Shown: piece after piece, positions 1-64,000 of the stretch | Layout: each line of letters begins with the position of its first letter | Position numbering within the stretch: position 1 is the first letter of the stretch | IMG/VR virus record: IMGVR_UViG_3300021963_000040 | Span: 1-64,000 of that record | Origin: a virus | Reading direction: 5' to 3' (one strand) | DNA length: 64,000 nt | Program-made: the position numbers and the translations under genes | The notes under the pieces: model-generated | What the model was told of the DNA's origin: nothing | Seen by the model: the letters and a program-made list of their open reading frames with translations, nothing else | Databases searched by the model: none

Positions 1-1
1 A

Positions 2-2359
2 GATTTAATTAAGGCAATTGGCGGACTTGCTCCTAAAGGTGGTGCCGCCGGTGCCGGCGGGCAAGGTGCTGGCTCTGCAAAAGATGATCCACAAAAAGCA
101 TCTAAAATGTTAGCAGAAAGTCTTGGCGAAGTTGATGATGAAAGTAAAAAATTAATTAAACGGTTTGGATCATTATACGACGAAAACGGCAAAAAGAAAC
201 TTAGCGGATTTGAAGCAGGAATAGCAGGCTCTGTTAATAGCTTAAAACAAATGACTAACATGGCCGCAGGTTTTTCGGATATTACTTCGGTTACCTCTTT
301 AGCTGGTGGTGCCATGGTTGAGTTTGCGGCCGCGGCCGGCCCATTAGCACCATTAGTTGTAGCCGTAGGCGGCGCATTTATGTTATTGGCTGATCTACTA
401 GGTCAATATAACAAAATATTAGGCCAAGCAATTGATGTAGGTTTAGGTTATAGCGACAGTTTAGGTAAAGCCGCAACATTAGCCGGCGCTAGTGGTTTAG
501 CCCTGGGCGATTTTTACGAAGCAGTAAAAGAAGCCGGCCAAGGTATGCGAGCTTTGGGCGGTAACGGTGAAGAAGCCGCACAAAACTTTGCAAAAATGCA
601 AACAGAAGTACGCAATACTTACGGTACTTTTGGAATGTCTAATGCAGAAATGGCCAAAGCATCAGGTACTTTTGTAAACTTGATGGGAGCGGCCGGTCAC
701 AAAGGTGCAACTGCGGCGTCATTAGCCGCTGAAGCCCAAGGCAAGACGATGAATGAAATGCGTAAGATTAGTATAGCTACTGGCATTTCAATGGGTAAAG
801 TAATGGGTAGTTTTAAAGATTTATTTGCAGGTCGTGACGGTGCATTACTTACAGCAAGCCTAAGTAAAATGGGTCAAAATACCGCAGAAGCCGCAATGAA
901 ACTAGCTAGAGGTGCAAGTAGCTTTGAAGCAGTATTTGGTGACTTAGGTAAAGATCTTTATAAACAAATGAAACAAGCACAGGCCGCAGGTCTGAGCATT
1001 ATTAATACATCATTAGGCGCAGAAATTGCACCTTATATTGATGTACGAGTATTTGAACAATTTGCAAAAGCATCAGAAGAGGGTGGTTCTGCTATGGTTC
1101 ATGCTAGTCAGCAGTTTGCTAAGAGCATTGAACCTAACCTAGCTACACTAAAACTACAAGCCGCAACAGGCGACAAAGCCGCAATGCAAATGCTTGAAAT
1201 GTATAACAACTCTAAAAAGTTCACTTCAATGGCTGACGATGAAATAGCGGCATTAGATTCTAAGAAACGTTCAGAAGAAAAGTTTGCTACTATTCAACAA
1301 AAAATGTCAGCCGCATTTGAAACCATGTATAATAAATTATTTGGATTTATAGACGCTATTCCTTTAGAAGTATTTGAAACTATAGGTGCTGTCTTTGAAG
1401 CCGCGGCCACTGCAATTGGATGGTTTACAGATGGATTAGTTACTATCTTTAAAGTGCTAGGACCTGTGATAGCAGTACTAGGGGGATTATTTGTTGCATT
1501 TAAAGCAATTACTGTAGCAATAGGATTACTTAGTAATCCTGTAGGTTGGGTAATAGCCGGTATAACCGCATTAGGATTAATTGTAAGTAACTGGGACTGG
1601 ATTTCAGAAGGGTTGATGAGTTTATTAAGTACTATTGGAGATGGTTTGGCGGCTGGTGTTAAACTAATATGGGATATAATGACATGGCCTTATAGAACAT
1701 TTTACAAATATATGTCAGGCTGGATTGAATCTATTGGCGAATGGTTTAGTAGTAGTTGGCTTAAAGAAGGATTAATGAGTCTATTAAGTAGTATCGGAGA
1801 TGGTTTAGCATCTGGTGTTAAAATGTTATGGGATACAATGACATGGCCATATAGAACATTTTACAAATATATGTCAGGCTGGATTGAATCTATAGGCGAT
1901 TGGTTTAGTGGCAGTTGGATTAAAGAAGGATTGATGAGTCTAATAGGTAGTATCGGAGATGGTTTAGCATCTGGCGTTAAACAGTTATGGGATATAATGA
2001 CATGGCCTTATAGAACATTTTACGAATTTGTGTCGGGCTGGATTAACTCTATAGGCGATTGGTTTAAGAGCAGTTGGCTAGGTAAGAAGATTTTTGGGGA
2101 TAGCGGTAACAGTTCTAGTAGTTCTAATGGTTCGGTACTAGCTAGCCAAGGAAGTTCTGCAGGTACTACAGCCAGCAATGCCCAAATGACAGCAAAAGCA
2201 AATGTTCAAGCAGACCAAGCCAAAACACAATCTCAAACCAGCGAAGATATGCGTAGATTAGTTGATATTAACGCGGCCCAACATGCACAAATGGAAAGAG
2301 TCGCAAGCAATACTGGACAAACTAAAGAAGCTGTCGAAAGAAACGGCTCTACTTATTAA
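2..2359 (+). CDS. Tape-measure-like protein, 5'-truncated (frame is open from the window edge)
   Basis: The frame of ORF 107..2359 has no stop back to position 2. The protein is long, Ala/Gly-rich and helical, with hydrophobic segments and periodic Trp repeats typical of tape measure proteins. Confidence 0.6.
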   Translation, partial: DLIKAIGGLAPKGGAAGAGGQGAGSAKDDPQKASKMLAESLGEVDDESKKLIKRFGSLYDENGKKKLSGFEAGIAGSVNSLKQMTNMAAGFSDITSVTSLAGGAMVEFAAAAGPLAPLVVAVGGAFMLLADLLGQYNKILGQAIDVGLGYSDSLGKAATLAGASGLALGDFYEAVKEAGQGMRALGGNGEEAAQNFAKMQTEVRNTYGTFGMSNAEMAKASGTFVNLMGAAGHKGATAASLAAEAQGKTMNEMRKISIATGISMGKVMGSFKDLFAGRDGALLTASLSKMGQNTAEAAMKLARGASSFEAVFGDLGKDLYKQMKQAQAAGLSIINTSLGAEIAPYIDVRVFEQFAKASEEGGSAMVHASQQFAKSIEPNLATLKLQAATGDKAAMQMLEMYNNSKKFTSMADDEIAALDSKKRSEEKFATIQQKMSAAFETMYNKLFGFIDAIPLEVFETIGAVFEAAATAIGWFTDGLVTIFKVLGPVIAVLGGLFVAFKAITVAIGLLSNPVGWVIAGITALGLIVSNWDWISEGLMSLLSTIGDGLAAGVKLIWDIMTWPYRTFYKYMSGWIESIGEWFSSSWLKEGLMSLLSSIGDGLASGVKMLWDTMTWPYRTFYKYMSGWIESIGDWFSGSWIKEGLMSLIGSIGDGLASGVKQLWDIMTWPYRTFYEFVSGWINSIGDWFKSSWLGKKIFGDSGNSSSSSNGSVLASQGSSAGTTASNAQMTAKANVQADQAKTQSQTSEDMRRLVDINAAQHAQMERVASNTGQTKEAVERNGSTY
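1607..2083 (+). repeat. Three tandem 159-bp (53-aa) repeats inside the tape-measure-like gene
   Basis: The unit EGLMSLLSxIGDGLAxGVKxxWDxMTWPYRTFYxxxSGWIxSIGxWFxxSW starts at 1607, 1766 and 1925, with near-identical DNA. Confidence 0.95.
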
Positions 2360-2394
2360 CTAAATATACTACTAATATAGGGTAATCTCGCATA

Positions 2395-4107
2395 ATGTCT
2401 TGGAAAAAATACTTCAATACGGTACCGACAAAAAGTCCACTAAGCGGTAACGGGCAACGTAGCCAGCACGGTGGTGCAATGCAATCTGCTAAGTTTAACA
2501 ACTATCTTAACGAAGTATATACAGGTACTCCCAACCGTGTTGACCGTTATTCACAATACGATCAAATGGACATGGATAGCGAGATTAACGCGGCTTTAGA
2601 TACTATTGCAGAATTTTGTACACAATTCGATCCAAAAACACACGTTCCTTTTGATGTACACTTTAATGATACGCCTACTGATAGCGAAGTTAAAGTTATT
2701 AAAAAGGCACTACAACAATGGTGCCGCGTAAATGATTGGGACAAGCGTTTATTCCGTTTAGTGCGTAGTACACTAAAGTACGGAGACCAATTCTTTGTTC
2801 GTGATCCTGAAACCTTTGAATGGATTTGGATTGATCCGTCTAGCTTAACAAAAGTCATTATCAACCAAACTAAGGGCAAAAGACCCGAGCAGTACATTAT
2901 TAAAAATCTAAATTTAGATTTAGTTGATAAAACTGCTACAGCGCCGCTAAAACACGATACACAGTATATGTCAATGAGTGCGTCCGCACGTTTAGGTAGT
3001 TTGCCTAGCAATGTGTTACAACAATATACTGGCGGAACTGGCAATAATCCTAAAGATGAACTAGCCGTTGATAGTGAACATATGGTACACTTATCAATGA
3101 CTGAAGGCATGGATGTTAATTGGCCTTTTGGTACAAGTTTATTAGATGCTATCTTTAAAATCTTTAAACAAAAAGAATTACTAGAAGATGCGATTCTAAT
3201 TTATCGTATTCAACGTGCGCCAGAAAGACGTATTTTCTATATTGATACGGGTAATATGCCAGCGCACATGGCTATGCAATTTGTAGAACGTGTTAAAAAC
3301 GAAATTCACCAAAGACGTATTCCTAGCAGATCTGGTGGTGGCCAAACAGTTATGGATAGTAGCTATAATCCGCTATCTATCATGGAAGACTACTTCTTTG
3401 CTACAACAGCAGATGGTAGAGGTAGTAAAGTCGAAACATTACCGGGCGGTGAAAATCTAGGTCAAATTGACGACTTAAAGTTCTTTACTAACAAAATGAT
3501 GCGAGCTTTACGTATCCCTAGTAGCTATTTGCCTACTGGTCCAGACGATGGTACAGCGGCCTATCAGGATGGTAAGGTAGGTACAGCATTCATTCAAGAA
3601 TTCCGTTTTAACAAATATTGTCAGCGTATACAGAGCTTGTTAGCACCACGTTTTGACGAGGAATTTAAACTATTCTTAAAGTTTAAAGGTATTGAAATTG
3701 ATGCTAGTACATTTGATTTACGCTTCTTAGCACCTCAAAACTTTGCGGCTTATCGTGAAATTGATCTAAATGCCAGCAGAGCAGGAGTTTTCACACAGCT
3801 AGCAGAAGTACCTTTCTTAAGCAGACGTTTCGTTCTAAGCAAATACTTAGGTTTAGAAGAAGACGAAATTGTAGAAAACGAACAATTATGGTTAGAAGAA
3901 AATCCGCAAGCTAAAGAAGCCGCAGGTCCAGGGGCAGAAGCCGCACAAGCAGGAACACAAGCCGGAGGAATTAATTCTAGCGATCTTGGAGCAGTAGGTG
4001 TAACCGCACCACCTGAGGGCGGTATGGATATGGGAGGCGGAGAAGCCGCACCTCCAGAGGCTGGCGCAGAAGCCGCACCTCCACCAGAAGGAGCACCCCC
4101 ACAATGA
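2395..4107 (+). CDS. gp20: Portal protein (T4 gp20-like)
   Basis: Motifs LLEDAILIYRIQRAPERRIFYIDTGNMP, MEDYFF, GRGSKVETLPGGENLGQIDDLKFF and ALRIPSSYL; lies at the start of the head module. Confidence 0.95.
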   Translation: MSWKKYFNTVPTKSPLSGNGQRSQHGGAMQSAKFNNYLNEVYTGTPNRVDRYSQYDQMDMDSEINAALDTIAEFCTQFDPKTHVPFDVHFNDTPTDSEVKVIKKALQQWCRVNDWDKRLFRLVRSTLKYGDQFFVRDPETFEWIWIDPSSLTKVIINQTKGKRPEQYIIKNLNLDLVDKTATAPLKHDTQYMSMSASARLGSLPSNVLQQYTGGTGNNPKDELAVDSEHMVHLSMTEGMDVNWPFGTSLLDAIFKIFKQKELLEDAILIYRIQRAPERRIFYIDTGNMPAHMAMQFVERVKNEIHQRRIPSRSGGGQTVMDSSYNPLSIMEDYFFATTADGRGSKVETLPGGENLGQIDDLKFFTNKMMRALRIPSSYLPTGPDDGTAAYQDGKVGTAFIQEFRFNKYCQRIQSLLAPRFDEEFKLFLKFKGIEIDASTFDLRFLAPQNFAAYREIDLNASRAGVFTQLAEVPFLSRRFVLSKYLGLEEDEIVENEQLWLEENPQAKEAAGPGAEAAQAGTQAGGINSSDLGAVGVTAPPEGGMDMGGGEAAPPEAGAEAAPPPEGAPPQ

Positions 4108-4337
4108 AATTTTTAGAAGTAAAACAACTTAACGAAAGCTACGAAGAAGGCGCTGAAACTAAAAGCGATGAATTTAAAAATCAGCTAGGGCAACTTAAAC
4201 TAGCAGATACACGTAGGGGTCGTTTAACACTAATGCATCTAAACAAACTACGTAAAATCCGCGAACGCAAAAAAGCAGAGATAGACGAAAAGTCAAAATA
4301 TCTAGGCGTAATTTACGCTAGAGCCGCCGCACAATAA
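4104..4337 (+). CDS. Small basic head-module protein (positional analogue of T4 prohead core proteins)
   Basis: 77-aa ORF with an ATGA overlap on the portal stop and a GGAG upstream. Confidence 0.6.
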   Translation: MKFLEVKQLNESYEEGAETKSDEFKNQLGQLKLADTRRGRLTLMHLNKLRKIRERKKAEIDEKSKYLGVIYARAAAQ

Positions 4338-4473
4338 GCCAAAGAGCTTACTTATCTAACGGCCGGAAATCAAAAAAACACGTTTTTTTGGCCATTATCC
4401 ACTAATTAAATAACATCTTTTGTAAATATCTTTACGAAGATATCGCTATCTTTTGGCCAATTGGAGAATAACG

Positions 4474-5289
4474 ATGCCTAAACAGATTTTAGAACAAGTG
4501 CTAGAGCACATCCTCAACAAAGAGGAATCCCAGGCTCAAGATTTATTACACTCTTTCTTTGTAGAGAAAGGTCGTAACATTTATGAAAGCCTAATTACCA
4601 GTGACGAACTTGCAGAAGAAGAAGTTACTGAAACCGAAGAATTAGTCGATGATGCATCTGAAGATTTCGCCGATGACATTTCGTCTGCAAAAGATGAAAT
4701 TAACAACGAAGAAATGTTCAGTGAAGAAGACGAAGACCTAGAAGACGAAGATAACCTAGAAATGGGTGATGAAGACGGCGACATGGGCGACGAAGACATG
4801 GGTGACATGGGCGACGAAGCCGCCGACGAAGATAAAATCGATGATGCTATTCTAGATGTAGAAGATGCATTAGACGAATTAAAAAGCCTATTTGCTCAAC
4901 TAAAGGGCGATGAAGCAGGCGAAGAAGCAGGCGAAGAAGAAATGGGTCCAGAAATGGGCGACGAAGAAGTTGGCGAAGCCGTTGACTTTGACGAATTAGA
5001 CGAAAGCGCAAGCCTAATCGCTGTACCTGCCCCAAAGCACGGTGACAACGGTCAACAAACAAAAAGCCCAGTAGCCGCTAATAGCGGTCAAAAAGGTATG
5101 GCCGCTAAGCCATTCTCAATGGGTAATGGTAAAGGCGAAAGCGGACGTGGTGCTCCTTCTACTAAAGAAGAAAATGCAGGCAACGTAAATGTTCCTGGTA
5201 ATAAAAAGTCCCCAAGCCTATCAAGCGTTGCTAAGCCAGCTAAAGGTGAAGCCGCAGGTAATACACGTTCACCAATCGCAGGACGTTAA
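4474..5289 (+). CDS. Highly acidic prohead core/scaffold-like protein
   Basis: GGAGA SD before ATG 4474 (preferred over 4453). Very D/E-rich, with GDMGDE repeats; lies between portal and protease. Confidence 0.65.
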   Translation: MPKQILEQVLEHILNKEESQAQDLLHSFFVEKGRNIYESLITSDELAEEEVTETEELVDDASEDFADDISSAKDEINNEEMFSEEDEDLEDEDNLEMGDEDGDMGDEDMGDMGDEAADEDKIDDAILDVEDALDELKSLFAQLKGDEAGEEAGEEEMGPEMGDEEVGEAVDFDELDESASLIAVPAPKHGDNGQQTKSPVAANSGQKGMAAKPFSMGNGKGESGRGAPSTKEENAGNVNVPGNKKSPSLSSVAKPAKGEAAGNTRSPIAGR

Positions 5290-5291
5290 TT

Positions 5292-5930
5292 ATGAGCTTT
5301 ATTCCACTTAGAGAATCACTAACATTTGATCAAGCTAAGATCGTTGTGGAGGCTAAAGAATCCGCAGACGGTAAAGGCCGTGATATCTATATGAGTGGTA
5401 TTATGATGCAAGGTGGCATTCCAAATCAAAATGGTAGAAACTATCCTATCAACGAGATTTCGAAGGCCTGCAAAAGCATTAAGGAACGCCTCGACAAGGG
5501 ATATAGCGTTCTTGGCGAAGCCGATCACCCAGATGACTTACAGGTTAACTTAGACCGCGTAAGTCATATGATTACAGACGTCTACATGGACGGCTCGAAC
5601 GGCATGGGCAAGATGAAAATCCTCCCAACACCAATGGGTAACATTGTTAAAACTTTGTTAGAGAGTGGTGTAAAGTTAGGGGTGTCAACCAGAGGTTCAG
5701 GGAATGTTGCAGAAAGTGGCGAAGTCAAAGATTTTGAAATCGTTACAGTTGACATTGTTGCGAATCCAAGTGCGCCAGATGCGTATCCAAAAGCTATCTA
5801 CGAACGTGTCATGATGAGCAATCGTCAACGACAAATTATAGACGTAGCAGAGGCTGTTAAGTACGATCCCAAAGCACAAAAGTATCTCCAAGAAGAGATG
5901 CTAAAATTTATCAATAACCTGAAGATCTAG
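5292..5930 (+). CDS. gp21: Prohead core protease (T4 gp21-like)
   Basis: Motifs NQNGRNYP, LGEADHP, VSHMI, LPTPMGNIVK, GVSTRGSG and DIVANPSAPDAY. Confidence 0.95.
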   Translation: MSFIPLRESLTFDQAKIVVEAKESADGKGRDIYMSGIMMQGGIPNQNGRNYPINEISKACKSIKERLDKGYSVLGEADHPDDLQVNLDRVSHMITDVYMDGSNGMGKMKILPTPMGNIVKTLLESGVKLGVSTRGSGNVAESGEVKDFEIVTVDIVANPSAPDAYPKAIYERVMMSNRQRQIIDVAEAVKYDPKAQKYLQEEMLKFINNLKI

Positions 5931-5941
5931 GAGAAACGAAA

Positions 5942-7042
5942 ATGACAAGTTTTTCAGAACTACTAGGTTCAGAGGTACTATCAGAAGACGTTAAGACTAA
6001 ACTAGCAGAGGCTTTCGAACAAAAGATTGCTGAAGCTCGTGAAGAACTTACCGCTACATTACGCGAAGAATTCAGTCAGCGTTATGAACACGACAAGGGC
6101 TTACTCGTAGATGCCATGGATCAAATGATCGGTGAAGCTATCGAGAAAGAATTAGTAGAGTTCAAGCAAGACAAAGAAGCACTCGTACAAGCTCGTATTG
6201 GTTACAAGACTAAAGTTGCAGAACATGCCGAACTATTAAACAAGTTCGTTATGGAAGCACTTGCTCGTGAAATCAAAGAACTACGTAATGATCGCGATGC
6301 TAACAAACAAAATATGGCCCAGCTAGAAGAGTTTGTTCTCAAGCGTCTAACCAATGAACTTAATGAATTACACGAAGATGAGCAAGCACTACGTGCCGCT
6401 CGTGTTCGACTAGTTCAAGAAGGTAAAAAGACTATTGCTGAAGCTAAAGCGAAATTCGTTAAAGAAGCCGCAACTAAAGTTGAGAAGATTGTTTCATCAT
6501 CTCTCAAAACTGAGATCGGCCAACTTAAAGAAGATATCAAAGTTGCCCGTGAAAATGCGTTTGGTCGCAAGATCATGGAAACCTTTGCCGCTGAGTTCAT
6601 GGCAAGTCACTTTGCCGACGGAAGTCAAATTAAGAAAATCAGCACACAACTTGCTGACGTTCAAGCCAAGCTGGAAGAAACCAAGAAACAGCTTGATGAA
6701 AAAGACAATATGATTGCAGAGTCTGTACGTAAAGTAGCTATCGCCGAAGATGTTGCTAGACGTACTAACATTATGCAGGAGTTGGTAGCTCCATTGTCGA
6801 AAGAGAAAAGAGAAATTATGTCCGATCTGCTAAAAACAGTTAAGACAGAACGTCTAAAAGAATCTTTTGAAAAATACCTACCAGCTGTACTCAACGAAAC
6901 AGTGAAATCTTCTGAGAAGAAAGCCACCCTAGTTGAGAGCGCCGGATCACAGAGTACTGCGATCACTGGTAACAAAAAGCAGAGTGAAGAGGGCGGTTCC
7001 AAAGCCGACATTATCACTCTCAAGAAACTTGCAGGAATTTGA
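5942..7042 (+). CDS. gp22: Prohead scaffold protein (T4 gp22-like)
   Basis: E/K/A-rich coiled coil between protease and major capsid gene; AGGAG SD. Confidence 0.8.
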   Translation: MTSFSELLGSEVLSEDVKTKLAEAFEQKIAEAREELTATLREEFSQRYEHDKGLLVDAMDQMIGEAIEKELVEFKQDKEALVQARIGYKTKVAEHAELLNKFVMEALAREIKELRNDRDANKQNMAQLEEFVLKRLTNELNELHEDEQALRAARVRLVQEGKKTIAEAKAKFVKEAATKVEKIVSSSLKTEIGQLKEDIKVARENAFGRKIMETFAAEFMASHFADGSQIKKISTQLADVQAKLEETKKQLDEKDNMIAESVRKVAIAEDVARRTNIMQELVAPLSKEKREIMSDLLKTVKTERLKESFEKYLPAVLNETVKSSEKKATLVESAGSQSTAITGNKKQSEEGGSKADIITLKKLAGI

Positions 7043-7053
7043 GGAGATAAGTG

Positions 7054-8217
7054 ATGTCTAGTCCACTTTTCGAGTCCCAAAACTGGTCAGCTACCAAAGA
7101 AGCTCTCCTAGAAGGACTCTCAGGAAATAAAAAGGTTGTTATGGAATCAACCTTAGAAAATACACGTAAGTACCTAGCAGAAAGCGTAACAGCTGGTGCT
7201 ACTACTTCTGGTAACGTTGCCGTTTTAAACAAGGTAATTCTACCAGTAATCCGTCGTGTTATGCCTACAGTTATTGCTAACGAAATCGTTGGCGTACAAC
7301 CTATGACAGGTCCAGTAGGTCAAATCCACACTCTACGTGTGCGTTATGCTCAGAACTCTACTGGCGTTAGTGCTGGTGATGAAGCTCTAAGCCCATTCAA
7401 GATTGCTGAAGCTTATTCCGGTACATCCGCTGGTAAAGCCGCCGCAACAAGCGCACTTGAAGGTGAAGCTGGTAACAAGTTAAGCATTCAAGTATTGAAG
7501 CAAACTGTTGAAGCTAAAACTCGTAAGTTAAGCGCACGTTGGACATTTGAAGCCGCGCAAGATGCACAAGCAATGCACGGTTTAGATGTTGAAGCCGAAG
7601 TAATGGCCGCTCTAGCTCAAGAAATTACAGCTGAAATCGATCAAGAAATTATCGGTTCTTTACTAGCTCTTGCTGGTACAGCAGTAAGCACATTTGACCA
7701 GAACGGTACATTCACAGGTACACCTACATACGTTGGTGACCAACACGCTGTTCTAGCTATACAAATCAACAACGCCGCTAACCTAATCGCCCAACGTACA
7801 CGTCGTGGCGCTGGTAACTACGTTGTTGTTAGCCCAACAGCATTGACAGTACTACAATCTGCTACTACAAGCGCATTTGCTCGTACAACAGAAGGTACTT
7901 TCGAAGCCCCAACAAACACCAAGTTCGTTGGTACATTAAACAGCTCTATGCGTGTTTACGTAAACGCCTATGCCGACAGCACAGCTCCTGTTCTAGTTGG
8001 TTACAAGGGTCCTAACGAGATGGATGCGGCCGCTTTCTACTGCCCATACATTCCTCTAATGAGCTCTGGCGTTGTTCTAGACCCAGCTACATTTGAGCCA
8101 GTAGTAAGCTTCATGACACGTTATGGTTATGTAGAACTTACAAATACTGCAAGCTCTCTAGGTAATGCCGCTGACTACGTTGCTAAAATTGCAATTAACA
8201 ACGTTAAGTTCCAGTAA
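7054..8217 (+). CDS. gp23: Major capsid protein (T4 gp23-like)
   Basis: Motifs IVGVQPMTGPVGQIHTLR, VEAKTRKLSARWTFEAAQD, ALAQEITAEIDQE, FYCPYIPL and FMTRYG; GAGGAG SD. Confidence 0.97.
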   Translation: MSSPLFESQNWSATKEALLEGLSGNKKVVMESTLENTRKYLAESVTAGATTSGNVAVLNKVILPVIRRVMPTVIANEIVGVQPMTGPVGQIHTLRVRYAQNSTGVSAGDEALSPFKIAEAYSGTSAGKAAATSALEGEAGNKLSIQVLKQTVEAKTRKLSARWTFEAAQDAQAMHGLDVEAEVMAALAQEITAEIDQEIIGSLLALAGTAVSTFDQNGTFTGTPTYVGDQHAVLAIQINNAANLIAQRTRRGAGNYVVVSPTALTVLQSATTSAFARTTEGTFEAPTNTKFVGTLNSSMRVYVNAYADSTAPVLVGYKGPNEMDAAAFYCPYIPLMSSGVVLDPATFEPVVSFMTRYGYVELTNTASSLGNAADYVAKIAINNVKFQ

Positions 8218-8240
8218 TTTACCAGTTGGTTTAGTATCAA

Positions 8241-8269
8241 AAAAGCCCACTTCGGTGGGCTTTTCTTTT
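8241..8269 (+). terminator. Intrinsic terminator after the major capsid gene
   Basis: AAAAGCCCAC-TTCG-GTGGGCTTTT followed by a T-rich tract; C(UUCG)G tetraloop. Confidence 0.9.
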
Positions 8270-8303
8270 ATCTGAATTTCAAAAACCTATGAACCAAAAG
8301 CGA

Positions 8304-8309
8304 TAAATA
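8304..8309 (+). promoter_or_regulatory. Putative late promoter (TAAATA core, T4 gp55-type); representative of a recurring motif
   Basis: TAAATA sits just upstream of many structural genes. On +: 2361, 4423, 8304, 26995, 32180, 34183, 36697, 40113, 41905, 43471, 48295, 56236. On -: 30656-30661, 48259-48264, 56203-56208. It resembles the T4 late consensus TATAAATA. Confidence 0.7.
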
Positions 8310-8341
8310 TTGTATCGTAAGAACCTTAGTGGATCCAATAC

Positions 8342-11300
8342 ATGTATAAAATAAAGACCAACAACTCATTTGTTATCAACACAGCAGGAACCGATCAATT
8401 AGAAGTCGGTCCTAATGGTGATATTCAAGTTCTAACAGGTTACCTTTCAACAACAAAGAAACCTACTCAATCATTCCATGTCGCAACAAAAGAATATGTA
8501 GATAGCGTTGCACAAGGATTAGATGTTAAAGAATCATGTCAAGCGTTAGCAGATAGTAACGTTAACATTTCTAATCCGCCTAATACCATTGATACATGGA
8601 TATTAAGTATTGGTGATAGAATTCTATTAATTAACCAAGCAGAAAAAGCAGATAACGGTATTTGGGTATATAACGGTCCGGGCAATCCGCTAACTAGAGC
8701 AAGTGATGCAAATTCAAATGATTTAGTAACTAATGGCATGTATGCCTTAGTTACAGAAGGAACTTCTTATAGAGCAACAGGTTGGATTTTAACCACAGCC
8801 GGTGCTATAGATTTAGGCGTAACACATTTAACATTTGTACAGTTTACAGGTACAGGTGGTTTAACCGCAGGCAATGGTATTCAATTTGCCGGAAGAGTAA
8901 TTAGTGCTGTTTCTGCTAATGTTGATAACATTGATATTAGTTCAGCTGGTATTAATCTAGCACCGATTGGACCTGGTTACGGAACATATAACCACGTAAC
9001 AGCAGACGCATATGGTCGTATTGTTGCCGCTGAACATATTAACTATCTAACAGATAATAATATCATTACAATAGTAGGTGATGCATCTGGCTCTGGCAGA
9101 ACTACAATTAATTTAACACTAGCAAATACAGGTGTTACACCAGGTTTATATACGCCCGAACTAAACAAAGCTCCCACATTTAGCGTTGACAATCACGGTA
9201 GATTAACTTATGCAGGTTTAGGTAACGTTACTATTACAGCATCTAGTGTTACTGACTTTGCTGAAGCAGTACAAGATACTGTTAACGATTTTATTAATCT
9301 AGATCCTTCAACTGGACTGCAAACAACTTATAACGACGGAGCAAACACATATACTCTAAGTCTACGCACAACCGGCGTTGCCGCAGGTACTTATGGTGAT
9401 GATACACATACTGTAATTGCTACAGTCGATGCTCAAGGTCGTATTACCAATTTAGAAGAAGTATTAATTGATTTCCCTGTTAAATCTGTTAACGGTGCTA
9501 ACGGAGACGTTATTGTCGATGAATCCGGTAATTTAACATTAGACAAAACATCAGTTGGATTAGGTAACTTAGAAAACGCATTACAAGTTATCAATGCAGG
9601 CGGCGTGCCTCGTATGCTAGTTGGCACAACAGCAACAAGACCTGCTAATAATTCTGCCGCACCTGGAACATTATTTGTTAATACAGATACATTTGCTATT
9701 GAACGCGATACTGGTGTTGTATGGACAACTATTAGACCTGCGGTAGCAGGAGATGTCAATATTCCTGCTGGATCAGGAAGTTCAGTATTATCAAATTCTG
9801 GCGTAACAGCGGGCACATACACTAAAGTTATTGTTGATGCTAAAGGTCGTGTAACATCAGGCACACAAGTAACTAATAATGATATAGTAACAGGTCTAGG
9901 GTACACTCCTCTAAACTTAGCCGGTGATACTATGACTGGCCCATTGGCTGTACAAGGCGGAGCATTAAACGATTTACCAATTACATTCTCTGGCAATACA
10001 ACAACTGGTATTTACAGTCCAGGTACAAATAGTATTGCTATTGTAACTAACGGTGTTGCACGTCAGCGTGTAACCAGCGGCGGCCGTACATTAATTGGTG
10101 CAGGTGTCGATAACAACGTTGACGTACTACAAGTATTTGGTAATATTAAAGCTAACGATCCTACCAGTACAAGTCATGTTGCTACAAAGAATTATGTTGA
10201 TACAAGTATTTCTGCCGCTATAGCAATTAGTACAACTGACGACGTTGATGAAGGTTTAGGTAATTTATATTACACTGATACTAGAGTAAGAAACGCATTA
10301 GGTGTAAGTGGTAATTTACAGTATAATGCACTAACTGGCGTATTCAGTTACATTACACCAAATACTGACGGTATTACAGAAGGTTCTACAAACAAATATT
10401 ATACTGACACTAGAGTAAGAAACGCATTAGCGGCTAGCGGCTCTGGACTGTTATACAATGCTGTAAATGGTACATTTACAGTTAACTCTACAGCAAATGC
10501 CACAGCTAACACACTAGTATTCCGCGATGTAAATGGAAACTTTAGCGCCGGCACAATTACTGCAACATTGCAAGGCAATGCCGCAACTTCTACTAGATTA
10601 GCAACAGCACGTACTATTGCAATCTCCGGTGATGCAACTTGGTCAACATCATTTGACGGATCAACAAACGTTACATCTGGATTGACATTGTCAACTGTTA
10701 ATTCTGCTCCTGGGTCATTTGGTGCTACAAATAAAACATTATCAGCAACAGTTGATGCAAAAGGTCGTATTACAGCACTAAGTCATGCAGACATTAATAT
10801 TGTATCTGCACAAATTTCAGATTGGGCTTCTTCTGTAAGAACTACTGCCGGCGGCATGTTTACTAGTAACGCAGAATCTGGCGTAGCCGCAGTATATAAC
10901 AGTACTACTGGAAAAGTAGATTTTGATGTTGCAGACTTTGATTTAACATTTACAGGTGATGCAACAGGTACAAATTCTGTTATTAATCTAACAAATACCA
11001 GTATAGCATTAACATTAGCCGATACTGGCATTACTGCTGGTGTTGTTGGTGGTGCAAACGCTATTCCAGTCCTAACATTGGACAGCAAAGGTCGTGTAAT
11101 TGGTGTTAATACTACAGTACCAAACATTACTGCATCTAACGTAAGCAACTTTGTTGAAGCCGCACAAGATGCTACAGCAAGTTTAATCACAGCCGCAACA
11201 CATGAAGGTGTAAGTGTAGCATATGATGATGACAATAACAAGTTAGCATTTACCAATACTGATAAAGGTTCAACACAACAGATATTTAAGAACATTTTTG

Positions 11301-14300
11301 TTGCAGGTAGCTCTACATTAACAGCAGGTGTTAATAACGACAACTTAACATTTGAAGCAGGCTCTGGTATTAACATTACAACCAATGCCGGTATTAAGTC
11401 AGTTGTTATATCTAATACTGGTGTTAATGGATTAGTTGGTACACCTAATAGAGTTACAGTTTCTAATTCTACAGGAACTGTAACATTAACAACACCTCAA
11501 GATATTCACACAGGTGCGAGCCCAACATTTAACAACATCACTGCAACAGGTGGTGTAATTAATACTGGTGCTACTACATCATTCTTATTCCCAACAGTAG
11601 CAACAACTGTTAACATTGCTTCTGTGGCTAACGCTATTAACATTGGTAGAGCAAGTACTACAGTTACTATTCCTGGTAACTTAGTAGTTCAAGGTTCAAG
11701 CAGTATTGTTAACTCAACAGTAACATCTGTTCAAGATCCAATGATGGAACTTGGTGGCGGTCCTGACGGTGCATTACTAACTAGCGACGATGGTAAAGAT
11801 AGAGGTATTGCTTATCAATATTATTCAACAACAGCCAAGAAAGGCTTCTTTGGTCGTTCTGCATCAAACGGTAAGTTTGTTTATATTCCGACAGCTACTA
11901 TCTCCAGCGACATTGCAACAGGAGCAATTGGTGCATTTGATCTAAGCGGTACAGATGTATTAACTATTGCAGGTAATACTGGTTCTAAGACTCTAAAAGG
12001 TGGGGAAACATTTACTATCAGCGGTGGTTCATTACTAAGCACAACCGTAAGTAACAACACATTAACATTAGGTCTAAACAATACAGCAGTATCAGCAGGT
12101 ACATATGGTTCTGCAACACAAACTGTAACATTTACAGTTGATGCACAAGGTAGACTAACTGGTGCAAGTCAGCAAAGTATTGCTATTCCTAGCACACAAA
12201 TTACTGACTTTACTGAAGCCGCACAAGATGCCGCATCAGCATTGTTCACTAACGGAACACACACTGGTATTACTGCGGCCTATGATGATAACAACGGTAA
12301 AATTAATCTAAGCCTAAATACAACTGGTGTAACAACTGGTACATGGACAAAAGTAACAGTAGATACATACGGTAGAATTACAGCGGGTACAAATTTAACC
12401 GGCACAGACATTACTAATACATTAGGTTATACTCCACTTAATAAAGCCGGAGATGGCATGTCTGGTTTCTTAACATTAAGTGCCGATCCAACTAATAGTT
12501 TACATGCCGCTACTAAAGGTTATGTTGATACTAGTATTAATACTTTAACTACATTAGTTAATTTAGTAAGTAAACCTGCGGTTAAAGTAGCAACAATTTC
12601 TAACTTAGCATCACTAAGCGGAACTCAAACCATTGACGGTTATGCTACATCTGTAGGTGACAGAGTTTTAGTCAAAGACCAAAATACACCTAGCCAAAAC
12701 GGTATTTACATTGTTGCATCTGGTTCATGGACTCGCGCCGCAGATGCAAGCCAAGGTACATTGGTTCCTGGTGCATACGTAACAGTATTAAATGGTAATA
12801 CATGGTCTGGATATTCCTTTATTTGTAACAACGGAACACAGATTACAGTTGGTACAACTGATGTAACATTTAACATCTTCCAAGCACCTGTAGCATTCAT
12901 GGGCGGTGCTGGCTTAGTACGTAATAGTTTAACATTTGATGTAGGAACAGCAAGCTCAAATCGTATTGTAGTTAACGCCGACAATATCGACTTGGCAACA
13001 ACAGGTGTAGTTTCAGGCACATATAATACTGTTACAGTAGATGCGTATGGTCGTGTTACAACGGGTGCTAACACAGCATACTTAACACAGAACGAAGTAA
13101 TTAACGTAACAGGTGATGTTACTGGTTCCGGTCGTCAATCATTAGGTTTAACCTTAGTTAATAGTGGCGTAACAGCAGGTACATATGGTACATCAATGGC
13201 CGTTCCACGTATTACCGTTGACGCAAAAGGTCGTGTAACTAATGTTACAACTGAAGCATTTGTTGCTCCAGTTAATAGCGTTGCAGGTAAAGTTGGTAAT
13301 ATTACACTAACTGCGGCTGATGTTGGATTGACTAACTTGGCTAATAGCTTACAAGTTATCAACGATGGTTCAACCCCAAGCATTGCGGCCGGTCTAGAAT
13401 CTGCCAAAGGTAGTCCGGACATTACCAAGGTTGGTAGAATTTGGATAGCAACAGATACAACAACACTATGGAGAGATACTGGTACTGCATGGATTCCATT
13501 GATTCCGCAATTTACTGGTGATGTTACAAAACCATTAGGTAGTACAGCATTAACATTATCTAACACTGGTGTTACTGCCGGCGTATACGGTAACGGCGCC
13601 CAAATTCCTATTGTAACAGTTGACGCTAAGGGCCGTGTAACAAGCATTTCTACAAGCCCAATTACAGGTTCATTCACATTGATTATGCAAGGTGACATGA
13701 CTGCTAGCGGTACTTCTGAACAAACTATTACAGCAACATTAGCAAATACTGGCGTAGTTGCTGGTAACTATGGTACAGGTACAACTATTCCTGCAATAAC
13801 AGTAGATACAAAAGGTCGAATTACTTCTGCAACTACAACACCAATTTCATTCCCAGTAGCCAGCGTTGCTGGCAAGACTGGCACAGTTACACTATCTGCA
13901 TCTGACGTTGGACTAAGTGCGGTTGCTAACAACCTACAAGTTATCAACGCTGGCAATGCCGTAAGTATTGCAACAGGTCTAAACAGTGGTAAGCCTGCGG
14001 CCGCAACAGCAGGTCGTTTATACTTCTCAACAGACACCGGCGGCATCTACTACGATACTGGTAGTGCTTGGACACTAATGACTCCTGCGTTAAGCGGAGA
14101 TGCTACTACATCTGCAAACGGTACAACAATTACTCTTGCTAACACAGGTGTAACAGCAGGTACATATGGTAGTTCCAGCGTTGTTCCGGTTGTAACAGTA
14201 GACTCAAAAGGACGTATTACTGGTGTAAGCACAGCAAGCATTCCTTCTAGTTCAATTACTATAACAGGTGATATTAGCGTAAGCGGCACCGCAGGTACAT

Positions 14301-17300
14301 CAATGACTGCTACACTAGCTACTAGTGGCGTAACAGCAGGCTCATATGGTAGCTCAACATCTATTCCGGTAATTACAGTTGATAGTAAAGGTCGTGTAAC
14401 AAGTTTATCTACAAGTTCTATATCTAGTACAATTACACTAACAGGAGATGTAACAGCTACAGGCTCAACTGGTTCTAGTTTTGCTACTACATTAGCGGCA
14501 AGCGGTGTAACAGCAGGCTCATACGGTTCTACAACACAAGTTGGTGTAGTAACAGTTGATACCAAAGGTCGTGTAACCAGTGCAAGCAATTCTTCTATAG
14601 CGTTCCCTGTAACTAGCGTTGCAAGCCGTACTGGTGCAGTTACATTAACAAAAACTGATGTTGGACTTGCTAACGTTTCAAATAGTTTACAAGTTATTAA
14701 TAGTGGTAGCGCAAATACATTACAAGTTGGCACAGCCGCAAGCCGCCCAACAGCAGGTACTAGTGGTAGAATTTATATTACCAGCGATACTAACACATTG
14801 TTCTGGGATAACGGTACAAGCTGGACAAGCATTACGCCAGCATATACAGGCGATGCAACAGTTGCGGCCGGCGCAACAACTATTACATTAGCCAATAGCG
14901 GTGTATCAGCGGGTACATATGGTTCTGCTACAGCCATTCCAACAATTACTGTAGATGCAAAAGGTCGTGTAACTAGTGTATCTACATCAAGTATTTCTAG
15001 CGCATTGACATTCACCGGCGATGCAACTGGATCTGGTTCAACTGGCGGTTCAGTGGCATTGACACTAGCCAATAGCGGTGTAACAGCAGGTACATATACA
15101 AAGGTAACTGTAAACGCTAAAGGCTTAGTAACAGCAGGTGCAACAGCCACAGCTGATGATATGGCTGAAGGTGCAACCAACAAGTATTATACTGATGCTA
15201 GAGCAAGAGCCGCAGTAAGTGCCGGCACAGGCATTAGTTATAATAGTTCAACTGGGGTATTCAGTTTACCACAATCAATAGCAACAACAGACGGTGTTAC
15301 ATTTGGTTCCGCTACAATTACAGGTAACCTAAGTGTTGGTGGTACATTAACTGTAACTGGAGGTACTACTACTATTCAAAGCTCTACGCTAAACGTTACA
15401 GATCCAATGATTTATCTAGCTAGCGGTAATAGTGCAAACTTAGCAGACATTGGTTTTGTTGGTAGTAGTGTTATCAGCAGTACAACCAAATATACAGGTT
15501 TAGTAAAAGTTGCGGCAGATGGTAAGTGGCGCTTGTTTGGCGGTATTACCAGCGTTCCTACTACAACTATTAATACCGCAGATGTTGGCTTTACTAAAGA
15601 TACATTATTAGCTAACATTGAAGGTAACGTTACTGGTAACCTTACTGGTGCAGTAACAGGTAACGCTGACACAGCAACCAAGTTAGCAACAGCACGTACT
15701 ATTACCTTAGCCGGTGACGTATCTGGTAGCGCATCTTTTGACGGTAGTGCAAATATAAGCATTACTACAACTGGCGTATCTTCTCCTAAGTGGAGTACAG
15801 CACGTACATTGAGCTTTACTGGTGATGCAACAGGTAGCATGTCAGTTGACGGTAGTGCAAATGCAAGCACCGCACTAACATTAGCCGCATCCGGTGTAGC
15901 GGCAGGCGTTTACGGTAGCTCAACAGCTATTCCATTAATCACAGTTAACTCCAAAGGTTTAATTACCAGCGTAAGCACAAGTAATATTTCTGTAACATCT
16001 AGTAGTATCAGCGACTTTACAACAGCGGCTCGTGCAGTTAACTCTGCAGGCTCTGGTATTACATATAGCGGCGGCGTAATTACTAATACTGGTGTATTGG
16101 CAGTAAGCGCAGGCACCGGCATTAGTGTAAGCACAACAGGCGGTACAGCAACTATTACTAACGGTGACTTAGGTTCATCACAAATGATCTATAAGAACAT
16201 TAGTGATGGCACAACAACAGCATCTGCAGGTTCTAACAACGATACAATTAAATTTAGAGCAAGTACAGGTGTTACAGTAACAGTAGGTAGTAATGATGCA
16301 ACTCACGGCGATAACGTGTTAATTGGATTAAGTTCTATTCCAAACTCTTCGTTAGCTAACAGTTCAGTAACTGTAACAGCAGGTACCGGCTTAAGTGGCG
16401 GTGGTTCAGTTGGTTTAGGTAGTTCTATTACATTAACCAACGCAGGTGTAACAAGCATCAGCGGTACAGCTAACCAAGTTGTTGCTACCGGAAGTACAGG
16501 TGCTGTAACATTAAGTTTACCACAAAGCATTGCGACGGCTTCAAGTCCTACTTTTGCAGGTATGACATTAAGCGGTTTAACAGGATATGTTTATGCTAAC
16601 GGTGCTGGGGTAATGACAGCCAGTGCCACAATACCTGCCGCGGCAATCAGTGGTTCAATTCCAAGTACAACTAACGCAGTTAACACTGGTATTACTGACG
16701 ACACAACTACAGCGGCCACAAAGTATATTACATGGGTAGATGCAACAAGTGGTAATCAACCACAGAAGGTAAGCTCTACTAAGTTAACATTTAACCCAAG
16801 CACAGGCGATCTAACAGCAACTAGGTTTGTTGGTTCTGGTGCAGGATTAACAAGCATTCCAACAAGCGCATTAGCAAGCAGTTCAGTAACTATTACAGCA
16901 GGTTCTGGCTTAACTGGTGGCGGTACTGTTTCATTAGGTAATAGTATTACAATTACCAATGCTGGTGTAACTAGTATTACTGCCGGTACAGGCATGAGTG
17001 TGTCCGCATCTACTGGTGCGTTGACTGTTAATAACACAGGTGTAACAAGTATTACTGGTACAGCTAACCAAATTACCGCAAGCGCAAGCACAGGCGGTAT
17101 TACACTAAGTCTACCACAAAGTATTGCAACAGGGTCTACACCGACATTTGCTGGTGTAATTGCTGGTAACTTCTATGACAGCACAGGCACATATAACAGT
17201 AACTTAGGTAGCGGTAACTCTGCAGGCCGAGGTGTTGTTGCAGGTTATAGCGGTGGCGCATATGGCGGTATTGGTTATAACATTACTCATACTGGAACAA

Positions 17301-18796
17301 GCTCAGTATACAACAAACCATTAAACGATACAACAAGTTATCTACGTTTTGATACAGGTGGATTTAACTTCTTAACTAATACCAGCGCAACAGCCGCAAG
17401 TAGTATTTCAATGACATCTATTGCTTCTCTAAGCAGTGGTGGTGTGTTCAATGCTACTGGTGGTTTACAAGTTAACGGTGTTAACGTAGTTACAACTGGT
17501 ACCATATCAGGCCTAGCACCTAGCTTAACAGGTTCAGGTGCAAGCGGTACATGGGGTATTAGTATTTCAGGTAATGCGGCTACAGTAACCAGTGGTGTTT
17601 ATACAACCGGTTCATATGCAGATCCTGCATGGATTACAAGCCTAGCAGGTTCAAAAATTACAGGTACTATTTCCGGTACCGTAGCTTCAGCTACTAATGC
17701 AACCACAGTAGGCGGCGTATCTAAGTCTCAGTTGTTTAATAACACAGGTAACAACCATAGTACATATCAGTCATTTGGCGCTATACCTGACTTTGGCTTC
17801 TATCACATACAAAACAACGCGGCCGCAGATCGCCCATCTAACCACCAACAGTATTCGTTGACTTTTGGTTTAGGTAACGATTATGCGCTAAGTTCTTATG
17901 CACACCAAGTTGCGTTCCCTCGTATCGGTACATATAGCGGCTCTGGTGGTGATAACAACAACTACATGTGGATTCGTCAGCGTGAAGGCGGCACCTGGAG
18001 TAACTGGGGCAAGGTATATGCAGGTTATGCAGATACTGCCGGCACAGCAAGTAACATCAGTGCATACACTATTAACCAAAACGTTGGTTCTAGTAACGCT
18101 CCTACATTTGCTGGTCTAACCTTAACCGGTGCAGTAACAAATAGTAGCACAACTACTTTCAACGGCGCAGTTAACGTTGGCACAAGCACTAACTTATCAT
18201 TCGGTAGCCAAACACGCCAGATGATTAACTTATGGAGTACATCATATGGTTTAGGTGTACAGTCAAGTACAACTTATATCCGCTCTGGTGGTAGATTCAG
18301 CTTCCACAGAGGCGGCACACATAGTGATACTGAAAACGATCCAGGATCTGGTGGTACAGTAGCAATGAGCTTAGACAGCTCTAGCAACTTAAACGTTACT
18401 GGTGACGTTGTAACAGCATTCTCAGATATCCGCTTAAAAGTTATAGAAGGTAAGATTCTAAGTGCAGTTGACAAAGTTAAACAGCTTGACGGTTTCTACT
18501 ATACAGACAATGACCTAGCTAAAGAAATTGGTGCCGGCAACGGTAAACGTAAAGTCGGTCTAAGTGCTCAACAAGTACAGGCCGTATTGCCAGAAGCTAC
18601 ACAAATTGCACCATTTGACCAAGACGAGAACGGTAACAGTAAGAGCGGCAAGGATTACCTAACCGTTCAATACGAAAAACTAGCACCATTGTTTGTTGAA
18701 GCGATCAAAGAACAAGATGCTAAGATCGAAGCACAGGCAAAAGAAATTGCTGATCTTAAAAATCTTGTTGCTCAGCTCATGGATAAATTAAAGTAA
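8342..18796 (+). CDS. Giant (3484-aa) repetitive fibre protein with a C-terminal intramolecular chaperone (peptidase S74-like)
   Basis: T/G/S-rich, with about 18 copies of GVxAGxY...TVDxKGRxT. The C-terminus has SDIRLK...VGLSAQQVQAVLPEA...YEKLAPLFVEAIKEQ plus a coiled coil. Confidence 0.85.
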   Translation: MYKIKTNNSFVINTAGTDQLEVGPNGDIQVLTGYLSTTKKPTQSFHVATKEYVDSVAQGLDVKESCQALADSNVNISNPPNTIDTWILSIGDRILLINQAEKADNGIWVYNGPGNPLTRASDANSNDLVTNGMYALVTEGTSYRATGWILTTAGAIDLGVTHLTFVQFTGTGGLTAGNGIQFAGRVISAVSANVDNIDISSAGINLAPIGPGYGTYNHVTADAYGRIVAAEHINYLTDNNIITIVGDASGSGRTTINLTLANTGVTPGLYTPELNKAPTFSVDNHGRLTYAGLGNVTITASSVTDFAEAVQDTVNDFINLDPSTGLQTTYNDGANTYTLSLRTTGVAAGTYGDDTHTVIATVDAQGRITNLEEVLIDFPVKSVNGANGDVIVDESGNLTLDKTSVGLGNLENALQVINAGGVPRMLVGTTATRPANNSAAPGTLFVNTDTFAIERDTGVVWTTIRPAVAGDVNIPAGSGSSVLSNSGVTAGTYTKVIVDAKGRVTSGTQVTNNDIVTGLGYTPLNLAGDTMTGPLAVQGGALNDLPITFSGNTTTGIYSPGTNSIAIVTNGVARQRVTSGGRTLIGAGVDNNVDVLQVFGNIKANDPTSTSHVATKNYVDTSISAAIAISTTDDVDEGLGNLYYTDTRVRNALGVSGNLQYNALTGVFSYITPNTDGITEGSTNKYYTDTRVRNALAASGSGLLYNAVNGTFTVNSTANATANTLVFRDVNGNFSAGTITATLQGNAATSTRLATARTIAISGDATWSTSFDGSTNVTSGLTLSTVNSAPGSFGATNKTLSATVDAKGRITALSHADINIVSAQISDWASSVRTTAGGMFTSNAESGVAAVYNSTTGKVDFDVADFDLTFTGDATGTNSVINLTNTSIALTLADTGITAGVVGGANAIPVLTLDSKGRVIGVNTTVPNITASNVSNFVEAAQDATASLITAATHEGVSVAYDDDNNKLAFTNTDKGSTQQIFKNIFVAGSSTLTAGVNNDNLTFEAGSGINITTNAGIKSVVISNTGVNGLVGTPNRVTVSNSTGTVTLTTPQDIHTGASPTFNNITATGGVINTGATTSFLFPTVATTVNIASVANAINIGRASTTVTIPGNLVVQGSSSIVNSTVTSVQDPMMELGGGPDGALLTSDDGKDRGIAYQYYSTTAKKGFFGRSASNGKFVYIPTATISSDIATGAIGAFDLSGTDVLTIAGNTGSKTLKGGETFTISGGSLLSTTVSNNTLTLGLNNTAVSAGTYGSATQTVTFTVDAQGRLTGASQQSIAIPSTQITDFTEAAQDAASALFTNGTHTGITAAYDDNNGKINLSLNTTGVTTGTWTKVTVDTYGRITAGTNLTGTDITNTLGYTPLNKAGDGMSGFLTLSADPTNSLHAATKGYVDTSINTLTTLVNLVSKPAVKVATISNLASLSGTQTIDGYATSVGDRVLVKDQNTPSQNGIYIVASGSWTRAADASQGTLVPGAYVTVLNGNTWSGYSFICNNGTQITVGTTDVTFNIFQAPVAFMGGAGLVRNSLTFDVGTASSNRIVVNADNIDLATTGVVSGTYNTVTVDAYGRVTTGANTAYLTQNEVINVTGDVTGSGRQSLGLTLVNSGVTAGTYGTSMAVPRITVDAKGRVTNVTTEAFVAPVNSVAGKVGNITLTAADVGLTNLANSLQVINDGSTPSIAAGLESAKGSPDITKVGRIWIATDTTTLWRDTGTAWIPLIPQFTGDVTKPLGSTALTLSNTGVTAGVYGNGAQIPIVTVDAKGRVTSISTSPITGSFTLIMQGDMTASGTSEQTITATLANTGVVAGNYGTGTTIPAITVDTKGRITSATTTPISFPVASVAGKTGTVTLSASDVGLSAVANNLQVINAGNAVSIATGLNSGKPAAATAGRLYFSTDTGGIYYDTGSAWTLMTPALSGDATTSANGTTITLANTGVTAGTYGSSSVVPVVTVDSKGRITGVSTASIPSSSITITGDISVSGTAGTSMTATLATSGVTAGSYGSSTSIPVITVDSKGRVTSLSTSSISSTITLTGDVTATGSTGSSFATTLAASGVTAGSYGSTTQVGVVTVDTKGRVTSASNSSIAFPVTSVASRTGAVTLTKTDVGLANVSNSLQVINSGSANTLQVGTAASRPTAGTSGRIYITSDTNTLFWDNGTSWTSITPAYTGDATVAAGATTITLANSGVSAGTYGSATAIPTITVDAKGRVTSVSTSSISSALTFTGDATGSGSTGGSVALTLANSGVTAGTYTKVTVNAKGLVTAGATATADDMAEGATNKYYTDARARAAVSAGTGISYNSSTGVFSLPQSIATTDGVTFGSATITGNLSVGGTLTVTGGTTTIQSSTLNVTDPMIYLASGNSANLADIGFVGSSVISSTTKYTGLVKVAADGKWRLFGGITSVPTTTINTADVGFTKDTLLANIEGNVTGNLTGAVTGNADTATKLATARTITLAGDVSGSASFDGSANISITTTGVSSPKWSTARTLSFTGDATGSMSVDGSANASTALTLAASGVAAGVYGSSTAIPLITVNSKGLITSVSTSNISVTSSSISDFTTAARAVNSAGSGITYSGGVITNTGVLAVSAGTGISVSTTGGTATITNGDLGSSQMIYKNISDGTTTASAGSNNDTIKFRASTGVTVTVGSNDATHGDNVLIGLSSIPNSSLANSSVTVTAGTGLSGGGSVGLGSSITLTNAGVTSISGTANQVVATGSTGAVTLSLPQSIATASSPTFAGMTLSGLTGYVYANGAGVMTASATIPAAAISGSIPSTTNAVNTGITDDTTTAATKYITWVDATSGNQPQKVSSTKLTFNPSTGDLTATRFVGSGAGLTSIPTSALASSSVTITAGSGLTGGGTVSLGNSITITNAGVTSITAGTGMSVSASTGALTVNNTGVTSITGTANQITASASTGGITLSLPQSIATGSTPTFAGVIAGNFYDSTGTYNSNLGSGNSAGRGVVAGYSGGAYGGIGYNITHTGTSSVYNKPLNDTTSYLRFDTGGFNFLTNTSATAASSISMTSIASLSSGGVFNATGGLQVNGVNVVTTGTISGLAPSLTGSGASGTWGISISGNAATVTSGVYTTGSYADPAWITSLAGSKITGTISGTVASATNATTVGGVSKSQLFNNTGNNHSTYQSFGAIPDFGFYHIQNNAAADRPSNHQQYSLTFGLGNDYALSSYAHQVAFPRIGTYSGSGGDNNNYMWIRQREGGTWSNWGKVYAGYADTAGTASNISAYTINQNVGSSNAPTFAGLTLTGAVTNSSTTTFNGAVNVGTSTNLSFGSQTRQMINLWSTSYGLGVQSSTTYIRSGGRFSFHRGGTHSDTENDPGSGGTVAMSLDSSSNLNVTGDVVTAFSDIRLKVIEGKILSAVDKVKQLDGFYYTDNDLAKEIGAGNGKRKVGLSAQQVQAVLPEATQIAPFDQDENGNSKSGKDYLTVQYEKLAPLFVEAIKEQDAKIEAQAKEIADLKNLVAQLMDKLK

Positions 18797-18806
18797 AGGA
18801 ATAAAA

Positions 18807-19109
18807 ATGGCAGTTAAAGTAAATGCAACCACAGTAGTTGATAACTCAGGTAACGTAACACCTAGTGGTAGTTTTTCTACATCAGGAAATATTACAGCTA
18901 CAGGAACTGTTACAGCGGCCAGTGCCAGTGTAACGGGTAACGCAACGGTTGTTGGTACTACACAATCATTGGCTTTTTATAATTTAAACACAATAAGTTC
19001 AAACTTAACGATCCCGGCAAATACTAATGCAATGTTAGCTGGCCCTTTAACAATAGCAAGCGGGGTTACAGTTACAGTAAGTAGCGGATCGGGCCTAGCT
19101 ATTGTTTAA
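18807..19109 (+). CDS. Small beta-rich fibre-associated protein
   Basis: AAGGA SD; TIPANTNAMLAGPLTIASGVTVTV resembles segments found in phage fibre proteins. Confidence 0.55.
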   Translation: MAVKVNATTVVDNSGNVTPSGSFSTSGNITATGTVTAASASVTGNATVVGTTQSLAFYNLNTISSNLTIPANTNAMLAGPLTIASGVTVTVSSGSGLAIV

Positions 19110-19117
19110 GGGACAAA

Positions 19118-19696
19118 ATGAGCAATTTGATAACTAACAATTTACAGGGTCCTAGTAACTTAATTAATATTAATCCTGGATCAACATTAAATGCCGCAAC
19201 CACAGGCGGCATTGTTGCCCCCGGAATGATTATTCAATCAGTTTGGAACAGCACTTCTAGTAGAAGAACATACACAAGTCCACAATCGGGTAGTGGACAA
19301 CCAATATATGAATTAGAATTAAAAATTACCCCTGTCAGATCAACTAGTCAAATATATTTGCAATGGATGTTATTTTATGAAATGCATCATGATAACGTTT
19401 TTACAATTTTACGTAATGGCAGTCTAGTTGGGTATAATACACAAATGGGAGACTATATGTGGTCCGGAGTACAAGGTGGTAGATATGATCAGGATGCGGC
19501 CAGTACTCCACAAAATATAGCAATAACATTTATAGATGCCCCTGGTGGAACAAGTACTTACAATTATCAGTTAGCTGTACGTTGCAGTTCAAATACCAGT
19601 TATACATTTGCGTTGAATAGGCCTCTTAACAGTTGGGGCGGAGACAGTAACGAAACAGGTGTTAGCATGGGAATAGCTATGGAGATTGCACAATGA
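19118..19696 (+). CDS. Fibre-tip-like paralogue 1 of 6 (subgroup A)
   Basis: Shared pattern PGMIIQ...ITP..S.I.L...FALNR...ETGVSMGIAMEIAQ. Confidence 0.7.
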   Translation: MSNLITNNLQGPSNLININPGSTLNAATTGGIVAPGMIIQSVWNSTSSRRTYTSPQSGSGQPIYELELKITPVRSTSQIYLQWMLFYEMHHDNVFTILRNGSLVGYNTQMGDYMWSGVQGGRYDQDAASTPQNIAITFIDAPGGTSTYNYQLAVRCSSNTSYTFALNRPLNSWGGDSNETGVSMGIAMEIAQ

Positions 19697-20286
19697 GTAC
19701 CTTAGTCACAGGCATGATTATGGCCCCTGGCGGCCTAGGCGGTGCTATCCAAGTAACTCCGGATACAAGATTAGTTGGCGCCGCGGCCGGTGCGTTTGTT
19801 GCAAGGGGAATGGTTATTCAAACTGTAATTAATAAACAAAATAATAGATCTACTTGGTCATCGCCTCCTACGGGCAACGGTACAACAATTACTGATATGA
19901 ATTTGACTATTAGTCCTAAGCGTGCCGGTAGTATTATTTTGTGTGAATGGACAATGTTTGGCGAAATTCAACATAACAATGTATTTGTTATACATAAGAA
20001 TGGTAGTTTAGCGCCAGGCGGGTACAACTTAAATGCAGGCAATAACCGCTGGTCCGGTTATCATACTTGCGTGTATGATGGTGACGATAATAGTACACCA
20101 GCCACACATCACATGATGTATTGGGATAGCCCTGCCTCTACTGCATCTGTAACTTATGCACCAGCGATAAGATGTTCTAACGGCAATACTTACACATTTG
20201 CGTTAAATCGTACTTTAGGCAGTACAGGCCAATGGGCATATGAGAACGGTGTAAGTATTGGTATAGCATGGGAGATAGCGGCATGA
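19693..20286 (+). CDS. Fibre-tip-like paralogue 2 of 6 (subgroup A)
   Basis: GMVIQ...ISP...FALNR...ENGVSIGIAWEIAA; ATGA overlap with the previous gene. Confidence 0.7.
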   Translation: MSTLVTGMIMAPGGLGGAIQVTPDTRLVGAAAGAFVARGMVIQTVINKQNNRSTWSSPPTGNGTTITDMNLTISPKRAGSIILCEWTMFGEIQHNNVFVIHKNGSLAPGGYNLNAGNNRWSGYHTCVYDGDDNSTPATHHMMYWDSPASTASVTYAPAIRCSNGNTYTFALNRTLGSTGQWAYENGVSIGIAWEIAA

Positions 20287-20879
20287 GTTTTACAGAAGTA
20301 GGATCACTAACAGCATTATCAAGCAATCAGATTAACGTACCCTCAGGTCATGTAATTCTAGGAGAAGCCGGAAGTATAGTAACCCCAGGTTCGGTAATTC
20401 AAACGGCTTTTTCAAGAACAGATGTAAGAACAAGTTATTATAACTATACTCAAAATGACTATGTTCAATCATGGACTCCTATTCGTCAACTACAATTAAG
20501 AATAAAGCCGCTGTATGCTAGTTCTGCTATTTTTGTAAAGTTTGTTGTAAACTATGAAATGGAATACAATAGTATTTGGAATTTGTTAAAAGATGAACAG
20601 CCTTTTATTAGTACTATGAATGAATCATATCCTAGACGTTGGGCCGGTATGTGCGCCACTAACTATGATATGGGCGATCATAGTTCTACACCAAACCAAT
20701 TAACAATGATGTGGGTAGATATGCCAGGATCTGATCAAGCGCAGTCTTATAGTCCTGGCTTTAGACGAGCCGACGGCGGCGGTGTAACCTGTTGGTTAAA
20801 TAGAACATACAGTAGTTCTGGACAAGATTCATATGAGGTAGGAGTTAGTTACGGGGTTGCTATGGAGATTGCACAATGA
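20283..20879 (+). CDS. Fibre-tip-like paralogue 3 of 6 (subgroup A)
   Basis: Start revised to ATG 20283 (ATGA overlap, GGAG SD); PGSVIQ...IKP...WLNR...EVGVSYGVAMEIAQ. Confidence 0.7.
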   Translation: MSFTEVGSLTALSSNQINVPSGHVILGEAGSIVTPGSVIQTAFSRTDVRTSYYNYTQNDYVQSWTPIRQLQLRIKPLYASSAIFVKFVVNYEMEYNSIWNLLKDEQPFISTMNESYPRRWAGMCATNYDMGDHSSTPNQLTMMWVDMPGSDQAQSYSPGFRRADGGGVTCWLNRTYSSSGQDSYEVGVSYGVAMEIAQ

Positions 20880-21523
20880 GTAATTATCTTAACGTTGACA
20901 ACTTTACTGCCTTGGGCGGTTCTGGAACAATTAATGTTAAAGCAGGAACGTCAATAAACGGGACTGGAGGTTCTATTCAATGTCCCGGACAAATTGCTCA
21001 AGTTAAATTTAAGCATCTAGGTCCCAGTAGGTTAGGTGTTAGAAACGACAACTTAACTTTAGTTCCAGGAACAGAATTAGATTTTCGTTGTTATAGAGGT
21101 AATAGTAAAGTTTTATTAACGGCAACAATATGTGCTAATGCTCCTTATGTAACATCTTTTGGATTTTTAGTTGACGGGGCCACAATGTGGGACGCAACAG
21201 GAAATAGTAATGCCGCTGGTGCAATAGTTACACAATATGTAGGAACAGCCGCGCCTAATACAAGCGGCTATTTATGGTACGGTGGTACAACGGCGGCGCA
21301 ACAAACAACATCAAGAAACACCAACTCTGCAGGACAAGAACAAGTATATCAATTTTCAATGCAATATGTTTATACTCCGGGTGATGGTTCTTTAAAAACA
21401 TACTCTATAGGAGCAACTTGTTCTTGGGCCGGTCAAGGTGGATATATGTTACTAATTAATGATAGATGGTCGTATGACATGAGAGGCACAAGTACTATCA
21501 GTGCCATGGAGATAACACAATGA
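20876..21523 (+). CDS. Fibre-tip-like paralogue 4 of 6 (subgroup B)
   Basis: PGQIAQ...SKVLL...VTSFGF...SW...INDRWSYDMRGTSTISAMEITQ. Confidence 0.7.
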   Translation: MSNYLNVDNFTALGGSGTINVKAGTSINGTGGSIQCPGQIAQVKFKHLGPSRLGVRNDNLTLVPGTELDFRCYRGNSKVLLTATICANAPYVTSFGFLVDGATMWDATGNSNAAGAIVTQYVGTAAPNTSGYLWYGGTTAAQQTTSRNTNSAGQEQVYQFSMQYVYTPGDGSLKTYSIGATCSWAGQGGYMLLINDRWSYDMRGTSTISAMEITQ

Positions 21524-22146
21524 GTACTATTCAATTTAGTAACTTGCGAGCAAGAAGCGATTTAGTATATGGCGGCGGCGGGGCCCGAAGCCAAACAACA
21601 TATGGATTAGGTGGTACAGGGTCCGGTGCTGGTTATATTTACTTAAAACCCAATTGCTCTTTAGAAGCTCCTACAGTTGGGCAAATTGCGGCGCCAGGAA
21701 TGGTAGTACAAACAGCATGGGTTAATAGCTCTAGAAATAGACAAAATGTGTTTAGTGATAGTCTTGCTAACATCCCAGAATTGTCTATTGCTTTTGCGGC
21801 AAAATATTCAAACAGCTGGTTATTGTTAAGAGCTAACATTCAAGCAACCGGACGTCATGTAAGTACATTTGGTTTCAAAGCCAACGGTGCTAACATATAT
21901 AACTTAACCAATACAAACAGTGACGGATCGGTAACAACTACTTATTTTGGCGACGATAGTGATAGTTATCTGCGTACATTTTTTATCATGGGTAGATATT
22001 ATCCTGGTACAACTGGTACCATTACATATACATGTGCGGCTTCTGCGTCTTGGTCGGGCGGCACAAGAAACTGTTACATTAACGATAGAGATTCGAATGA
22101 TATGAGAGGTTCTAGTACTTTTACTATAATGGAGATTGCGGTATGA
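21520..22146 (+). CDS. Fibre-tip-like paralogue 5 of 6 (subgroup B)
   Basis: PGMVVQ...HVSTFGF...ASW...INDRDSNDMRGSSTFTIMEIAV. Confidence 0.7.
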   Translation: MSTIQFSNLRARSDLVYGGGGARSQTTYGLGGTGSGAGYIYLKPNCSLEAPTVGQIAAPGMVVQTAWVNSSRNRQNVFSDSLANIPELSIAFAAKYSNSWLLLRANIQATGRHVSTFGFKANGANIYNLTNTNSDGSVTTTYFGDDSDSYLRTFFIMGRYYPGTTGTITYTCAASASWSGGTRNCYINDRDSNDMRGSSTFTIMEIAV

Positions 22147-22799
22147 GTACACTTCAACCCGTTGGTCTAGACGGTGCAACAGGCGCTAACATTAAGATTA
22201 CATCTGGTACTACCCTTAAAGGTGAAGTACCTGGTGCATTCTCGGCTGAAGGATTAGTAATTCAAGTTGCTTACGCAGAAACACCAGTAGGTAACTATTA
22301 TGATTTAAACTATACTCTTGAACTAAGTGCCATTCCTGATATGTTCATTGATTTTAAACCAGTTTATGCTACTTCTAAAATTCTTTTAACGTCAATGATT
22401 AGTATTAATCAACCACATGTTACAAGTTTTGGATTTTTAAGAGACGGGCTCAATATTACAGCAAGACAATTTTCACTGGGTCCAACCCCGGCGGCGGTCA
22501 CTGCATCAGACTATACAGGTGCTGTAACTTATGCCCCAGGATCAATGTCTACACTACAACAAAATAGTAACGTGGTTGGTGGGTTACATACCGTTTATAT
22601 GAACTGGGATGCGGCTGATAAAATGTGTAATTTTTTCTTGCAACAACAAGATTTTGATAATCGATCAAATGCTACTAGAAGATATCAAGTAGGCGTTAAC
22701 GCATCTTGGGGCGATAGTGTTAGAAGTTTGCGTATTAATGATAGAAGCAGTGGCGATATGAGAGCAATCTCTAATTTATGTGTTATGGAGATTGTATAA
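22143..22799 (+). CDS. Fibre-tip-like paralogue 6 of 6 (subgroup B)
   Basis: GLVIQ...SKILL...HVTSFGF...ASW...INDRSSGDMRAISNLCVMEIV. Confidence 0.7.
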   Translation: MSTLQPVGLDGATGANIKITSGTTLKGEVPGAFSAEGLVIQVAYAETPVGNYYDLNYTLELSAIPDMFIDFKPVYATSKILLTSMISINQPHVTSFGFLRDGLNITARQFSLGPTPAAVTASDYTGAVTYAPGSMSTLQQNSNVVGGLHTVYMNWDAADKMCNFFLQQQDFDNRSNATRRYQVGVNASWGDSVRSLRINDRSSGDMRAISNLCVMEIV

Positions 22800-23893
22800 T
22801 GCCTATTCCTGTAAGTCAAGCAACAACTAGTTTTGTAAGGGTTGATCAAGTACAAGGTACTACCGGTGATGTTGGTATACAGACATTATCGCCTTATTGG
22901 GGGACTGCTACATTTTTAGGTCCGGGAAATTTTAACTTTAAAAAAACCGGTAGAGTAGTTATGCCAACTGATTGTAAAAAAGTTGTTTTTAACACTTTTG
23001 CAAGCGGCGGAAGTCAAAATTGGACCGTGCCACCTGGGGTGTCTTATGTATACATTAAAGTGTGGGGCTCTGGTGGCGGTGGTGGCCAGCAAGGTGGTTG
23101 GACACATGGTGCAGAAGGCGGAGCAGGCGGCCATAGTAGGGGATTATTAAGAGTATCGCCTGACGATGTATTATCTATTTCTGTTGCTCCTGGCGGCATT
23201 TCATTACCGCCTTACGGAAAGCCAGTAGCTCAAGGTGGCGGCGGTATGATTTTAGACAACCAACCAAATGTACCATCACAACAAGTTACAGGTGCATACG
23301 GTCCACAGGATCATAGATATTGTGGAGGTGGAGGTGGATATTCTGCTGTTTTTAGTGGAGGCCTACCTATGATAATAGCCGGTGGCGGCGGCGGCGGCGG
23401 AAGCCATAGCGGAACATGGAATCATTGGCCTAGGGGAGGTGCTGGCGGAGGAATTCGAGGACAAAACGGCTGGTCTAGCGCAGTTAACTGGGATTATCAA
23501 GCACGTGATCAAGCAGGCGGTGGAGGAAGCCAGTCTGGTGGTGGACACGGTTCATCTGCTCATAATAGTCATCAAGGAACCGCAGGTTTGTTCTTACAAG
23601 GTGGTCATGCTTTTGGCAGATATATGTATGGCGGAACAGGTGGCGGTGGCTTCTATGGCGGTGGTGCAGGTAGTCACACTCAGGGTGGCGCAGTAATGTG
23701 CGGCGGTGGTGGCGGATCTGGATTTTTACACCCTAGAATTTTAATGGGCGAAACCTTTACAGGTCACAGACAGTTTCCACCTTTAACAGAAGATCCTGAT
23801 TATCAAGCGAACGGCGGGAAACAAGCTAATATAGCACATGGCGGTGATATTGGTAATTACGGCGGCGAAGGTTTAATTATTATATATTATTAA
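22799..23893 (+). CDS. Glycine-rich domain protein 1 (polyglycine adhesin-like)
   Basis: Start revised to ATG 22799 (TAATG overlap). QNWTVPPGV..YIKVWGSGGGGG, repeated GGGGG motifs, C-terminal GGEGLIIIYY. Confidence 0.7.
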   Translation: MPIPVSQATTSFVRVDQVQGTTGDVGIQTLSPYWGTATFLGPGNFNFKKTGRVVMPTDCKKVVFNTFASGGSQNWTVPPGVSYVYIKVWGSGGGGGQQGGWTHGAEGGAGGHSRGLLRVSPDDVLSISVAPGGISLPPYGKPVAQGGGGMILDNQPNVPSQQVTGAYGPQDHRYCGGGGGYSAVFSGGLPMIIAGGGGGGGSHSGTWNHWPRGGAGGGIRGQNGWSSAVNWDYQARDQAGGGGSQSGGGHGSSAHNSHQGTAGLFLQGGHAFGRYMYGGTGGGGFYGGGAGSHTQGGAVMCGGGGGSGFLHPRILMGETFTGHRQFPPLTEDPDYQANGGKQANIAHGGDIGNYGGEGLIIIYY

Positions 23894-23902
23894 GGAAATA
23901 GA

Positions 23903-24904
23903 ATGCCAGGCATTATTAAAGTTGATCAAATTAGATCGCCTCAAGGAACTAACGGATTTAGATTTAATACCAGTACAAAGCAGGTAGAACAAATTGCTCC
24001 TGGTGATTTTTATTTACAGGTTGAAGGCGAGACATTTACGCCAAATAATAAAGTGTTTATGGCTTTCTTTTATAATGAAGCTCAAACAGGCTCTTATGAT
24101 CAAACTTGGACAGTACCTACTGGAGTAACACACATATATTGTAAATTATGGGGTTCCGGGGGAGGTGGCGGATGTCAAGGTGGATGGAATCACGGAGGCC
24201 GCGGCGGCGGTGGCGGCCATACCAGGGGATTAATACCAGTCTCAGCCGGACAAACGGTAACTATTAGAGTACCAAGAGGAGGAAACAATCAACCGGGCAC
24301 AACAAACGCTCCTTTTGGTGGTGGTTCTAGTACTGCGGGCGGCGATAATCAATACGCCGCCGGCGGTGGTGGATATGCGGCTGTGCTAGTAGCTGGTACT
24401 GTATATTTGGTTGCAGGCGGCGGTGGTGGTGGCGGAAGTACAACATCGGGCGGATTTAATCACGAACAACATGGAGGCGCCGGCGGAGGAATAACTGGTC
24501 AAACAGGATATGATCTTAATACATTGTCCGAAGCTGGTAGAGGAGGAACACAATCAGGTGGTGGCGCAGGAGGTACAGGCGGCAATACTACCGGCCAAGC
24601 AGGAAGCGCATATCAAGGAGGATCCACTAACGGAAACCCATACGGTGGTGGAGGTGGTGGTGGCTATTATGGAGGCGGTGCGGGCAGTTACGGCGGCGCA
24701 GGTAACATGGGCGGAGGTGGCGGTGGTTCTGGGTACGTACACAGTTCAGTCCTTTTAGGCGGTACATTTTCGGGCGCATACGATAGACCGGCCTTTCATT
24801 GGGATAATGACTTACCCAAGTATAGATCTACATACACTGAATTTGCAGTAGGTGGGGATTATTGTAATCCAGGTGGCGACGGATTCGTCTGCATTTATTA
24901 TTGA
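23903..24904 (+). CDS. Glycine-rich domain protein 2
   Basis: QTWTVPTGV..YCKLWGSGGGGG ... GGDGFVCIYY; paralogue of its neighbours. Confidence 0.7.
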   Translation: MPGIIKVDQIRSPQGTNGFRFNTSTKQVEQIAPGDFYLQVEGETFTPNNKVFMAFFYNEAQTGSYDQTWTVPTGVTHIYCKLWGSGGGGGCQGGWNHGGRGGGGGHTRGLIPVSAGQTVTIRVPRGGNNQPGTTNAPFGGGSSTAGGDNQYAAGGGGYAAVLVAGTVYLVAGGGGGGGSTTSGGFNHEQHGGAGGGITGQTGYDLNTLSEAGRGGTQSGGGAGGTGGNTTGQAGSAYQGGSTNGNPYGGGGGGGYYGGGAGSYGGAGNMGGGGGGSGYVHSSVLLGGTFSGAYDRPAFHWDNDLPKYRSTYTEFAVGGDYCNPGGDGFVCIYY

Positions 24905-24927
24905 TAAGTATAGTATAAAGGAATTTT

Positions 24928-26604
24928 ATGCCACGTAATGTTGTTAGATCAGGTTTAGTATCATACATTGATCCGAGAGATTCTGCTAGCTATAACGGAT
25001 CAGGTACAACTGTGACCGATTTAAGTGGTAAAGGCAACGATTGGATAATCCAGGGCAATGTAAGCTGGGATAGTACAAACGGTTTTGGTAACTTTACAGG
25101 TAACAGCACTGGATCTGGTAACAAGTTATATGCAAAAGTATCATCGGCTTATTACAACTTAAAAACCAGTCAAAACGGAACAGGATATACTATTTGTATT
25201 TGGGCAAAAAGTACAGGTGGTACGGGTGCATGGAGAGGTCTAATTAAAAACGCTGACGGCGAGAACTATATTGATTTATATCAAAGTCCTACCGGTCTTT
25301 GGCACCAAGACGGATCAGGTGAATACTTATATTATAACGATGGCAATTATGTTGCCAACGACTCATTAACAATGTCTGACTCTGTTTGGCGTATGTATGT
25401 TGCTACAAATTTAAATAATGGAACTACTACTAACCCATCAACAGGTTTAACAATAGGTAACGAACCAAACGGTTCTGGTACTGGCGCAAACGCTTATCCT
25501 TGGGTAGGACAAGTAGGCGCCGTATTAATTTATAATAGAGTATTATCTAAGCAAGAACTAGTTAACAATTTTGCGGCTTTTAGTTCTGTATATGGTGTAT
25601 CTGGATCAAGCGGTATTCCTGCCGCAGGATTTTTAGTAGCAAATGAAATTAATAGCTCAATATCCGAAGGTGGAGTGTATGCAAGCCCGGGCGTTGATTC
25701 AGTTGTCGGGCTAAAAGTTATAGGTAATAAAGATATGGTTTTGAATTTCCAAGGATTCAAAACTCCTACAAATAAAACCAAAGCAACATGGAGCTATACT
25801 GGCGGTGATCAAAGCTGGACTGTGCCAGCAAATGTATTTTATGTATGGGCAAAAATATGGGGAGCCGGCGGGGGTGGTGGATGTGCTGGCGGTTGGACTC
25901 ACGGGGCACAGGGAGGTGCAGGAGGATTTAGTGACGGCCTCATACCAGTAACTCCGGGTGAAGTACTTACTATACGTGTTCCGAGAGGGGGGTATAGAAC
26001 TCCTGGTGCAACTAATGCTCCATACGGCGGTGGTTCTAGCACTTCGGGCGGCGATAATCAATATGCCGGCGGGGGCGGTGGCTACTGCGGTATTTTTAGA
26101 AGTTCACAGCCTTTATTAATTGCAGGCGGAGGCGCAGGCGGAGGATCCACTACAAATTGGAACCAATGGTGCCATGGTGGTGCAGGCGGTGGAGTAGAAG
26201 GAGAACACGGTTATTGTGAAATTTATACTTACGCAGGTACAGGGGGCGGCCCTGGCGCAGGTGGTACCGGAGGCAATGGTAACAATACAGGCGGTGGTGG
26301 TGGATCATCATTGCAAGGCGGATCAGTACAAGGTAACGTTTATGGTGGCGGAGGCGGTGGTGGCTATTTTGGTGGTGGCTCCGGTAGCTACGGCAATGGC
26401 TATATAATGGGTGGCGGCGGTGGTGGATCTGGATATGTACATACTACTGTACTACTAGGCGGCACATATACTGGTAGTAGAACTACACCACCATTTGCTG
26501 AAGACCCAGATTTACCTAAAACCGGATCAACTTATCAAACACATGCTTTTGGTGGCCAAACATGCGGCCATGGCGGTGATGGGTATTGTGTAATATATTA
26601 TTAA
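24928..26604 (+). CDS. LamG/concanavalin-like domain fused to glycine-rich domain 3
   Basis: N-terminal GLVSYID...SYNGSGTTVTDLSGKGN...GQVGAVLIYNRVLSKQEL (LamG-like); C-terminal Gly-rich domain ending GGDGYCVIYY. Confidence 0.75.
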   Translation: MPRNVVRSGLVSYIDPRDSASYNGSGTTVTDLSGKGNDWIIQGNVSWDSTNGFGNFTGNSTGSGNKLYAKVSSAYYNLKTSQNGTGYTICIWAKSTGGTGAWRGLIKNADGENYIDLYQSPTGLWHQDGSGEYLYYNDGNYVANDSLTMSDSVWRMYVATNLNNGTTTNPSTGLTIGNEPNGSGTGANAYPWVGQVGAVLIYNRVLSKQELVNNFAAFSSVYGVSGSSGIPAAGFLVANEINSSISEGGVYASPGVDSVVGLKVIGNKDMVLNFQGFKTPTNKTKATWSYTGGDQSWTVPANVFYVWAKIWGAGGGGGCAGGWTHGAQGGAGGFSDGLIPVTPGEVLTIRVPRGGYRTPGATNAPYGGGSSTSGGDNQYAGGGGGYCGIFRSSQPLLIAGGGAGGGSTTNWNQWCHGGAGGGVEGEHGYCEIYTYAGTGGGPGAGGTGGNGNNTGGGGGSSLQGGSVQGNVYGGGGGGGYFGGGSGSYGNGYIMGGGGGGSGYVHTTVLLGGTYTGSRTTPPFAEDPDLPKTGSTYQTHAFGGQTCGHGGDGYCVIYY

Positions 26605-26616
26605 GGAAATAAAATC

Positions 26617-26997
26617 ATGATGGATTATGTTAAAGAAGCCTTAAACATCTTAGCCCCTAATAAGTCATGGGTTAATAGAGGCGATTATATAGAATGGGCA
26701 GATGCAGAATGGGGTGCTAATGAATACAAACCTACTTGGGCAGAGATTAACCCTGTAATAGCACAACTACGTGCGGCAGAGCCTATGAGATTACTGCGTG
26801 AAGAACGTGACCGAAGACTTGCTTTATCTGATTGGATTGTAGTAAAGTCTTTAGAAAATGGTGTAGCAGTACCACAAGCATGGAAAAATTATAGACAAGC
26901 ACTACGAGACTTGCCTACAACTAGCTCTCCGCAATGCTGGCCTACAGATATATTGATAATGGAATCAATTAATTGGCCAACACCCCCTAACGCTTAA
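26617..26997 (+). CDS. Tail fibre assembly chaperone-like protein
   Basis: LREERDRRLALSDW...WKNYRQALRDLP...WPTPP motif. Confidence 0.8.
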   Translation: MMDYVKEALNILAPNKSWVNRGDYIEWADAEWGANEYKPTWAEINPVIAQLRAAEPMRLLREERDRRLALSDWIVVKSLENGVAVPQAWKNYRQALRDLPTTSSPQCWPTDILIMESINWPTPPNA

Positions 26998-27027
26998 ATA
27001 CAATATTAAAAATACAAAGGAATTATT

Positions 27028-27363
27028 ATGCCACTAGATCCAAATATGAGAGTAGAAAAAAGATTCGGCATAGGTGATGCACTAATAGTGTTAGCACCAA
27101 CCGCTCGTTGGTCAATGACCAACGATGAGTACGAATCAATTGATTGGATGGAAGATTCTGTTCCAAAACCAAGTAAATCAGCTTGCCTTGAAAAAGTAGC
27201 AGAATTGCAAGCAGAATATGATGCAATGCGCTATGCTAGGGATCGTTTATATGCTTATCCTAGTGTAGAAGAACAACTGGATACATTGTTCCATGGCGGA
27301 TATGATGCGTGGAAAACAATGATCCAATCAGTAAAAGATCAATACCCTAAACCAGGTAATTAA
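27028..27363 (+). CDS. Second fibre-assembly-like protein
   Basis: YARDRLYAYPSVEEQLDTLFH...WKTMIQSVKDQYPKP, a pattern typical of small fibre-locus proteins; AAGGA SD. Confidence 0.6.
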   Translation: MPLDPNMRVEKRFGIGDALIVLAPTARWSMTNDEYESIDWMEDSVPKPSKSACLEKVAELQAEYDAMRYARDRLYAYPSVEEQLDTLFHGGYDAWKTMIQSVKDQYPKPGN

Positions 27364-27746
27364 GCAACTAACCTACTGGCGTGGATTTTCCCACGCCATT
27401 TTCTTATCTTAGTTATCCATTGTTGACCTACTATAGAGTATTCTTCTAACTCTATCATTTTTTTGCAAAGTTCTAGGTCTAAGTCACAAGCACGTATTAA
27501 TCTCCCTCTAAAATCGTCATCGAATACAACCATTTTAGAAATGTTGTTTAATTTTTCAACGTTAAAGGCATGAGAGATTTCATAGTACCATCTTTGTACA
27601 TATGGTATATGGTCTTGGTATAATGTATTAAGGTAAGGGTTTTTAAACTGACTATCCCAACAATGGATAAGCTCAAAACTTTTGTGTACAAGGGGCTTAT
27701 TAATTGCTTGCGGCTGTACAGGGAAAGGCAATATCTTTGCTGTCAT
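27360..27746 (-). CDS. Hypothetical protein
   Basis: Last ORF of the minus-strand block; likely start MTAKILPFP at 27746. Confidence 0.55.
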   Translation of the reverse strand: MTAKILPFPVQPQAINKPLVHKSFELIHCWDSQFKNPYLNTLYQDHIPYVQRWYYEISHAFNVEKLNNISKMVVFDDDFRGRLIRACDLDLELCKKMIELEEYSIVGQQWITKIRKWRGKIHASRLVA

Positions 27747-28182
27747 AGTCTTCGCTATGTATATGGGCAATAATAGCATCTAGCTTATGTCTAAAAGTCT
27801 TGCTAAAAAGTAAATTCTTAGCACCATTGTGTAACGGCTTTGGCCAGCATCCGGTGTTAACCCAGCAGTAGCCTGCAGACTCTTTGTTTAATACAGGAAT
27901 AAACTCTTCCTCTACTAAACAACAAAATGTATCATATATAAAATAATTGTCTTTACTTTTATATTGATGTAATGGATAAACTTTAATCATGTCGGGCATG
28001 ACCTTAAGTTCTTCTTGTAATTCTCTTTGTAATGCTTGAAACGGTCTTTCACCTTCTTCTACTTTTCCTCCCCACAAACTCCATGTGAGAGGAAAGTTAC
28101 AAATATGAGATCGTAGTTGCATTAATATTCTGTTAGTAGAAGTACAGTATATTATTGCACCGCAAGCGTGTATTTGTTTCAT
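27700..28182 (-). CDS. Nudix hydrolase
   Basis: Nudix box GGKVEEGERPFQALQRELQEEL; likely start MKQIH overlaps the upstream stop. Confidence 0.88.
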   Translation of the reverse strand: MKQIHACGAIIYCTSTNRILMQLRSHICNFPLTWSLWGGKVEEGERPFQALQRELQEELKVMPDMIKVYPLHQYKSKDNYFIYDTFCCLVEEEFIPVLNKESAGYCWVNTGCWPKPLHNGAKNLLFSKTFRHKLDAIIAHIHSEDYDSKDIAFPCTAASN

Positions 28183-29633
28183 AGATATACCTGCCAATTT
28201 CCTACACCATACAGGCCTTGATAAACATCTACCCACTTACCGTGTATCCATTGATTATCGGTTGCGGCAGGAGGAATCCATTCATATTTTTTCATGGTAT
28301 AACTGTTAGTTAAAATACAAGCGGTTAGTTCTTGATGGCTACGACTAACAAACCATTCGCTTCCATTGAACTCGATAATATCATTAGCGTATGCTTCTAA
28401 GTTGGTCCAGTAATTAGTAAATGGTAAGTCTTTAATAATTAAGTAACGTTGGCCAGGAAGTGCTTCTGGCAATGGGCCATGACCCGGCCAATCTTTAGTT
28501 GGATCAATAATACCATTCACAGGAGCAACAGTATCGCTTGGCAATGTGTCTGGATTTAATGTAAAGATCAATGTATTGTCATCTTCTGGATTAAAGTCAA
28601 TCAAGCCAATAATCTCTCCGTCACAATTATGCCCCGGTAGCATACCAGACTTGCGTAATCTAATATGACTAGTTCCTGGACGCATTTCGCCGTACGGCTT
28701 TAATTCATCGTGCCACATTAGTTTAGGACGGTCTGCAGGCAAATCTGCCGCACAATCACAATCACCATAAGCAGTACCTCCTGCTTCGGTTAATAAGTAT
28801 ACACGATCGTCTTCTACAAATATTTTATGTCCGCGGAAACTAACGCTAGTAAAAAATCCTGACATACCTTGTCCTGCACCGTTGCCGTCTTGGTTACCAG
28901 TACCACCAGTACCACCAGTACCACCAGTAGAACCTTGGAAATTAGATGTATTACTTGCATTACCGAACACTACGTTTCGAACAATGTTTATACGCTTAAC
29001 TTTAGCAGGAGGGTTAATGTAAATTGGAACATGGAACTGTAGTGAGGCAATATCAATATTATCTTCTGTACCTATAGGAATAGATCTACTTGACCAAGTT
29101 AAACCTTTCATCTCTACGTAAGTAAGTGCAGACCAATCAAAAGCATTTGAACTAGAACGAATATTTACACTAGGGTTGAATAGTACTAGTAATTGTTCTA
29201 ACAACTGTAATTTTTGTTCAGTATTGCTAGTCCATACATCTACATTTATTGTTAAATCGTAAGGAACAGGCATGTAGCGTTCAATAGTATATGTATCACC
29301 AACTTGGCCGCTGACATATTTTCCTGTACTTGGATTATATTTTTTCTCGTATACTTGTACCTTCTCTTGATGAGTAGGGTTCATTCTACGATTATCCGCT
29401 AATGCCATATCACTGATATATACAGCCATTGCCGGAACACTTTGCATAAAGTTTTCGCTATTTTGGCGCAATACAGCACTAGCCATTCTGCTAGAATCAC
29501 CGTAGCGTACAGGTACACGTTGGAATGTTTCAATGCCGTGTTCGTCTACACCAATGCGAACAGACAATCCGCTAAACAATCTTATAAATTGTTCGAGATA
29601 TCTTCTGACTTGTGAATCATAAAAATGTTCCAT
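28179..29633 (-). CDS. gp15: Tail completion/sheath stabiliser (T4 gp15-like) with a C-terminal extension
   Basis: N-terminal HFYD..RRY..F..LF, RVPVRYG, PVPYDL, QLLEQLLVLFNP; adjacent to the gp14-like gene. Confidence 0.7.
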   Translation of the reverse strand: MEHFYDSQVRRYLEQFIRLFSGLSVRIGVDEHGIETFQRVPVRYGDSSRMASAVLRQNSENFMQSVPAMAVYISDMALADNRRMNPTHQEKVQVYEKKYNPSTGKYVSGQVGDTYTIERYMPVPYDLTINVDVWTSNTEQKLQLLEQLLVLFNPSVNIRSSSNAFDWSALTYVEMKGLTWSSRSIPIGTEDNIDIASLQFHVPIYINPPAKVKRINIVRNVVFGNASNTSNFQGSTGGTGGTGGTGNQDGNGAGQGMSGFFTSVSFRGHKIFVEDDRVYLLTEAGGTAYGDCDCAADLPADRPKLMWHDELKPYGEMRPGTSHIRLRKSGMLPGHNCDGEIIGLIDFNPEDDNTLIFTLNPDTLPSDTVAPVNGIIDPTKDWPGHGPLPEALPGQRYLIIKDLPFTNYWTNLEAYANDIIEFNGSEWFVSRSHQELTACILTNSYTMKKYEWIPPAATDNQWIHGKWVDVYQGLYGVGNWQVYL

Positions 29634-30637
29634 TAATTATCTGCCTTAGGTGTAATTACTTTACTTATTGCCTGACGTTCTGCAAATTCATTGCCACCTA
29701 CTACAGTAGTGCGAGGATTATGAATAAACGGACCTGCGTTAAGAGTGCGCGATTCCCATGTACTTATGTCTACATTGTCATAGCGTCTAAACCAGCGTTG
29801 ATCTCTAAACTCAAATAATCTATTAGGCTCGTAGTCTGTGCGTAGGAACATTTGTCCATTAACGGGATTGTTTGGAAATGTATCACCTGTTGGCACTTCA
29901 CAGCCGTAATCCCATGTAGGAGGAGGTTCCTTGCCATTAACCAGCATACTAGTATCTGCTTCAAGAGTAGGACTACTTTTAATTGCGGCCTCAATAATTT
30001 CATCAGTAATTTCTAATGCTTCTAATAAACCAGTTTGATTAACCGCAATGCTATCCGGATCGTTAAGATCTCCTAGAATGTCTTTGAATTCTTGACTGTC
30101 ATTTAATGGAGTACACTTAATACGCCAAATATGAGGATACCACGTTTGGCTGTAACCCTCACTGCCTCTTTGTGCATCTTGTACTACATAAAACTTTTTT
30201 AAGGGTTTCTTATTACCATCAGGATCTAATGCAGTATCGTCAAGTTGATGGGGGAGTTCTACTACATCACCGCTCATAATTCTACGACCCATACGAGCAA
30301 TCATATCGTTTAAATGGAGGGTAATAAAGACAGTATCGCTAGCTAAAAATAAACCAAATTGACTTAAATCAAAGTCGCTATCGCTAACGTTGTAAACACC
30401 ACTTAGTTGATAAATGTCAGGATCATACTTACGGTCGCGATTTTCTAAAAACAACACATCTTGAATTGTTGTTTCATCTGTAGGTATGGGATTACCGTCC
30501 TTGTCTGACTTTTTAGGGCCAACATATTTGTGTACTAAAACATCAGTACCACCTATATCAAACTGCTCACGTACTGCACGATCGATATAGTTATAATCTG
30601 CACCCTTTTCTGGTTTATATAAACGCAAACGTGGCAT
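29633..30637 (-). CDS. gp14: Neck/head-closure protein (T4 gp14-like)
   Basis: DLSQFGLFL..DTVFITLH and GDVVELP pattern; next to the gp15-like gene with a TAAATA upstream. Confidence 0.6.
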   Translation of the reverse strand: MPRLRLYKPEKGADYNYIDRAVREQFDIGGTDVLVHKYVGPKKSDKDGNPIPTDETTIQDVLFLENRDRKYDPDIYQLSGVYNVSDSDFDLSQFGLFLASDTVFITLHLNDMIARMGRRIMSGDVVELPHQLDDTALDPDGNKKPLKKFYVVQDAQRGSEGYSQTWYPHIWRIKCTPLNDSQEFKDILGDLNDPDSIAVNQTGLLEALEITDEIIEAAIKSSPTLEADTSMLVNGKEPPPTWDYGCEVPTGDTFPNNPVNGQMFLRTDYEPNRLFEFRDQRWFRRYDNVDISTWESRTLNAGPFIHNPRTTVVGGNEFAERQAISKVITPKADN

Positions 30638-30667
30638 AACTATTCCTTATTACAATATTTACCTGAT

Positions 30668-30696
30668 TTGACAGTTAATAAGTTTGGTGTTATAAT
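30668..30696 (+). promoter_or_regulatory. Sigma70-type early promoter
   Basis: TTGACA-17-TATAAT, perfect consensus; ATG 30703 follows after a 6-nt gap. Confidence 0.85.
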
Positions 30697-30702
30697 AGCA
30701 AA

Positions 30703-30966
30703 ATGCAACTAAATTCTAGCTTAGATTGGACTGATATTTCCTATAACTTGCGTAAAATTGGCATTCGCTCAGTAATGCAAACCGGGCAACTTACTAAGTA
30801 TCTGTCTAACATTAGTACCCAAGTAGCTAAGTTGGGTAATATGGAAGTAGAGCTTAGACGCACAAAACGCCCGCCAGGGCAACAATATAAAGATCTTGTA
30901 GCCCAAATAAACGAAAGTATTACAGAATTGGAAATGTTGCTAATGATGTCAGCACTATCCAAATAG
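30703..30966 (+). CDS. Hypothetical helical protein
   Basis: 87-aa ORF directly behind a consensus promoter. Confidence 0.65.
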   Translation: MQLNSSLDWTDISYNLRKIGIRSVMQTGQLTKYLSNISTQVAKLGNMEVELRRTKRPPGQQYKDLVAQINESITELEMLLMMSALSK

Positions 30967-30967
30967 A

Positions 30968-30996
30968 TTGACAAAAATTGAAAACGGATATATAAT
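30968..30996 (+). promoter_or_regulatory. Sigma70-type early promoter
   Basis: TTGACA-17-TATAAT upstream of 31019. Confidence 0.85.
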
Positions 30997-31018
30997 ATGA
31001 CTTTTACTGGAGATTCGT

Positions 31019-32164
31019 ATGGCAACTAAACGTCCCGTAGACCCCCACGCCCGCCCTAAACAAATTCATGCTCGTGCAGGTGATGGCAAATTTGTTGGCG
31101 ATGAGCCGATTTGGGAAAAAGAAGCAATGCCCAGTAATCGAAAGACTGCTCTTCTAAAATCATTTAACTGGTATAACTATAACTGCGATAACAAGCAGGC
31201 TATTGAATTTATTGTTAACTGGCTTGAAACCATGCCTAAGCGTAAAAAGCTAGCCAGTGCAGTTAAAAATAACCCTGACCGTATGTCTAGTACTATTGGT
31301 TGGTTGTGTCGGATGCTTCGCATGGGTTGGAAAGCGAACATGACAGAGATGCGTCATGTTGTTCGTGCCCTACGACGAGTCCCGGTCGAAAAACCACAAG
31401 CCAAAGTTGAAAAAGAAGAAGTAGTATACAAGCCAAACATTCAAGATCGCTTGCGAGAAATAATGCACGAAACCGCCGGTGAAATTGAAGGACGGATTGA
31501 TGATTTTGTCCTTAGCGGTTGCAAGGAAGATAATATCAGTGCATTTGCTTATCTCAAAGAAGTTAACTTGCCGCAAGTCCAAGCCGCAAAATTGCCTCAA
31601 TTATTTGCTCGTACTATTGCAGAGCTTGAAGAAGCCGTTGAAGGTAAAGATCCACAACTCAAAGAAGGTTACAGTAACTTTACTAAGGTGCAACTCAAGG
31701 CTCTAATAAAAGCATACCATCTTATCCTTAAGGATATTGAAAGCTATGTAGCCACTAAAAAGGTACAACGTAAGCCACGTAAAGCTAAACCTAAGAGCAT
31801 TGATAAAATTGTTGCTAAAGTTAAGTACAAAGTCGATGACAACGAACTTAAGGTATCTAGCGCAAAGCCTGTTACTATTCCAGGTGCATCTGAAGTATGG
31901 GTGTTTAACACTAAGACTCGCAAGATTGGACGCTATGTTAGCGAATTTCCTGGAGGCCTAGGAATCAAAGGTACTAGTATTACAGGATACAACGAAGTAG
32001 AAAGTATCCAAAAAACTATCCGTAAGCCCGCCGAAAAGATCAAAGAGTTTATGACTGTTACAAAAGCACAAACTAAGAAGTTTATGGCCGGTATCAAAGC
32101 TGTGGATATTAAGCTAAACGGACGTTTGAGCACAGACATTCTGATTCTTAAAGTATTCAAATAA
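31019..32164 (+). CDS. Basic hypothetical phage protein (early)
   Basis: 381-aa Lys-rich ORF with a GGAG SD; no catalytic motif recognised. Confidence 0.7.
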   Translation: MATKRPVDPHARPKQIHARAGDGKFVGDEPIWEKEAMPSNRKTALLKSFNWYNYNCDNKQAIEFIVNWLETMPKRKKLASAVKNNPDRMSSTIGWLCRMLRMGWKANMTEMRHVVRALRRVPVEKPQAKVEKEEVVYKPNIQDRLREIMHETAGEIEGRIDDFVLSGCKEDNISAFAYLKEVNLPQVQAAKLPQLFARTIAELEEAVEGKDPQLKEGYSNFTKVQLKALIKAYHLILKDIESYVATKKVQRKPRKAKPKSIDKIVAKVKYKVDDNELKVSSAKPVTIPGASEVWVFNTKTRKIGRYVSEFPGGLGIKGTSITGYNEVESIQKTIRKPAEKIKEFMTVTKAQTKKFMAGIKAVDIKLNGRLSTDILILKVFK

Positions 32165-32208
32165 GCCCACAGGGCCATATAAATACTAGATTAACATTTG
32201 GTGTATAT

Positions 32209-32943
32209 ATGGCCCGTGAAAGCATAATTAAAGAAATCGAACTCCGTTTAGGCGGGGGAATGGTAGACGTAGAGCTAGATAGAGAGCACTACGATTTAGC
32301 TATTGACAAGGCGTTGTCTAAATTCCGTCAGCGTAGTAGTCGCTCTGTTGAAGAAGCATTTATTGTACTGCCCTTAGTTCCAGGTGAAAGCGAATATATT
32401 CTTCCTAACGAAATCATGGAAGTACGTGTGGTATATCGTCGTGTAGCAGGCGGCCTAGCTACAGCAGGACAAGACATTGAACCATTCGAAGCAGGTTTTT
32501 TAAATACCTATCTATTAAGCTCTTATCGTGCAGGCGGTATTGCTACTTACGAACTATACACACAATATCGTGAAATGCTAGGACGTATGTTCGGCGCCCA
32601 TATGTTGTTTACGTGGTACCCGCAACAGCACAAGATCCTACTACACCGCAATATCAGAACCGACGACGAGTGTATTCTTCATGTCTATATGCACCGCCCG
32701 GAGGATTTCCTATTAGATGATCCGTATGGCGGCCCGTGGTTACGTGACTATGCACTAGCACAAGCTAAAATGATGCTAGGACAAGCACGTAGCAAATTCA
32801 GTCAAATTGCAGGGCCCCAAGGCGGAGGTCAACTAAATGGCGATGCCTTAAAGCAAGAAGCACTTGCAGAACTCGAAAAATTAGAAACAGATTTAATACA
32901 ATGGGTAGAAGGCGGTACACCTTATACCTTTGTTATTGGCTAA
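32209..32943 (+). CDS. gp13: Neck protein (T4 gp13-like)
   Basis: LRLGGGMVDVEL, WLRDYALAQAKMMLGQARSKF, GPQGGGQLNG and a C-terminal PYTFVIG; TATAAATA upstream. Confidence 0.85.
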   Translation: MARESIIKEIELRLGGGMVDVELDREHYDLAIDKALSKFRQRSSRSVEEAFIVLPLVPGESEYILPNEIMEVRVVYRRVAGGLATAGQDIEPFEAGFLNTYLLSSYRAGGIATYELYTQYREMLGRMFGAHMLFTWYPQQHKILLHRNIRTDDECILHVYMHRPEDFLLDDPYGGPWLRDYALAQAKMMLGQARSKFSQIAGPQGGGQLNGDALKQEALAELEKLETDLIQWVEGGTPYTFVIG

Positions 32944-32951
32944 TTAATTTG

Positions 32952-32980
32952 TAGACAAAATTTGACATCAAGTATAAAAT
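32952..32980 (+). promoter_or_regulatory. Sigma70-type promoter
   Basis: TAGACA-17-TAAAAT; ATG 32987 follows after a 6-nt gap. Confidence 0.6.
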
Positions 32981-32986
32981 ACTTGT

Positions 32987-33484
32987 ATGGATATCTACTT
33001 AGACATGGACGATGTTGTAGCTGATTGGATGGGCTATGCTCGTGCATACTTAAAGCAACCCCAATGGAAAGAAGGGGAAATGCTTCCTGATACTACTTGG
33101 CGTAGACTTAAAGACGACCAACGTATGTATTCAAAACTCCCACTCAAAGAAGGCGCATATGATTTAGTCGATTGGTGTAGAACATACACTAAGAAAAATA
33201 ATTGTGGCTTATACTTTTTAAGTGCTATTCCTCACGGAAATGATATGCCATGGGCAGTACAGGACAAGGTATTTTGGGGACAAGAATACTTTCCAGATGT
33301 TCCTGTATTTCTAGGACCATACAGTCATCAGAAATATATGCACGTTCGGAATCCGGGCGATATATTAATTGACGACCGTAAAAGTAATTGCGAAGAATGG
33401 GAACGTGCCGGCGGTAAGGCACATAGATATAAAACTTGGCTAGAGTGCAAAGTTTGGCTAGAACACACATTGGGGTCACTATGA
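32987..33484 (+). CDS. HAD-family 5'(3')-deoxyribonucleotidase
   Basis: IYLDMDDVVAD (motif I), FLSA, K, and ILIDDR..NCEEW..AGG. Confidence 0.85.
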   Translation: MDIYLDMDDVVADWMGYARAYLKQPQWKEGEMLPDTTWRRLKDDQRMYSKLPLKEGAYDLVDWCRTYTKKNNCGLYFLSAIPHGNDMPWAVQDKVFWGQEYFPDVPVFLGPYSHQKYMHVRNPGDILIDDRKSNCEEWERAGGKAHRYKTWLECKVWLEHTLGSL

Positions 33485-34131
33485 TTATAGGAATTTGCGG
33501 GTTCATTGGTAGCGGTAAAGATACTATTGCAGACTATCTAGTTAACACACATCAATTTAGGCGTGAGAGCTTTGCTAACACACTTAAAGATGCAGTTAGT
33601 TCTGTATTTGGTTGGGATAGAGATATGGTTGAAGGCCGTACTAAACAAGCACGTGAATGGCGCGAACAAGTGGACCCGTGGTGGGCAGAACGATTGAATA
33701 TACCTAAACTTACACCACGATGGGTACTGCAATATTGGGGCACAGAAGTATGCCGCAAAGGCTTCCATGACGACATTTGGATTGCTAGTTTAGAAAACAA
33801 ACTGCGTACCAGCAAAGACGATGTTGTTATAAGTGATTGCCGATTTCCTAATGAAATCAAAGCTATCAAAGATGCGGGCGGGATGATCGTATGGGTTAAA
33901 CGTGGTCCATTACCAGAGTGGTATGATGCCGCAGAAAGCATGAATCGCGGAGATCGAGGTAACCTAACTTGGGCCATAAGTTCAGACAAAATTAAAAAGC
34001 TAGGGATCCATGCTAGTGAAACTTCGTGGATAGGTACAAAGTTTGATTCAGAGCTAGACAATAATGGCAGTTTAGACGAGCTTTTTGTCCAAGTTGAAGC
34101 ACTATTAGCTAAAACAGCGGTGCAGGCCTGA
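33481..34131 (+). CDS. Deoxynucleoside monophosphate kinase (T4 gp1-like)
   Basis: MIIGICGFIGSGKDT P-loop, SFANTLKD, PRWVLQYWGTE, ISDCRFPNE and HASE; start at 33481 by ATGA overlap. Confidence 0.9.
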   Translation: MIIGICGFIGSGKDTIADYLVNTHQFRRESFANTLKDAVSSVFGWDRDMVEGRTKQAREWREQVDPWWAERLNIPKLTPRWVLQYWGTEVCRKGFHDDIWIASLENKLRTSKDDVVISDCRFPNEIKAIKDAGGMIVWVKRGPLPEWYDAAESMNRGDRGNLTWAISSDKIKKLGIHASETSWIGTKFDSELDNNGSLDELFVQVEALLAKTAVQA

Positions 34132-34228
34132 TTGCTGATTTTTAAATTTTGGCTAAATAACCCGCTTTTCCTTAAAATACGATAAATATTTGGAGTAATC
34201 CATATATGGATCGAACAAGGAAAAGAAT

Positions 34229-36598
34229 ATGCCAACACTAGTTTCCCCAGGCGTTGCAGTATCAGTTATTGATGAGAGTAGCTATGCTACCGCAGGTAAC
34301 GGTACTGTACCCTTAATTATTTTAGCAACAGCACAAGACAAAACAGTACCTGGCGGGACTGGTTTAGCTACAAAAACAGCAAAGTCAGCGGCCGCCCAAC
34401 CAGTACTGGTTACTAGCCAACGAGAGTTAGTACAATTATTTGGTACACCGATTTTCAAAACATTAAACGGTACACCACAACATGGTAACGAATTAAACGA
34501 ATACGGTTTATTAGCAACATACAGCTACTTAGGCATTGCTAACCGTGCTTATGTTTTACGTGCAGACATTGATGTAGGTCAATTAGAGCCTAATGCAGTA
34601 GAACCAAAAGGTCCACCAACAAATGGTACATACTGGTTAGATACAGCAGATACAGTATGGGGTCTATTTGAAGGTAACGGTGACGACTGGGTAGCAAAAG
34701 CAGTACATGTATATACTGCTTCTCAGGCAGGCCAAAACGGTGCTCCACTAAGCAACTTAGGCTCTGACGGCGACTATGCAGTATCAGTGGCAAACACTGA
34801 TAACAAATACTATAAAAAAGTTGTAGGCGCATGGTCTGAAGTTACAACAGGAGCCCTAACACAAGCAATGGGTCATTCAGTAACTGTAACAGCGGCCCCT
34901 CACTATCAAGTTCCTACTCCTAACGACGGTGACGTATGGTTTAAGTTAACAACTCCTAACAGCGGTTTTGCACCAGCAGTTAAGCGTTACAGCTCAACAA
35001 CTGGACAATTTACAGAACTATCAGTTAAGGCTTATATTGATGATGCCGCCGCAACAACTGGTTTTGGTTCTTCTTTAGTAGTAGGTAGTTTGTATGCTAA
35101 CTACGATGCAGATGCCGCTCGCTTTAGTCTAAAACGTTATGATGGCTCAACATGGTCAACATTAGTTTATGAAGCAAGTGCAACAGCACCTCAAGGTACA
35201 ACACCAGACGGTACGCTATGGTATAATCCAGACTTACAAGCCGACATTTACATCAAGCAAGCCGGTAAGTGGAGACCAGTAAGTGGTGAAGTAACCATTG
35301 ATACAGCTGAACCAGAAGGTGCTAGTACAGGCGACATTTGGGTTGATACTAACGATATTGAAAATTATCCACAAATTAAACGTTACAATGGTAGCGAGTG
35401 GATTCTACGTAATAATGCAGATCAAACAACACCACAGGGTGTTCTATTTGCTGACCTAACTTCAACAGCAGGTGATACAAGTGATAACGGTGGTGCAACT
35501 CCATACGATCTAGAAGACACACCTGATCCAGAAATTTACCCAGATGGTATGTTGCTATGGAACAGCATGGTATCTACTTACAACGTTAAGAAGTACAATG
35601 CCGCTACAGGTAAATGGAACACTATCAGCGGTAACATAAGTGCAGGTCCTAATGCAGGCGCTCCTTACATGGGCCGCAAAGCACAACGTCAATGTGTAGT
35701 TGTTGCTTTACAAAAGGCAGTAACAGAATGCCAAAAACTACGCGAAGAAACAATACGCTTTAGTTTAATTGCGGCACCTGGCTACCCTGAACTAATTGAC
35801 GAAATGTTAACTCTAAACGTAGACCGTAAAGAAACAGCATTTGTTATTGTTGACAGCCCATTACGTCTAACCACAGATGCACAAGGCTTAATTGATTGGG
35901 TAACTGGTGTTAACGCTGGTACAAACGGCGAAGACGGTATTGTTACTAAGTCAAGCGAAGCCGCAGTATACTATCCATCAGTTCTAACAACTGACCTAAA
36001 CGGTTATGATGTTACTGCTCCTGCTAGCCATGCAGTTCTACGTACATACGCATACAACGACAATGTGAGCTATCCATGGTTTGCTCCAGCTGGTTTAACA
36101 CGCGGTGTTGTAGCTAACTGCGCTAACTTTGGTTATGTAAACAATGAAGGCGAATTTGTACCAGTTGCACTAACACAAGGTCAACGTGATACACTATACG
36201 CTAACAAAGTAAACCCATTAGTTAACTTCCCAGGTCAAGGTCTTGTTGTTTGGGGTCAGAAGACACTAAGCCCAATCGCAAGCTCATTAGACCGCGTAAA
36301 CGTAGCACGTCTAGTTGCTTACTTACGTGAACAGTTTGACCCATTAGCTCGTCCGTTTGTGTTCGAACCTAACGATCAAAAAACACGTAGTAACGTTAAG
36401 ACACTATTTGACAACTTCCTAGCTGATATTCGTCAGAAGCGTGGTGTTTATGACTTCGTAGTAGTTTGCGATGATACAAACAACACACCAAGCCGTATTG
36501 ATGCTAACGAACTATGGATTGACATTGCGATTGAGCCAACAAAGGCCGCAGAATTTATCTACATTCCAATCCGCTTAGTCAATACAGGTACACTATAA
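34229..36598 (+). CDS. gp18: Contractile tail sheath protein
   Basis: LVSPGVAVSVIDES, WFAPAGLTRG, RDTLY..KVNP, WGQKT, DRVNVARL, FEPND, VVCDDTNNTP and KAAEFIYIP. Confidence 0.95.
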   Translation: MPTLVSPGVAVSVIDESSYATAGNGTVPLIILATAQDKTVPGGTGLATKTAKSAAAQPVLVTSQRELVQLFGTPIFKTLNGTPQHGNELNEYGLLATYSYLGIANRAYVLRADIDVGQLEPNAVEPKGPPTNGTYWLDTADTVWGLFEGNGDDWVAKAVHVYTASQAGQNGAPLSNLGSDGDYAVSVANTDNKYYKKVVGAWSEVTTGALTQAMGHSVTVTAAPHYQVPTPNDGDVWFKLTTPNSGFAPAVKRYSSTTGQFTELSVKAYIDDAAATTGFGSSLVVGSLYANYDADAARFSLKRYDGSTWSTLVYEASATAPQGTTPDGTLWYNPDLQADIYIKQAGKWRPVSGEVTIDTAEPEGASTGDIWVDTNDIENYPQIKRYNGSEWILRNNADQTTPQGVLFADLTSTAGDTSDNGGATPYDLEDTPDPEIYPDGMLLWNSMVSTYNVKKYNAATGKWNTISGNISAGPNAGAPYMGRKAQRQCVVVALQKAVTECQKLREETIRFSLIAAPGYPELIDEMLTLNVDRKETAFVIVDSPLRLTTDAQGLIDWVTGVNAGTNGEDGIVTKSSEAAVYYPSVLTTDLNGYDVTAPASHAVLRTYAYNDNVSYPWFAPAGLTRGVVANCANFGYVNNEGEFVPVALTQGQRDTLYANKVNPLVNFPGQGLVVWGQKTLSPIASSLDRVNVARLVAYLREQFDPLARPFVFEPNDQKTRSNVKTLFDNFLADIRQKRGVYDFVVVCDDTNNTPSRIDANELWIDIAIEPTKAAEFIYIPIRLVNTGTL

Positions 36599-36639
36599 AC
36601 AACCCAGGGATGGGAAGACAGACGCCGAAAAGGCGCTTT

Positions 36640-36664
36640 AGCCCGGAGAAATCCGGGCTTTTTT
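36640..36664 (+). terminator. Intrinsic terminator after the sheath gene
   Basis: AGCCCGGA-GAAA-TCCGGGCT followed by a T-run. Confidence 0.88.
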
Positions 36665-36731
36665 ATGGGTATTTAATTTTTTGGTGAAGAATAGGATAAA
36701 TAGAATTATGTCCGTAAAGGAGTTAATCTAA

Positions 36732-37373
36732 ATGGCACAACTATCAAAATTCGGCGTACCTGGTGGTGAACTACCTGTACTAATGCCTAAATTAGCTTAT
36801 CGCTTCCGTGTATCCTTCTTAGGTGTCGGCGGTGCTGAGCTACCCCTAGTAAGTACATTTACTAGCCAAATCGTAAGCTGTGGTCGTCCTAACATGCAAA
36901 CCCAGGCTGTTGAAGTAGACGTTTACAACAGTAAAATCTACCTAGCTGGTAAGCACACATGGCAACCACTAAGCATTACAATCCGTGATGATATCAATAA
37001 CAACGTTGCAAGTTTAATTGCGGCACAAATTGGTCGTCAGATTGATATTGCTGAGCAAAGCGCGGCCCGTGCAGGTGCTAACTATAAGTTCGGTATGTTA
37101 ATTCAAACACTAGATGGCAGTCAAGATGATGTAACCGGCGTTTTAGACACATGGTCTATTAACGGTTGTTTCATTACTGATGTTAACTACGGTGAAATGA
37201 ACTACACTAGTAACGACGCTGTTCAAATTACACTAAGTATTCAGTACGATAGTGCTGATTATCATATCGGTAACATTGTTCTTGCTAACCTACCAGGTCA
37301 GCTTGGTGCTCTTGGTGGCGGCGTTGCTCTACGCGGCTTGAACGAAGGCGACACAGCAACCAACGCATTCTAA
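36732..37373 (+). CDS. gp19: Tail tube protein
   Basis: Follows the sheath. PKLAYRFRV, RPN, YLAGKHTWQPLSITIRDD, W.INGCF..VNYGEMNY and ITLSIQYD; AAGGAG SD. Confidence 0.85.
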   Translation: MAQLSKFGVPGGELPVLMPKLAYRFRVSFLGVGGAELPLVSTFTSQIVSCGRPNMQTQAVEVDVYNSKIYLAGKHTWQPLSITIRDDINNNVASLIAAQIGRQIDIAEQSAARAGANYKFGMLIQTLDGSQDDVTGVLDTWSINGCFITDVNYGEMNYTSNDAVQITLSIQYDSADYHIGNIVLANLPGQLGALGGGVALRGLNEGDTATNAF

Positions 37374-37385
37374 GGATTGGCTTAA

Positions 37386-38831
37386 ATGGCTTTAGTCCTT
37401 GGTTTCAAAAACCACGTTACAGAATACGTAGGCACAAATGAGTACGACACTGGGGAGTATAATACCCCCAGTGTTTGGCTCACTAACATCCCACGAATGA
37501 AGTTTAACTGGACTGTTGAGTTCATGTTAAACAATCCTGATCCTAAGATACAAGAATTGTTAGACGGCAACGACCTAGTCGGATCTATGACTAATGTTGC
37601 TAAAACAGTTCAGTTACCGGATCTAAATTTTGACACGCAAACATTAAACCAATATAACAAGCGCCGACACATACACGTTAAAGGCGAATATCAACCAATA
37701 CAAATGTCCTTCCAGGATGATGTAAGCGGTCGATTTGAAAAGGTATTAGAAGCATATAAAAAGTTTTATTGGGCCAGCGATTCTTATCCTGGCTTAGATC
37801 ATATTAGACAACGAGATCAAACCAGCGACCAATTTGTAAGTAACTTTGGTATGTTGGCCATTAACAACACTAACGATAATTTCTTTAAGTCTATTGCTAT
37901 TAATAGAGAATGGATGGGCAAAGCTGATCAGTACCTACTCATTAATCCTAAAATAACAGCAATCCAACATGATACATTAGATTATGCTAGCAATGATACA
38001 GCACAATGGACTATTACTGTTATATACGAAGCACTAGAAACAAGATGGCAACAACCTACAACAGGTTATAACCGCCCAGGACTGTCATCACTAACCTACG
38101 CTAGTTATCAAAGCGATGCACAAGCTCAAGCCGCGGTCGGTACCGGTTTAGAAAATGCTAGCAATACTGGTGGACAAGAACCTCCAGCTGGAGAAGTTGA
38201 TGGCGGCTTCTCAGGAGAAGATACTAGCGACCTTAACGACTGGAACGAAACTGGAGTAGGTGATGCCAGTCAAGATTCTATGGCGGCCTATGATGAGTTT
38301 GCAGGCCTTGACGAAGCAGTGGCAAAACAAGAAGCAGAAAAAGCAAGTTGGAAAAATCAACTAGCAGAAAAGTTCAGCAGTCTTAAAGAAAACGTTGCAG
38401 GCGCATATCAAAAAGCACAAGACTTTAGTGTAGGTGGAATTCCAGTTGGTAAAGCTATCAATCCACAAAACATAGGGACTACTATTGCATTAGGCACAGC
38501 TATAGCCACATCAAAAGGTAGAGCATTAAAAAATCCTGCATTCCTATTAGGCGCCGCAGGAAAAGTTGCTCAAGGTATCCCAGGAGCAAGCCAATATATG
38601 GGTGGCATTACAGCAGGTGTAGCTGGTTATTCTGCTTATAAAGCAGGTGGCTTAAAAGGTCTTGCCACAGTAGGCGCAGTTTCTGCGGCCTATTGGTTAG
38701 GTAATCAAAAGTCACCAAACACACGACCTGCACAAGCAGACTGGGCAACTAATCCTAGTAAAACTCCCTATTCACCTATGCAATCTTTTATTGGCGGTGA
38801 CGGTAATGCCGCAAATGGTAGGAGATTCTAA
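37386..38831 (+). CDS. Tube-like baseplate/tail-tube initiator protein (gp54/gp48-like) with a long C-terminal extension
   Basis: The N-terminal half resembles tube proteins: KTVQLP, NQYNKRR, YQPIQMSFQDD, LINPKIT..HDTLDY, TITVIYE. Confidence 0.6.
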   Translation: MALVLGFKNHVTEYVGTNEYDTGEYNTPSVWLTNIPRMKFNWTVEFMLNNPDPKIQELLDGNDLVGSMTNVAKTVQLPDLNFDTQTLNQYNKRRHIHVKGEYQPIQMSFQDDVSGRFEKVLEAYKKFYWASDSYPGLDHIRQRDQTSDQFVSNFGMLAINNTNDNFFKSIAINREWMGKADQYLLINPKITAIQHDTLDYASNDTAQWTITVIYEALETRWQQPTTGYNRPGLSSLTYASYQSDAQAQAAVGTGLENASNTGGQEPPAGEVDGGFSGEDTSDLNDWNETGVGDASQDSMAAYDEFAGLDEAVAKQEAEKASWKNQLAEKFSSLKENVAGAYQKAQDFSVGGIPVGKAINPQNIGTTIALGTAIATSKGRALKNPAFLLGAAGKVAQGIPGASQYMGGITAGVAGYSAYKAGGLKGLATVGAVSAAYWLGNQKSPNTRPAQADWATNPSKTPYSPMQSFIGGDGNAANGRRF

Positions 38832-39145
38832 TGGCTGGCACAATAGCAGGCACTGATACACCTATTGCAATTAATCAACAAAATTTTGAGTTTATTCTAG
38901 CTCAATTACAAAAGCGCGGCATAACAAATCAAATAGCAAAAATGTTAGCGTATGATATTCTTATCATTACACAGATCACAGGGCAAAATTACAGAGATGT
39001 TATTAACGAACAAATCTCTGAAAACGGATTAGCTATAAGCAAAGAGTTTATAGATCAACTTAACATCCTTAGATCAGCAACAAACAAATTACACATCGAG
39101 GACACTGAACAAACGAATGTCCATGTTGCTCGATCTATCGTCTAA
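38831..39145 (+). CDS. Hypothetical protein
   Basis: 104-aa ORF coupled on both sides by TAATG overlaps. Confidence 0.65.
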   Translation: MAGTIAGTDTPIAINQQNFEFILAQLQKRGITNQIAKMLAYDILIITQITGQNYRDVINEQISENGLAISKEFIDQLNILRSATNKLHIEDTEQTNVHVARSIV

Positions 39146-39582
39146 TGGCAAAGTATTCACAGGGTTACTATACTGTTCAAAATAGCACAAAATATGTAGG
39201 AAGAGGTGAGCCTACATATAGAAGCGGTTGGGAACTTACAGTAATGAGATATTGTGATAACCATCCAAATGTTATTAATTGGGCAAGTGAAAGCCTACGC
39301 ATTCCTTATGTAAATCCATTTACAGGAAAGCCTACATTTTATGTACCTGACTTTTTAATTATGTACAAAGACAAAAACGGACAGACAAAAACGGACGTAA
39401 TTGAAGTAAAGCCAAGAAAACAAGCAGTTATCGGGCTAGCACGTAGTCAACAGGAAAAAGCCGCAGTAGTATTGAATATGGCTAAATGGGAAGCCGCAAA
39501 AGCATGGTGTAAAAATCATGGCGCTACCTTTCGTATTCTGACTGAAGAGGATATATACAACAGAATGGGTGAAAAACGATGA
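39145..39582 (+). CDS. gp4: Head completion nuclease (T4 gp4-like, TnsA-type fold)
   Basis: KYVG..PTYRSGWE, WASE...IPY, YVPDF, IEVKP, NMAKWEAAKAWC and FRILTE. Confidence 0.88.
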   Translation: MAKYSQGYYTVQNSTKYVGRGEPTYRSGWELTVMRYCDNHPNVINWASESLRIPYVNPFTGKPTFYVPDFLIMYKDKNGQTKTDVIEVKPRKQAVIGLARSQQEKAAVVLNMAKWEAAKAWCKNHGATFRILTEEDIYNRMGEKR

Positions 39583-40112
39583 CACGTAAACTAGACGATT
39601 TCTTTAATGTTCCTCCTATGCCAGATCAAGTTAATTTTGATCCTTTACCAATTGATGTTCCTCCGGTAGAACAATCATTACAACTTATCGAAGAACAGAA
39701 AGAAGCATTAGACTTAGCTAATAGAATTGAACAAGCATTGCCAAGAGTAAAAGACATAGAAAGTACCGATGTCGATTTTGACGAGTACGCTAAAAAAGCA
39801 ATGGAAACTTATGACAGGCTAGTAGATTTAGGAATGAATGTAGACGACCGCAATGCCGGTATGATTTTTGATGTTGCTAGCAAAATGATGGGAAACGCAA
39901 TCACAGCTAAAAATAGCAAATTAGATGCAAAATTACGTAGAGTAGAACTTCAACTCAAGGCCGCAAAATTACAATTAGAAAAAGATAAAGTACAAAACAG
40001 TAAAACGGGCGGCAATGGTCAAGTAGTCGAAGGTGAAGGGTACTTAGTTACTGATAGAAATGCTTTACTAGAATCCTTAGCTAAAAAAATTAAAAATGAA
40101 AGCCAAAACTGA
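39579..40112 (+). CDS. Probable terminase small subunit (gp16-like)
   Basis: Helical 177-aa protein with a C-terminal coiled coil and ...VTDRNALL; upstream of the large terminase. Confidence 0.45.
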   Translation: MTRKLDDFFNVPPMPDQVNFDPLPIDVPPVEQSLQLIEEQKEALDLANRIEQALPRVKDIESTDVDFDEYAKKAMETYDRLVDLGMNVDDRNAGMIFDVASKMMGNAITAKNSKLDAKLRRVELQLKAAKLQLEKDKVQNSKTGGNGQVVEGEGYLVTDRNALLESLAKKIKNESQN

Positions 40113-40137
40113 TAAATAACACTATCCGGAGCATATA

Positions 40138-40740
40138 ATGAAGAAAACTCTATTAGAATACGTACAAACAAACGAAAAAGAGTATCCTGTTCGAATTAAA
40201 ACAACATTTGAACTAGACGATGATAAACTTGATCGTATTGAACGTCACCTTAAAAAGTATGACGTAATTGAAGTTAATAAGCCCGAGCGTGTAATGCTCC
40301 AGGCTAACCCTATTGATTTCCCAGAAAACAACGGCTGGGAAATTTATATTATTGATGCAGTAACTCGTTTACCTGTAAGTTACGATGTTTTACAAGCAGA
40401 GCTTGTAAAAATGTTATGCGTACACGCTTCCCAAATTAAAGTTCGCAATCCTAATGCTCCGCGAGAAGAAGAAGCAGAAGCACAAGAAGAAACTAAAGAA
40501 GAAGAGTATCATGTACGCTTAACAGATCCAAAGTATGCTGAAATCGAGCAAGACAAAAAGAAATACTTTGGTGATGACTTTAATGCAGAATTTTTAAAAG
40601 GCTTACAATCTAAAGAACGTAAGCCAGTATTTGCTAAAAGATCAGATGTTAAACCATCTAAGCCTTTAAAGTCTGAAAAATCATTTAGTCCTATTAGCGG
40701 CCGTAACCAACGTCCTGATAGAAATCAACTAGGAAAATAA
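40138..40740 (+). CDS. Hypothetical late protein
   Basis: 200-aa ORF with TAAATA and GGAG upstream. Confidence 0.65.
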   Translation: MKKTLLEYVQTNEKEYPVRIKTTFELDDDKLDRIERHLKKYDVIEVNKPERVMLQANPIDFPENNGWEIYIIDAVTRLPVSYDVLQAELVKMLCVHASQIKVRNPNAPREEEAEAQEETKEEEYHVRLTDPKYAEIEQDKKKYFGDDFNAEFLKGLQSKERKPVFAKRSDVKPSKPLKSEKSFSPISGRNQRPDRNQLGK

Positions 40741-40741
40741 T

Positions 40742-41860
40742 ATGACATCTAAAATTGATTACAGCATGGACCTTGGTGCTTTAGAAAAGCAAACAGTAGG
40801 CGCCGCTGTTAATAAACTTTTAAAACACGCCGGTGTTAAAGTAAACGAACAAGCACTTAAAGAATGTGGTATGGACATGGGTATGCCTATGCAACAAGAA
40901 GAAAAAGAGCGTTTCAGTTTAACCATCACTAGCAAAGATAGAACTATCACAGTTAGCACGACTGACCCAGAAGATGTTCTACACATGATGAAACTCGGCG
41001 GCATGGATATTGACAGCCACGAAGTAACACCAATGACCGTAGGTGGCGGTGGTGCAGGTTCTCTTGTACCTGCTGGCGGTATTGAGATTGATGTTCCTGT
41101 AACAGACTTATCTAGTATGCTAGGTGGTTCTGATCATGAGGAACACGAAGAACACGAAGAGGAAGAAAAAGAAGTGGACGAATCTGCTCGTATACTTCAG
41201 TTGGCTGGTTTAAGTGAAGCCGGTGCTACCTCAGGTGATTACATTGACTATGTAAACATGAAAGGTGAACAACCTTCTGAAGATTTAACCGGTCTACCTG
41301 GCGTCGAATATGATCCAGACACTGGTATTATCTCTGTTAGAAATGCTACATCATTAGCTAACACTCATAGAGCAATTGAAGCCGCAGGTTGGCAAAAACA
41401 TGCACTAGCCGCTCGCAAAAACCCTGCAAGCAATCGCCAAGCAGGAATCGCAGGTGATACTGCATATCAACTTGAAAGCTCAGACGTAGAAGAAGCTAAA
41501 GAGCCGTTTGGCAATAGTCCTGCTACAACTAATAATTTCCGTCCACGTGTAGTCGGTAATACAGAAGATTTCGGTATGACAGGTACTGGTGAAGGTAACG
41601 ACCAGTACGGTAAGCGCCGTGCTCCTGGCCAAGGTGACAATCCTATGGGTTGGGAAGACATGGAAGAAAGCTATAAATCATTTAAGGCACAAAAACTAGA
41701 CGAAGCTAAAAAGGCAAAGCCAGATTTCTTAGACGTCGATAAAGACGGCGATAAGAAAGAACCAATGAAGAAGGCACTCAAAGATAAAGAAGAAGTTAAA
41801 GAATCACAAGGTTTATTTGCAGAATCATTATCACTATTAAAGAAATACGCAGGCATTTAA
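40742..41860 (+). CDS. Acidic low-complexity protein, probable internal head protein
   Basis: Contains KPDFLDVDKDGDKKEPMKKA (DxDxDG) and ends LLKKYAGI, like the scaffold (LKKLAGI). Confidence 0.55.
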   Translation: MTSKIDYSMDLGALEKQTVGAAVNKLLKHAGVKVNEQALKECGMDMGMPMQQEEKERFSLTITSKDRTITVSTTDPEDVLHMMKLGGMDIDSHEVTPMTVGGGGAGSLVPAGGIEIDVPVTDLSSMLGGSDHEEHEEHEEEEKEVDESARILQLAGLSEAGATSGDYIDYVNMKGEQPSEDLTGLPGVEYDPDTGIISVRNATSLANTHRAIEAAGWQKHALAARKNPASNRQAGIAGDTAYQLESSDVEEAKEPFGNSPATTNNFRPRVVGNTEDFGMTGTGEGNDQYGKRRAPGQGDNPMGWEDMEESYKSFKAQKLDEAKKAKPDFLDVDKDGDKKEPMKKALKDKEEVKESQGLFAESLSLLKKYAGI

Positions 41861-41864
41861 TCAT

Positions 41865-41888
41865 AAGGGGACTTTGGTCCCCTTTCTT
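41865..41888 (+). terminator. Intrinsic terminator
   Basis: AAGGGGAC-TTTG-GTCCCCTT followed by TCTT. Confidence 0.75.
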
Positions 41889-41918
41889 ACCTCCGCAAAT
41901 TTGTTAAATACATGTATA

Positions 41919-43469
41919 ATGGCACAACAACAAGAATACGTATTAGTTAAGAAACCTTATCAACAAGAAAGGTTTACGCCCGAACAAGTTGAAGAATTTG
42001 TTAGATGCGCCAGCGACGCAAAATATTTTATTAGCAATTATGTATGGGTACAGCATCCTACTAAAGGTAAAGTTAGATTCGAACTATACGATTATCAAAT
42101 AGAACTCATTGACGTTTATCACAACAATCGTTACAGCATTAATATGCTAGGGCGTCAGATGGGTAAGTCAACTTGCGCGGCCGCATACTTACTTTGGTAT
42201 GCTATGTTTAATCCAGATGCAACAATACTGATAGCGGCACACAAGCATACGGGCTCGCAAGAAATTATGCAACGTGTACGCTTTATGTATGAACACGTTG
42301 ATGATTTTATACGTGCAGGTAGCACAAGCTATAATAAAGGTAGTATTGAATTTGAAAACGGCAGTCGTATTGTTTCAGCAACAACTACTGAAACAACCGG
42401 TCGTGGTATGTCCTTAACACTAGTTTACCTAGACGAGTTTGCTTACGTTCCTCCACGTATTGCCAAAGAGTTCTGGACAGCAATTAGCCCTACATTATCA
42501 ACAGGTGGTAAGTGTATTATTACAAGTACTCCTAACCAAGACGATGACCAGTTTGCACAAATCTGGAAAGGTGCAGAAAAAACAGTTGACGAATTTGGCA
42601 ACGATACTGGTATTGGTGTTAACGGCTTTAAGGGCATTAAGTTTACTTGGGAAAAACATCCCGAGCGTGATCAGAAGTGGGCAGACGAAGAACGCTACAA
42701 GATTGGTGAAGAGCGTTTCCGTCGCGAGCACATGTGTGAATTCGTTACTAATGATGAAACACTAGTTAACCCAATGAAATTATTAATGCTACACGGTATT
42801 GATCCAATCATGAAAGCAGGACAAGTTCGCTGGTATAAAAATGTTGAAGCTAATCGTAGTTATGTTTGTGGATGGGATCCTAGTCTAGGTACAGGCGGCG
42901 ATATGGCGGCAATACAAGTGTATGAATTACCTACTATGATTCAAGTAGCAGAATGGCAACATAATAAAACAGACATTAGGGGACAATTACGAATCCTAAC
43001 CGGTATTACAACCTACTTAGTAGACGAAGTAAAAAAGCTAGGCAAGCAGGATGTATATTGGTCAGTAGAAAATAATACCCTAGGCGAAGCCGCCTTAGTA
43101 GCTATTACAGAGTACGGGGAAGATCGTATTCCTGGCCTGTTTATTAGTGAGCCCGGTAACAAACGTAGGGGATTTACTACAACACATAAAAGTAAGTTAC
43201 CATCATGTGCTACACTCAAGCACTGGATTGAAAGCGATAAACTAACTCTAAAGAGCAAAAATCTAATAAGAGAAGTTAAAAACTTTGTTGCTAAGGGCAA
43301 CAGTTTTTCGGCCAAGGAAGGCGAAACAGACGATTTAATTATGGCAACTATACTTTGTGTTCGTTTAATAGATTATTTGAGCAATTATGATCAAAATCTT
43401 TACGAATCATTAAAGCAAAACGGCGTAGAAACGCACGATTTGATAATGCCTATGCCCATAGCACTTTAA
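41919..43469 (+). CDS. gp17: Terminase large subunit
   Basis: LYDYQ, Walker A GRQMGKST, Walker B VYLDEFAY, ITSTP, nuclease motifs WDPSLG.GGD and TDDLIMA; start revised to ATG 41919. Confidence 0.95.
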   Translation: MAQQQEYVLVKKPYQQERFTPEQVEEFVRCASDAKYFISNYVWVQHPTKGKVRFELYDYQIELIDVYHNNRYSINMLGRQMGKSTCAAAYLLWYAMFNPDATILIAAHKHTGSQEIMQRVRFMYEHVDDFIRAGSTSYNKGSIEFENGSRIVSATTTETTGRGMSLTLVYLDEFAYVPPRIAKEFWTAISPTLSTGGKCIITSTPNQDDDQFAQIWKGAEKTVDEFGNDTGIGVNGFKGIKFTWEKHPERDQKWADEERYKIGEERFRREHMCEFVTNDETLVNPMKLLMLHGIDPIMKAGQVRWYKNVEANRSYVCGWDPSLGTGGDMAAIQVYELPTMIQVAEWQHNKTDIRGQLRILTGITTYLVDEVKKLGKQDVYWSVENNTLGEAALVAITEYGEDRIPGLFISEPGNKRRGFTTTHKSKLPSCATLKHWIESDKLTLKSKNLIREVKNFVAKGNSFSAKEGETDDLIMATILCVRLIDYLSNYDQNLYESLKQNGVETHDLIMPMPIAL

Positions 43470-43481
43470 CTAAATATACAT

Positions 43482-44756
43482 ATGGCAATTAACTATTCAC
43501 AAGTATCTAAAAGAATTTTTGACATTCTGACTGGCTCAGATTACGAAATTCTTATGGGCGATGCTGACGCTAAAAAAACATTAAACGTTAAGGAAGCAGA
43601 ACGTTTCTTTATAACAGATCTGCATAGCATGATTTTCCTTGATAAATCTACTAATACTTTAAAACTATACGTTAGTAACGCAGGAGATCCTGATGCTATA
43701 GAAAAGCTCATCGATTCATCTAAAAAGACAGCAGAGCATTTTATGATGAGATTTAGTGTTAAAAATTACGGTAAAAAGTTAGAGCCTAAAGATTTTGCGT
43801 TCCAGATTGCAGTTAAAGAAAGTCATGACATGACTGGTACTACTAAGAGTAGCTATCAACACATCAATGGCGGCAAACTTATTATTCGTCATACAAAGTC
43901 AATCAATACAGAAAATCGCGGCTCTCGTAGTCGCAGTATTAAAACACTTTATGTAGAAAACAAAGACGGCGAGCGTTTTCAGTTTCATCCTAAATGGCTT
44001 ACTGGTGCCCGTGCAATGGCACGTCACGTGGGCGCTGGCGGATATCCGTACGATGAAACAGGAACAACTATTAAAAGTTTAAGTGAAGAATATACTGCAT
44101 TACGTAAGTTTATTAGACACGCCACTGTAAAAGGTTTTGTTAACGAAGAAACCGAAGGCTTAATTGAGTTTGCTAAAAAGAAAACCATTGCAATTGAACA
44201 CGCAATGCGTCGAATGAATTTTGAAGGTCTTAAAGTAACACTAGCAGAAACAGATGCTGACCGCTCAGCTGAATTAAAAAATTCTTTTACCCAACATATC
44301 ACTAGTCAAGCAGTTGAATCAGCATTACCATACCTTCACCAACTAATGTTAGAAAAAGAAGAAATGGACGTTAGCCAGCAGGCCTTACAAACTATAGATG
44401 ATGTTGTACGCAACACGCCTAAGTTTGATGTAAGTACTATGGATAGAAATGATCATGACAACCCTATTAATTTAAGTTTCAATGATAACGATACAGCTAT
44501 TAAACATACAGCAAAATATATGATGAATCACATTACTGACCAACCAGCCAAAGATGCGATTGAGTCAGCACTACATCATTACGATCGTTGGGACCAAGAA
44601 AATAAAGACCAGTTCAACCAAATTATTAGAAACATGATTCGTAAGGTTGTACGTATAAATAAAGAAGATACACAGGTTCCAATTGACCTTGAAGTATTTG
44701 AATCAATCAAGAAGACCGCAATGGACTTTAAAGTTGAACGAATCCTTTCAAAATAA
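43482..44756 (+). CDS. Hypothetical protein (likely late/virion-associated)
   Basis: 424-aa ORF with TAAATA 5 nt before the ATG; no motif assigned. Confidence 0.7.
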   Translation: MAINYSQVSKRIFDILTGSDYEILMGDADAKKTLNVKEAERFFITDLHSMIFLDKSTNTLKLYVSNAGDPDAIEKLIDSSKKTAEHFMMRFSVKNYGKKLEPKDFAFQIAVKESHDMTGTTKSSYQHINGGKLIIRHTKSINTENRGSRSRSIKTLYVENKDGERFQFHPKWLTGARAMARHVGAGGYPYDETGTTIKSLSEEYTALRKFIRHATVKGFVNEETEGLIEFAKKKTIAIEHAMRRMNFEGLKVTLAETDADRSAELKNSFTQHITSQAVESALPYLHQLMLEKEEMDVSQQALQTIDDVVRNTPKFDVSTMDRNDHDNPINLSFNDNDTAIKHTAKYMMNHITDQPAKDAIESALHHYDRWDQENKDQFNQIIRNMIRKVVRINKEDTQVPIDLEVFESIKKTAMDFKVERILSK

Positions 44757-44768
44757 TTGGAAAAAGAC

Positions 44769-44798
44769 TTGACTTACAGAGAGTGAATCAAGTATTAT
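44769..44798 (+). promoter_or_regulatory. Sigma70-type promoter for the SSB gene
   Basis: TTGACT-18-TATTAT. Confidence 0.6.
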
Positions 44799-44864
44799 TG
44801 TGGGACTGTACTACTTAAGGTACAGTCACTCTTGGCACATAACGGCTAATATAGGAGAAACATT

Positions 44865-45824
44865 ATGGCAACTTTGGCTGAAATTAGAGCTCGACTAGCA
44901 GAGCAAGATCAAAAGTCCGGCAGAGCCGGCGGCGGTATGGATAATGCAATTTATCCGTTCTGGAACATTCCAGAGAATTCAACCGCAGTACTACGCTTCC
45001 TTCCTGATGGTGATGACAACAACACCTTCTTCTGGAAAGAACGTCAGATGATTAAGATTCCATTCGCTGGCGTTAAAGGTGGCGACACTAATAAACAAAT
45101 TTTTGTGCAAGTTCCTTGCGTTGAGATGTGGAATGAAACATGTCCTATCCACGCAGAGATCCGTCCTTGGTTTAAAGATCCACGTATGGAAGATACTGCA
45201 CGTAAGTACTGGAAGAAGAAATCTTACCTCTTCCAAGGGTTTGTAACATCTAACCCGCTCAAGGAAGAATCTACTCCTGAGAATCCAATCCGTCGATTTG
45301 TAATCAACCCATCTATCTTCACTATCATTAAGACTGCGTTGATGGATCCTGATATGGTTGAACTACCAACCGATTTCACACAAGGCACAGACTTCCGTCT
45401 TACCAAGACCACTAAAGGTCAATACGCTGACTACAGCACAAGTTCATGGGCACGTAAAGAACGTAGTTTGAACGAAGAAGAACTAGGCGCTGTTGCCCAG
45501 TTTGGCTTGTACAATCTAAACGACTTCATGCCTAAGAAACCTACAGCAGAAGAACTAAACTTGATCTTTGAAATGTTCGAAGCAAGTGTAGAAGGTGAGC
45601 TGTTTGATCCTGCACGTTTTGGTCAGTTCTATAAAGCGGCAGGGGCAACTCCCGCCGCACCTTCAACTGCTCATACAGATGACGATGAACCAGTAGCACC
45701 TCCAGCTCGTCCTGCACCAGTAGCACAACCTGCCCCGGTTGCAGAAGCTTCTGTTTCTGCACCAGCCGGCAATAAGCCAAGTGTAGATGAACTACTTAAT
45801 ATGATTCGTAATCGCAAGCAATAA
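44865..45824 (+). CDS. gp32: Single-stranded DNA-binding protein (T4 gp32-like)
   Basis: AVLRFLP, C..M..ETCPI, YWKKKSY, GTDFRLTK and YADYSTS; AGGAG SD; upstream of uvsX/uvsY. Confidence 0.88.
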   Translation: MATLAEIRARLAEQDQKSGRAGGGMDNAIYPFWNIPENSTAVLRFLPDGDDNNTFFWKERQMIKIPFAGVKGGDTNKQIFVQVPCVEMWNETCPIHAEIRPWFKDPRMEDTARKYWKKKSYLFQGFVTSNPLKEESTPENPIRRFVINPSIFTIIKTALMDPDMVELPTDFTQGTDFRLTKTTKGQYADYSTSSWARKERSLNEEELGAVAQFGLYNLNDFMPKKPTAEELNLIFEMFEASVEGELFDPARFGQFYKAAGATPAAPSTAHTDDDEPVAPPARPAPVAQPAPVAEASVSAPAGNKPSVDELLNMIRNRKQ

Positions 45825-45827
45825 ACC

Positions 45828-45856
45828 GGACTTGGGTCTTCGGACCCAAGTTTTTT
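45828..45856 (+). terminator. Intrinsic terminator
   Basis: CTTGGGTC-TTCG-GACCCAAG followed by TTTTTT. Confidence 0.9.
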
Positions 45857-45895
45857 ATGCTTAAAAAACATTTACTTTCAAATAGTAGGTTTGAT

Positions 45896-46168
45896 ATGAC
45901 TTTACCAGACGAACGATATCGTGCTGTGGCTTCAGCCAGGGAATTGTTAACAGAAATTGCTAACCCCCGAGGCCAATGGAAGCGTGTACCAAAACTATTG
46001 CGTTTACACGCAATACATTGTTTACGACATTACCCTTCTGACTATGATATGGATCGAGTTTCTGAAAAATCACCTGAGACTTTCCAGAAGAGAATGGAAC
46101 CGTTGACAAGGATGCTTACAGAGTATAAAATAGAGCAAGAGGAAGAACAAAATGACAAAACCGTTTGA
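45896..46168 (+). CDS. Small conserved-looking protein (BPSL0761-like, MTLPDERYRAV...LRHYP)
   Basis: Motif recalled from a family of small proteobacterial/phage proteins; start revised to ATG 45896. Confidence 0.5.
   Translation: MTLPDERYRAVASARELLTEIANPRGQWKRVPKLLRLHAIHCLRHYPSDYDMDRVSEKSPETFQKRMEPLTRMLTEYKIEQEEEQNDKTV
46103..46131 (+). promoter_or_regulatory. Sigma70-type promoter for uvsX (inside the upstream ORF)
   Basis: TTGACA-17-TAAAAT. Confidence 0.65.
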
Positions 46169-47231
46169 CGTTTCAAAATTTAGAAAGACAATTACTAAGT
46201 CAATCGATGGACTAAGTGTTGGCTTTAATGATCCTACAGATTGGATCAGTACAGGTAACTATGTACTAAACTATCTAGTAAGTGGCGACTTTAATCGCGG
46301 GATTCCACTAGGTAAAGTTACAGTATTTGCAGGAGAGTCTGGCGCAGGTAAAAGTTTTATCTGTTCGGGCAATCTTGTACGTAACGCACAAGAGCAAGGC
46401 ATTTATGTATTTTTAATTGATACAGAAAATGCCCTTGATGAAGATTGGTTAAAGGCTCTAGGCGTTGACACACACGAAAGTAAGATGCTAAAACTTAATA
46501 TGGCTATGATTGACGATGTGGCTAAGCTAATTAGCGATTTTGTTAAGGAATATAGAGCCATCCCAGAGGAGGATAGACCTAAGGTCTTATTCGTACTAGA
46601 CTCTTTGGGAATGTTGCTAACACCAACAGACGTCAATCAGTTCGAGGGCGGCGACCTTAAAGGCGATATGGGTCGTAAGCCTAAGGCGCTTACTGCTTTG
46701 GTTCGTAATTGTGTCAATATGTTCGGTTCGCTGAACATTGGCCTAGTAGCTACAAACCATACCTATGCAAGCCAAGATATGTTTGATCCGGATGATAAAA
46801 TCTCCGGCGGACAAGGTTTTATCTATGCTTCTAGTATTGTTGTTGCTATGCGTAAACTCAAACTCAAAGAGGACGAGGATGGCAACAAAATTTCAGAAGT
46901 TAAAGGTATCCGTGCCGCTTGCAAGATTATGAAGACTCGCTACGCAAAGCCTTTTGAATCAGTGCAGGTCAAGATCCCATATGAAACAGGTATGAATCCA
47001 TACAGCGGACTCGTGGACATGTTTGAAGGCAAAGGCATGCTCAAGAAAGAAGGCAACAGCTTGGTCTATACTACCACAGACGGCGAAGTTATCAAACAAT
47101 TCCGAAAAGCATGGGAACGAAATGATAACGGATCATTGGATAAAGTAATGGCTGATGTTACATCGAACCCATCGTCACTTGATGGCACAGAGCTAAATAT
47201 CACCGATAGCGAATCATCTAATGAGGATTAA
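46152..47231 (+). CDS. uvsX: RecA-like recombinase UvsX
   Basis: ISTGNYVLN, AGESGAGKS, IDTENA, VLDSLG, TNHTY and SGGQGFIYASS. Confidence 0.93.
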   Translation: MTKPFDVSKFRKTITKSIDGLSVGFNDPTDWISTGNYVLNYLVSGDFNRGIPLGKVTVFAGESGAGKSFICSGNLVRNAQEQGIYVFLIDTENALDEDWLKALGVDTHESKMLKLNMAMIDDVAKLISDFVKEYRAIPEEDRPKVLFVLDSLGMLLTPTDVNQFEGGDLKGDMGRKPKALTALVRNCVNMFGSLNIGLVATNHTYASQDMFDPDDKISGGQGFIYASSIVVAMRKLKLKEDEDGNKISEVKGIRAACKIMKTRYAKPFESVQVKIPYETGMNPYSGLVDMFEGKGMLKKEGNSLVYTTTDGEVIKQFRKAWERNDNGSLDKVMADVTSNPSSLDGTELNITDSESSNED

Positions 47232-47234
47232 TTT

Positions 47235-47507
47235 ATGCAAGAGGATGCAGAATTTCTAGCAACAATATGGCAAAGTTTAAAGCCATACATTCCAAAAAAA
47301 GAAACACTTGAGGCCGCAAATGTATTTTTGCGTACATTAGAAGACTATGCCAACGTCGACGAAGTTATAGACGACTTACGTGGACACGACGGTACGTTAG
47401 ATGCGGCCATTAACGATATCTACGGTAAGCCCGAAGAAATCGAAAGTGATGATTATGAGGAAGAAGATCTAGATTTTGACGGCGATTACGACTACGATGA
47501 AGAGTAA
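47235..47507 (+). CDS. Small protein with an acidic C-terminus
   Basis: 90 aa with a GAGGA SD; between uvsX and uvsY. Confidence 0.7.
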   Translation: MQEDAEFLATIWQSLKPYIPKKETLEAANVFLRTLEDYANVDEVIDDLRGHDGTLDAAINDIYGKPEEIESDDYEEEDLDFDGDYDYDEE

Positions 47508-47510
47508 TTA

Positions 47511-47972
47511 ATGTCTACATGGTTCTATAAAGTCACACAGGATCTAACTGAGCTACCTAATTGTATCGTTTGGTACGAAGCTCAGTTAGACGAGGCAAGA
47601 AAAGAAATCAAATTAAAAGGAAACCTAGAACAACACAGCCGTGAGCTTCCAGGAACTTTTGAATATAGATTTAATCAACTACAAGAAATTGAAGCAATAT
47701 TAGAACATCTGAACATTGACTTACGTAAGTTAAGATCAGAAAAATTTAAGAGATTTATAGAGCACTACAATCGCGCTCTAACTTCTCGAGATGCTGAAAA
47801 GTATGTCGACGGAGAAGCCGAAGTAGTCAGCCTAAGTAAACTCATTAACGAGTTTAGTCTTTTACGTAACAAGTATTTGGGGCTAATCAAAGCACTTGAT
47901 ACTAAACAATGGCAAGTTACAAATATTGTTAAACTACGTGTTGCTGGTATGGATGATGCTAATTTAGGTTAA
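47511..47972 (+). CDS. uvsY: Recombination mediator UvsY
   Basis: Helical, with AEKYVDGE and KQWQVTNIVKLRVAG; downstream of uvsX. Confidence 0.8.
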   Translation: MSTWFYKVTQDLTELPNCIVWYEAQLDEARKEIKLKGNLEQHSRELPGTFEYRFNQLQEIEAILEHLNIDLRKLRSEKFKRFIEHYNRALTSRDAEKYVDGEAEVVSLSKLINEFSLLRNKYLGLIKALDTKQWQVTNIVKLRVAGMDDANLG

Positions 47973-48076
47973 TTATAGATTGCTTTAGCTTGAGCAACTT
48001 TACCTGAACGAGCTAGGGCCGCGGCAGTTCTTGCGGTAATAAATGCTTCGAGTATTGCTTTTAGATATTTTTTCAT
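47969..48076 (-). CDS. 35-aa basic amphipathic peptide (not in the ORF track)
   Basis: MKKYLKAILEAFITARTAAALARSGKVAQAKAIYN; AAAGGA SD and ATGA overlap with the upstream ORF. Confidence 0.65.
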   Translation of the reverse strand: MKKYLKAILEAFITARTAAALARSGKVAQAKAIYN

Positions 48077-48228
48077 AGTTGTCCTTTCATTTTTTGATCA
48101 TATTCTCTTTGCCAGTATTCTACATCTCCTGGACTTGTTGGGTTTTTTGATTTGATATATTCCTCTAAACGTGATTGATAGTCTTGCTTAGGAAACATTT
48201 CAGATAGTCTTTCTAACAATTTAATCAT
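48073..48228 (-). CDS. 51-aa protein, DUF3563-like (not in the ORF track)
   Basis: MIKLLERLSEMFPKQDYQSRLEEYIKSKNPTSPGDVEYWQREYDQKMKGQL; AAGGA SD and TATAAATA upstream on the - strand. Confidence 0.7.
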   Translation of the reverse strand: MIKLLERLSEMFPKQDYQSRLEEYIKSKNPTSPGDVEYWQREYDQKMKGQL

Positions 48229-48305
48229 TATGGTTTTCCTTATTATGGTTACTACTGATATTTATATTGCATAGCAACATATTTTAACCCTATATAAATA
48301 AAGAT

Positions 48306-48554
48306 ATGAGTACTATATTTCCACCGAACATACAAGAAATTTTAGATCTACTAGAAGATGACCGTACTAGGACCAGTAGATTGTTTAGAGATTTGGCATA
48401 TAGAATTAAATTAGAACACGACACTGATAAAAGACGAAAGTTAGCAGAAGAAGTAGCATCATTATGCCAATCAAAATATCCTAGATTTGGCCGTTATAAT
48501 TTCATGATACAATGCGGCCTTGCTAGTGCAAGAGAAGCAGATAAAGACTTTTAA
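48306..48554 (+). CDS. Hypothetical protein
   Basis: 82-aa ORF 5 nt after TATAAATA. Confidence 0.6.
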   Translation: MSTIFPPNIQEILDLLEDDRTRTSRLFRDLAYRIKLEHDTDKRRKLAEEVASLCQSKYPRFGRYNFMIQCGLASAREADKDF

Positions 48555-48576
48555 AACCAAAGTATTACTTTTTACT

Positions 48577-48630
48577 AACCCTACAGACTGTAGGGTTTTT
48601 CTTGACTAAAAAATCGTTTGGCTTTACAAT
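48577..48630 (+). promoter_or_regulatory. Stem-loop/terminator plus sigma70 early promoter cassette
   Basis: AACCCTACA-GAC-TGTAGGGTT plus a T-run, then TTGACT-17-TACAAT. Confidence 0.75.
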
Positions 48631-48659
48631 ACACAAATCATGCACCAACAGGAGATCTT

Positions 48660-48782
48660 ATGCGTTTTGTAACTGACCGAATTCGTGTATTCCTGTTTGG
48701 AATTTGCATCAGCGTGATGGGACTGTTTAGCCCAAACAAAGCCCTACGAACTGCCCACGAAGTGCTAGATCGTCGTGGTTGA
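48660..48782 (+). CDS. 40-aa membrane-associated peptide (not in the ORF track)
   Basis: MRFVTDRIRVFLFGICISVMGLFSPNKALRTAHEVLDRRG; AGGAG SD. Confidence 0.6.
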   Translation: MRFVTDRIRVFLFGICISVMGLFSPNKALRTAHEVLDRRG

Positions 48783-48807
48783 CCAATAAATCCAATTCTG
48801 TTATAGT
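48779..48807 (+). promoter_or_regulatory. Sigma70-type early promoter
   Basis: TTGACC-17-TATAGT with an extended -10 TG. Confidence 0.7.
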
Positions 48808-48832
48808 AGTTGAAACTAACAAGGAGTTAATA

Positions 48833-49231
48833 ATGGGTCTCGATATGTACGCATTTGCAGTCAAACCTGAAGATGCTATTGACGCTACTACACTTAAAGA
48901 TCGCGATGAACGTTCGGGCGATTTTGAAGAACTTTTTTATTGGCGCAAACATCATGACCTTCATGGCTGGATGGAAGAACTTTGGATTACTAAAACAGGC
49001 GGAAATCCTGCAGGTGAAACCTTTAACTGCCGGCCTGTACGTCTAGATGAAGATGACTTGTTTGAACTAGAACAAGACGTACGGCGCAAAGCATTACCCG
49101 AAACTACTGGTTTCTTTTTTGGTAATAACCCCCAAGATGCAGAATCTATTGAACGTGATTTGGAATTCATTGCTAAAGCACGTACAGCTATTAGCGAAGG
49201 CTATTTGGTCTACTATGATAGTTGGTGGTAA
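48833..49231 (+). CDS. Conserved-looking phage protein (MGLDMY...YWRK...Y.SWW type)
   Basis: AAGGAG SD before ATG 48833; MGLDMY, YWRKHHDLHGW, LPETTGFFFG and YYDSWW. Confidence 0.75.
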   Translation: MGLDMYAFAVKPEDAIDATTLKDRDERSGDFEELFYWRKHHDLHGWMEELWITKTGGNPAGETFNCRPVRLDEDDLFELEQDVRRKALPETTGFFFGNNPQDAESIERDLEFIAKARTAISEGYLVYYDSWW

Positions 49232-49247
49232 ATGGATAACTGCCTGC

Positions 49248-49276
49248 TTGACAAAATAAGCAGGCGGTGCTATACT
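49248..49276 (+). promoter_or_regulatory. Sigma70-type early promoter overlapped by an inverted repeat
   Basis: TTGACA-17-TATACT with a TG extension; inverted repeat 49239-49268. Confidence 0.78.
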
Positions 49277-49305
49277 ATGATTACTAAATTTGTGAAAGGA
49301 ACACT

Positions 49306-49461
49306 ATGTTCGAATCATTAGAAGTGCGAAACGTTAAAAACGGTGTTATTGTTACCTTGACTGACAATGACGGAGGTACAAGCGAATATGTCTTTGACAC
49401 TACTCGCAAGGCCTTGCGATTCATTAAACAGATCATCGAAGGCAACAAGGCCCCAGAATGA
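49306..49461 (+). CDS. 51-aa hypothetical protein (not in the ORF track)
   Basis: MFESLEVRNVKNGVIVTLTDNDGGTSEYVFDTTRKALRFIKQIIEGNKAPE; AAAGGA SD; ATGA overlap with the next gene. Confidence 0.7.
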   Translation: MFESLEVRNVKNGVIVTLTDNDGGTSEYVFDTTRKALRFIKQIIEGNKAPE

Positions 49462-49826
49462 AACTACTAGCAGTTATTCAAGCCGCAGATGGCAGAGTGT
49501 CAGGTGGCGATCCTTATCTGTGGGAGTGCTATGGTCCAAATGCACACTTTATGGAGTTTAGGGACGACCAGGGACAAGGATATTCGCATTGTGTCTTTGA
49601 CACTAAAACATACGATGTCTACGAAATTCATGCAGAAGTACCCCATAAAGATATTGCTTATCGTTGGGTACATCCTAAGTTTCTTAATAAGATGCTTGCA
49701 GAAGCCAAACGTCGACGAGTTGATCCTGATCTAGCATGGGACGAAGTAGTGTACAACAAAGTTGACGACTATTTTGTTATGTTGCAACACGTTAAAAATA
49801 TTGGTGTCACAAAGGAGGTAGTATGA
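49458..49826 (+). CDS. Hypothetical protein
   Basis: 122-aa ORF, translationally coupled at both ends. Confidence 0.7.
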   Translation: MKLLAVIQAADGRVSGGDPYLWECYGPNAHFMEFRDDQGQGYSHCVFDTKTYDVYEIHAEVPHKDIAYRWVHPKFLNKMLAEAKRRRVDPDLAWDEVVYNKVDDYFVMLQHVKNIGVTKEVV

Positions 49827-49969
49827 CTCAAGTAGAACTTCATGCATCAACTGAATCTAAACTAGCAGAAAAAGTTGACAGTTATACAAAGGATTATCCC
49901 GGGTGTAACTTTAAAATTTATTACTGTACTTCTCGTAAACTTTGGCGTGCCAGCGCCGTAAGGATTTAA
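49823..49969 (+). CDS. 48-aa hypothetical protein (not in the ORF track)
   Basis: MTQVELHASTESKLAEKVDSYTKDYPGCNFKIYYCTSRKLWRASAVRI; AAGGAGG SD. Confidence 0.65.
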   Translation: MTQVELHASTESKLAEKVDSYTKDYPGCNFKIYYCTSRKLWRASAVRI

Positions 49970-49981
49970 TAAGGATTTAAA

Positions 49982-50170
49982 ATGAAATATCTTCTTATTG
50001 CACTATTTGTAATCTTTCTTTTTATCATTGGCCCATGTGCTACTATTTGGGCACTGAACACTTTGTTTCCGTCCTTGGCTATTCCACTTAACATTGAAAC
50101 CTGGGTAGCGGTTGTAGTCCTTTGGGCACCTCTAGGCGGAACGGGTATTTTTGGTTCTTCTAAGAAGTAA
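49982..50170 (+). CDS. Small membrane protein
   Basis: 62 aa with two hydrophobic segments; AAGGA SD. Confidence 0.7.
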   Translation: MKYLLIALFVIFLFIIGPCATIWALNTLFPSLAIPLNIETWVAVVVLWAPLGGTGIFGSSKK

Positions 50171-50175
50171 ATATT

Positions 50176-50415
50176 ATGATGCAAATTAACGAATTCACTC
50201 AATTCAATAAATTGGCCAAAGGCATCCACGAGGATTTACAAGCCGAGTTCAGGCAGTCTTGGATCGAAGACTTACAGTCAGTTTACGATGCAGACACATC
50301 AGGCCCTCTGATCAATGGTGCTAATTCCATTCTCAAATATTACGGATCTAAACTTCGTGTAAAGGACGTAGGCTGGGACGAAGCAACTAGTTCGTTAGTT
50401 TGGGAGATGAAATAA
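50176..50415 (+). CDS. Hypothetical protein
   Basis: 79-aa ORF in the early gene run. Confidence 0.6.
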   Translation: MMQINEFTQFNKLAKGIHEDLQAEFRQSWIEDLQSVYDADTSGPLINGANSILKYYGSKLRVKDVGWDEATSSLVWEMK

Positions 50416-50750
50416 TGGAATTTGATTTTGTAACATTATTGGTGGGGGTTGGTATTGGATTGGCTATTGCGCTCCATATTGGAATGTCTATCCTAACTAC
50501 CCTTGCTAAAAGACTTGAAGAAATTCACAAGCAAAGAAACTCACCTGAAATGATAAACGGCAAAAGTGTAGTAGAAGCAACTATTACAGAAGAAAAAGGC
50601 GTTTACTATATGTGGGGTAAAAATAACGACTTTTTAGCCCAAGGCAAAACTCTTCAAGAGTTACATGCTCATTTAGAAGCCCGATTTAAAGATAGCGTTT
50701 TTAGGGTAGAAAAAATCCCTGACGAGCTTAAATCCTCGCTTAAATCCTAA
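50415..50750 (+). CDS. Hypothetical protein with an N-terminal membrane anchor
   Basis: Start revised to ATG 50415 (TAATG overlap, GGAG SD); FVTLLVGVGIGLAIALHIG and DFLAQGKTLQEL. Confidence 0.65.
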   Translation: MEFDFVTLLVGVGIGLAIALHIGMSILTTLAKRLEEIHKQRNSPEMINGKSVVEATITEEKGVYYMWGKNNDFLAQGKTLQELHAHLEARFKDSVFRVEKIPDELKSSLKS

Positions 50751-50782
50751 AAGTAATACTTTTGTTGTATAAAAACAACACT

Positions 50783-50936
50783 AAAAACCCTTGTTTTTCA
50801 AGGGTTTTTCTTTCGGTTGACGGAAAATTCGTATTTTGCTATAATACTTGTATTGCGAAATTAGAAGTTAGCCAGTAAAAGATGTTGCAAAAAAGCAACA
50901 CAGCTAGTTGACACAAAATTCCAATTTTGCTATAAT
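50783..50936 (+). promoter_or_regulatory. Terminator-like hairpin followed by tandem duplicated sigma70 promoters
   Basis: AAAAACCCTTG-TTTTT-CAAGGGTTTTT; TTGACG-17-TATAAT (50817-50845) and TTGACA-17-TATAAT (50908-50936). Confidence 0.85.
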
Positions 50937-50974
50937 ACTTGTATTGTAAACAAATCCACTGCAAAGGACACAAA

Positions 50975-51994
50975 ATGGCTTCAGTAACAATTATCAAAGG
51001 TGTGTACGGTAAAAAAGAAGTAGTTAACACTACTTTCCCCCTTGTTAAACAACTTGCCTTTTTGCCCGACGGGCAAGGCTATGTTACTGTTGACGGTACT
51101 GCCGTAGACGGTTACCCCGATCGCCAACTTCGTATTAAAGTTGACAGCATTGCTGACTATACTATTGCAGGTGTAGAAGCTCAAGTTGGCAAGGCAGAAA
51201 CTGCTCCTGCTATCGAAGAGACAGACGAAGAAGTTATGACTCGTTTGCGTGAGCGTTTTAGCATCCTTGATGAGATGACCCAAGCAAGTGTGGACGGTGT
51301 CGTTCGTGCTATGATTGTGTCTGGCCCTCCCGGAGTTGGTAAGAGCTACGGTGTTGAACGTGTTCTTGAACAGAACTCGTTCTTTGACAAATTGGGTGAG
51401 CGTCCCGCTCGTTTCGAAGTTGTTAAAGGTGCGATGTCGGCTATTGGCTTGTATTGCAAACTGTTCAGCTTCGCTGACGCAGGTAACGTTCTTGTGTTTG
51501 ACGACTGTGACAGTATCTTGCTTGACGACCTGTCGCTGAACATTCTTAAGGCCGCACTTGACAGCGGTAGCAAACGTACTATCAGCTGGAACACTGACAG
51601 CTCTATGTTGCGTCGCGAGGGCGTGCCAGATCGTTTCGAGTTCAAAGGCTCTGTGATCTTTATTACCAACATCAAGTTTGAACACGTTCGTAGCCAAAAG
51701 CTCAAGGATCACTTGGACGCTCTTGAAAGCCGTTGCCACTACCTGGACCTGACTATGGACACGGTGCGTGACAAAATGCTTCGCATCAAGCAGATCATTC
51801 AAGACGGTATGCTTGACAAGTATGATTTTGAAGACGCTCAGAAAGAAGCTATTGTTAACTGGGTGTGGGAAAAGAAAGATCAATTGCGCGAGATTAGCTT
51901 GCGTACTGTTTTGAAGGTTGCTGACTTGGCTAAGATGAAGCCTATGGGTTGGGAGCGTTTGGCAGAAACTACCGTAATTAAGCGTCATGCTTAA
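50975..51994 (+). CDS. AAA+-type P-loop ATPase
   Basis: Walker A SGPPGVGKS, Walker B VLVFDDCD, sensor FITN and ALESRC; AAAGGA SD before ATG 50975. Confidence 0.85.
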   Translation: MASVTIIKGVYGKKEVVNTTFPLVKQLAFLPDGQGYVTVDGTAVDGYPDRQLRIKVDSIADYTIAGVEAQVGKAETAPAIEETDEEVMTRLRERFSILDEMTQASVDGVVRAMIVSGPPGVGKSYGVERVLEQNSFFDKLGERPARFEVVKGAMSAIGLYCKLFSFADAGNVLVFDDCDSILLDDLSLNILKAALDSGSKRTISWNTDSSMLRREGVPDRFEFKGSVIFITNIKFEHVRSQKLKDHLDALESRCHYLDLTMDTVRDKMLRIKQIIQDGMLDKYDFEDAQKEAIVNWVWEKKDQLREISLRTVLKVADLAKMKPMGWERLAETTVIKRHA

Positions 51995-52018
51995 TTAAAC
52001 TTTGCAGTGGTAGTGTTT

Positions 52019-52044
52019 AGAGCCCTTCGGGGCTCTTTTTTTTT
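52019..52044 (+). terminator. Intrinsic terminator
   Basis: AGAGCCC-TTCG-GGGCTCT followed by a T-run. Confidence 0.92.
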
Positions 52045-52103
52045 GGAGGAATTTGGTGAAGTAAAACTTGGTTATTTATGATAACTAATATATACTACAC
52101 TAT

Positions 52104-53558
52104 ATGACTACTTGCACAATACACATTAAAGATGAAGTCAATGTAAAAGTAGCAGGTCTAGATGTGGGCACTCGCCGAGATCTAGAAAAGAAATTAAAGT
52201 TTTTTCAACCGTATGCGCGACATGTTCCGGCATTTAAACTAGGCCGCTGGGATGGATGCGTTAGTTTCTTTTCAGTAGGTGGCAACACTTATCTTAACCT
52301 GCTAGATCGTATCCTTCCAACTATCGTTGACGAAGGCTATACTATTGAGATTGATGATCAAAGAATAAAGCATGAACTTACTTTTCCTGTTGTAACAGAA
52401 ACATTCCACGACGGTAAGTTATGGCCTATAGGACATCCTGCTGAAGGTGAACAAATAATGTTACGCGACTATCAAGTCGAAATCATTAATCAGTTTTTAT
52501 CCAACCCACAAAGCATACAAGAGATTGCCACAGGCGCAGGCAAGACGTTGATGACTGCAACGTTGAGTCAGCTAGTTGAGCCCTACGGACGAAGTGTGGT
52601 AATTGTCCCAAACAAAGACCTTGTACGTCAAACCTATGATGACTATGTTAACCTTGGACTTGATGTAGGTGTTTACTTTGGGGATAAAAAAGAACTAGGT
52701 AAAACACATACCATTTGTACTTGGCAAAGCCTTAACAGTCTAGAAAAGAGATTCAAAGACGGCGAAAGTGAACTAGGTTTAGATGAATGGGGTAAGGATG
52801 TTAATTGTGTTATAGTAGATGAAGTGCATATGGCCAAAGCTGATGTACTACGGCAATTACTAACAGGACCCTTTGCTAACGTACCTATACGCTGGGGACT
52901 AACAGGAACGATCCCAAAAGAAGATCACGAATTTGTTAGTTTAATTGCTAGTATAGGCAATATAACAGCACGTTTAGGTGCAAAAGAACTTCAAGATCAA
53001 GGGGTATTAAGTAACTGCCATGTTAATGTAGTACAGCTACAAGATACAGTAGAATATCCTACCTATCAAGAAGAATTGACATATCTAACAACTAACAAAA
53101 AACGTATTGACCATATTGCAAAGATGGCTAACGCTATTGCCGAGTCAGGTAACACATTGATCCTAGTTGATCGAATTGAAGCAGGTAAGTTGCTAGCAGA
53201 ACGTATTCCGGACAGTATCTTTATTAGCGGTAACATGAAATCTACTACCCGTAAAGAGCACTACACCGAAGTGCAAGAAGCAGAAGGTAAAGTTATCATT
53301 GCTACATACGGTGTAGCGGCCGTTGGTATTAATATTCCCCGTATCTTTAATTTGATTTTAGTAGAACCAGGTAAGAGCTTTGTGCGAGTCATTCAGAGTA
53401 TTGGCCGAGGTATTCGTAAGGCCAAGGACAAAGATTTTGTACAGATCTGGGACATAACAAGTAGTGCTAAATTTGCTAAGAAGCATCTTACTATTAGAAA
53501 AAAATATTATGCGGACGCAGGTTATCCGTATGTTGTTGAAAAGGTAAATTATAAATGA
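52104..53558 (+). CDS. uvsW: SF2 DNA helicase UvsW
   Basis: LRDYQ, ATGAGKT, TWQSL, VDEVH, GLTGT and QSIGRGIR; N-terminal GRWDG. Confidence 0.92.
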   Translation: MTTCTIHIKDEVNVKVAGLDVGTRRDLEKKLKFFQPYARHVPAFKLGRWDGCVSFFSVGGNTYLNLLDRILPTIVDEGYTIEIDDQRIKHELTFPVVTETFHDGKLWPIGHPAEGEQIMLRDYQVEIINQFLSNPQSIQEIATGAGKTLMTATLSQLVEPYGRSVVIVPNKDLVRQTYDDYVNLGLDVGVYFGDKKELGKTHTICTWQSLNSLEKRFKDGESELGLDEWGKDVNCVIVDEVHMAKADVLRQLLTGPFANVPIRWGLTGTIPKEDHEFVSLIASIGNITARLGAKELQDQGVLSNCHVNVVQLQDTVEYPTYQEELTYLTTNKKRIDHIAKMANAIAESGNTLILVDRIEAGKLLAERIPDSIFISGNMKSTTRKEHYTEVQEAEGKVIIATYGVAAVGINIPRIFNLILVEPGKSFVRVIQSIGRGIRKAKDKDFVQIWDITSSAKFAKKHLTIRKKYYADAGYPYVVEKVNYK

Positions 53559-54058
53559 GCAGAATTTTAACAGTCGACAACGCATCGTTCGACATGAACA
53601 ATCTTCCGGACGAGATTGATGACCTACGTTACTGTGTTTTAGACTACAGTGATCCGGCTAATGCAGATTACCATTGGGTACCATTAGTGTTCTTAGAGTC
53701 ATTTAGTGCGCCCGCCGCAGTCTTAAAAATAGGCCAATATACTATTCAAATGCCTTTGGACTGGAGTATCGTTATCGGGGAACCAGAAATAGGCGAGCCC
53801 GAAGTTGTTCCTATCATGAGCGTAAACGATCGTGGCTTCAAAGCATTCCACTTCAATCCGTTTACCAGCTTCCGTCCTAACTTCCAAACCATTGAAATCG
53901 TAAATGTGTTCACTGAGATCAAATGGTACTTTCCTAAGTTAAAGTTTGGGCACATTTTAGCTGTACCATTATGCGACGGACCAAACCCGCCTTGTGCTTT
54001 CTTTATAAAAGAAACACAAAAGGTTCCTGAAGTACTTGCATTAGATAAGATGTTCTAA
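53555..54058 (+). CDS. Beta-rich hypothetical protein coupled to uvsW
   Basis: 167-aa ORF with an ATGA overlap on uvsW. Confidence 0.75.
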   Translation: MSRILTVDNASFDMNNLPDEIDDLRYCVLDYSDPANADYHWVPLVFLESFSAPAAVLKIGQYTIQMPLDWSIVIGEPEIGEPEVVPIMSVNDRGFKAFHFNPFTSFRPNFQTIEIVNVFTEIKWYFPKLKFGHILAVPLCDGPNPPCAFFIKETQKVPEVLALDKMF

Positions 54059-54064
54059 TATAAT
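54036..54064 (+). promoter_or_regulatory. Sigma70-type promoter
   Basis: TTGCAT-17-TATAAT; ATG 54070 follows after a 5-nt gap. Confidence 0.65.
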
Positions 54065-54069
54065 ACTGT

Positions 54070-54552
54070 ATGGCAACTAAAAAAGAACCAGCTATCCCAT
54101 TAAGTGAAATGTTACTGGCCCTTGATCGCAGAGACCGAGGTTGGTATAGCCGCCTTACTGACGAACAGAAAAAAGCGTTTAGTCCGTGGCTGACTATGCG
54201 ATATGCGTCGAGTGTGCAAGATAGCCCTGTATTGGAGGAGCATTACTTACTACATACCAATGCGTTTTGTAATAGAAACTTTAGTGCTATTAGTGCAAAA
54301 GAACACGCAGAACTTCATTGGCTTACCATGCAAACCGCTGGCGTTGGTCGTAAGATGTTACATCCTTTTATTAAGCCCCCTAAAGGTATCAAGAAGAATA
54401 AAGTAATGAAGTGGGCAGAAACTGTCTGGCCTACTTTAAAAGACGATGAATTAGAACTGCTTATAAGTATGAACTCTACAGAGCAACTAGTAGACCTAGC
54501 AGAGCAGTTGGGAATGGAACCTAAAGAAATTAAAGATACGTTTGATGTTTAA
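54070..54552 (+). CDS. Possible clamp-loader small subunit (T4 gp62-like)
   Basis: FSPWLTMRYASS...N....K...P.IK pattern and size resemble gp62; weak similarity. Confidence 0.45.
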   Translation: MATKKEPAIPLSEMLLALDRRDRGWYSRLTDEQKKAFSPWLTMRYASSVQDSPVLEEHYLLHTNAFCNRNFSAISAKEHAELHWLTMQTAGVGRKMLHPFIKPPKGIKKNKVMKWAETVWPTLKDDELELLISMNSTEQLVDLAEQLGMEPKEIKDTFDV

Positions 54553-55225
54553 GTGTAAATATTGTCCGGCAACGTTCGTTAAAGAAACTACACTTTCGGC
54601 TCATATGTGTGAAAGAAAGCGCAGGCTATTAGCTGAACATAATAGAGAAAATCAAATAGCATTACAGATCTGGCTCAAGTTTCTTAAGTTTACAACTCCT
54701 AACTCTAAAAAACAAAAGACCTATTCTGACTTTATTTCTAGTAGAGTGTACACTGGCTTTGTTAAATTTGCACGTCATGTTATTGACCTAAACCCTTATG
54801 ATTTTGAAAGCTTCATTGACTTTGTATTTCGGTATGGAGTAAAGTTAGATGATTGGTGTAAAGCCTATGTATATGAAGCATGGATTAGAGAGTACAACAA
54901 AAAAGAAACAGTAGATAGAGCCGCAGAAAGAAGCATATTGCTAATGCGTACTTGGGCAGAAACAACAGGGGAAGATTGGCACAAGTTTTTTAAATTAGTA
55001 AACACTAATCAAGCTGTACATTGGATTAGGACAGGTCGTATTAGTCCGTGGGTATTATATGCTACAAAAGCAGGCGAGAGCCTAGTAGACAGATTCAACG
55101 CAGAACAAATTGAAATGGTTGCAGAATACATTGAACCAAAGCACTGGCAATTTAAAGTAGCACGTCAGGCAGATGACGCCAATTGGATAGAAAAAACATT
55201 TGATAACGCAGGGATAGAAATATGA
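54545..55225 (+). CDS. Hypothetical protein with an N-terminal zinc finger
   Basis: FKCKYC...F..E..L..HMCE (C2HC-type); GRISPWVLY. Confidence 0.7.
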   Translation: MFKCKYCPATFVKETTLSAHMCERKRRLLAEHNRENQIALQIWLKFLKFTTPNSKKQKTYSDFISSRVYTGFVKFARHVIDLNPYDFESFIDFVFRYGVKLDDWCKAYVYEAWIREYNKKETVDRAAERSILLMRTWAETTGEDWHKFFKLVNTNQAVHWIRTGRISPWVLYATKAGESLVDRFNAEQIEMVAEYIEPKHWQFKVARQADDANWIEKTFDNAGIEI

Positions 55226-55806
55226 AATTAGTATCTACGGATATTGACATTGACTTAGCAGACAGACAACTGTTACTGAATGTAGTACCTCATACACCTG
55301 CTATGATCAAAGACGGCCCAAAGAAACGTAAGCATAATACAGGTGTATATTTTCACGAAGTTCCTGCAGATCCGTTTAATGGATGGTGTACTGTTGACTA
55401 TAAGGAAGCAGAAGACATTGGATACTTTAAGATGGATATTCTTAATGTAAGTCTGTACAAGGATGTTAAGAGTCCTGCTCATTTAGATGAGCTAGCTAAC
55501 AAAGAACCTATGTGGGAATTATTAGAACAGCCGGAGATTGTATCTACACTATTTCATTTAAGTAATCATGCAGACATTACTTGTAAAATGAAACCTAAAA
55601 GTTTAGAAGAACTTGCTATGTTGCTGGCGATTATACGTCCCGGTAAAAAGCATTTACAGGGCAAATCATGGAACGACATAGCTAAAGACGTTTGGATTAA
55701 ACCCGAAGATGATACGTACTACTTTAAGAAGAGCCACAGTTTGGGTTATGCTTTGGCTATTATAGTACAACTTAATTTGCTTTGTGAGCAAGCAAATCTA
55801 GTCTAA
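55222..55806 (+). CDS. dnaE: Miniature DNA polymerase III alpha-like (C-family) core
   Basis: DIDID, KHNTGVYF, GYFKMDIL, LAIIRPG and YYFKKSHSLGYA appear in DnaE order within only 194 aa. Confidence 0.75.
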   Translation: MKLVSTDIDIDLADRQLLLNVVPHTPAMIKDGPKKRKHNTGVYFHEVPADPFNGWCTVDYKEAEDIGYFKMDILNVSLYKDVKSPAHLDELANKEPMWELLEQPEIVSTLFHLSNHADITCKMKPKSLEELAMLLAIIRPGKKHLQGKSWNDIAKDVWIKPEDDTYYFKKSHSLGYALAIIVQLNLLCEQANLV

Positions 55807-56178
55807 TTTTTTAACTAACTGAATTTGACGCCGCTTGATTCGTTTGGTAATTATGTTACTGAGCGATACAGAGTGTCCGTATACTATTTCAAAATCTTTA
55901 GCGTTAAAAGTTTTTAACGAGTAGCTAAAGATCTTAAACTTTTCCCCTAGGATGATATTAATGGGTAGCAACCTATTGCTGGCCCACCACCATTCGTCTC
56001 CAAATTCTAAAAATTGCTTCTTATGGTCAGGCGAGGTCAGCAGGCTATAGATGTACATACTAGCTATGCCTGCATCATGGTTTTGAATTATACCTACATA
56101 TTCGTTTCCGCCGTATCTACATAGGCTAAGAAAGGGAAAACGATCTAAAAGTTCTTGATATTCGTGTTTTATGGTCAT
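55798..56178 (-). CDS. Hypothetical protein
   Basis: Likely start MTIKHEY at 56178; FPFLSL..YGGNEYVGIIQN and WWWASNRLLPINI; TAAATA upstream on the - strand. Confidence 0.7.
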   Translation of the reverse strand: MTIKHEYQELLDRFPFLSLCRYGGNEYVGIIQNHDAGIASMYIYSLLTSPDHKKQFLEFGDEWWWASNRLLPINIILGEKFKIFSYSLKTFNAKDFEIVYGHSVSLSNIITKRIKRRQIQLVKKLD

Positions 56179-56245
56179 TATTAACAATAATTGCGCCAAA
56201 GTTATTTAGCTCGCACCCAATTGATAAATTTTAGGTAAATACAAG

Positions 56246-56785
56246 ATGATTACTATATTTCAGCATGTACCACGAATTCAGGTTCTGCTAGTGACTTCAC
56301 ACAAGAACTATAATACGCCTATGAACGACAAAAAATTACAAGCAGTCAAGGGGCTTGATAATCCCTTGGAGATTCAAATCCTTAACAGCGATCGTAAGCC
56401 AGTTGATCTAACAGGCAAAACAGTTAAGTTTACTATTAGCAGAATTAAAGCTAACAGCATATTTTTTGAAAAAGAAATGACAGCACAAAATGCCGCTAAA
56501 GGCATTTACAGCGGGGTAATTACAACAGACGAAATTTACGAAATTCCAGAAGGGCTAGCTCAGCTAGCTTTTTATGTAGAAGACGATGAGACAGGCATAA
56601 AAACCCCACTATTAAAGAATATATCTGGAGGATATACTATTGACCTTGACATTATTAACGGTCCTTATGTTATTCCAGAAGTTGATACTTATGACGATTA
56701 TGGTAGTGTATCTACATTTAACAACTCAGTAGAAGACCTAGGGTCAGTTAGCGATTATGTAGAACACACTGAAACGAATATTTAA
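56246..56785 (+). CDS. BppU-like Ig-fold baseplate/fibre attachment protein
   Basis: KGLDNPLEIQILNSDRKPVDLTGKTVKFTI...AAKGIY pattern; directly upstream of the second fibre. Confidence 0.6.
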   Translation: MITIFQHVPRIQVLLVTSHKNYNTPMNDKKLQAVKGLDNPLEIQILNSDRKPVDLTGKTVKFTISRIKANSIFFEKEMTAQNAAKGIYSGVITTDEIYEIPEGLAQLAFYVEDDETGIKTPLLKNISGGYTIDLDIINGPYVIPEVDTYDDYGSVSTFNNSVEDLGSVSDYVEHTETNI

Positions 56786-56794
56786 GGAAAAAGA

Positions 56795-59700
56795 ATGCCA
56801 GTAGACCAAAATAATAAGCGCACAAAACAGTTACGTTTACGACGAGGAACAACTGCCGAACACGAAAATTTTGTAGGCGCATTAGGCGAAGTAACATTTG
56901 ATACTACAAAGAATACACTTAGAGTACACGACAGCACGTTAGAAGGCGGTCATGTCATTGCTACTGAATCTTTTGTCAGCGGTGTATTTGATGGTGTATT
57001 AGATATAATAGAAGGTCAAGTTGGACCACAAGGACCACAAGGACCACAGGGCGAAACTGGACCACAAGGACCGCAAGGCGAAACTGGCCCACAGGGCGAA
57101 ACTGGCCCACAAGGACCGCAAGGCGAAACTGGCCCTCAGGGTGTATCTATAACACTACAAGGAATGGTAGCAACATCTGCCGACTTACCAGAAACTTCTA
57201 CATTAAACAATGCCTACATAGCACAAGACACTGGAGATCTTTGGGTTTGGTCAGCCGCAAGCCAATGGGAAAATGCAGGTCATATTGTAGGACCACAAGG
57301 ATTACAAGGACCACAGGGCGAAACTGGCCCACAAGGACCACAGGGCGAAACTGGCCCACAAGGCGAAACCGGCCCACAAGGCGAAACTGGACCACAGGGC
57401 GAAACTGGCCCACAAGGCGATCCAGGACCTGCTCCTTATCAACAAGGTAATCCGTTTGCATGGTCAGGTACTGCCCTTTACAACGCCAACGATGTTGTTT
57501 CTTACGGTGGATCTTTTTGGATTCTAAGTGATCCTACTAACTATATACAAAGTCCTACTCCAGATGCTGGCTACGGCTGGACACAGTTTTATCTAACAGG
57601 AACAGGCACCGATACAGGTAATTTTAGATTTAATAATAACATTTTATATACTAATGCCGGACAAAGCATTTACATTGACCCTAGCAACGACGAAGGAGAT
57701 ACCGGATTTATCTTTGTGCCTGGGCCAGGCACAGCTGATATAGATCCTGTACAAATTTACAATCAATTGTCAGGCGGTGTACGAATTGGTAGTAGCAATA
57801 GTCTTTGGACATTTGGTTCAAGTGGTACATTAACATTACCAAATAACACAACTGTTGGCAACAATCTAGAAGGTACATATTCAAGTACATTCCTTTGTTT
57901 ACAATATGGTGTCACCGATCAAACCAGCGGATACTTTTCATCTAATAGTATCACACGCCCAATCTTTAATCCTCTTATCTCCACAATATCTGTTGGATGG
58001 TTTGTAAGTGGGCCGGGATTAACTGGCGTTAAAGAAATTATAGACATAGTAGAAATGGGCGAGGGGGATCGAGCATTCATAGTAGATCTAACCGATGGAT
58101 CACTTTGGGCAGATCTCAGCGTTGATATTCCTTACAGATTCTATTCACCAGATTATGCTCTTACACTCAATGGTACTAAATTAACAGTTAATTCAAACGA
58201 GTGGAAGTTTAATCAAGCCGGTCATCTAACTGTGCCTGGTGACATTCATGAAAAGGTCGGTAACGATTTAGAAATAGCCGTTCATAATAATCGAAACAAC
58301 GATGGTACACCCGGTAGCGCAGTTTTATCATTAACAAACAATGATGCCGTTGACTTCCAGACCTATACAACACTTGAAGTAGGCGCTTACGATATTAAAC
58401 TGAACACTGACTACGAGGGTGTGTTTACTGGTGCTAGACGCACATGGGAATTTAAACGAAACGGTACATTAACATTTCCAGATTTAACAGAACAAACTAC
58501 CGCTTGGACTGGTTCAGTATCTTCAATAAGTAGCGGACCTACGGCACCCGGTAGTGCTGTTGTGGCTGGCGAAAATGATGTAGATTTTAATTTTAGTGAC
58601 GGTGTTGGTACAGCAGTTAGTGTTACCAGAGACAGTGAAATTGTTTCATCAAAGCCAGTAGGATTAACACTAGCGTCAAATTATGATGTAAAGATTGTAA
58701 CAGATTTTACAGATAACAATCGTACCTGGACATTCGAAGGCTCAACAGGAAATGTAGAGTTACCGAGAGGTAGTATTATTGGAGAAACAAGCAATACTAC
58801 AATTATCACACCTCCTACAGCAACTCCAGACCAAAGCCTAGTTATTCGTCCAACTGCATCTCAGTGGACTATAGAGTCTAGTGGTTTTGTTGTTTACGGT
58901 AGTCCTATTACAATTACTTTAACTTTGCAAAACTGGACATACTTTGGAACAGTTAACTATGAAATTACTGGTCCGGGTGTAACCGAGCAATCGCTGGGTC
59001 GTCCATTGACTGGTAAATTAATTTATGCAGGAGTTGTGGGCGGGCCCGACGCACAGTCTGTTACCTGGACTATACCTGCTGACAGCGTTATCACTGAGTT
59101 TACTTTTACAGTAACTGGAGTTGATGGTACTCAATCTACTAATTATCTAACAGAAAATGATCCGGCGTTGTATTATAACTTCGAATGGAATGCAATGCCT
59201 ACTGGTTATTCTACTACAGTAACTAACAACGGCATATCTAACACAGAATTCAGTCATATACATTTAGTAGCCGGAGATCCTGCAACAGTTGACCTTTATC
59301 TAGGCGATGACGATCAATATGTTAAGATTGAAAAAAATGCTGGCGATGTAGTAATCGGCACTAACGCAAATACTAAAAATTGGAGATTTGACACAGACGG
59401 TACTACAACATTCCCTGCTGGTAGCAAGATATCTAACTATCCAGGATACCCAGGTGGTGACAGTTGGTTTGTAACTCCTGCCATCAACGCAGGCGGTGTA
59501 GCCAGTGCCGATGGTCAACAGTATATACAGGTAAACAATGGCTATGGTGTAGAAATAGGTACAGGATGGCCTGCAACTTCCCACGCTTGGCATTTTGGCT
59601 TAGATGGTAAGTTAACATTGCCAAGCGGAAGCAGTATTCTTGATCTTCAAATCACAGGAGGTCCAACTACTGATAGCTTAATGATATTGGGTGCCGGTGC

Positions 59701-61204
59701 CACTGTTGCTGAAAATCAAAGAGCGGCTCGTATAGCACTAAACGGTGATGTTGAGGGAGTTGCTATTGGTGCTGGTACTAAAGATTGGCAGTTTACTAAT
59801 AATGGTAATTTAACAGTTCCTAATAGCGGCATAATTACTACAACTCAAGATGGTTCATTAAGTGTTCGTGCTTATATTGAAAACACTAATCCTAATGATG
59901 GTGATATTTTATCAGGCGGACTATTTGTAAACGGACAACAAGTCAGCATTAGTTATACACAATATAGTACAATGCAAGGTGGCCCTTTCCCAGGTAAACA
60001 ATGGGATTTCAATCCTACTAGCGGTGAAACACAAATCCCTGGCGGTATTAGATTTAAAACAGACAACAGTCTGCAGACCACAGCCTGGACTGGTTCTATA
60101 TCTTTAAATCAAATAGAAAATTTTAACGTTTCGGCTACTCCTACAGCAGGACAAGTATTAAAGTTTGATGGTACTAACTGGGTCAACGGCGCAGACAACA
60201 CTGGTGCCGGCGGTAGTGGCATAGCACTAACAGATCTAAGTGTAGGTACTCCTAATGCCGCTAGCGGAAGCGGTGCTATTAGTTATAACAATACCAGCGG
60301 GGTATTTAAATACACCCCTCCTGATTTAAGCAGTTATGTAACTTCTAGCTCACTAACAACTACACTAGGTAATTACGCAACCACTAGCTCATTGAGTAAC
60401 TATGTAACCAGCAGTTCACTGACAACTACATTGGGCGACTATGTTACAAATAATTCATTAACAACTACATTAGGTAATTACGCGACTACTAGTTCGTTAA
60501 GCAATTACGTAACTTCTAGCTCACTAACAACTACATTAGGTAATTACGTTACAAGTTCAACTCTGTCAGGATATAATTACATTACTACAGGTAGCCTAAG
60601 TGTAACACAGAATAGTCCTGCTACTACAGGTTCTTTAACTTACAGTAACGGTGTCTTTACATTTACACCTACAGCACCTTATACTTTACCAACTGCAACA
60701 GGATCAGTGCTAGGCGGTGTTAAGATTGGGCCAGGTATTGCTATCGACGGTAACGGAGTAATCAGTACCACTAACACCACTAACCAAAATACATCTACAA
60801 CTAGCAACGTAACATTTAACAACGTTACAACAACAGGACAGATTGTAGAAAGTTTCCAAACATACAGTACTTCTATTAGTTCTGGTGCAACAGTAACCCT
60901 TAACTGTACTAATGGTAGCCTATGGAATATTACCAGTACAGTAGCAGGTAACTGGACTGCGGCTGTAACTAACCTTGCAATGACCTTGGGGCAAGCAACT
61001 AGTGTATCTTTAATTATTAACCAAGGTGCTACTGCTTATTTGCCAACAGCACTTTCAGTTAACGGTACATCAGTAACTATTAACTGGCAGGGCGGATCAG
61101 TTCCTACAGGTAACAACAGCAAGAAAGATATTGTATCATTTAGCATATTGCAAACAGGCGCTAGTGCATATCTAGTATTTGGTCAGTTAGTAACATTTGG
61201 ATAA
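56795..61204 (+). CDS. Mosaic tail fibre with an Mtd-N-like N-terminus and collagen-like segments
   Basis: [33 protein letters not shown] (Mtd N-terminal type); G-X-Y runs; repeated W.F...G.LT.P units; [18 protein letters not shown]. Confidence 0.82.
57014..57431 (+). repeat. Two collagen-like (GPQ/GET)n blocks
   Basis: Tandem GGACCACAA / GGCGAAACT 9-bp units at about 57014-57143 and 57290-57431. Confidence 0.92.
60325..60570 (+). repeat. Ser/Thr-rich tandem repeats (L[SG][11 protein letters not shown] / LGNYATTSS)
   Basis: Several imperfect copies visible in both protein and DNA. Confidence 0.85.
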
Positions 61205-61207
61205 TAT

Positions 61208-61996
61208 ATGAGTTTTGGATTAACATCTAGTTTTAGTAGAGGTTTTGTTGCTGGTCAGAGGCCACTGGTAATTAGTTCTGCTAGTCAGTTACCTAACCTA
61301 GAAGTCTGGTACGATGCGGCCGGCGGCACTAACTTTAATAAGACTACATCTATTACCAATGGCACATCAATTACATCATGGCAAAACGGTGGCGGCTTAG
61401 TAAGCCATGATTGGAACTCAACTGGTGGCAACAGACCTGTGTGGAATAGTAATATTCAAAACGGTCTGGGCGTCGCACGTTTTAATCCAACTGGCGCGAC
61501 TACACAGTTTTTATCTATTAACCCTATTGCATACTTACAGGCATTGCCAGCCGCCACTATGGTGTTGTTGTTTAGAACATCTACAGTTGCGGCAGGTAGA
61601 AGAATTGCAACATCTACAAATACTGGAGGATTCCAATGGGGTCAAAACGGCACACAATGGGTAGGACAATTTTCTGGTGCGTCATTTACTGTGGATAACC
61701 ATATTGCCGATACTAACTTCCATCACATTGCTCTAACATTTGACGGCGCTCAAACAGGTAACACCAATAGACTAAAAGCACGTTTAGACGGTTCAGATAC
61801 TCCTATTACTTACACAACAAACGTTAACGCTACTACTAGCGCCGCGGCGTCAACATTTTATGGCGGGCTTGATCAAACTGGTAACAGCGGATATTGGCAA
61901 GGCGATATCGGCGAACTAATGATTTGGACTAGAGCACTAACAGTATCTGAATTATTATCAGTTGAAGGTTACCTAACTAACAAGTGGGCAGTATAA
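61208..61996 (+). CDS. LamG/concanavalin-like virion protein
   Basis: LEVWYDA, HHIALTFDG and WQGDIGELMIWTRALT..E...VEGYLTNKW. Confidence 0.8.
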   Translation: MSFGLTSSFSRGFVAGQRPLVISSASQLPNLEVWYDAAGGTNFNKTTSITNGTSITSWQNGGGLVSHDWNSTGGNRPVWNSNIQNGLGVARFNPTGATTQFLSINPIAYLQALPAATMVLLFRTSTVAAGRRIATSTNTGGFQWGQNGTQWVGQFSGASFTVDNHIADTNFHHIALTFDGAQTGNTNRLKARLDGSDTPITYTTNVNATTSAAASTFYGGLDQTGNSGYWQGDIGELMIWTRALTVSELLSVEGYLTNKWAV

Positions 61997-61999
61997 ACA

Positions 62000-62028
62000 T
62001 TGACTTATCTTGGCTAATAGTATAAACT
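62000..62028 (+). promoter_or_regulatory. Sigma70-type promoter for primase-helicase
   Basis: TTGACT-17-TAAACT; ATG 62035 follows after a 6-nt gap. Confidence 0.65.
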
Positions 62029-62034
62029 ATATAC

Positions 62035-63045
62035 ATGAGCCTTGTCCAGTCGACACTACGTCAATTCTTGCCTACACAAAAGGTAAGTTCTAGCGGCTGG
62101 TTAAGTTTCAATTGTCCAGTATGCACTCAAAATGGTCAAACTAGGCCAGACACTCGGAAACGTGGCGGGGTCCGTTTTCCGGATTCAGACAGTTTCCAAT
62201 ATAATTGTTTCAATTGCCATTTTACTACAGGTTGGAGTCCTGGTCGAGGATTAAGCAGTAGAGCAAAGTTATTATTCAAATCATTAGGTATGCAAGAAGC
62301 AGATGTACAGCGTTTGCAACTTGAATTAATGAGAGAACAAGAACAACAAAACCTACTTGCAGAATACAAACGTAAAGAAGAACGTGTTAAGTTTGTTCCA
62401 AATTGGAATGCAGTAAATTTACCAGCCGGAGCAGAACCTCTATTAAAATCAACTAGTCCTTTTGCTGAAGAAGGTAGAAAATATTTGGAGTCTAGAAACA
62501 TACTAGACTTGACCAATTGGTATTGGAGTGACTTAGAAGCATTTAACATGATGTGTCGAGTTATACTTCCATTAACATATAAAGGACAAGTAGTAGGATA
62601 TCATGCACGTTGGATAGGAACCCCTCCTACAAAAGAGAATGCCAAGGTAATTAAAGAACAGCCCAGGGATTATGTATTTGGTTACGACTTACAAGAAGAA
62701 ACTAGAGAATATGTAATTGTAGTAGAAGGTGAATATGATGCATTATCCATAGGTGGTATGGCTATTGGCAGTAACAGCATTTCAGAAAATCAAGCAGACG
62801 TCATAAACAGTTTAGGTAAACAGGTTATTGCCGTTGCCGACCGAGACAAAGCAGGATTCAAATTTAGCGGAGATGCTATCAAACATAATTGGGCCATGAG
62901 CTTTCCGGAGTGGGACAGTGACATTAAAGACGTTGCTGACGCATGCCAACGTTATGGTAGGTTATTTGTGTTGAGATCTATTCTTGACGCAGTAGAGACA
63001 AATCCAGTAAAATTACAAGTATTAGCGAGAACACATTGTGAGTGA
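62035..63045 (+). CDS. gp61: DNA primase (T4 gp61-like)
   Basis: Zn-binding CPVC...YNCFNC; TOPRIM motifs VVEGEYDA and ADRDKAG; IKDVAD. Confidence 0.9.
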   Translation: MSLVQSTLRQFLPTQKVSSSGWLSFNCPVCTQNGQTRPDTRKRGGVRFPDSDSFQYNCFNCHFTTGWSPGRGLSSRAKLLFKSLGMQEADVQRLQLELMREQEQQNLLAEYKRKEERVKFVPNWNAVNLPAGAEPLLKSTSPFAEEGRKYLESRNILDLTNWYWSDLEAFNMMCRVILPLTYKGQVVGYHARWIGTPPTKENAKVIKEQPRDYVFGYDLQEETREYVIVVEGEYDALSIGGMAIGSNSISENQADVINSLGKQVIAVADRDKAGFKFSGDAIKHNWAMSFPEWDSDIKDVADACQRYGRLFVLRSILDAVETNPVKLQVLARTHCE

Positions 63046-64000
63046 TACAGTAGAATATTCAGAAGATATACAAAGGTTATTTTTAGAGTTCTTAGCCAGC
63101 GATAAAGAACTTGTTGCACGTTGCACAAGTATCTTAGATCCTGCTTTCTTTCATAGAACACTACAACCTACAGCAGAGTTTATTAAGAAGTTTGTAGACG
63201 AATACGGTGCAATCCCGTCAGTAGAACAAATACACGCAACCACAGGAGTTCAACTTAAAGGTGTAGGTGTAATTAGCGAAGAACACCAAAAATGGTTCTT
63301 AGATGAATTTGAGCAGTTTAGTAAGCACAAGGCTTTAGAAAAAGCTATTCTTAAGTCAGCAGACTTATTAGAAAAGAATGACTACGGTAAAGTAGAAAAG
63401 TTAATCAAAGAAGCAATAGAAGTAGGGCTTGCTAAGAGCTTTGGTACAGATTACTTTGCTGACCCAATGGGTCGTTTACAAAATTTAAAAAGTAAAAATG
63501 GTGCAACTAGTACAGGCTGGAAAAGCATGGATGAAAAGTTGTATGGCGGTTTTAACAGGGGCGAGCTTAATATTTTTGCTGGCGGATCTGGTGCAGGTAA
63601 ATCCCTGTTCTTACAAAACTTAGCACTAAACTGGGTGCGACAAGGATTAAACGTTGTTTATGTAAGTTTGGAACTTAGCGAAGGACTATGTAGTATGCGT
63701 ATGGACAGTATGCTTACTGGAACTAGTACCCGTGAAATTTACAAGCAATTAGAAGACGTTGATCTTAAAGTCCGAATGGCCGGTAAGAAAGCAGGTAAAC
63801 TACAAATTGTACAGCTACCCAACGGTATTACAGTTAACGACTTAAAAAGCTGGTTAAAAGAGTTTACTATTCAACAAGGTGCCAAAGTAGACTGCGTAGT
63901 TATTGACTATTTAGATTTAATGATGCCCGCAGGCCAAAAAATTAGTGTTGCTGACTTGTTTATTAAGGACAAGCTAGTATCCGAAGAATTACGTAATTTT
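63038..64000 (+). CDS. gp41: Replicative DnaB-like helicase (T4 gp41-like), 3'-truncated
   Basis: Translated by hand from GTG 63038: STGWKSMD..LYGGFNRGELNIFAGGSGAGKSLFL, YVSLELSE and VIDYLDLM; open to the window end. Confidence 0.92.
   Translation, partial: MSDTVEYSEDIQRLFLEFLASDKELVARCTSILDPAFFHRTLQPTAEFIKKFVDEYGAIPSVEQIHATTGVQLKGVGVISEEHQKWFLDEFEQFSKHKALEKAILKSADLLEKNDYGKVEKLIKEAIEVGLAKSFGTDYFADPMGRLQNLKSKNGATSTGWKSMDEKLYGGFNRGELNIFAGGSGAGKSLFLQNLALNWVRQGLNVVYVSLELSEGLCSMRMDSMLTGTSTREIYKQLEDVDLKVRMAGKKAGKLQIVQLPNGITVNDLKSWLKEFTIQQGAKVDCVVIDYLDLMMPAGQKISVADLFIKDKLVSEELRNF

Follow-up and report, generated by a model that had tools for sequence, protein, structure and literature searches.

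Three triplets of paralogous head genes behind a giant fibre in a jumbo T4-like phage: a split fibre-tip locus and the possibility of heterotrimeric tips

As a rule, the fibres of phages and the tips on them are regarded as homotrimers. In the BppU-BppL system of TP901-1/Tuc2009 and in CBA120-like branched tailspikes, several receptor-binding trimers sit on one adaptor by means of short N-terminal docking parts, these trimers being homotrimers and the adaptors unrelated. In T2/S16-type phages, the separately encoded adhesin gp38 docks at the fibre end, on the tip of gp37, as a single copy and uses polyglycine-II for receptor binding. Paralogous chains with the TNF/C1q fold make up heterotrimers in complement C1q, collagen VIII, and lymphotoxin; in C1q the A, B, and C chains come from tandem genes and combine into a single recognition head, an ordered heterotrimer. 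For the cyanophage Pam3, the published report (PMC9608196) describes gp24 as a trimeric fibre of solved structure that has its chaperone at a 3:3 ratio, where one gene gives one homotrimer with an alpha-helical N-terminal anchor, and likens its glycine-rich domains to the gp38 type.

Here, we analysed a stretch of 64,000 nucleotides (the window; positions 1 to 64,000 of IMG/VR record IMGVR_UViG_3300021963_000040) from a jumbo T4-like myovirus, whose fibre-tip locus is split and modular. On the plus strand, a 3484-aa ORF is followed by a 100-aa ORF (g100), nine head ORFs, and two small ORFs (Table 1). The 3+3+3 array of head genes proposed in the initial annotation was borne out, with coordinates that hold except for two start codons, and every motif quoted there for triplets A, B, and C is present in the translations: the C-terminal LNR...E.GVS.G.A[MW]EIA of triplet A; V[TS][ST]FGF, SW, INDR.S.DMR[GA].S, and MEI in triplet B; and the C-terminal GG[DE]G...IYY of triplet C. 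The two exceptions are A3, whose ORF is open from 20268 with a likely start at 20283, and C1, open from 22778 with a likely start at 22799. With these starts, each of the five A/B junctions is an ATGA overlap, and B3 joins C1 through TAATG; the six A and B genes, judging by the ATGA overlaps, are predicted to be translationally coupled, and the GGAG ribosome-binding site at their junctions lies within the MEI codons. A repeat search of positions 8000-28000 detected neither a DGR template/variable pair nor flanking invertase-type inverted repeats; it returned repeats internal to the fibre, weak paralogue or chance similarities, a 43-nt gene-junction motif, and a single weak inverted pair (71% complementary).

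Table 1. Genes of the fibre-tip locus in the window, with the evidence for each assignment
Feature	Position (nt)	Strand	Evidence
Giant fibre, 3484 aa	8342..18796	+	PF13884; internal direct repeats
g100, putative adaptor, 100 aa	18807..19109	+	C-termini of fibre PHROGs
A1, predicted TNF/C1q-like free head, 192 aa	19118..19696	+	phrog_6942; fold by way of the A2 model
A2, predicted TNF/C1q-like free head, 197 aa	19693..20286	+	AF2 model, fold matches
A3, predicted TNF/C1q-like free head, most divergent A member	20283..20879	+	Paralogy
B1, head, B branch of the A/B superfamily, 215 aa	20876..21523	+	phrog_7459 (E 3.6e-24)
B2, head, B branch, 208 aa	21520..22146	+	phrog_7459 (E 2.9e-28); phrog_6942 (E 1.3e-9)
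B3, head, B branch, 218 aa	22143..22799	+	phrog_7459 (E 4e-27)
C1, glycine-rich head	22799..23893	+	PF12810 (25.2 bits, cut-off 24.5)
C2, glycine-rich head, predicted TNF-like + polyglycine supradomain, 333 aa	23903..24904	+	PF12810, PF21722, AF2 model
C3, N-terminal LamG, then glycine-rich head, 558 aa	24928..26604	+	PF13385, PF12810
D1, tail-fibre assembly chaperone, 126 aa	26617..26997	+	PF16778, phrog_4912
D2, chaperone-like protein, 111 aa	27028..27363	+	phrog_9114, synteny

The giant fibre contains the internal direct-repeat families D1-D6 and, at aa 3361-3419 of its 3484 residues (approximately nt 18422-18598), a Peptidase_S74 domain (PF13884; 30.3 bits, cut-off 22), and its C-terminus is accordingly annotated as a predicted intramolecular chaperone of the self-cleaving S74 type. 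The g100 protein, present as a single copy in the 134.8-kb record, matches the very end of the fibre family phrog_5342 (positions 3259-3319 of 3319, E 1e-6). Modules of its type, with a consensus ending in ...GPITI..GVTVTV.SG..W.IV, are encoded in at least 434 IMG/VR loci; in 11 distinct loci such a module terminates the ORF immediately upstream of the first head run, and in 42 of 45 one-piece proteins of ~300 aa it is fused ahead of a head. By sequence, g100 is deemed a free copy of a widespread module whose usual place is the end of a fibre shaft. Since the module elsewhere ends a fibre or is fused to a head, we read the window as a split fibre, consisting of an adaptor and free heads. The closest counterparts in module content are P-TIM40 gp040, S-RIM50 gp211 (~300 aa), and the phrog_6942 fibres with their C-terminal A-type head, which contain both modules in identical order; in the one-piece tip proteins of marine cyanomyoviruses, the g100-like module occupies aa ~10-138 and the head aa ~119-299. 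Unlike gp040 and gp211, which are single chains from single genes, the window has its modules in separate genes and the head multiplied. The earlier view that the nine proteins are fibre-tip domains of the receptor-binding type, placed behind a fibre and an adaptor and closed by chaperone genes, is supported; trimerisation, docking, heterotrimer formation, and receptor binding are properties that we infer for them. In related loci, one adaptor gene is normally accompanied by several head units.

Paralogy far above chance was confirmed within all three triplets by BLASTP, with pairwise identities of 32-43% in A (E 3e-46 to 5e-24; 43% between A1 and A2), 26-32% in B (E 1e-20 to 1e-17), and, over partial local alignments, 40-54% in C (E 2e-26 to 3e-7); over full length, paralogues within the window families are 26-45% identical. 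The triplets therefore stand as sets of paralogues, but A and B do not stand as separate families: they share a distant kinship (BLASTP E down to 9e-8, with cross-matches to phrog_6942 and phrog_7459). A1 matches positions 508-707 of the 708 in phrog_6942 (tail fibre; E 1.8e-17), and B2 shares 41% identity with the 300-aa protein of cyanophage P-TIM40, in the C-terminal half of the latter. In the tree, B1-B3 form one clade (support 100/93), and A3 groups weakly with L002_2, a head of a related locus, adjoining the clade of position-2 members of other triplets, the branch that unites these five rows having a support of 30/67.

None of the A and B proteins matched a Pfam family at the cut-off (E <= 0.1), hence neither C1q (PF00386) nor TNF; A1 gave a sub-threshold match to YfzA. 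The AF2 monomer model of A2 (pLDDT 80, pTM 0.74) is a jelly-roll sandwich superposable on solved TNF/C1q-type heads, and all its best fold matches are trimer-forming heads. Residues 37-197 match the Pgp3 C-domain (4jdn; Z 12.8, Foldseek E 9e-6), followed by the TNF-like lectin PLTL (9ib6; Z 10.7), Bdellovibrio Bd2734 (Z 9.7), BclA (1wck; Z 9.5), the C1q head (6z6v, Z 9.0; 5hzf, Z 8.8), 1rj7 (Z 8.6), and the Tuc2009 RBP head (Z 7.9), with Sf6 also among the matches. For Tuc2009, the likeness extends to the head fold and would include several head trimers on one adaptor, attached by short N-terminal parts. Pgp3, PLTL, BclA, and Bd2734 superpose with an rmsd of 2.6-3.0 over 117-134 residues at a sequence identity of 6-15% and, unlike A2, are non-phage proteins that do not occur in tandem threes. 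With C1q, A2 shares the jelly-roll fold by its model, and L022, a related phage locus, has a set of three genuine Pfam C1q domains; unlike C1q, the A and B heads of the window lack a Pfam C1q match and a collagen stalk. A and B belong to a single superfamily, predicted from the A2 model to have a TNF/C1q-like jelly roll, the fold of B being tied to that of A through sequence.

All three C heads match PF12810 (ALK_LTK_GRD; C2 with 42.9 and C3 with 35.5 bits); in addition, C2 matches PF21722 (Gly_rich_2; 24.4 bits, cut-off 24.3), and C3 carries a Laminin_G_3 domain (PF13385; 30.4 bits, cut-off 27.6). Three solved structures stand far above background as matches of the AF2 model of C2 (pLDDT 89, pTM 0.90): ALK (7nx3; Z 16.1), the Pam3 fibre (7ypx; Z 13.7, with 161 residues superposed at an rmsd of 2.5), and the tail tip of Bxb1 (9d93; Z 12.2); after these, the Z falls to 4.9. 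From the C2 model, the C heads are taken to combine a TNF-like jelly roll and a polyglycine lattice inserted into it, as in the Pam3 fibre/ALK type. The polyglycine link drawn for triplet C in the initial annotation holds, but among solved structures the Pam3 fibre and ALK come closest, and not the gp38 adhesins named there: the Pfam search gave no match to gp38, and no gp38 chain appears among the C2 structural matches listed. What the locus would share with the gp38 type is a separately encoded adhesin docked at the fibre end and polyglycine-II structure for receptor binding. With Pam3 gp24/gp25 (7ypx/7yfw), it shares a TNF-like domain plus glycine-rich lattice at the tip and an adjoining chaperone gene; unlike Pam3, the window has three paralogues, a beta-rich N-terminal segment, LamG on one member, and a separate adaptor.

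Of the two genes closing the locus, both described at first as chaperone-like, D1 belongs to a recognised family (PF16778, 55.3 bits, cut-off 26.6; phrog_4912, tail fiber assembly, E 2.5e-15), whereas D2 has no Pfam match and falls into phrog_9114 (E 5e-23), a family of unknown function and not a recognised chaperone family, with relatives encoded in at least 505 IMG/VR loci. D2 is called chaperone-like because D-type genes, detected by a profile made from D1- and D2-like matches, follow the head runs in most related loci. D1 and D2 gave no direct BLASTP match to each other, and a protein of the related locus L002 (9572-10042) is matched by both. Head runs in related loci usually end in a small chaperone gene; often one chaperone serves a whole run, and single heads each have their own.

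The short segment ahead of the domain that had been noticed in several members is real and far more general, since it is conserved in most free heads of related loci. Most free heads of the A/B type there start with MS.L.V[ND].[IL]...G..[IL]L...G.[IV].Q, similar N-termini occur in C1q-like, U, and other triplet families, and the segment is recognisable in most of the nine heads of the window. Most likely, it docks the head onto a trimeric adaptor. Alternatively, the heads could be stacked in series or branch along the fibre, each homotrimer docked on the previous one. In-line arrays of this fold do exist, as deduced from P0216, a 1454-aa protein with five heads in series joined by linkers of about 15-35 aa, and the adaptor end ...W.IV resembles the A/B end ...MEI plus one or two residues, both being hydrophobic C-terminal strands. 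However, the conserved N-terminal motif would then need to attach to the variable distal face of the head before it, the motif is common to unrelated head families, the adaptor module is a conserved partner directly upstream, and stacking implies no limit of three. We consider such stacking very improbable.

That limit emerged from a census of 238 related loci plus the window, comprising 194 run lineages after deduplication at 90%. Runs of one, two, and three heads were found in 103, 43, and 46 lineages, respectively, and one lineage each has a run of four and of six, so that 2 of 194 lineages, across several sequence-distinct head families, exceed three. In the run of four, the first protein is longer and has an N-terminus resembling that of a fibre, and the three behind it are of ~200 aa; the run of six consists of two families of three that occur apart in other loci. 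When adjacent TNF-like heads were counted in 66 distinct segments, 38 had one, 12 had two, 15 had three, none had four or five, and only one, that of the window, had six; in the tree, these six heads fall into two branches with three members each. The fraction of runs continuing from two to three members is 0.37-0.57, versus 0-0.06 from three to four (Fisher p 0.036 at 40% to 2e-9 at 90% deduplication, the strictest, 40%, giving the weakest p and lineages being only partly independent). Run size varies with the similarity rule, since by profile adjacency alone the window counts as six consecutive heads and an N-motif adjacency rule yields three loci with runs of four, and some two-member runs are non-fibre genes, such as the tryptophan halogenase genes beside the P-TIM40 fibre genes. 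Because runs of one, two, and three all occur, copy numbers in relatives are not the multiples of three that had been suggested as a check; sizes above three are nevertheless almost absent, and the free variation in copy number that had been named as a refutation is thereby half borne out.

Threes recur in different families. The C1q domain (PF00386) occurs three times in L022 (32.5 and 27.8 bits, cut-off 23.7), Gly_rich_2 three times in P-TIM40 gp042-044, and further triplet families have members of about 365, 215, 205, 164, 150, and 125 aa, six scanned representatives of which had no Pfam match. In the P-TIM40-like glycine-rich lineage, three members were counted in 29 of 29 runs, edge-touching runs being left out, and inside subgroups each position corresponds to its orthologue. 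The triplets of S-WAM2, L021, and L028 have a divergent middle member in common (81/87; SH-aLRT 94).

This three-copy stop in many phages hints, by analogy with complement C1q, at three different chains per tip. We consider ordered heterotrimers, three alternative tips on one adaptor, to be the best explanation of the window on comparative grounds, one that we hold at slightly less than an even chance; in its favour are the limit of three, the translational coupling of A and B, and the single chaperone per run. Accepting it, the g100 adaptor would follow the giant fibre, and the nine free heads would dock on the trimeric adaptor by their N-terminal segments. Each family would probably give one pseudo-threefold heterotrimer, A1A2A3, B1B2B3, and C1C2C3, so that a single adaptor could receive any of three asymmetric tips, every one displaying three different sets of receptor-binding loops. 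The interchangeable units may then be three trimers and not nine proteins.

A serious rival, although we deem it less likely, is that the nine proteins are independent homotrimeric tips competing for the adaptor; virions would carry mixed tips as a form of host-range bet-hedging, and the threes would reflect chance in how the genes were duplicated, or selection for few tip types. The phage heads of these folds whose oligomeric state was checked here are homotrimers of one gene product, namely, the Pam3 fibre gp24 (PMC9608196) and the short fibre gp33 of A-1(L). It is common for a single free head to have a chaperone of its own, so homotrimerisation is presumably ancestral and each paralogue may retain it. 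The several head units per adaptor, the free occurrence of runs of one and two, and the 26-45% identity, distant enough for separate specificities, also agree with nine homotrimers. They give, however, no reason for a three-member stop in many sequence-distinct head families, and leave unexplained both the constant three in the glycine-rich lineage and the sharing of one chaperone per run, as against one per single head.

Duplicates of homomers often cross-assemble. The paralogues of a family might mix randomly in trimers with no fixed ABC order, a simple consequence of co-expressing recent duplicates of a homotrimer, and the coupling of the A and B genes is in line with it. So is the age of many triplets: they often form one clade per phage lineage (B1-B3, 100/93; L028 4-6, 100/98; glycine-rich subgroups, 99-100), which argues for recent or homogenised sets within lineages and not a single ancient ABC set. 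Yet random mixing implies no upper limit of three genes, identity inside the triplets is already low, and positions are orthologous within subgroups, with a conserved divergent middle member; we regard it as improbable. Speaking against heterotrimers are, likewise, the recent or homogenised state of the triplets, the lack of natural fusions of two to four heads among the best 150 representatives, and the frequency of two-member runs, about equal to that of three-member runs.

Beyond the window, ordered ABC heterotrimers of TNF/C1q-fold heads could be a general and unrecognised fibre-tip design with never more than three genes per unit, a possibility that we put forward yet more tentatively than the ordered heterotrimers of the window. 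One gene would give a homotrimer, two a 2:1 trimer, and three a 1:1:1 trimer, the receptor-binding surface would lose its threefold symmetry as it does in complement C1q, several units would share one adaptor by the common N-terminal docking motif, and the window, with nine genes for three heterotrimeric tips, would be the fullest case.

Host-range engineering and receptor prediction rest on the homotrimer assumption. If tips are built from three paralogous chains, the binding surface would be asymmetric, one fibre could carry three loop sets, and each tip gene could evolve separately. Triplets are present in the culturable cyanophages S-WAM2 (gp159-161), ACG-2014j (gp089-091), and P-TIM40. 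Whatever the stoichiometry, the adaptor module and the free heads, which have a docking motif in common, are separate pieces of a split fibre, and the tandem tip genes stop at three copies. Together, the adaptor module and the motif offer a workable way to recognise receptor-binding genes in aquatic phages that have not been cultured.

According to our analysis, the giant fibre gene and the 100-aa adaptor-like gene g100 are followed on the + strand by nine consecutive ORFs and then by two small ones. The nine encode stand-alone fibre-tip heads in three families (A1 to A3, B1 to B3, and C1 to C3), and the small genes D1 and D2 close the locus. All the motifs quoted in the initial annotation are present in the translated ORFs. 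BLASTP gave identities of 32 to 43% among A1, A2, and A3 (E values from 3e-46 to 5e-24), 26 to 32% among B1, B2, and B3 (1e-20 to 1e-17), and 40 to 54% over partial local alignments among C1, C2, and C3 (2e-26 to 3e-7). Families A and B are distant relatives, with BLASTP E values as low as 9e-8 and PHROG matches crossed between them. If A3 starts at 20283, the junctions A1-A2, A2-A3, A3-B1, B1-B2, and B2-B3 are five ATGA overlaps, and with a C1 start at 22799, B3-C1 reads TAATG. The codons of the C-terminal M-E-I (ATGGAGAT), conserved in A and B heads, place GGAG about 10 nt before each next start, and this GGAG is predicted to double as the ribosome-binding site of the next A/B gene. A 43-nt repeat in five copies (window 19657 to 22149) corresponds to the protein end, this ribosome-binding site, and the next start. 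A repeat search of window positions 8000 to 28000 detected neither template/variable repeats nor flanking inverted repeats, in keeping with the earlier description of the array as being without a DGR or invertase. Many direct repeats lie in the giant fibre interior (9000 to 17200), among them a family with nine copies of a unit of ~95 nt around a conserved ...T[VI]D.KGR[VI]T... stretch, with spacings that include ~177 to 183 and 396 to 402 nt. At the other end, a 139-aa ORF is convergent with D2 and overlaps it by 4 nt; no PHROG match at an E value of ≤0.001 and no Pfam match at ≤0.01 were found for it. The fibre module boundary falls at D2 and this ORF, and the genes beyond (NUDIX, gp15-like) are on the - strand.

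Features with coordinates in the window
Feature	Position	Strand	Basis
Major capsid protein	7051-8217		Pfam Gp23
Giant fibre ORF, 3484 aa	8342-18796	+	ORF calling
g100, 100-aa ORF	18807-19109	+	ORF calling
139-aa ORF	27360-27779	-	

The A and B proteins have no Pfam family and match the C-terminal ~200 residues of the tail-fibre PHROGs phrog_6942 (positions 508 to 707 of 708) and phrog_7459. In the AF2 model of A2 (25 sequences; pLDDT 80, pTM 0.74), residues 37 to 197 are predicted to form a TNF/C1q-like jelly roll, while the first ~36 residues are of low confidence. The closest structure was the Chlamydia Pgp3 C-domain (Z 12.8, rmsd 2.6 over 134), followed by the TNF-like lectin PLTL (Z 10.7), Bdellovibrio Bd2734 (9.7), BclA (9.5), the C1q head (9.0), EDA (8.6), and collagen VIII NC1 (8.3); Foldseek agrees, placing Pgp3 at an E value of 9e-6. 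Phage structures ranked lower, namely the Tuc2009 RBP head (7.9), a cyanophage A4 tail protein (7.2), the Sf6 knob (7.1), and the A-1(L) short-fibre CBD (6.6).

C1 to C3 reach Pfam PF12810, C2 additionally reaches PF21722, and C3 carries a LamG domain ahead of its glycine-rich head. The AF2 model of C2 (pLDDT 89, pTM 0.90) matches ALK (Z 16.1; Foldseek E value of 8e-7), the cyanophage Pam3 fibre (Z 13.7; 8.5e-4), and a Bxb1 tail-tip chain (Z 12.2), after which scores drop to 4.9. In the Pam3 report (PMC9608196), gp24 forms a trimeric fibre whose parts are a helical anchor at the N terminus, a TNF-like domain, and a glycine-rich domain; three copies of the chaperone gp25, also a trimer, hold it in a 3:3 arrangement. 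Sequence searches of the PDB, using C2 or the A-family profile as the query, returned nothing useful, and tblastn of C2 against phages gave no match, for which the low-complexity filter is probably responsible. A PF12810 search of the virus's own 134.8-kb record likewise gave zero matches, yet hmmscan recovers C1 to C3, so glycine-rich proteins are easily missed by this kind of search. D1 belongs to the fibre assembly chaperones of PF16778 and D2 to phrog_9114 (PHROG function: unknown); BLASTP produced no alignment between the two. The giant fibre itself bears a Peptidase_S74 intramolecular chaperone domain at aa 3361 to 3419. Other domain combinations were seen in relatives: the related locus L014 encodes (5412 to 6986) a single chain with the N-terminal motif of the heads, a glycine-rich domain, and an A-type head, and two representative proteins of ~406 aa (P0186 and P0237) have an A-type head and then a C-terminal extension that is LamG-like by eye.

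The sequence of g100 matches the final residues of fibre PHROGs. By profile search, 11 distinct loci have a g100-like module at the extreme C terminus of the ORF that immediately precedes their first head run (the window, S-WAM2, ACG-2014j, L008, L012, L022, L048, L050, L079, L080, and L082); in S-WAM2 and ACG-2014j it is the giant fibre's own end, followed by exactly three ~190-aa heads. Of the 45 one-piece proteins of ~300 aa from P-TIM40-type cyanophages, 42 contain the module by the same search, at aa ~10 to 138, with the head at ~119 to 299. The window fibre thus appears, from comparison of sequences, to be split, with adaptor and heads that are one chain elsewhere being separate genes here; the giant fibre ends in its S74 domain (predicted self-cleaving), not in an adaptor module. 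The module occurs in at least 434 IMG/VR loci, g100 is its sole copy in the 134.8-kb record, and in the ESM Atlas g100 matched only viral clusters without names. No separate adaptor accompanies the head runs located after a chaperone gene, and therefore a single adaptor gene serves several head units, as in L012 (2+3), L022 (2+2, then three C1q-like), L050, L079, and L080.

Most free AB-type heads in the loci compared start with MS.L.V[ND].[IL]...G..[IL]L...G.[IV].Q. Similar N termini are found in a "U" family, in true C1q-domain proteins, and in triplet families of ~365, 250, and 125 aa, and families of ~215, 205, and 164 aa have related N termini of their own. The short beta-type segment first described for several of the window's heads is therefore real and wider than was claimed. 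Both the motif and the adaptor module are conserved, in contrast to the variable heads, and this is most simply explained by docking of the motif on the adaptor. The N-terminal sequence of g100 resembles the head motif. Complex prediction with three copies of g100 plus A1, A2, and A3, carried out with no controls, gave scores of 0.21 and 0.23 (mark, 0.32), which count neither in favour of binding nor against it. From the predicted folds together with the adaptor, motif, and chaperones, we assign the locus with good confidence to a fibre-tip module of receptor-binding type.

Copy number was surveyed in locus sets collected around A-type heads (22), B-type heads (53), the adaptor module (80), and D2-like chaperones (80, from at least 505 such loci). 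ORFs were called on the matching strand, and neighbours with BLASTP E values of <1e-4 over ≥50% of the shorter gene were joined into runs. In 66 distinct segments, adjacency of TNF-like heads by profile gave 38 singles, 12 pairs, 15 triplets, no run of four or five, and one of six; the last is the window, whose six heads are divided by the tree into a B clade (100/93) and an A branch. The census of all runs counted 269 in the window and 238 further loci, with contig-end runs dropped, singles counted only if they were TNF-like or glycine-rich heads, and the window's C genes, which failed the coverage rule, entered as singles.

Number of run lineages by run length after collapse by sequence identity
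Dedupe identity	1	2	3	4	6
90%	103	43	46	1	1
70%	100	36	37	1	1
50%	90	23	14	0	0
40%	35	17	10	0	0

The run of four (L203) consists of a 326-aa protein with a fibre-like N terminus and then three ~205-aa proteins, and the run of six (L221) of two families of three that are apart in L198, L200, and L237. Runs of two continue to three with a frequency of 0.37 to 0.57 and runs of three to four with a frequency of 0 to 0.06 (Fisher P from 0.036 at 40% to 2e-9 at 90%, the lineages not being independent), and some of the 2-runs are non-fibre, e.g., tryptophan halogenase genes adjoining P-TIM40 fibre genes. Two such genes lie in tandem in cyanophage P-TIM40 (L030, 12462 to 15558), immediately beyond the glycine-rich triplet and the small gene that follows it. 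When adjacency was judged by the N-terminal motif, three loci had rows of four (two A-type, one B-like, one U). The expectation that paralogues in relatives would be counted in multiples of three was rejected, since runs of one and two are common. Families in threes include the TNF-like A and B heads, Pfam C1q proteins (L022), and Gly_rich_2 proteins (P-TIM40 gp042/043/044, of 269/529/269 aa, and L100), together with six more whose scanned representatives are without a Pfam match; in the P-TIM40-type Gly_rich_2 lineage, all 29 of 29 counted runs have three members. In L022, two TNF-like head pairs are followed (4996 to 6554 and 6980 to 8369) by three tandem Pfam C1q proteins and then by three ~150-aa paralogues without a known family.

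If each unit is a trimer to which one, two, or three genes contribute, it should contain at most three different chains, and on this ground we tentatively favour, at a little short of an even chance, the assembly of the heads as ordered heterotrimers. Classic heterotrimers of paralogues are known for the TNF/C1q fold, such as C1q, collagen VIII, and lymphotoxin. Against this, the phage heads with these folds for which we checked the oligomeric state are homotrimers, single free heads are common, and no single chain with two to four heads was found among the 150 best representatives. Nine separate, interchangeable homotrimers would accord with the former two observations but would not predict the three-chain limit, and we consider them a less probable but serious rival. 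The limit is equally not predicted by random mixing of paralogues within trimers, which seems improbable, nor by serial or branched stacking of heads, which seems slightly more so. A representative protein of 1454 aa (P0216) has five tandem TNF-like heads with linkers of ~15 to 35 aa, which also counts against the ordered heterotrimer and shows that a single chain can carry the TNF-like fold serially as well.

Single-clade triplets within one phage are seen for B1 to B3 (100/93) and for L028 genes 4 to 6 (100/98). Since glycine-rich triplets cluster by position within subgroups and by subgroup at depth, their phylogeny suggests that triplets may have arisen by repeated triplication or homogenisation, with copy number kept at three. 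Other triplets have a divergent middle member in common across phages (L028_2, S-WAM2_2, and L021_2 group at 81/87, with an SH-aLRT of 94 in another tree), and A3 lies near this group, weakly (30/67). An extra domain on one of three chains occurs in three settings, namely C3 (LamG), P-TIM40 gp043 (529 aa), and the L014 group, whose first genes encode 512 to 535 aa, the motif, glycine-rich domain, and A-type head of L014 itself making up 524 aa. Free single heads mostly each have their own D-type gene (head-D-head-D in L050, L080, L140, L142, L144, and L157), one such gene is usually shared within a run of two or three, and the window has two chaperone genes for nine heads.

The component parts of the locus are of known kinds. 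Open-access papers and bioRxiv yielded no description of the split into adaptor and free heads, of a docking motif across head families, or of a cap at three. The same sources yielded no paper on heterotrimeric tail fibres, fibres, or receptor binding in phage or on C1q-like phage tips, and only phage 812 baseplate papers for TNF-like, heterotrimer, and RBP combined. The portions considered of the cyanophage literature, including PMC10966104 and PMC1079782, make no mention of tip genes in threes.

The window makes up the first 64 kb of the viral record, which comprises 134,798 bases, with a CheckV completeness of 38%. Because its capsid protein shares 67 to 69% identity with its counterparts in Sinorhizobium phage Phosso, Cronobacter GAP32, Pectobacterium CBB, and similar phages of 350 to 470 kb, we place the source virus, as judged from this protein, among the jumbo T4-like myoviruses of GAP32/Rak2 type. 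The locus as a whole had no megablast match in phage records, and among deposited phages, relatives of the tip genes were found only in marine cyanomyoviruses: A2 matches S-WAM2 and ACG-2014j (four records, two phages) at three places in each, and B2 matches 27 cyanophage records at one place apiece. The capsid is thus akin to that of jumbo phages but the tip genes to those of cyanomyoviruses, and therefore the fibre module is mosaic relative to the remaining genome.
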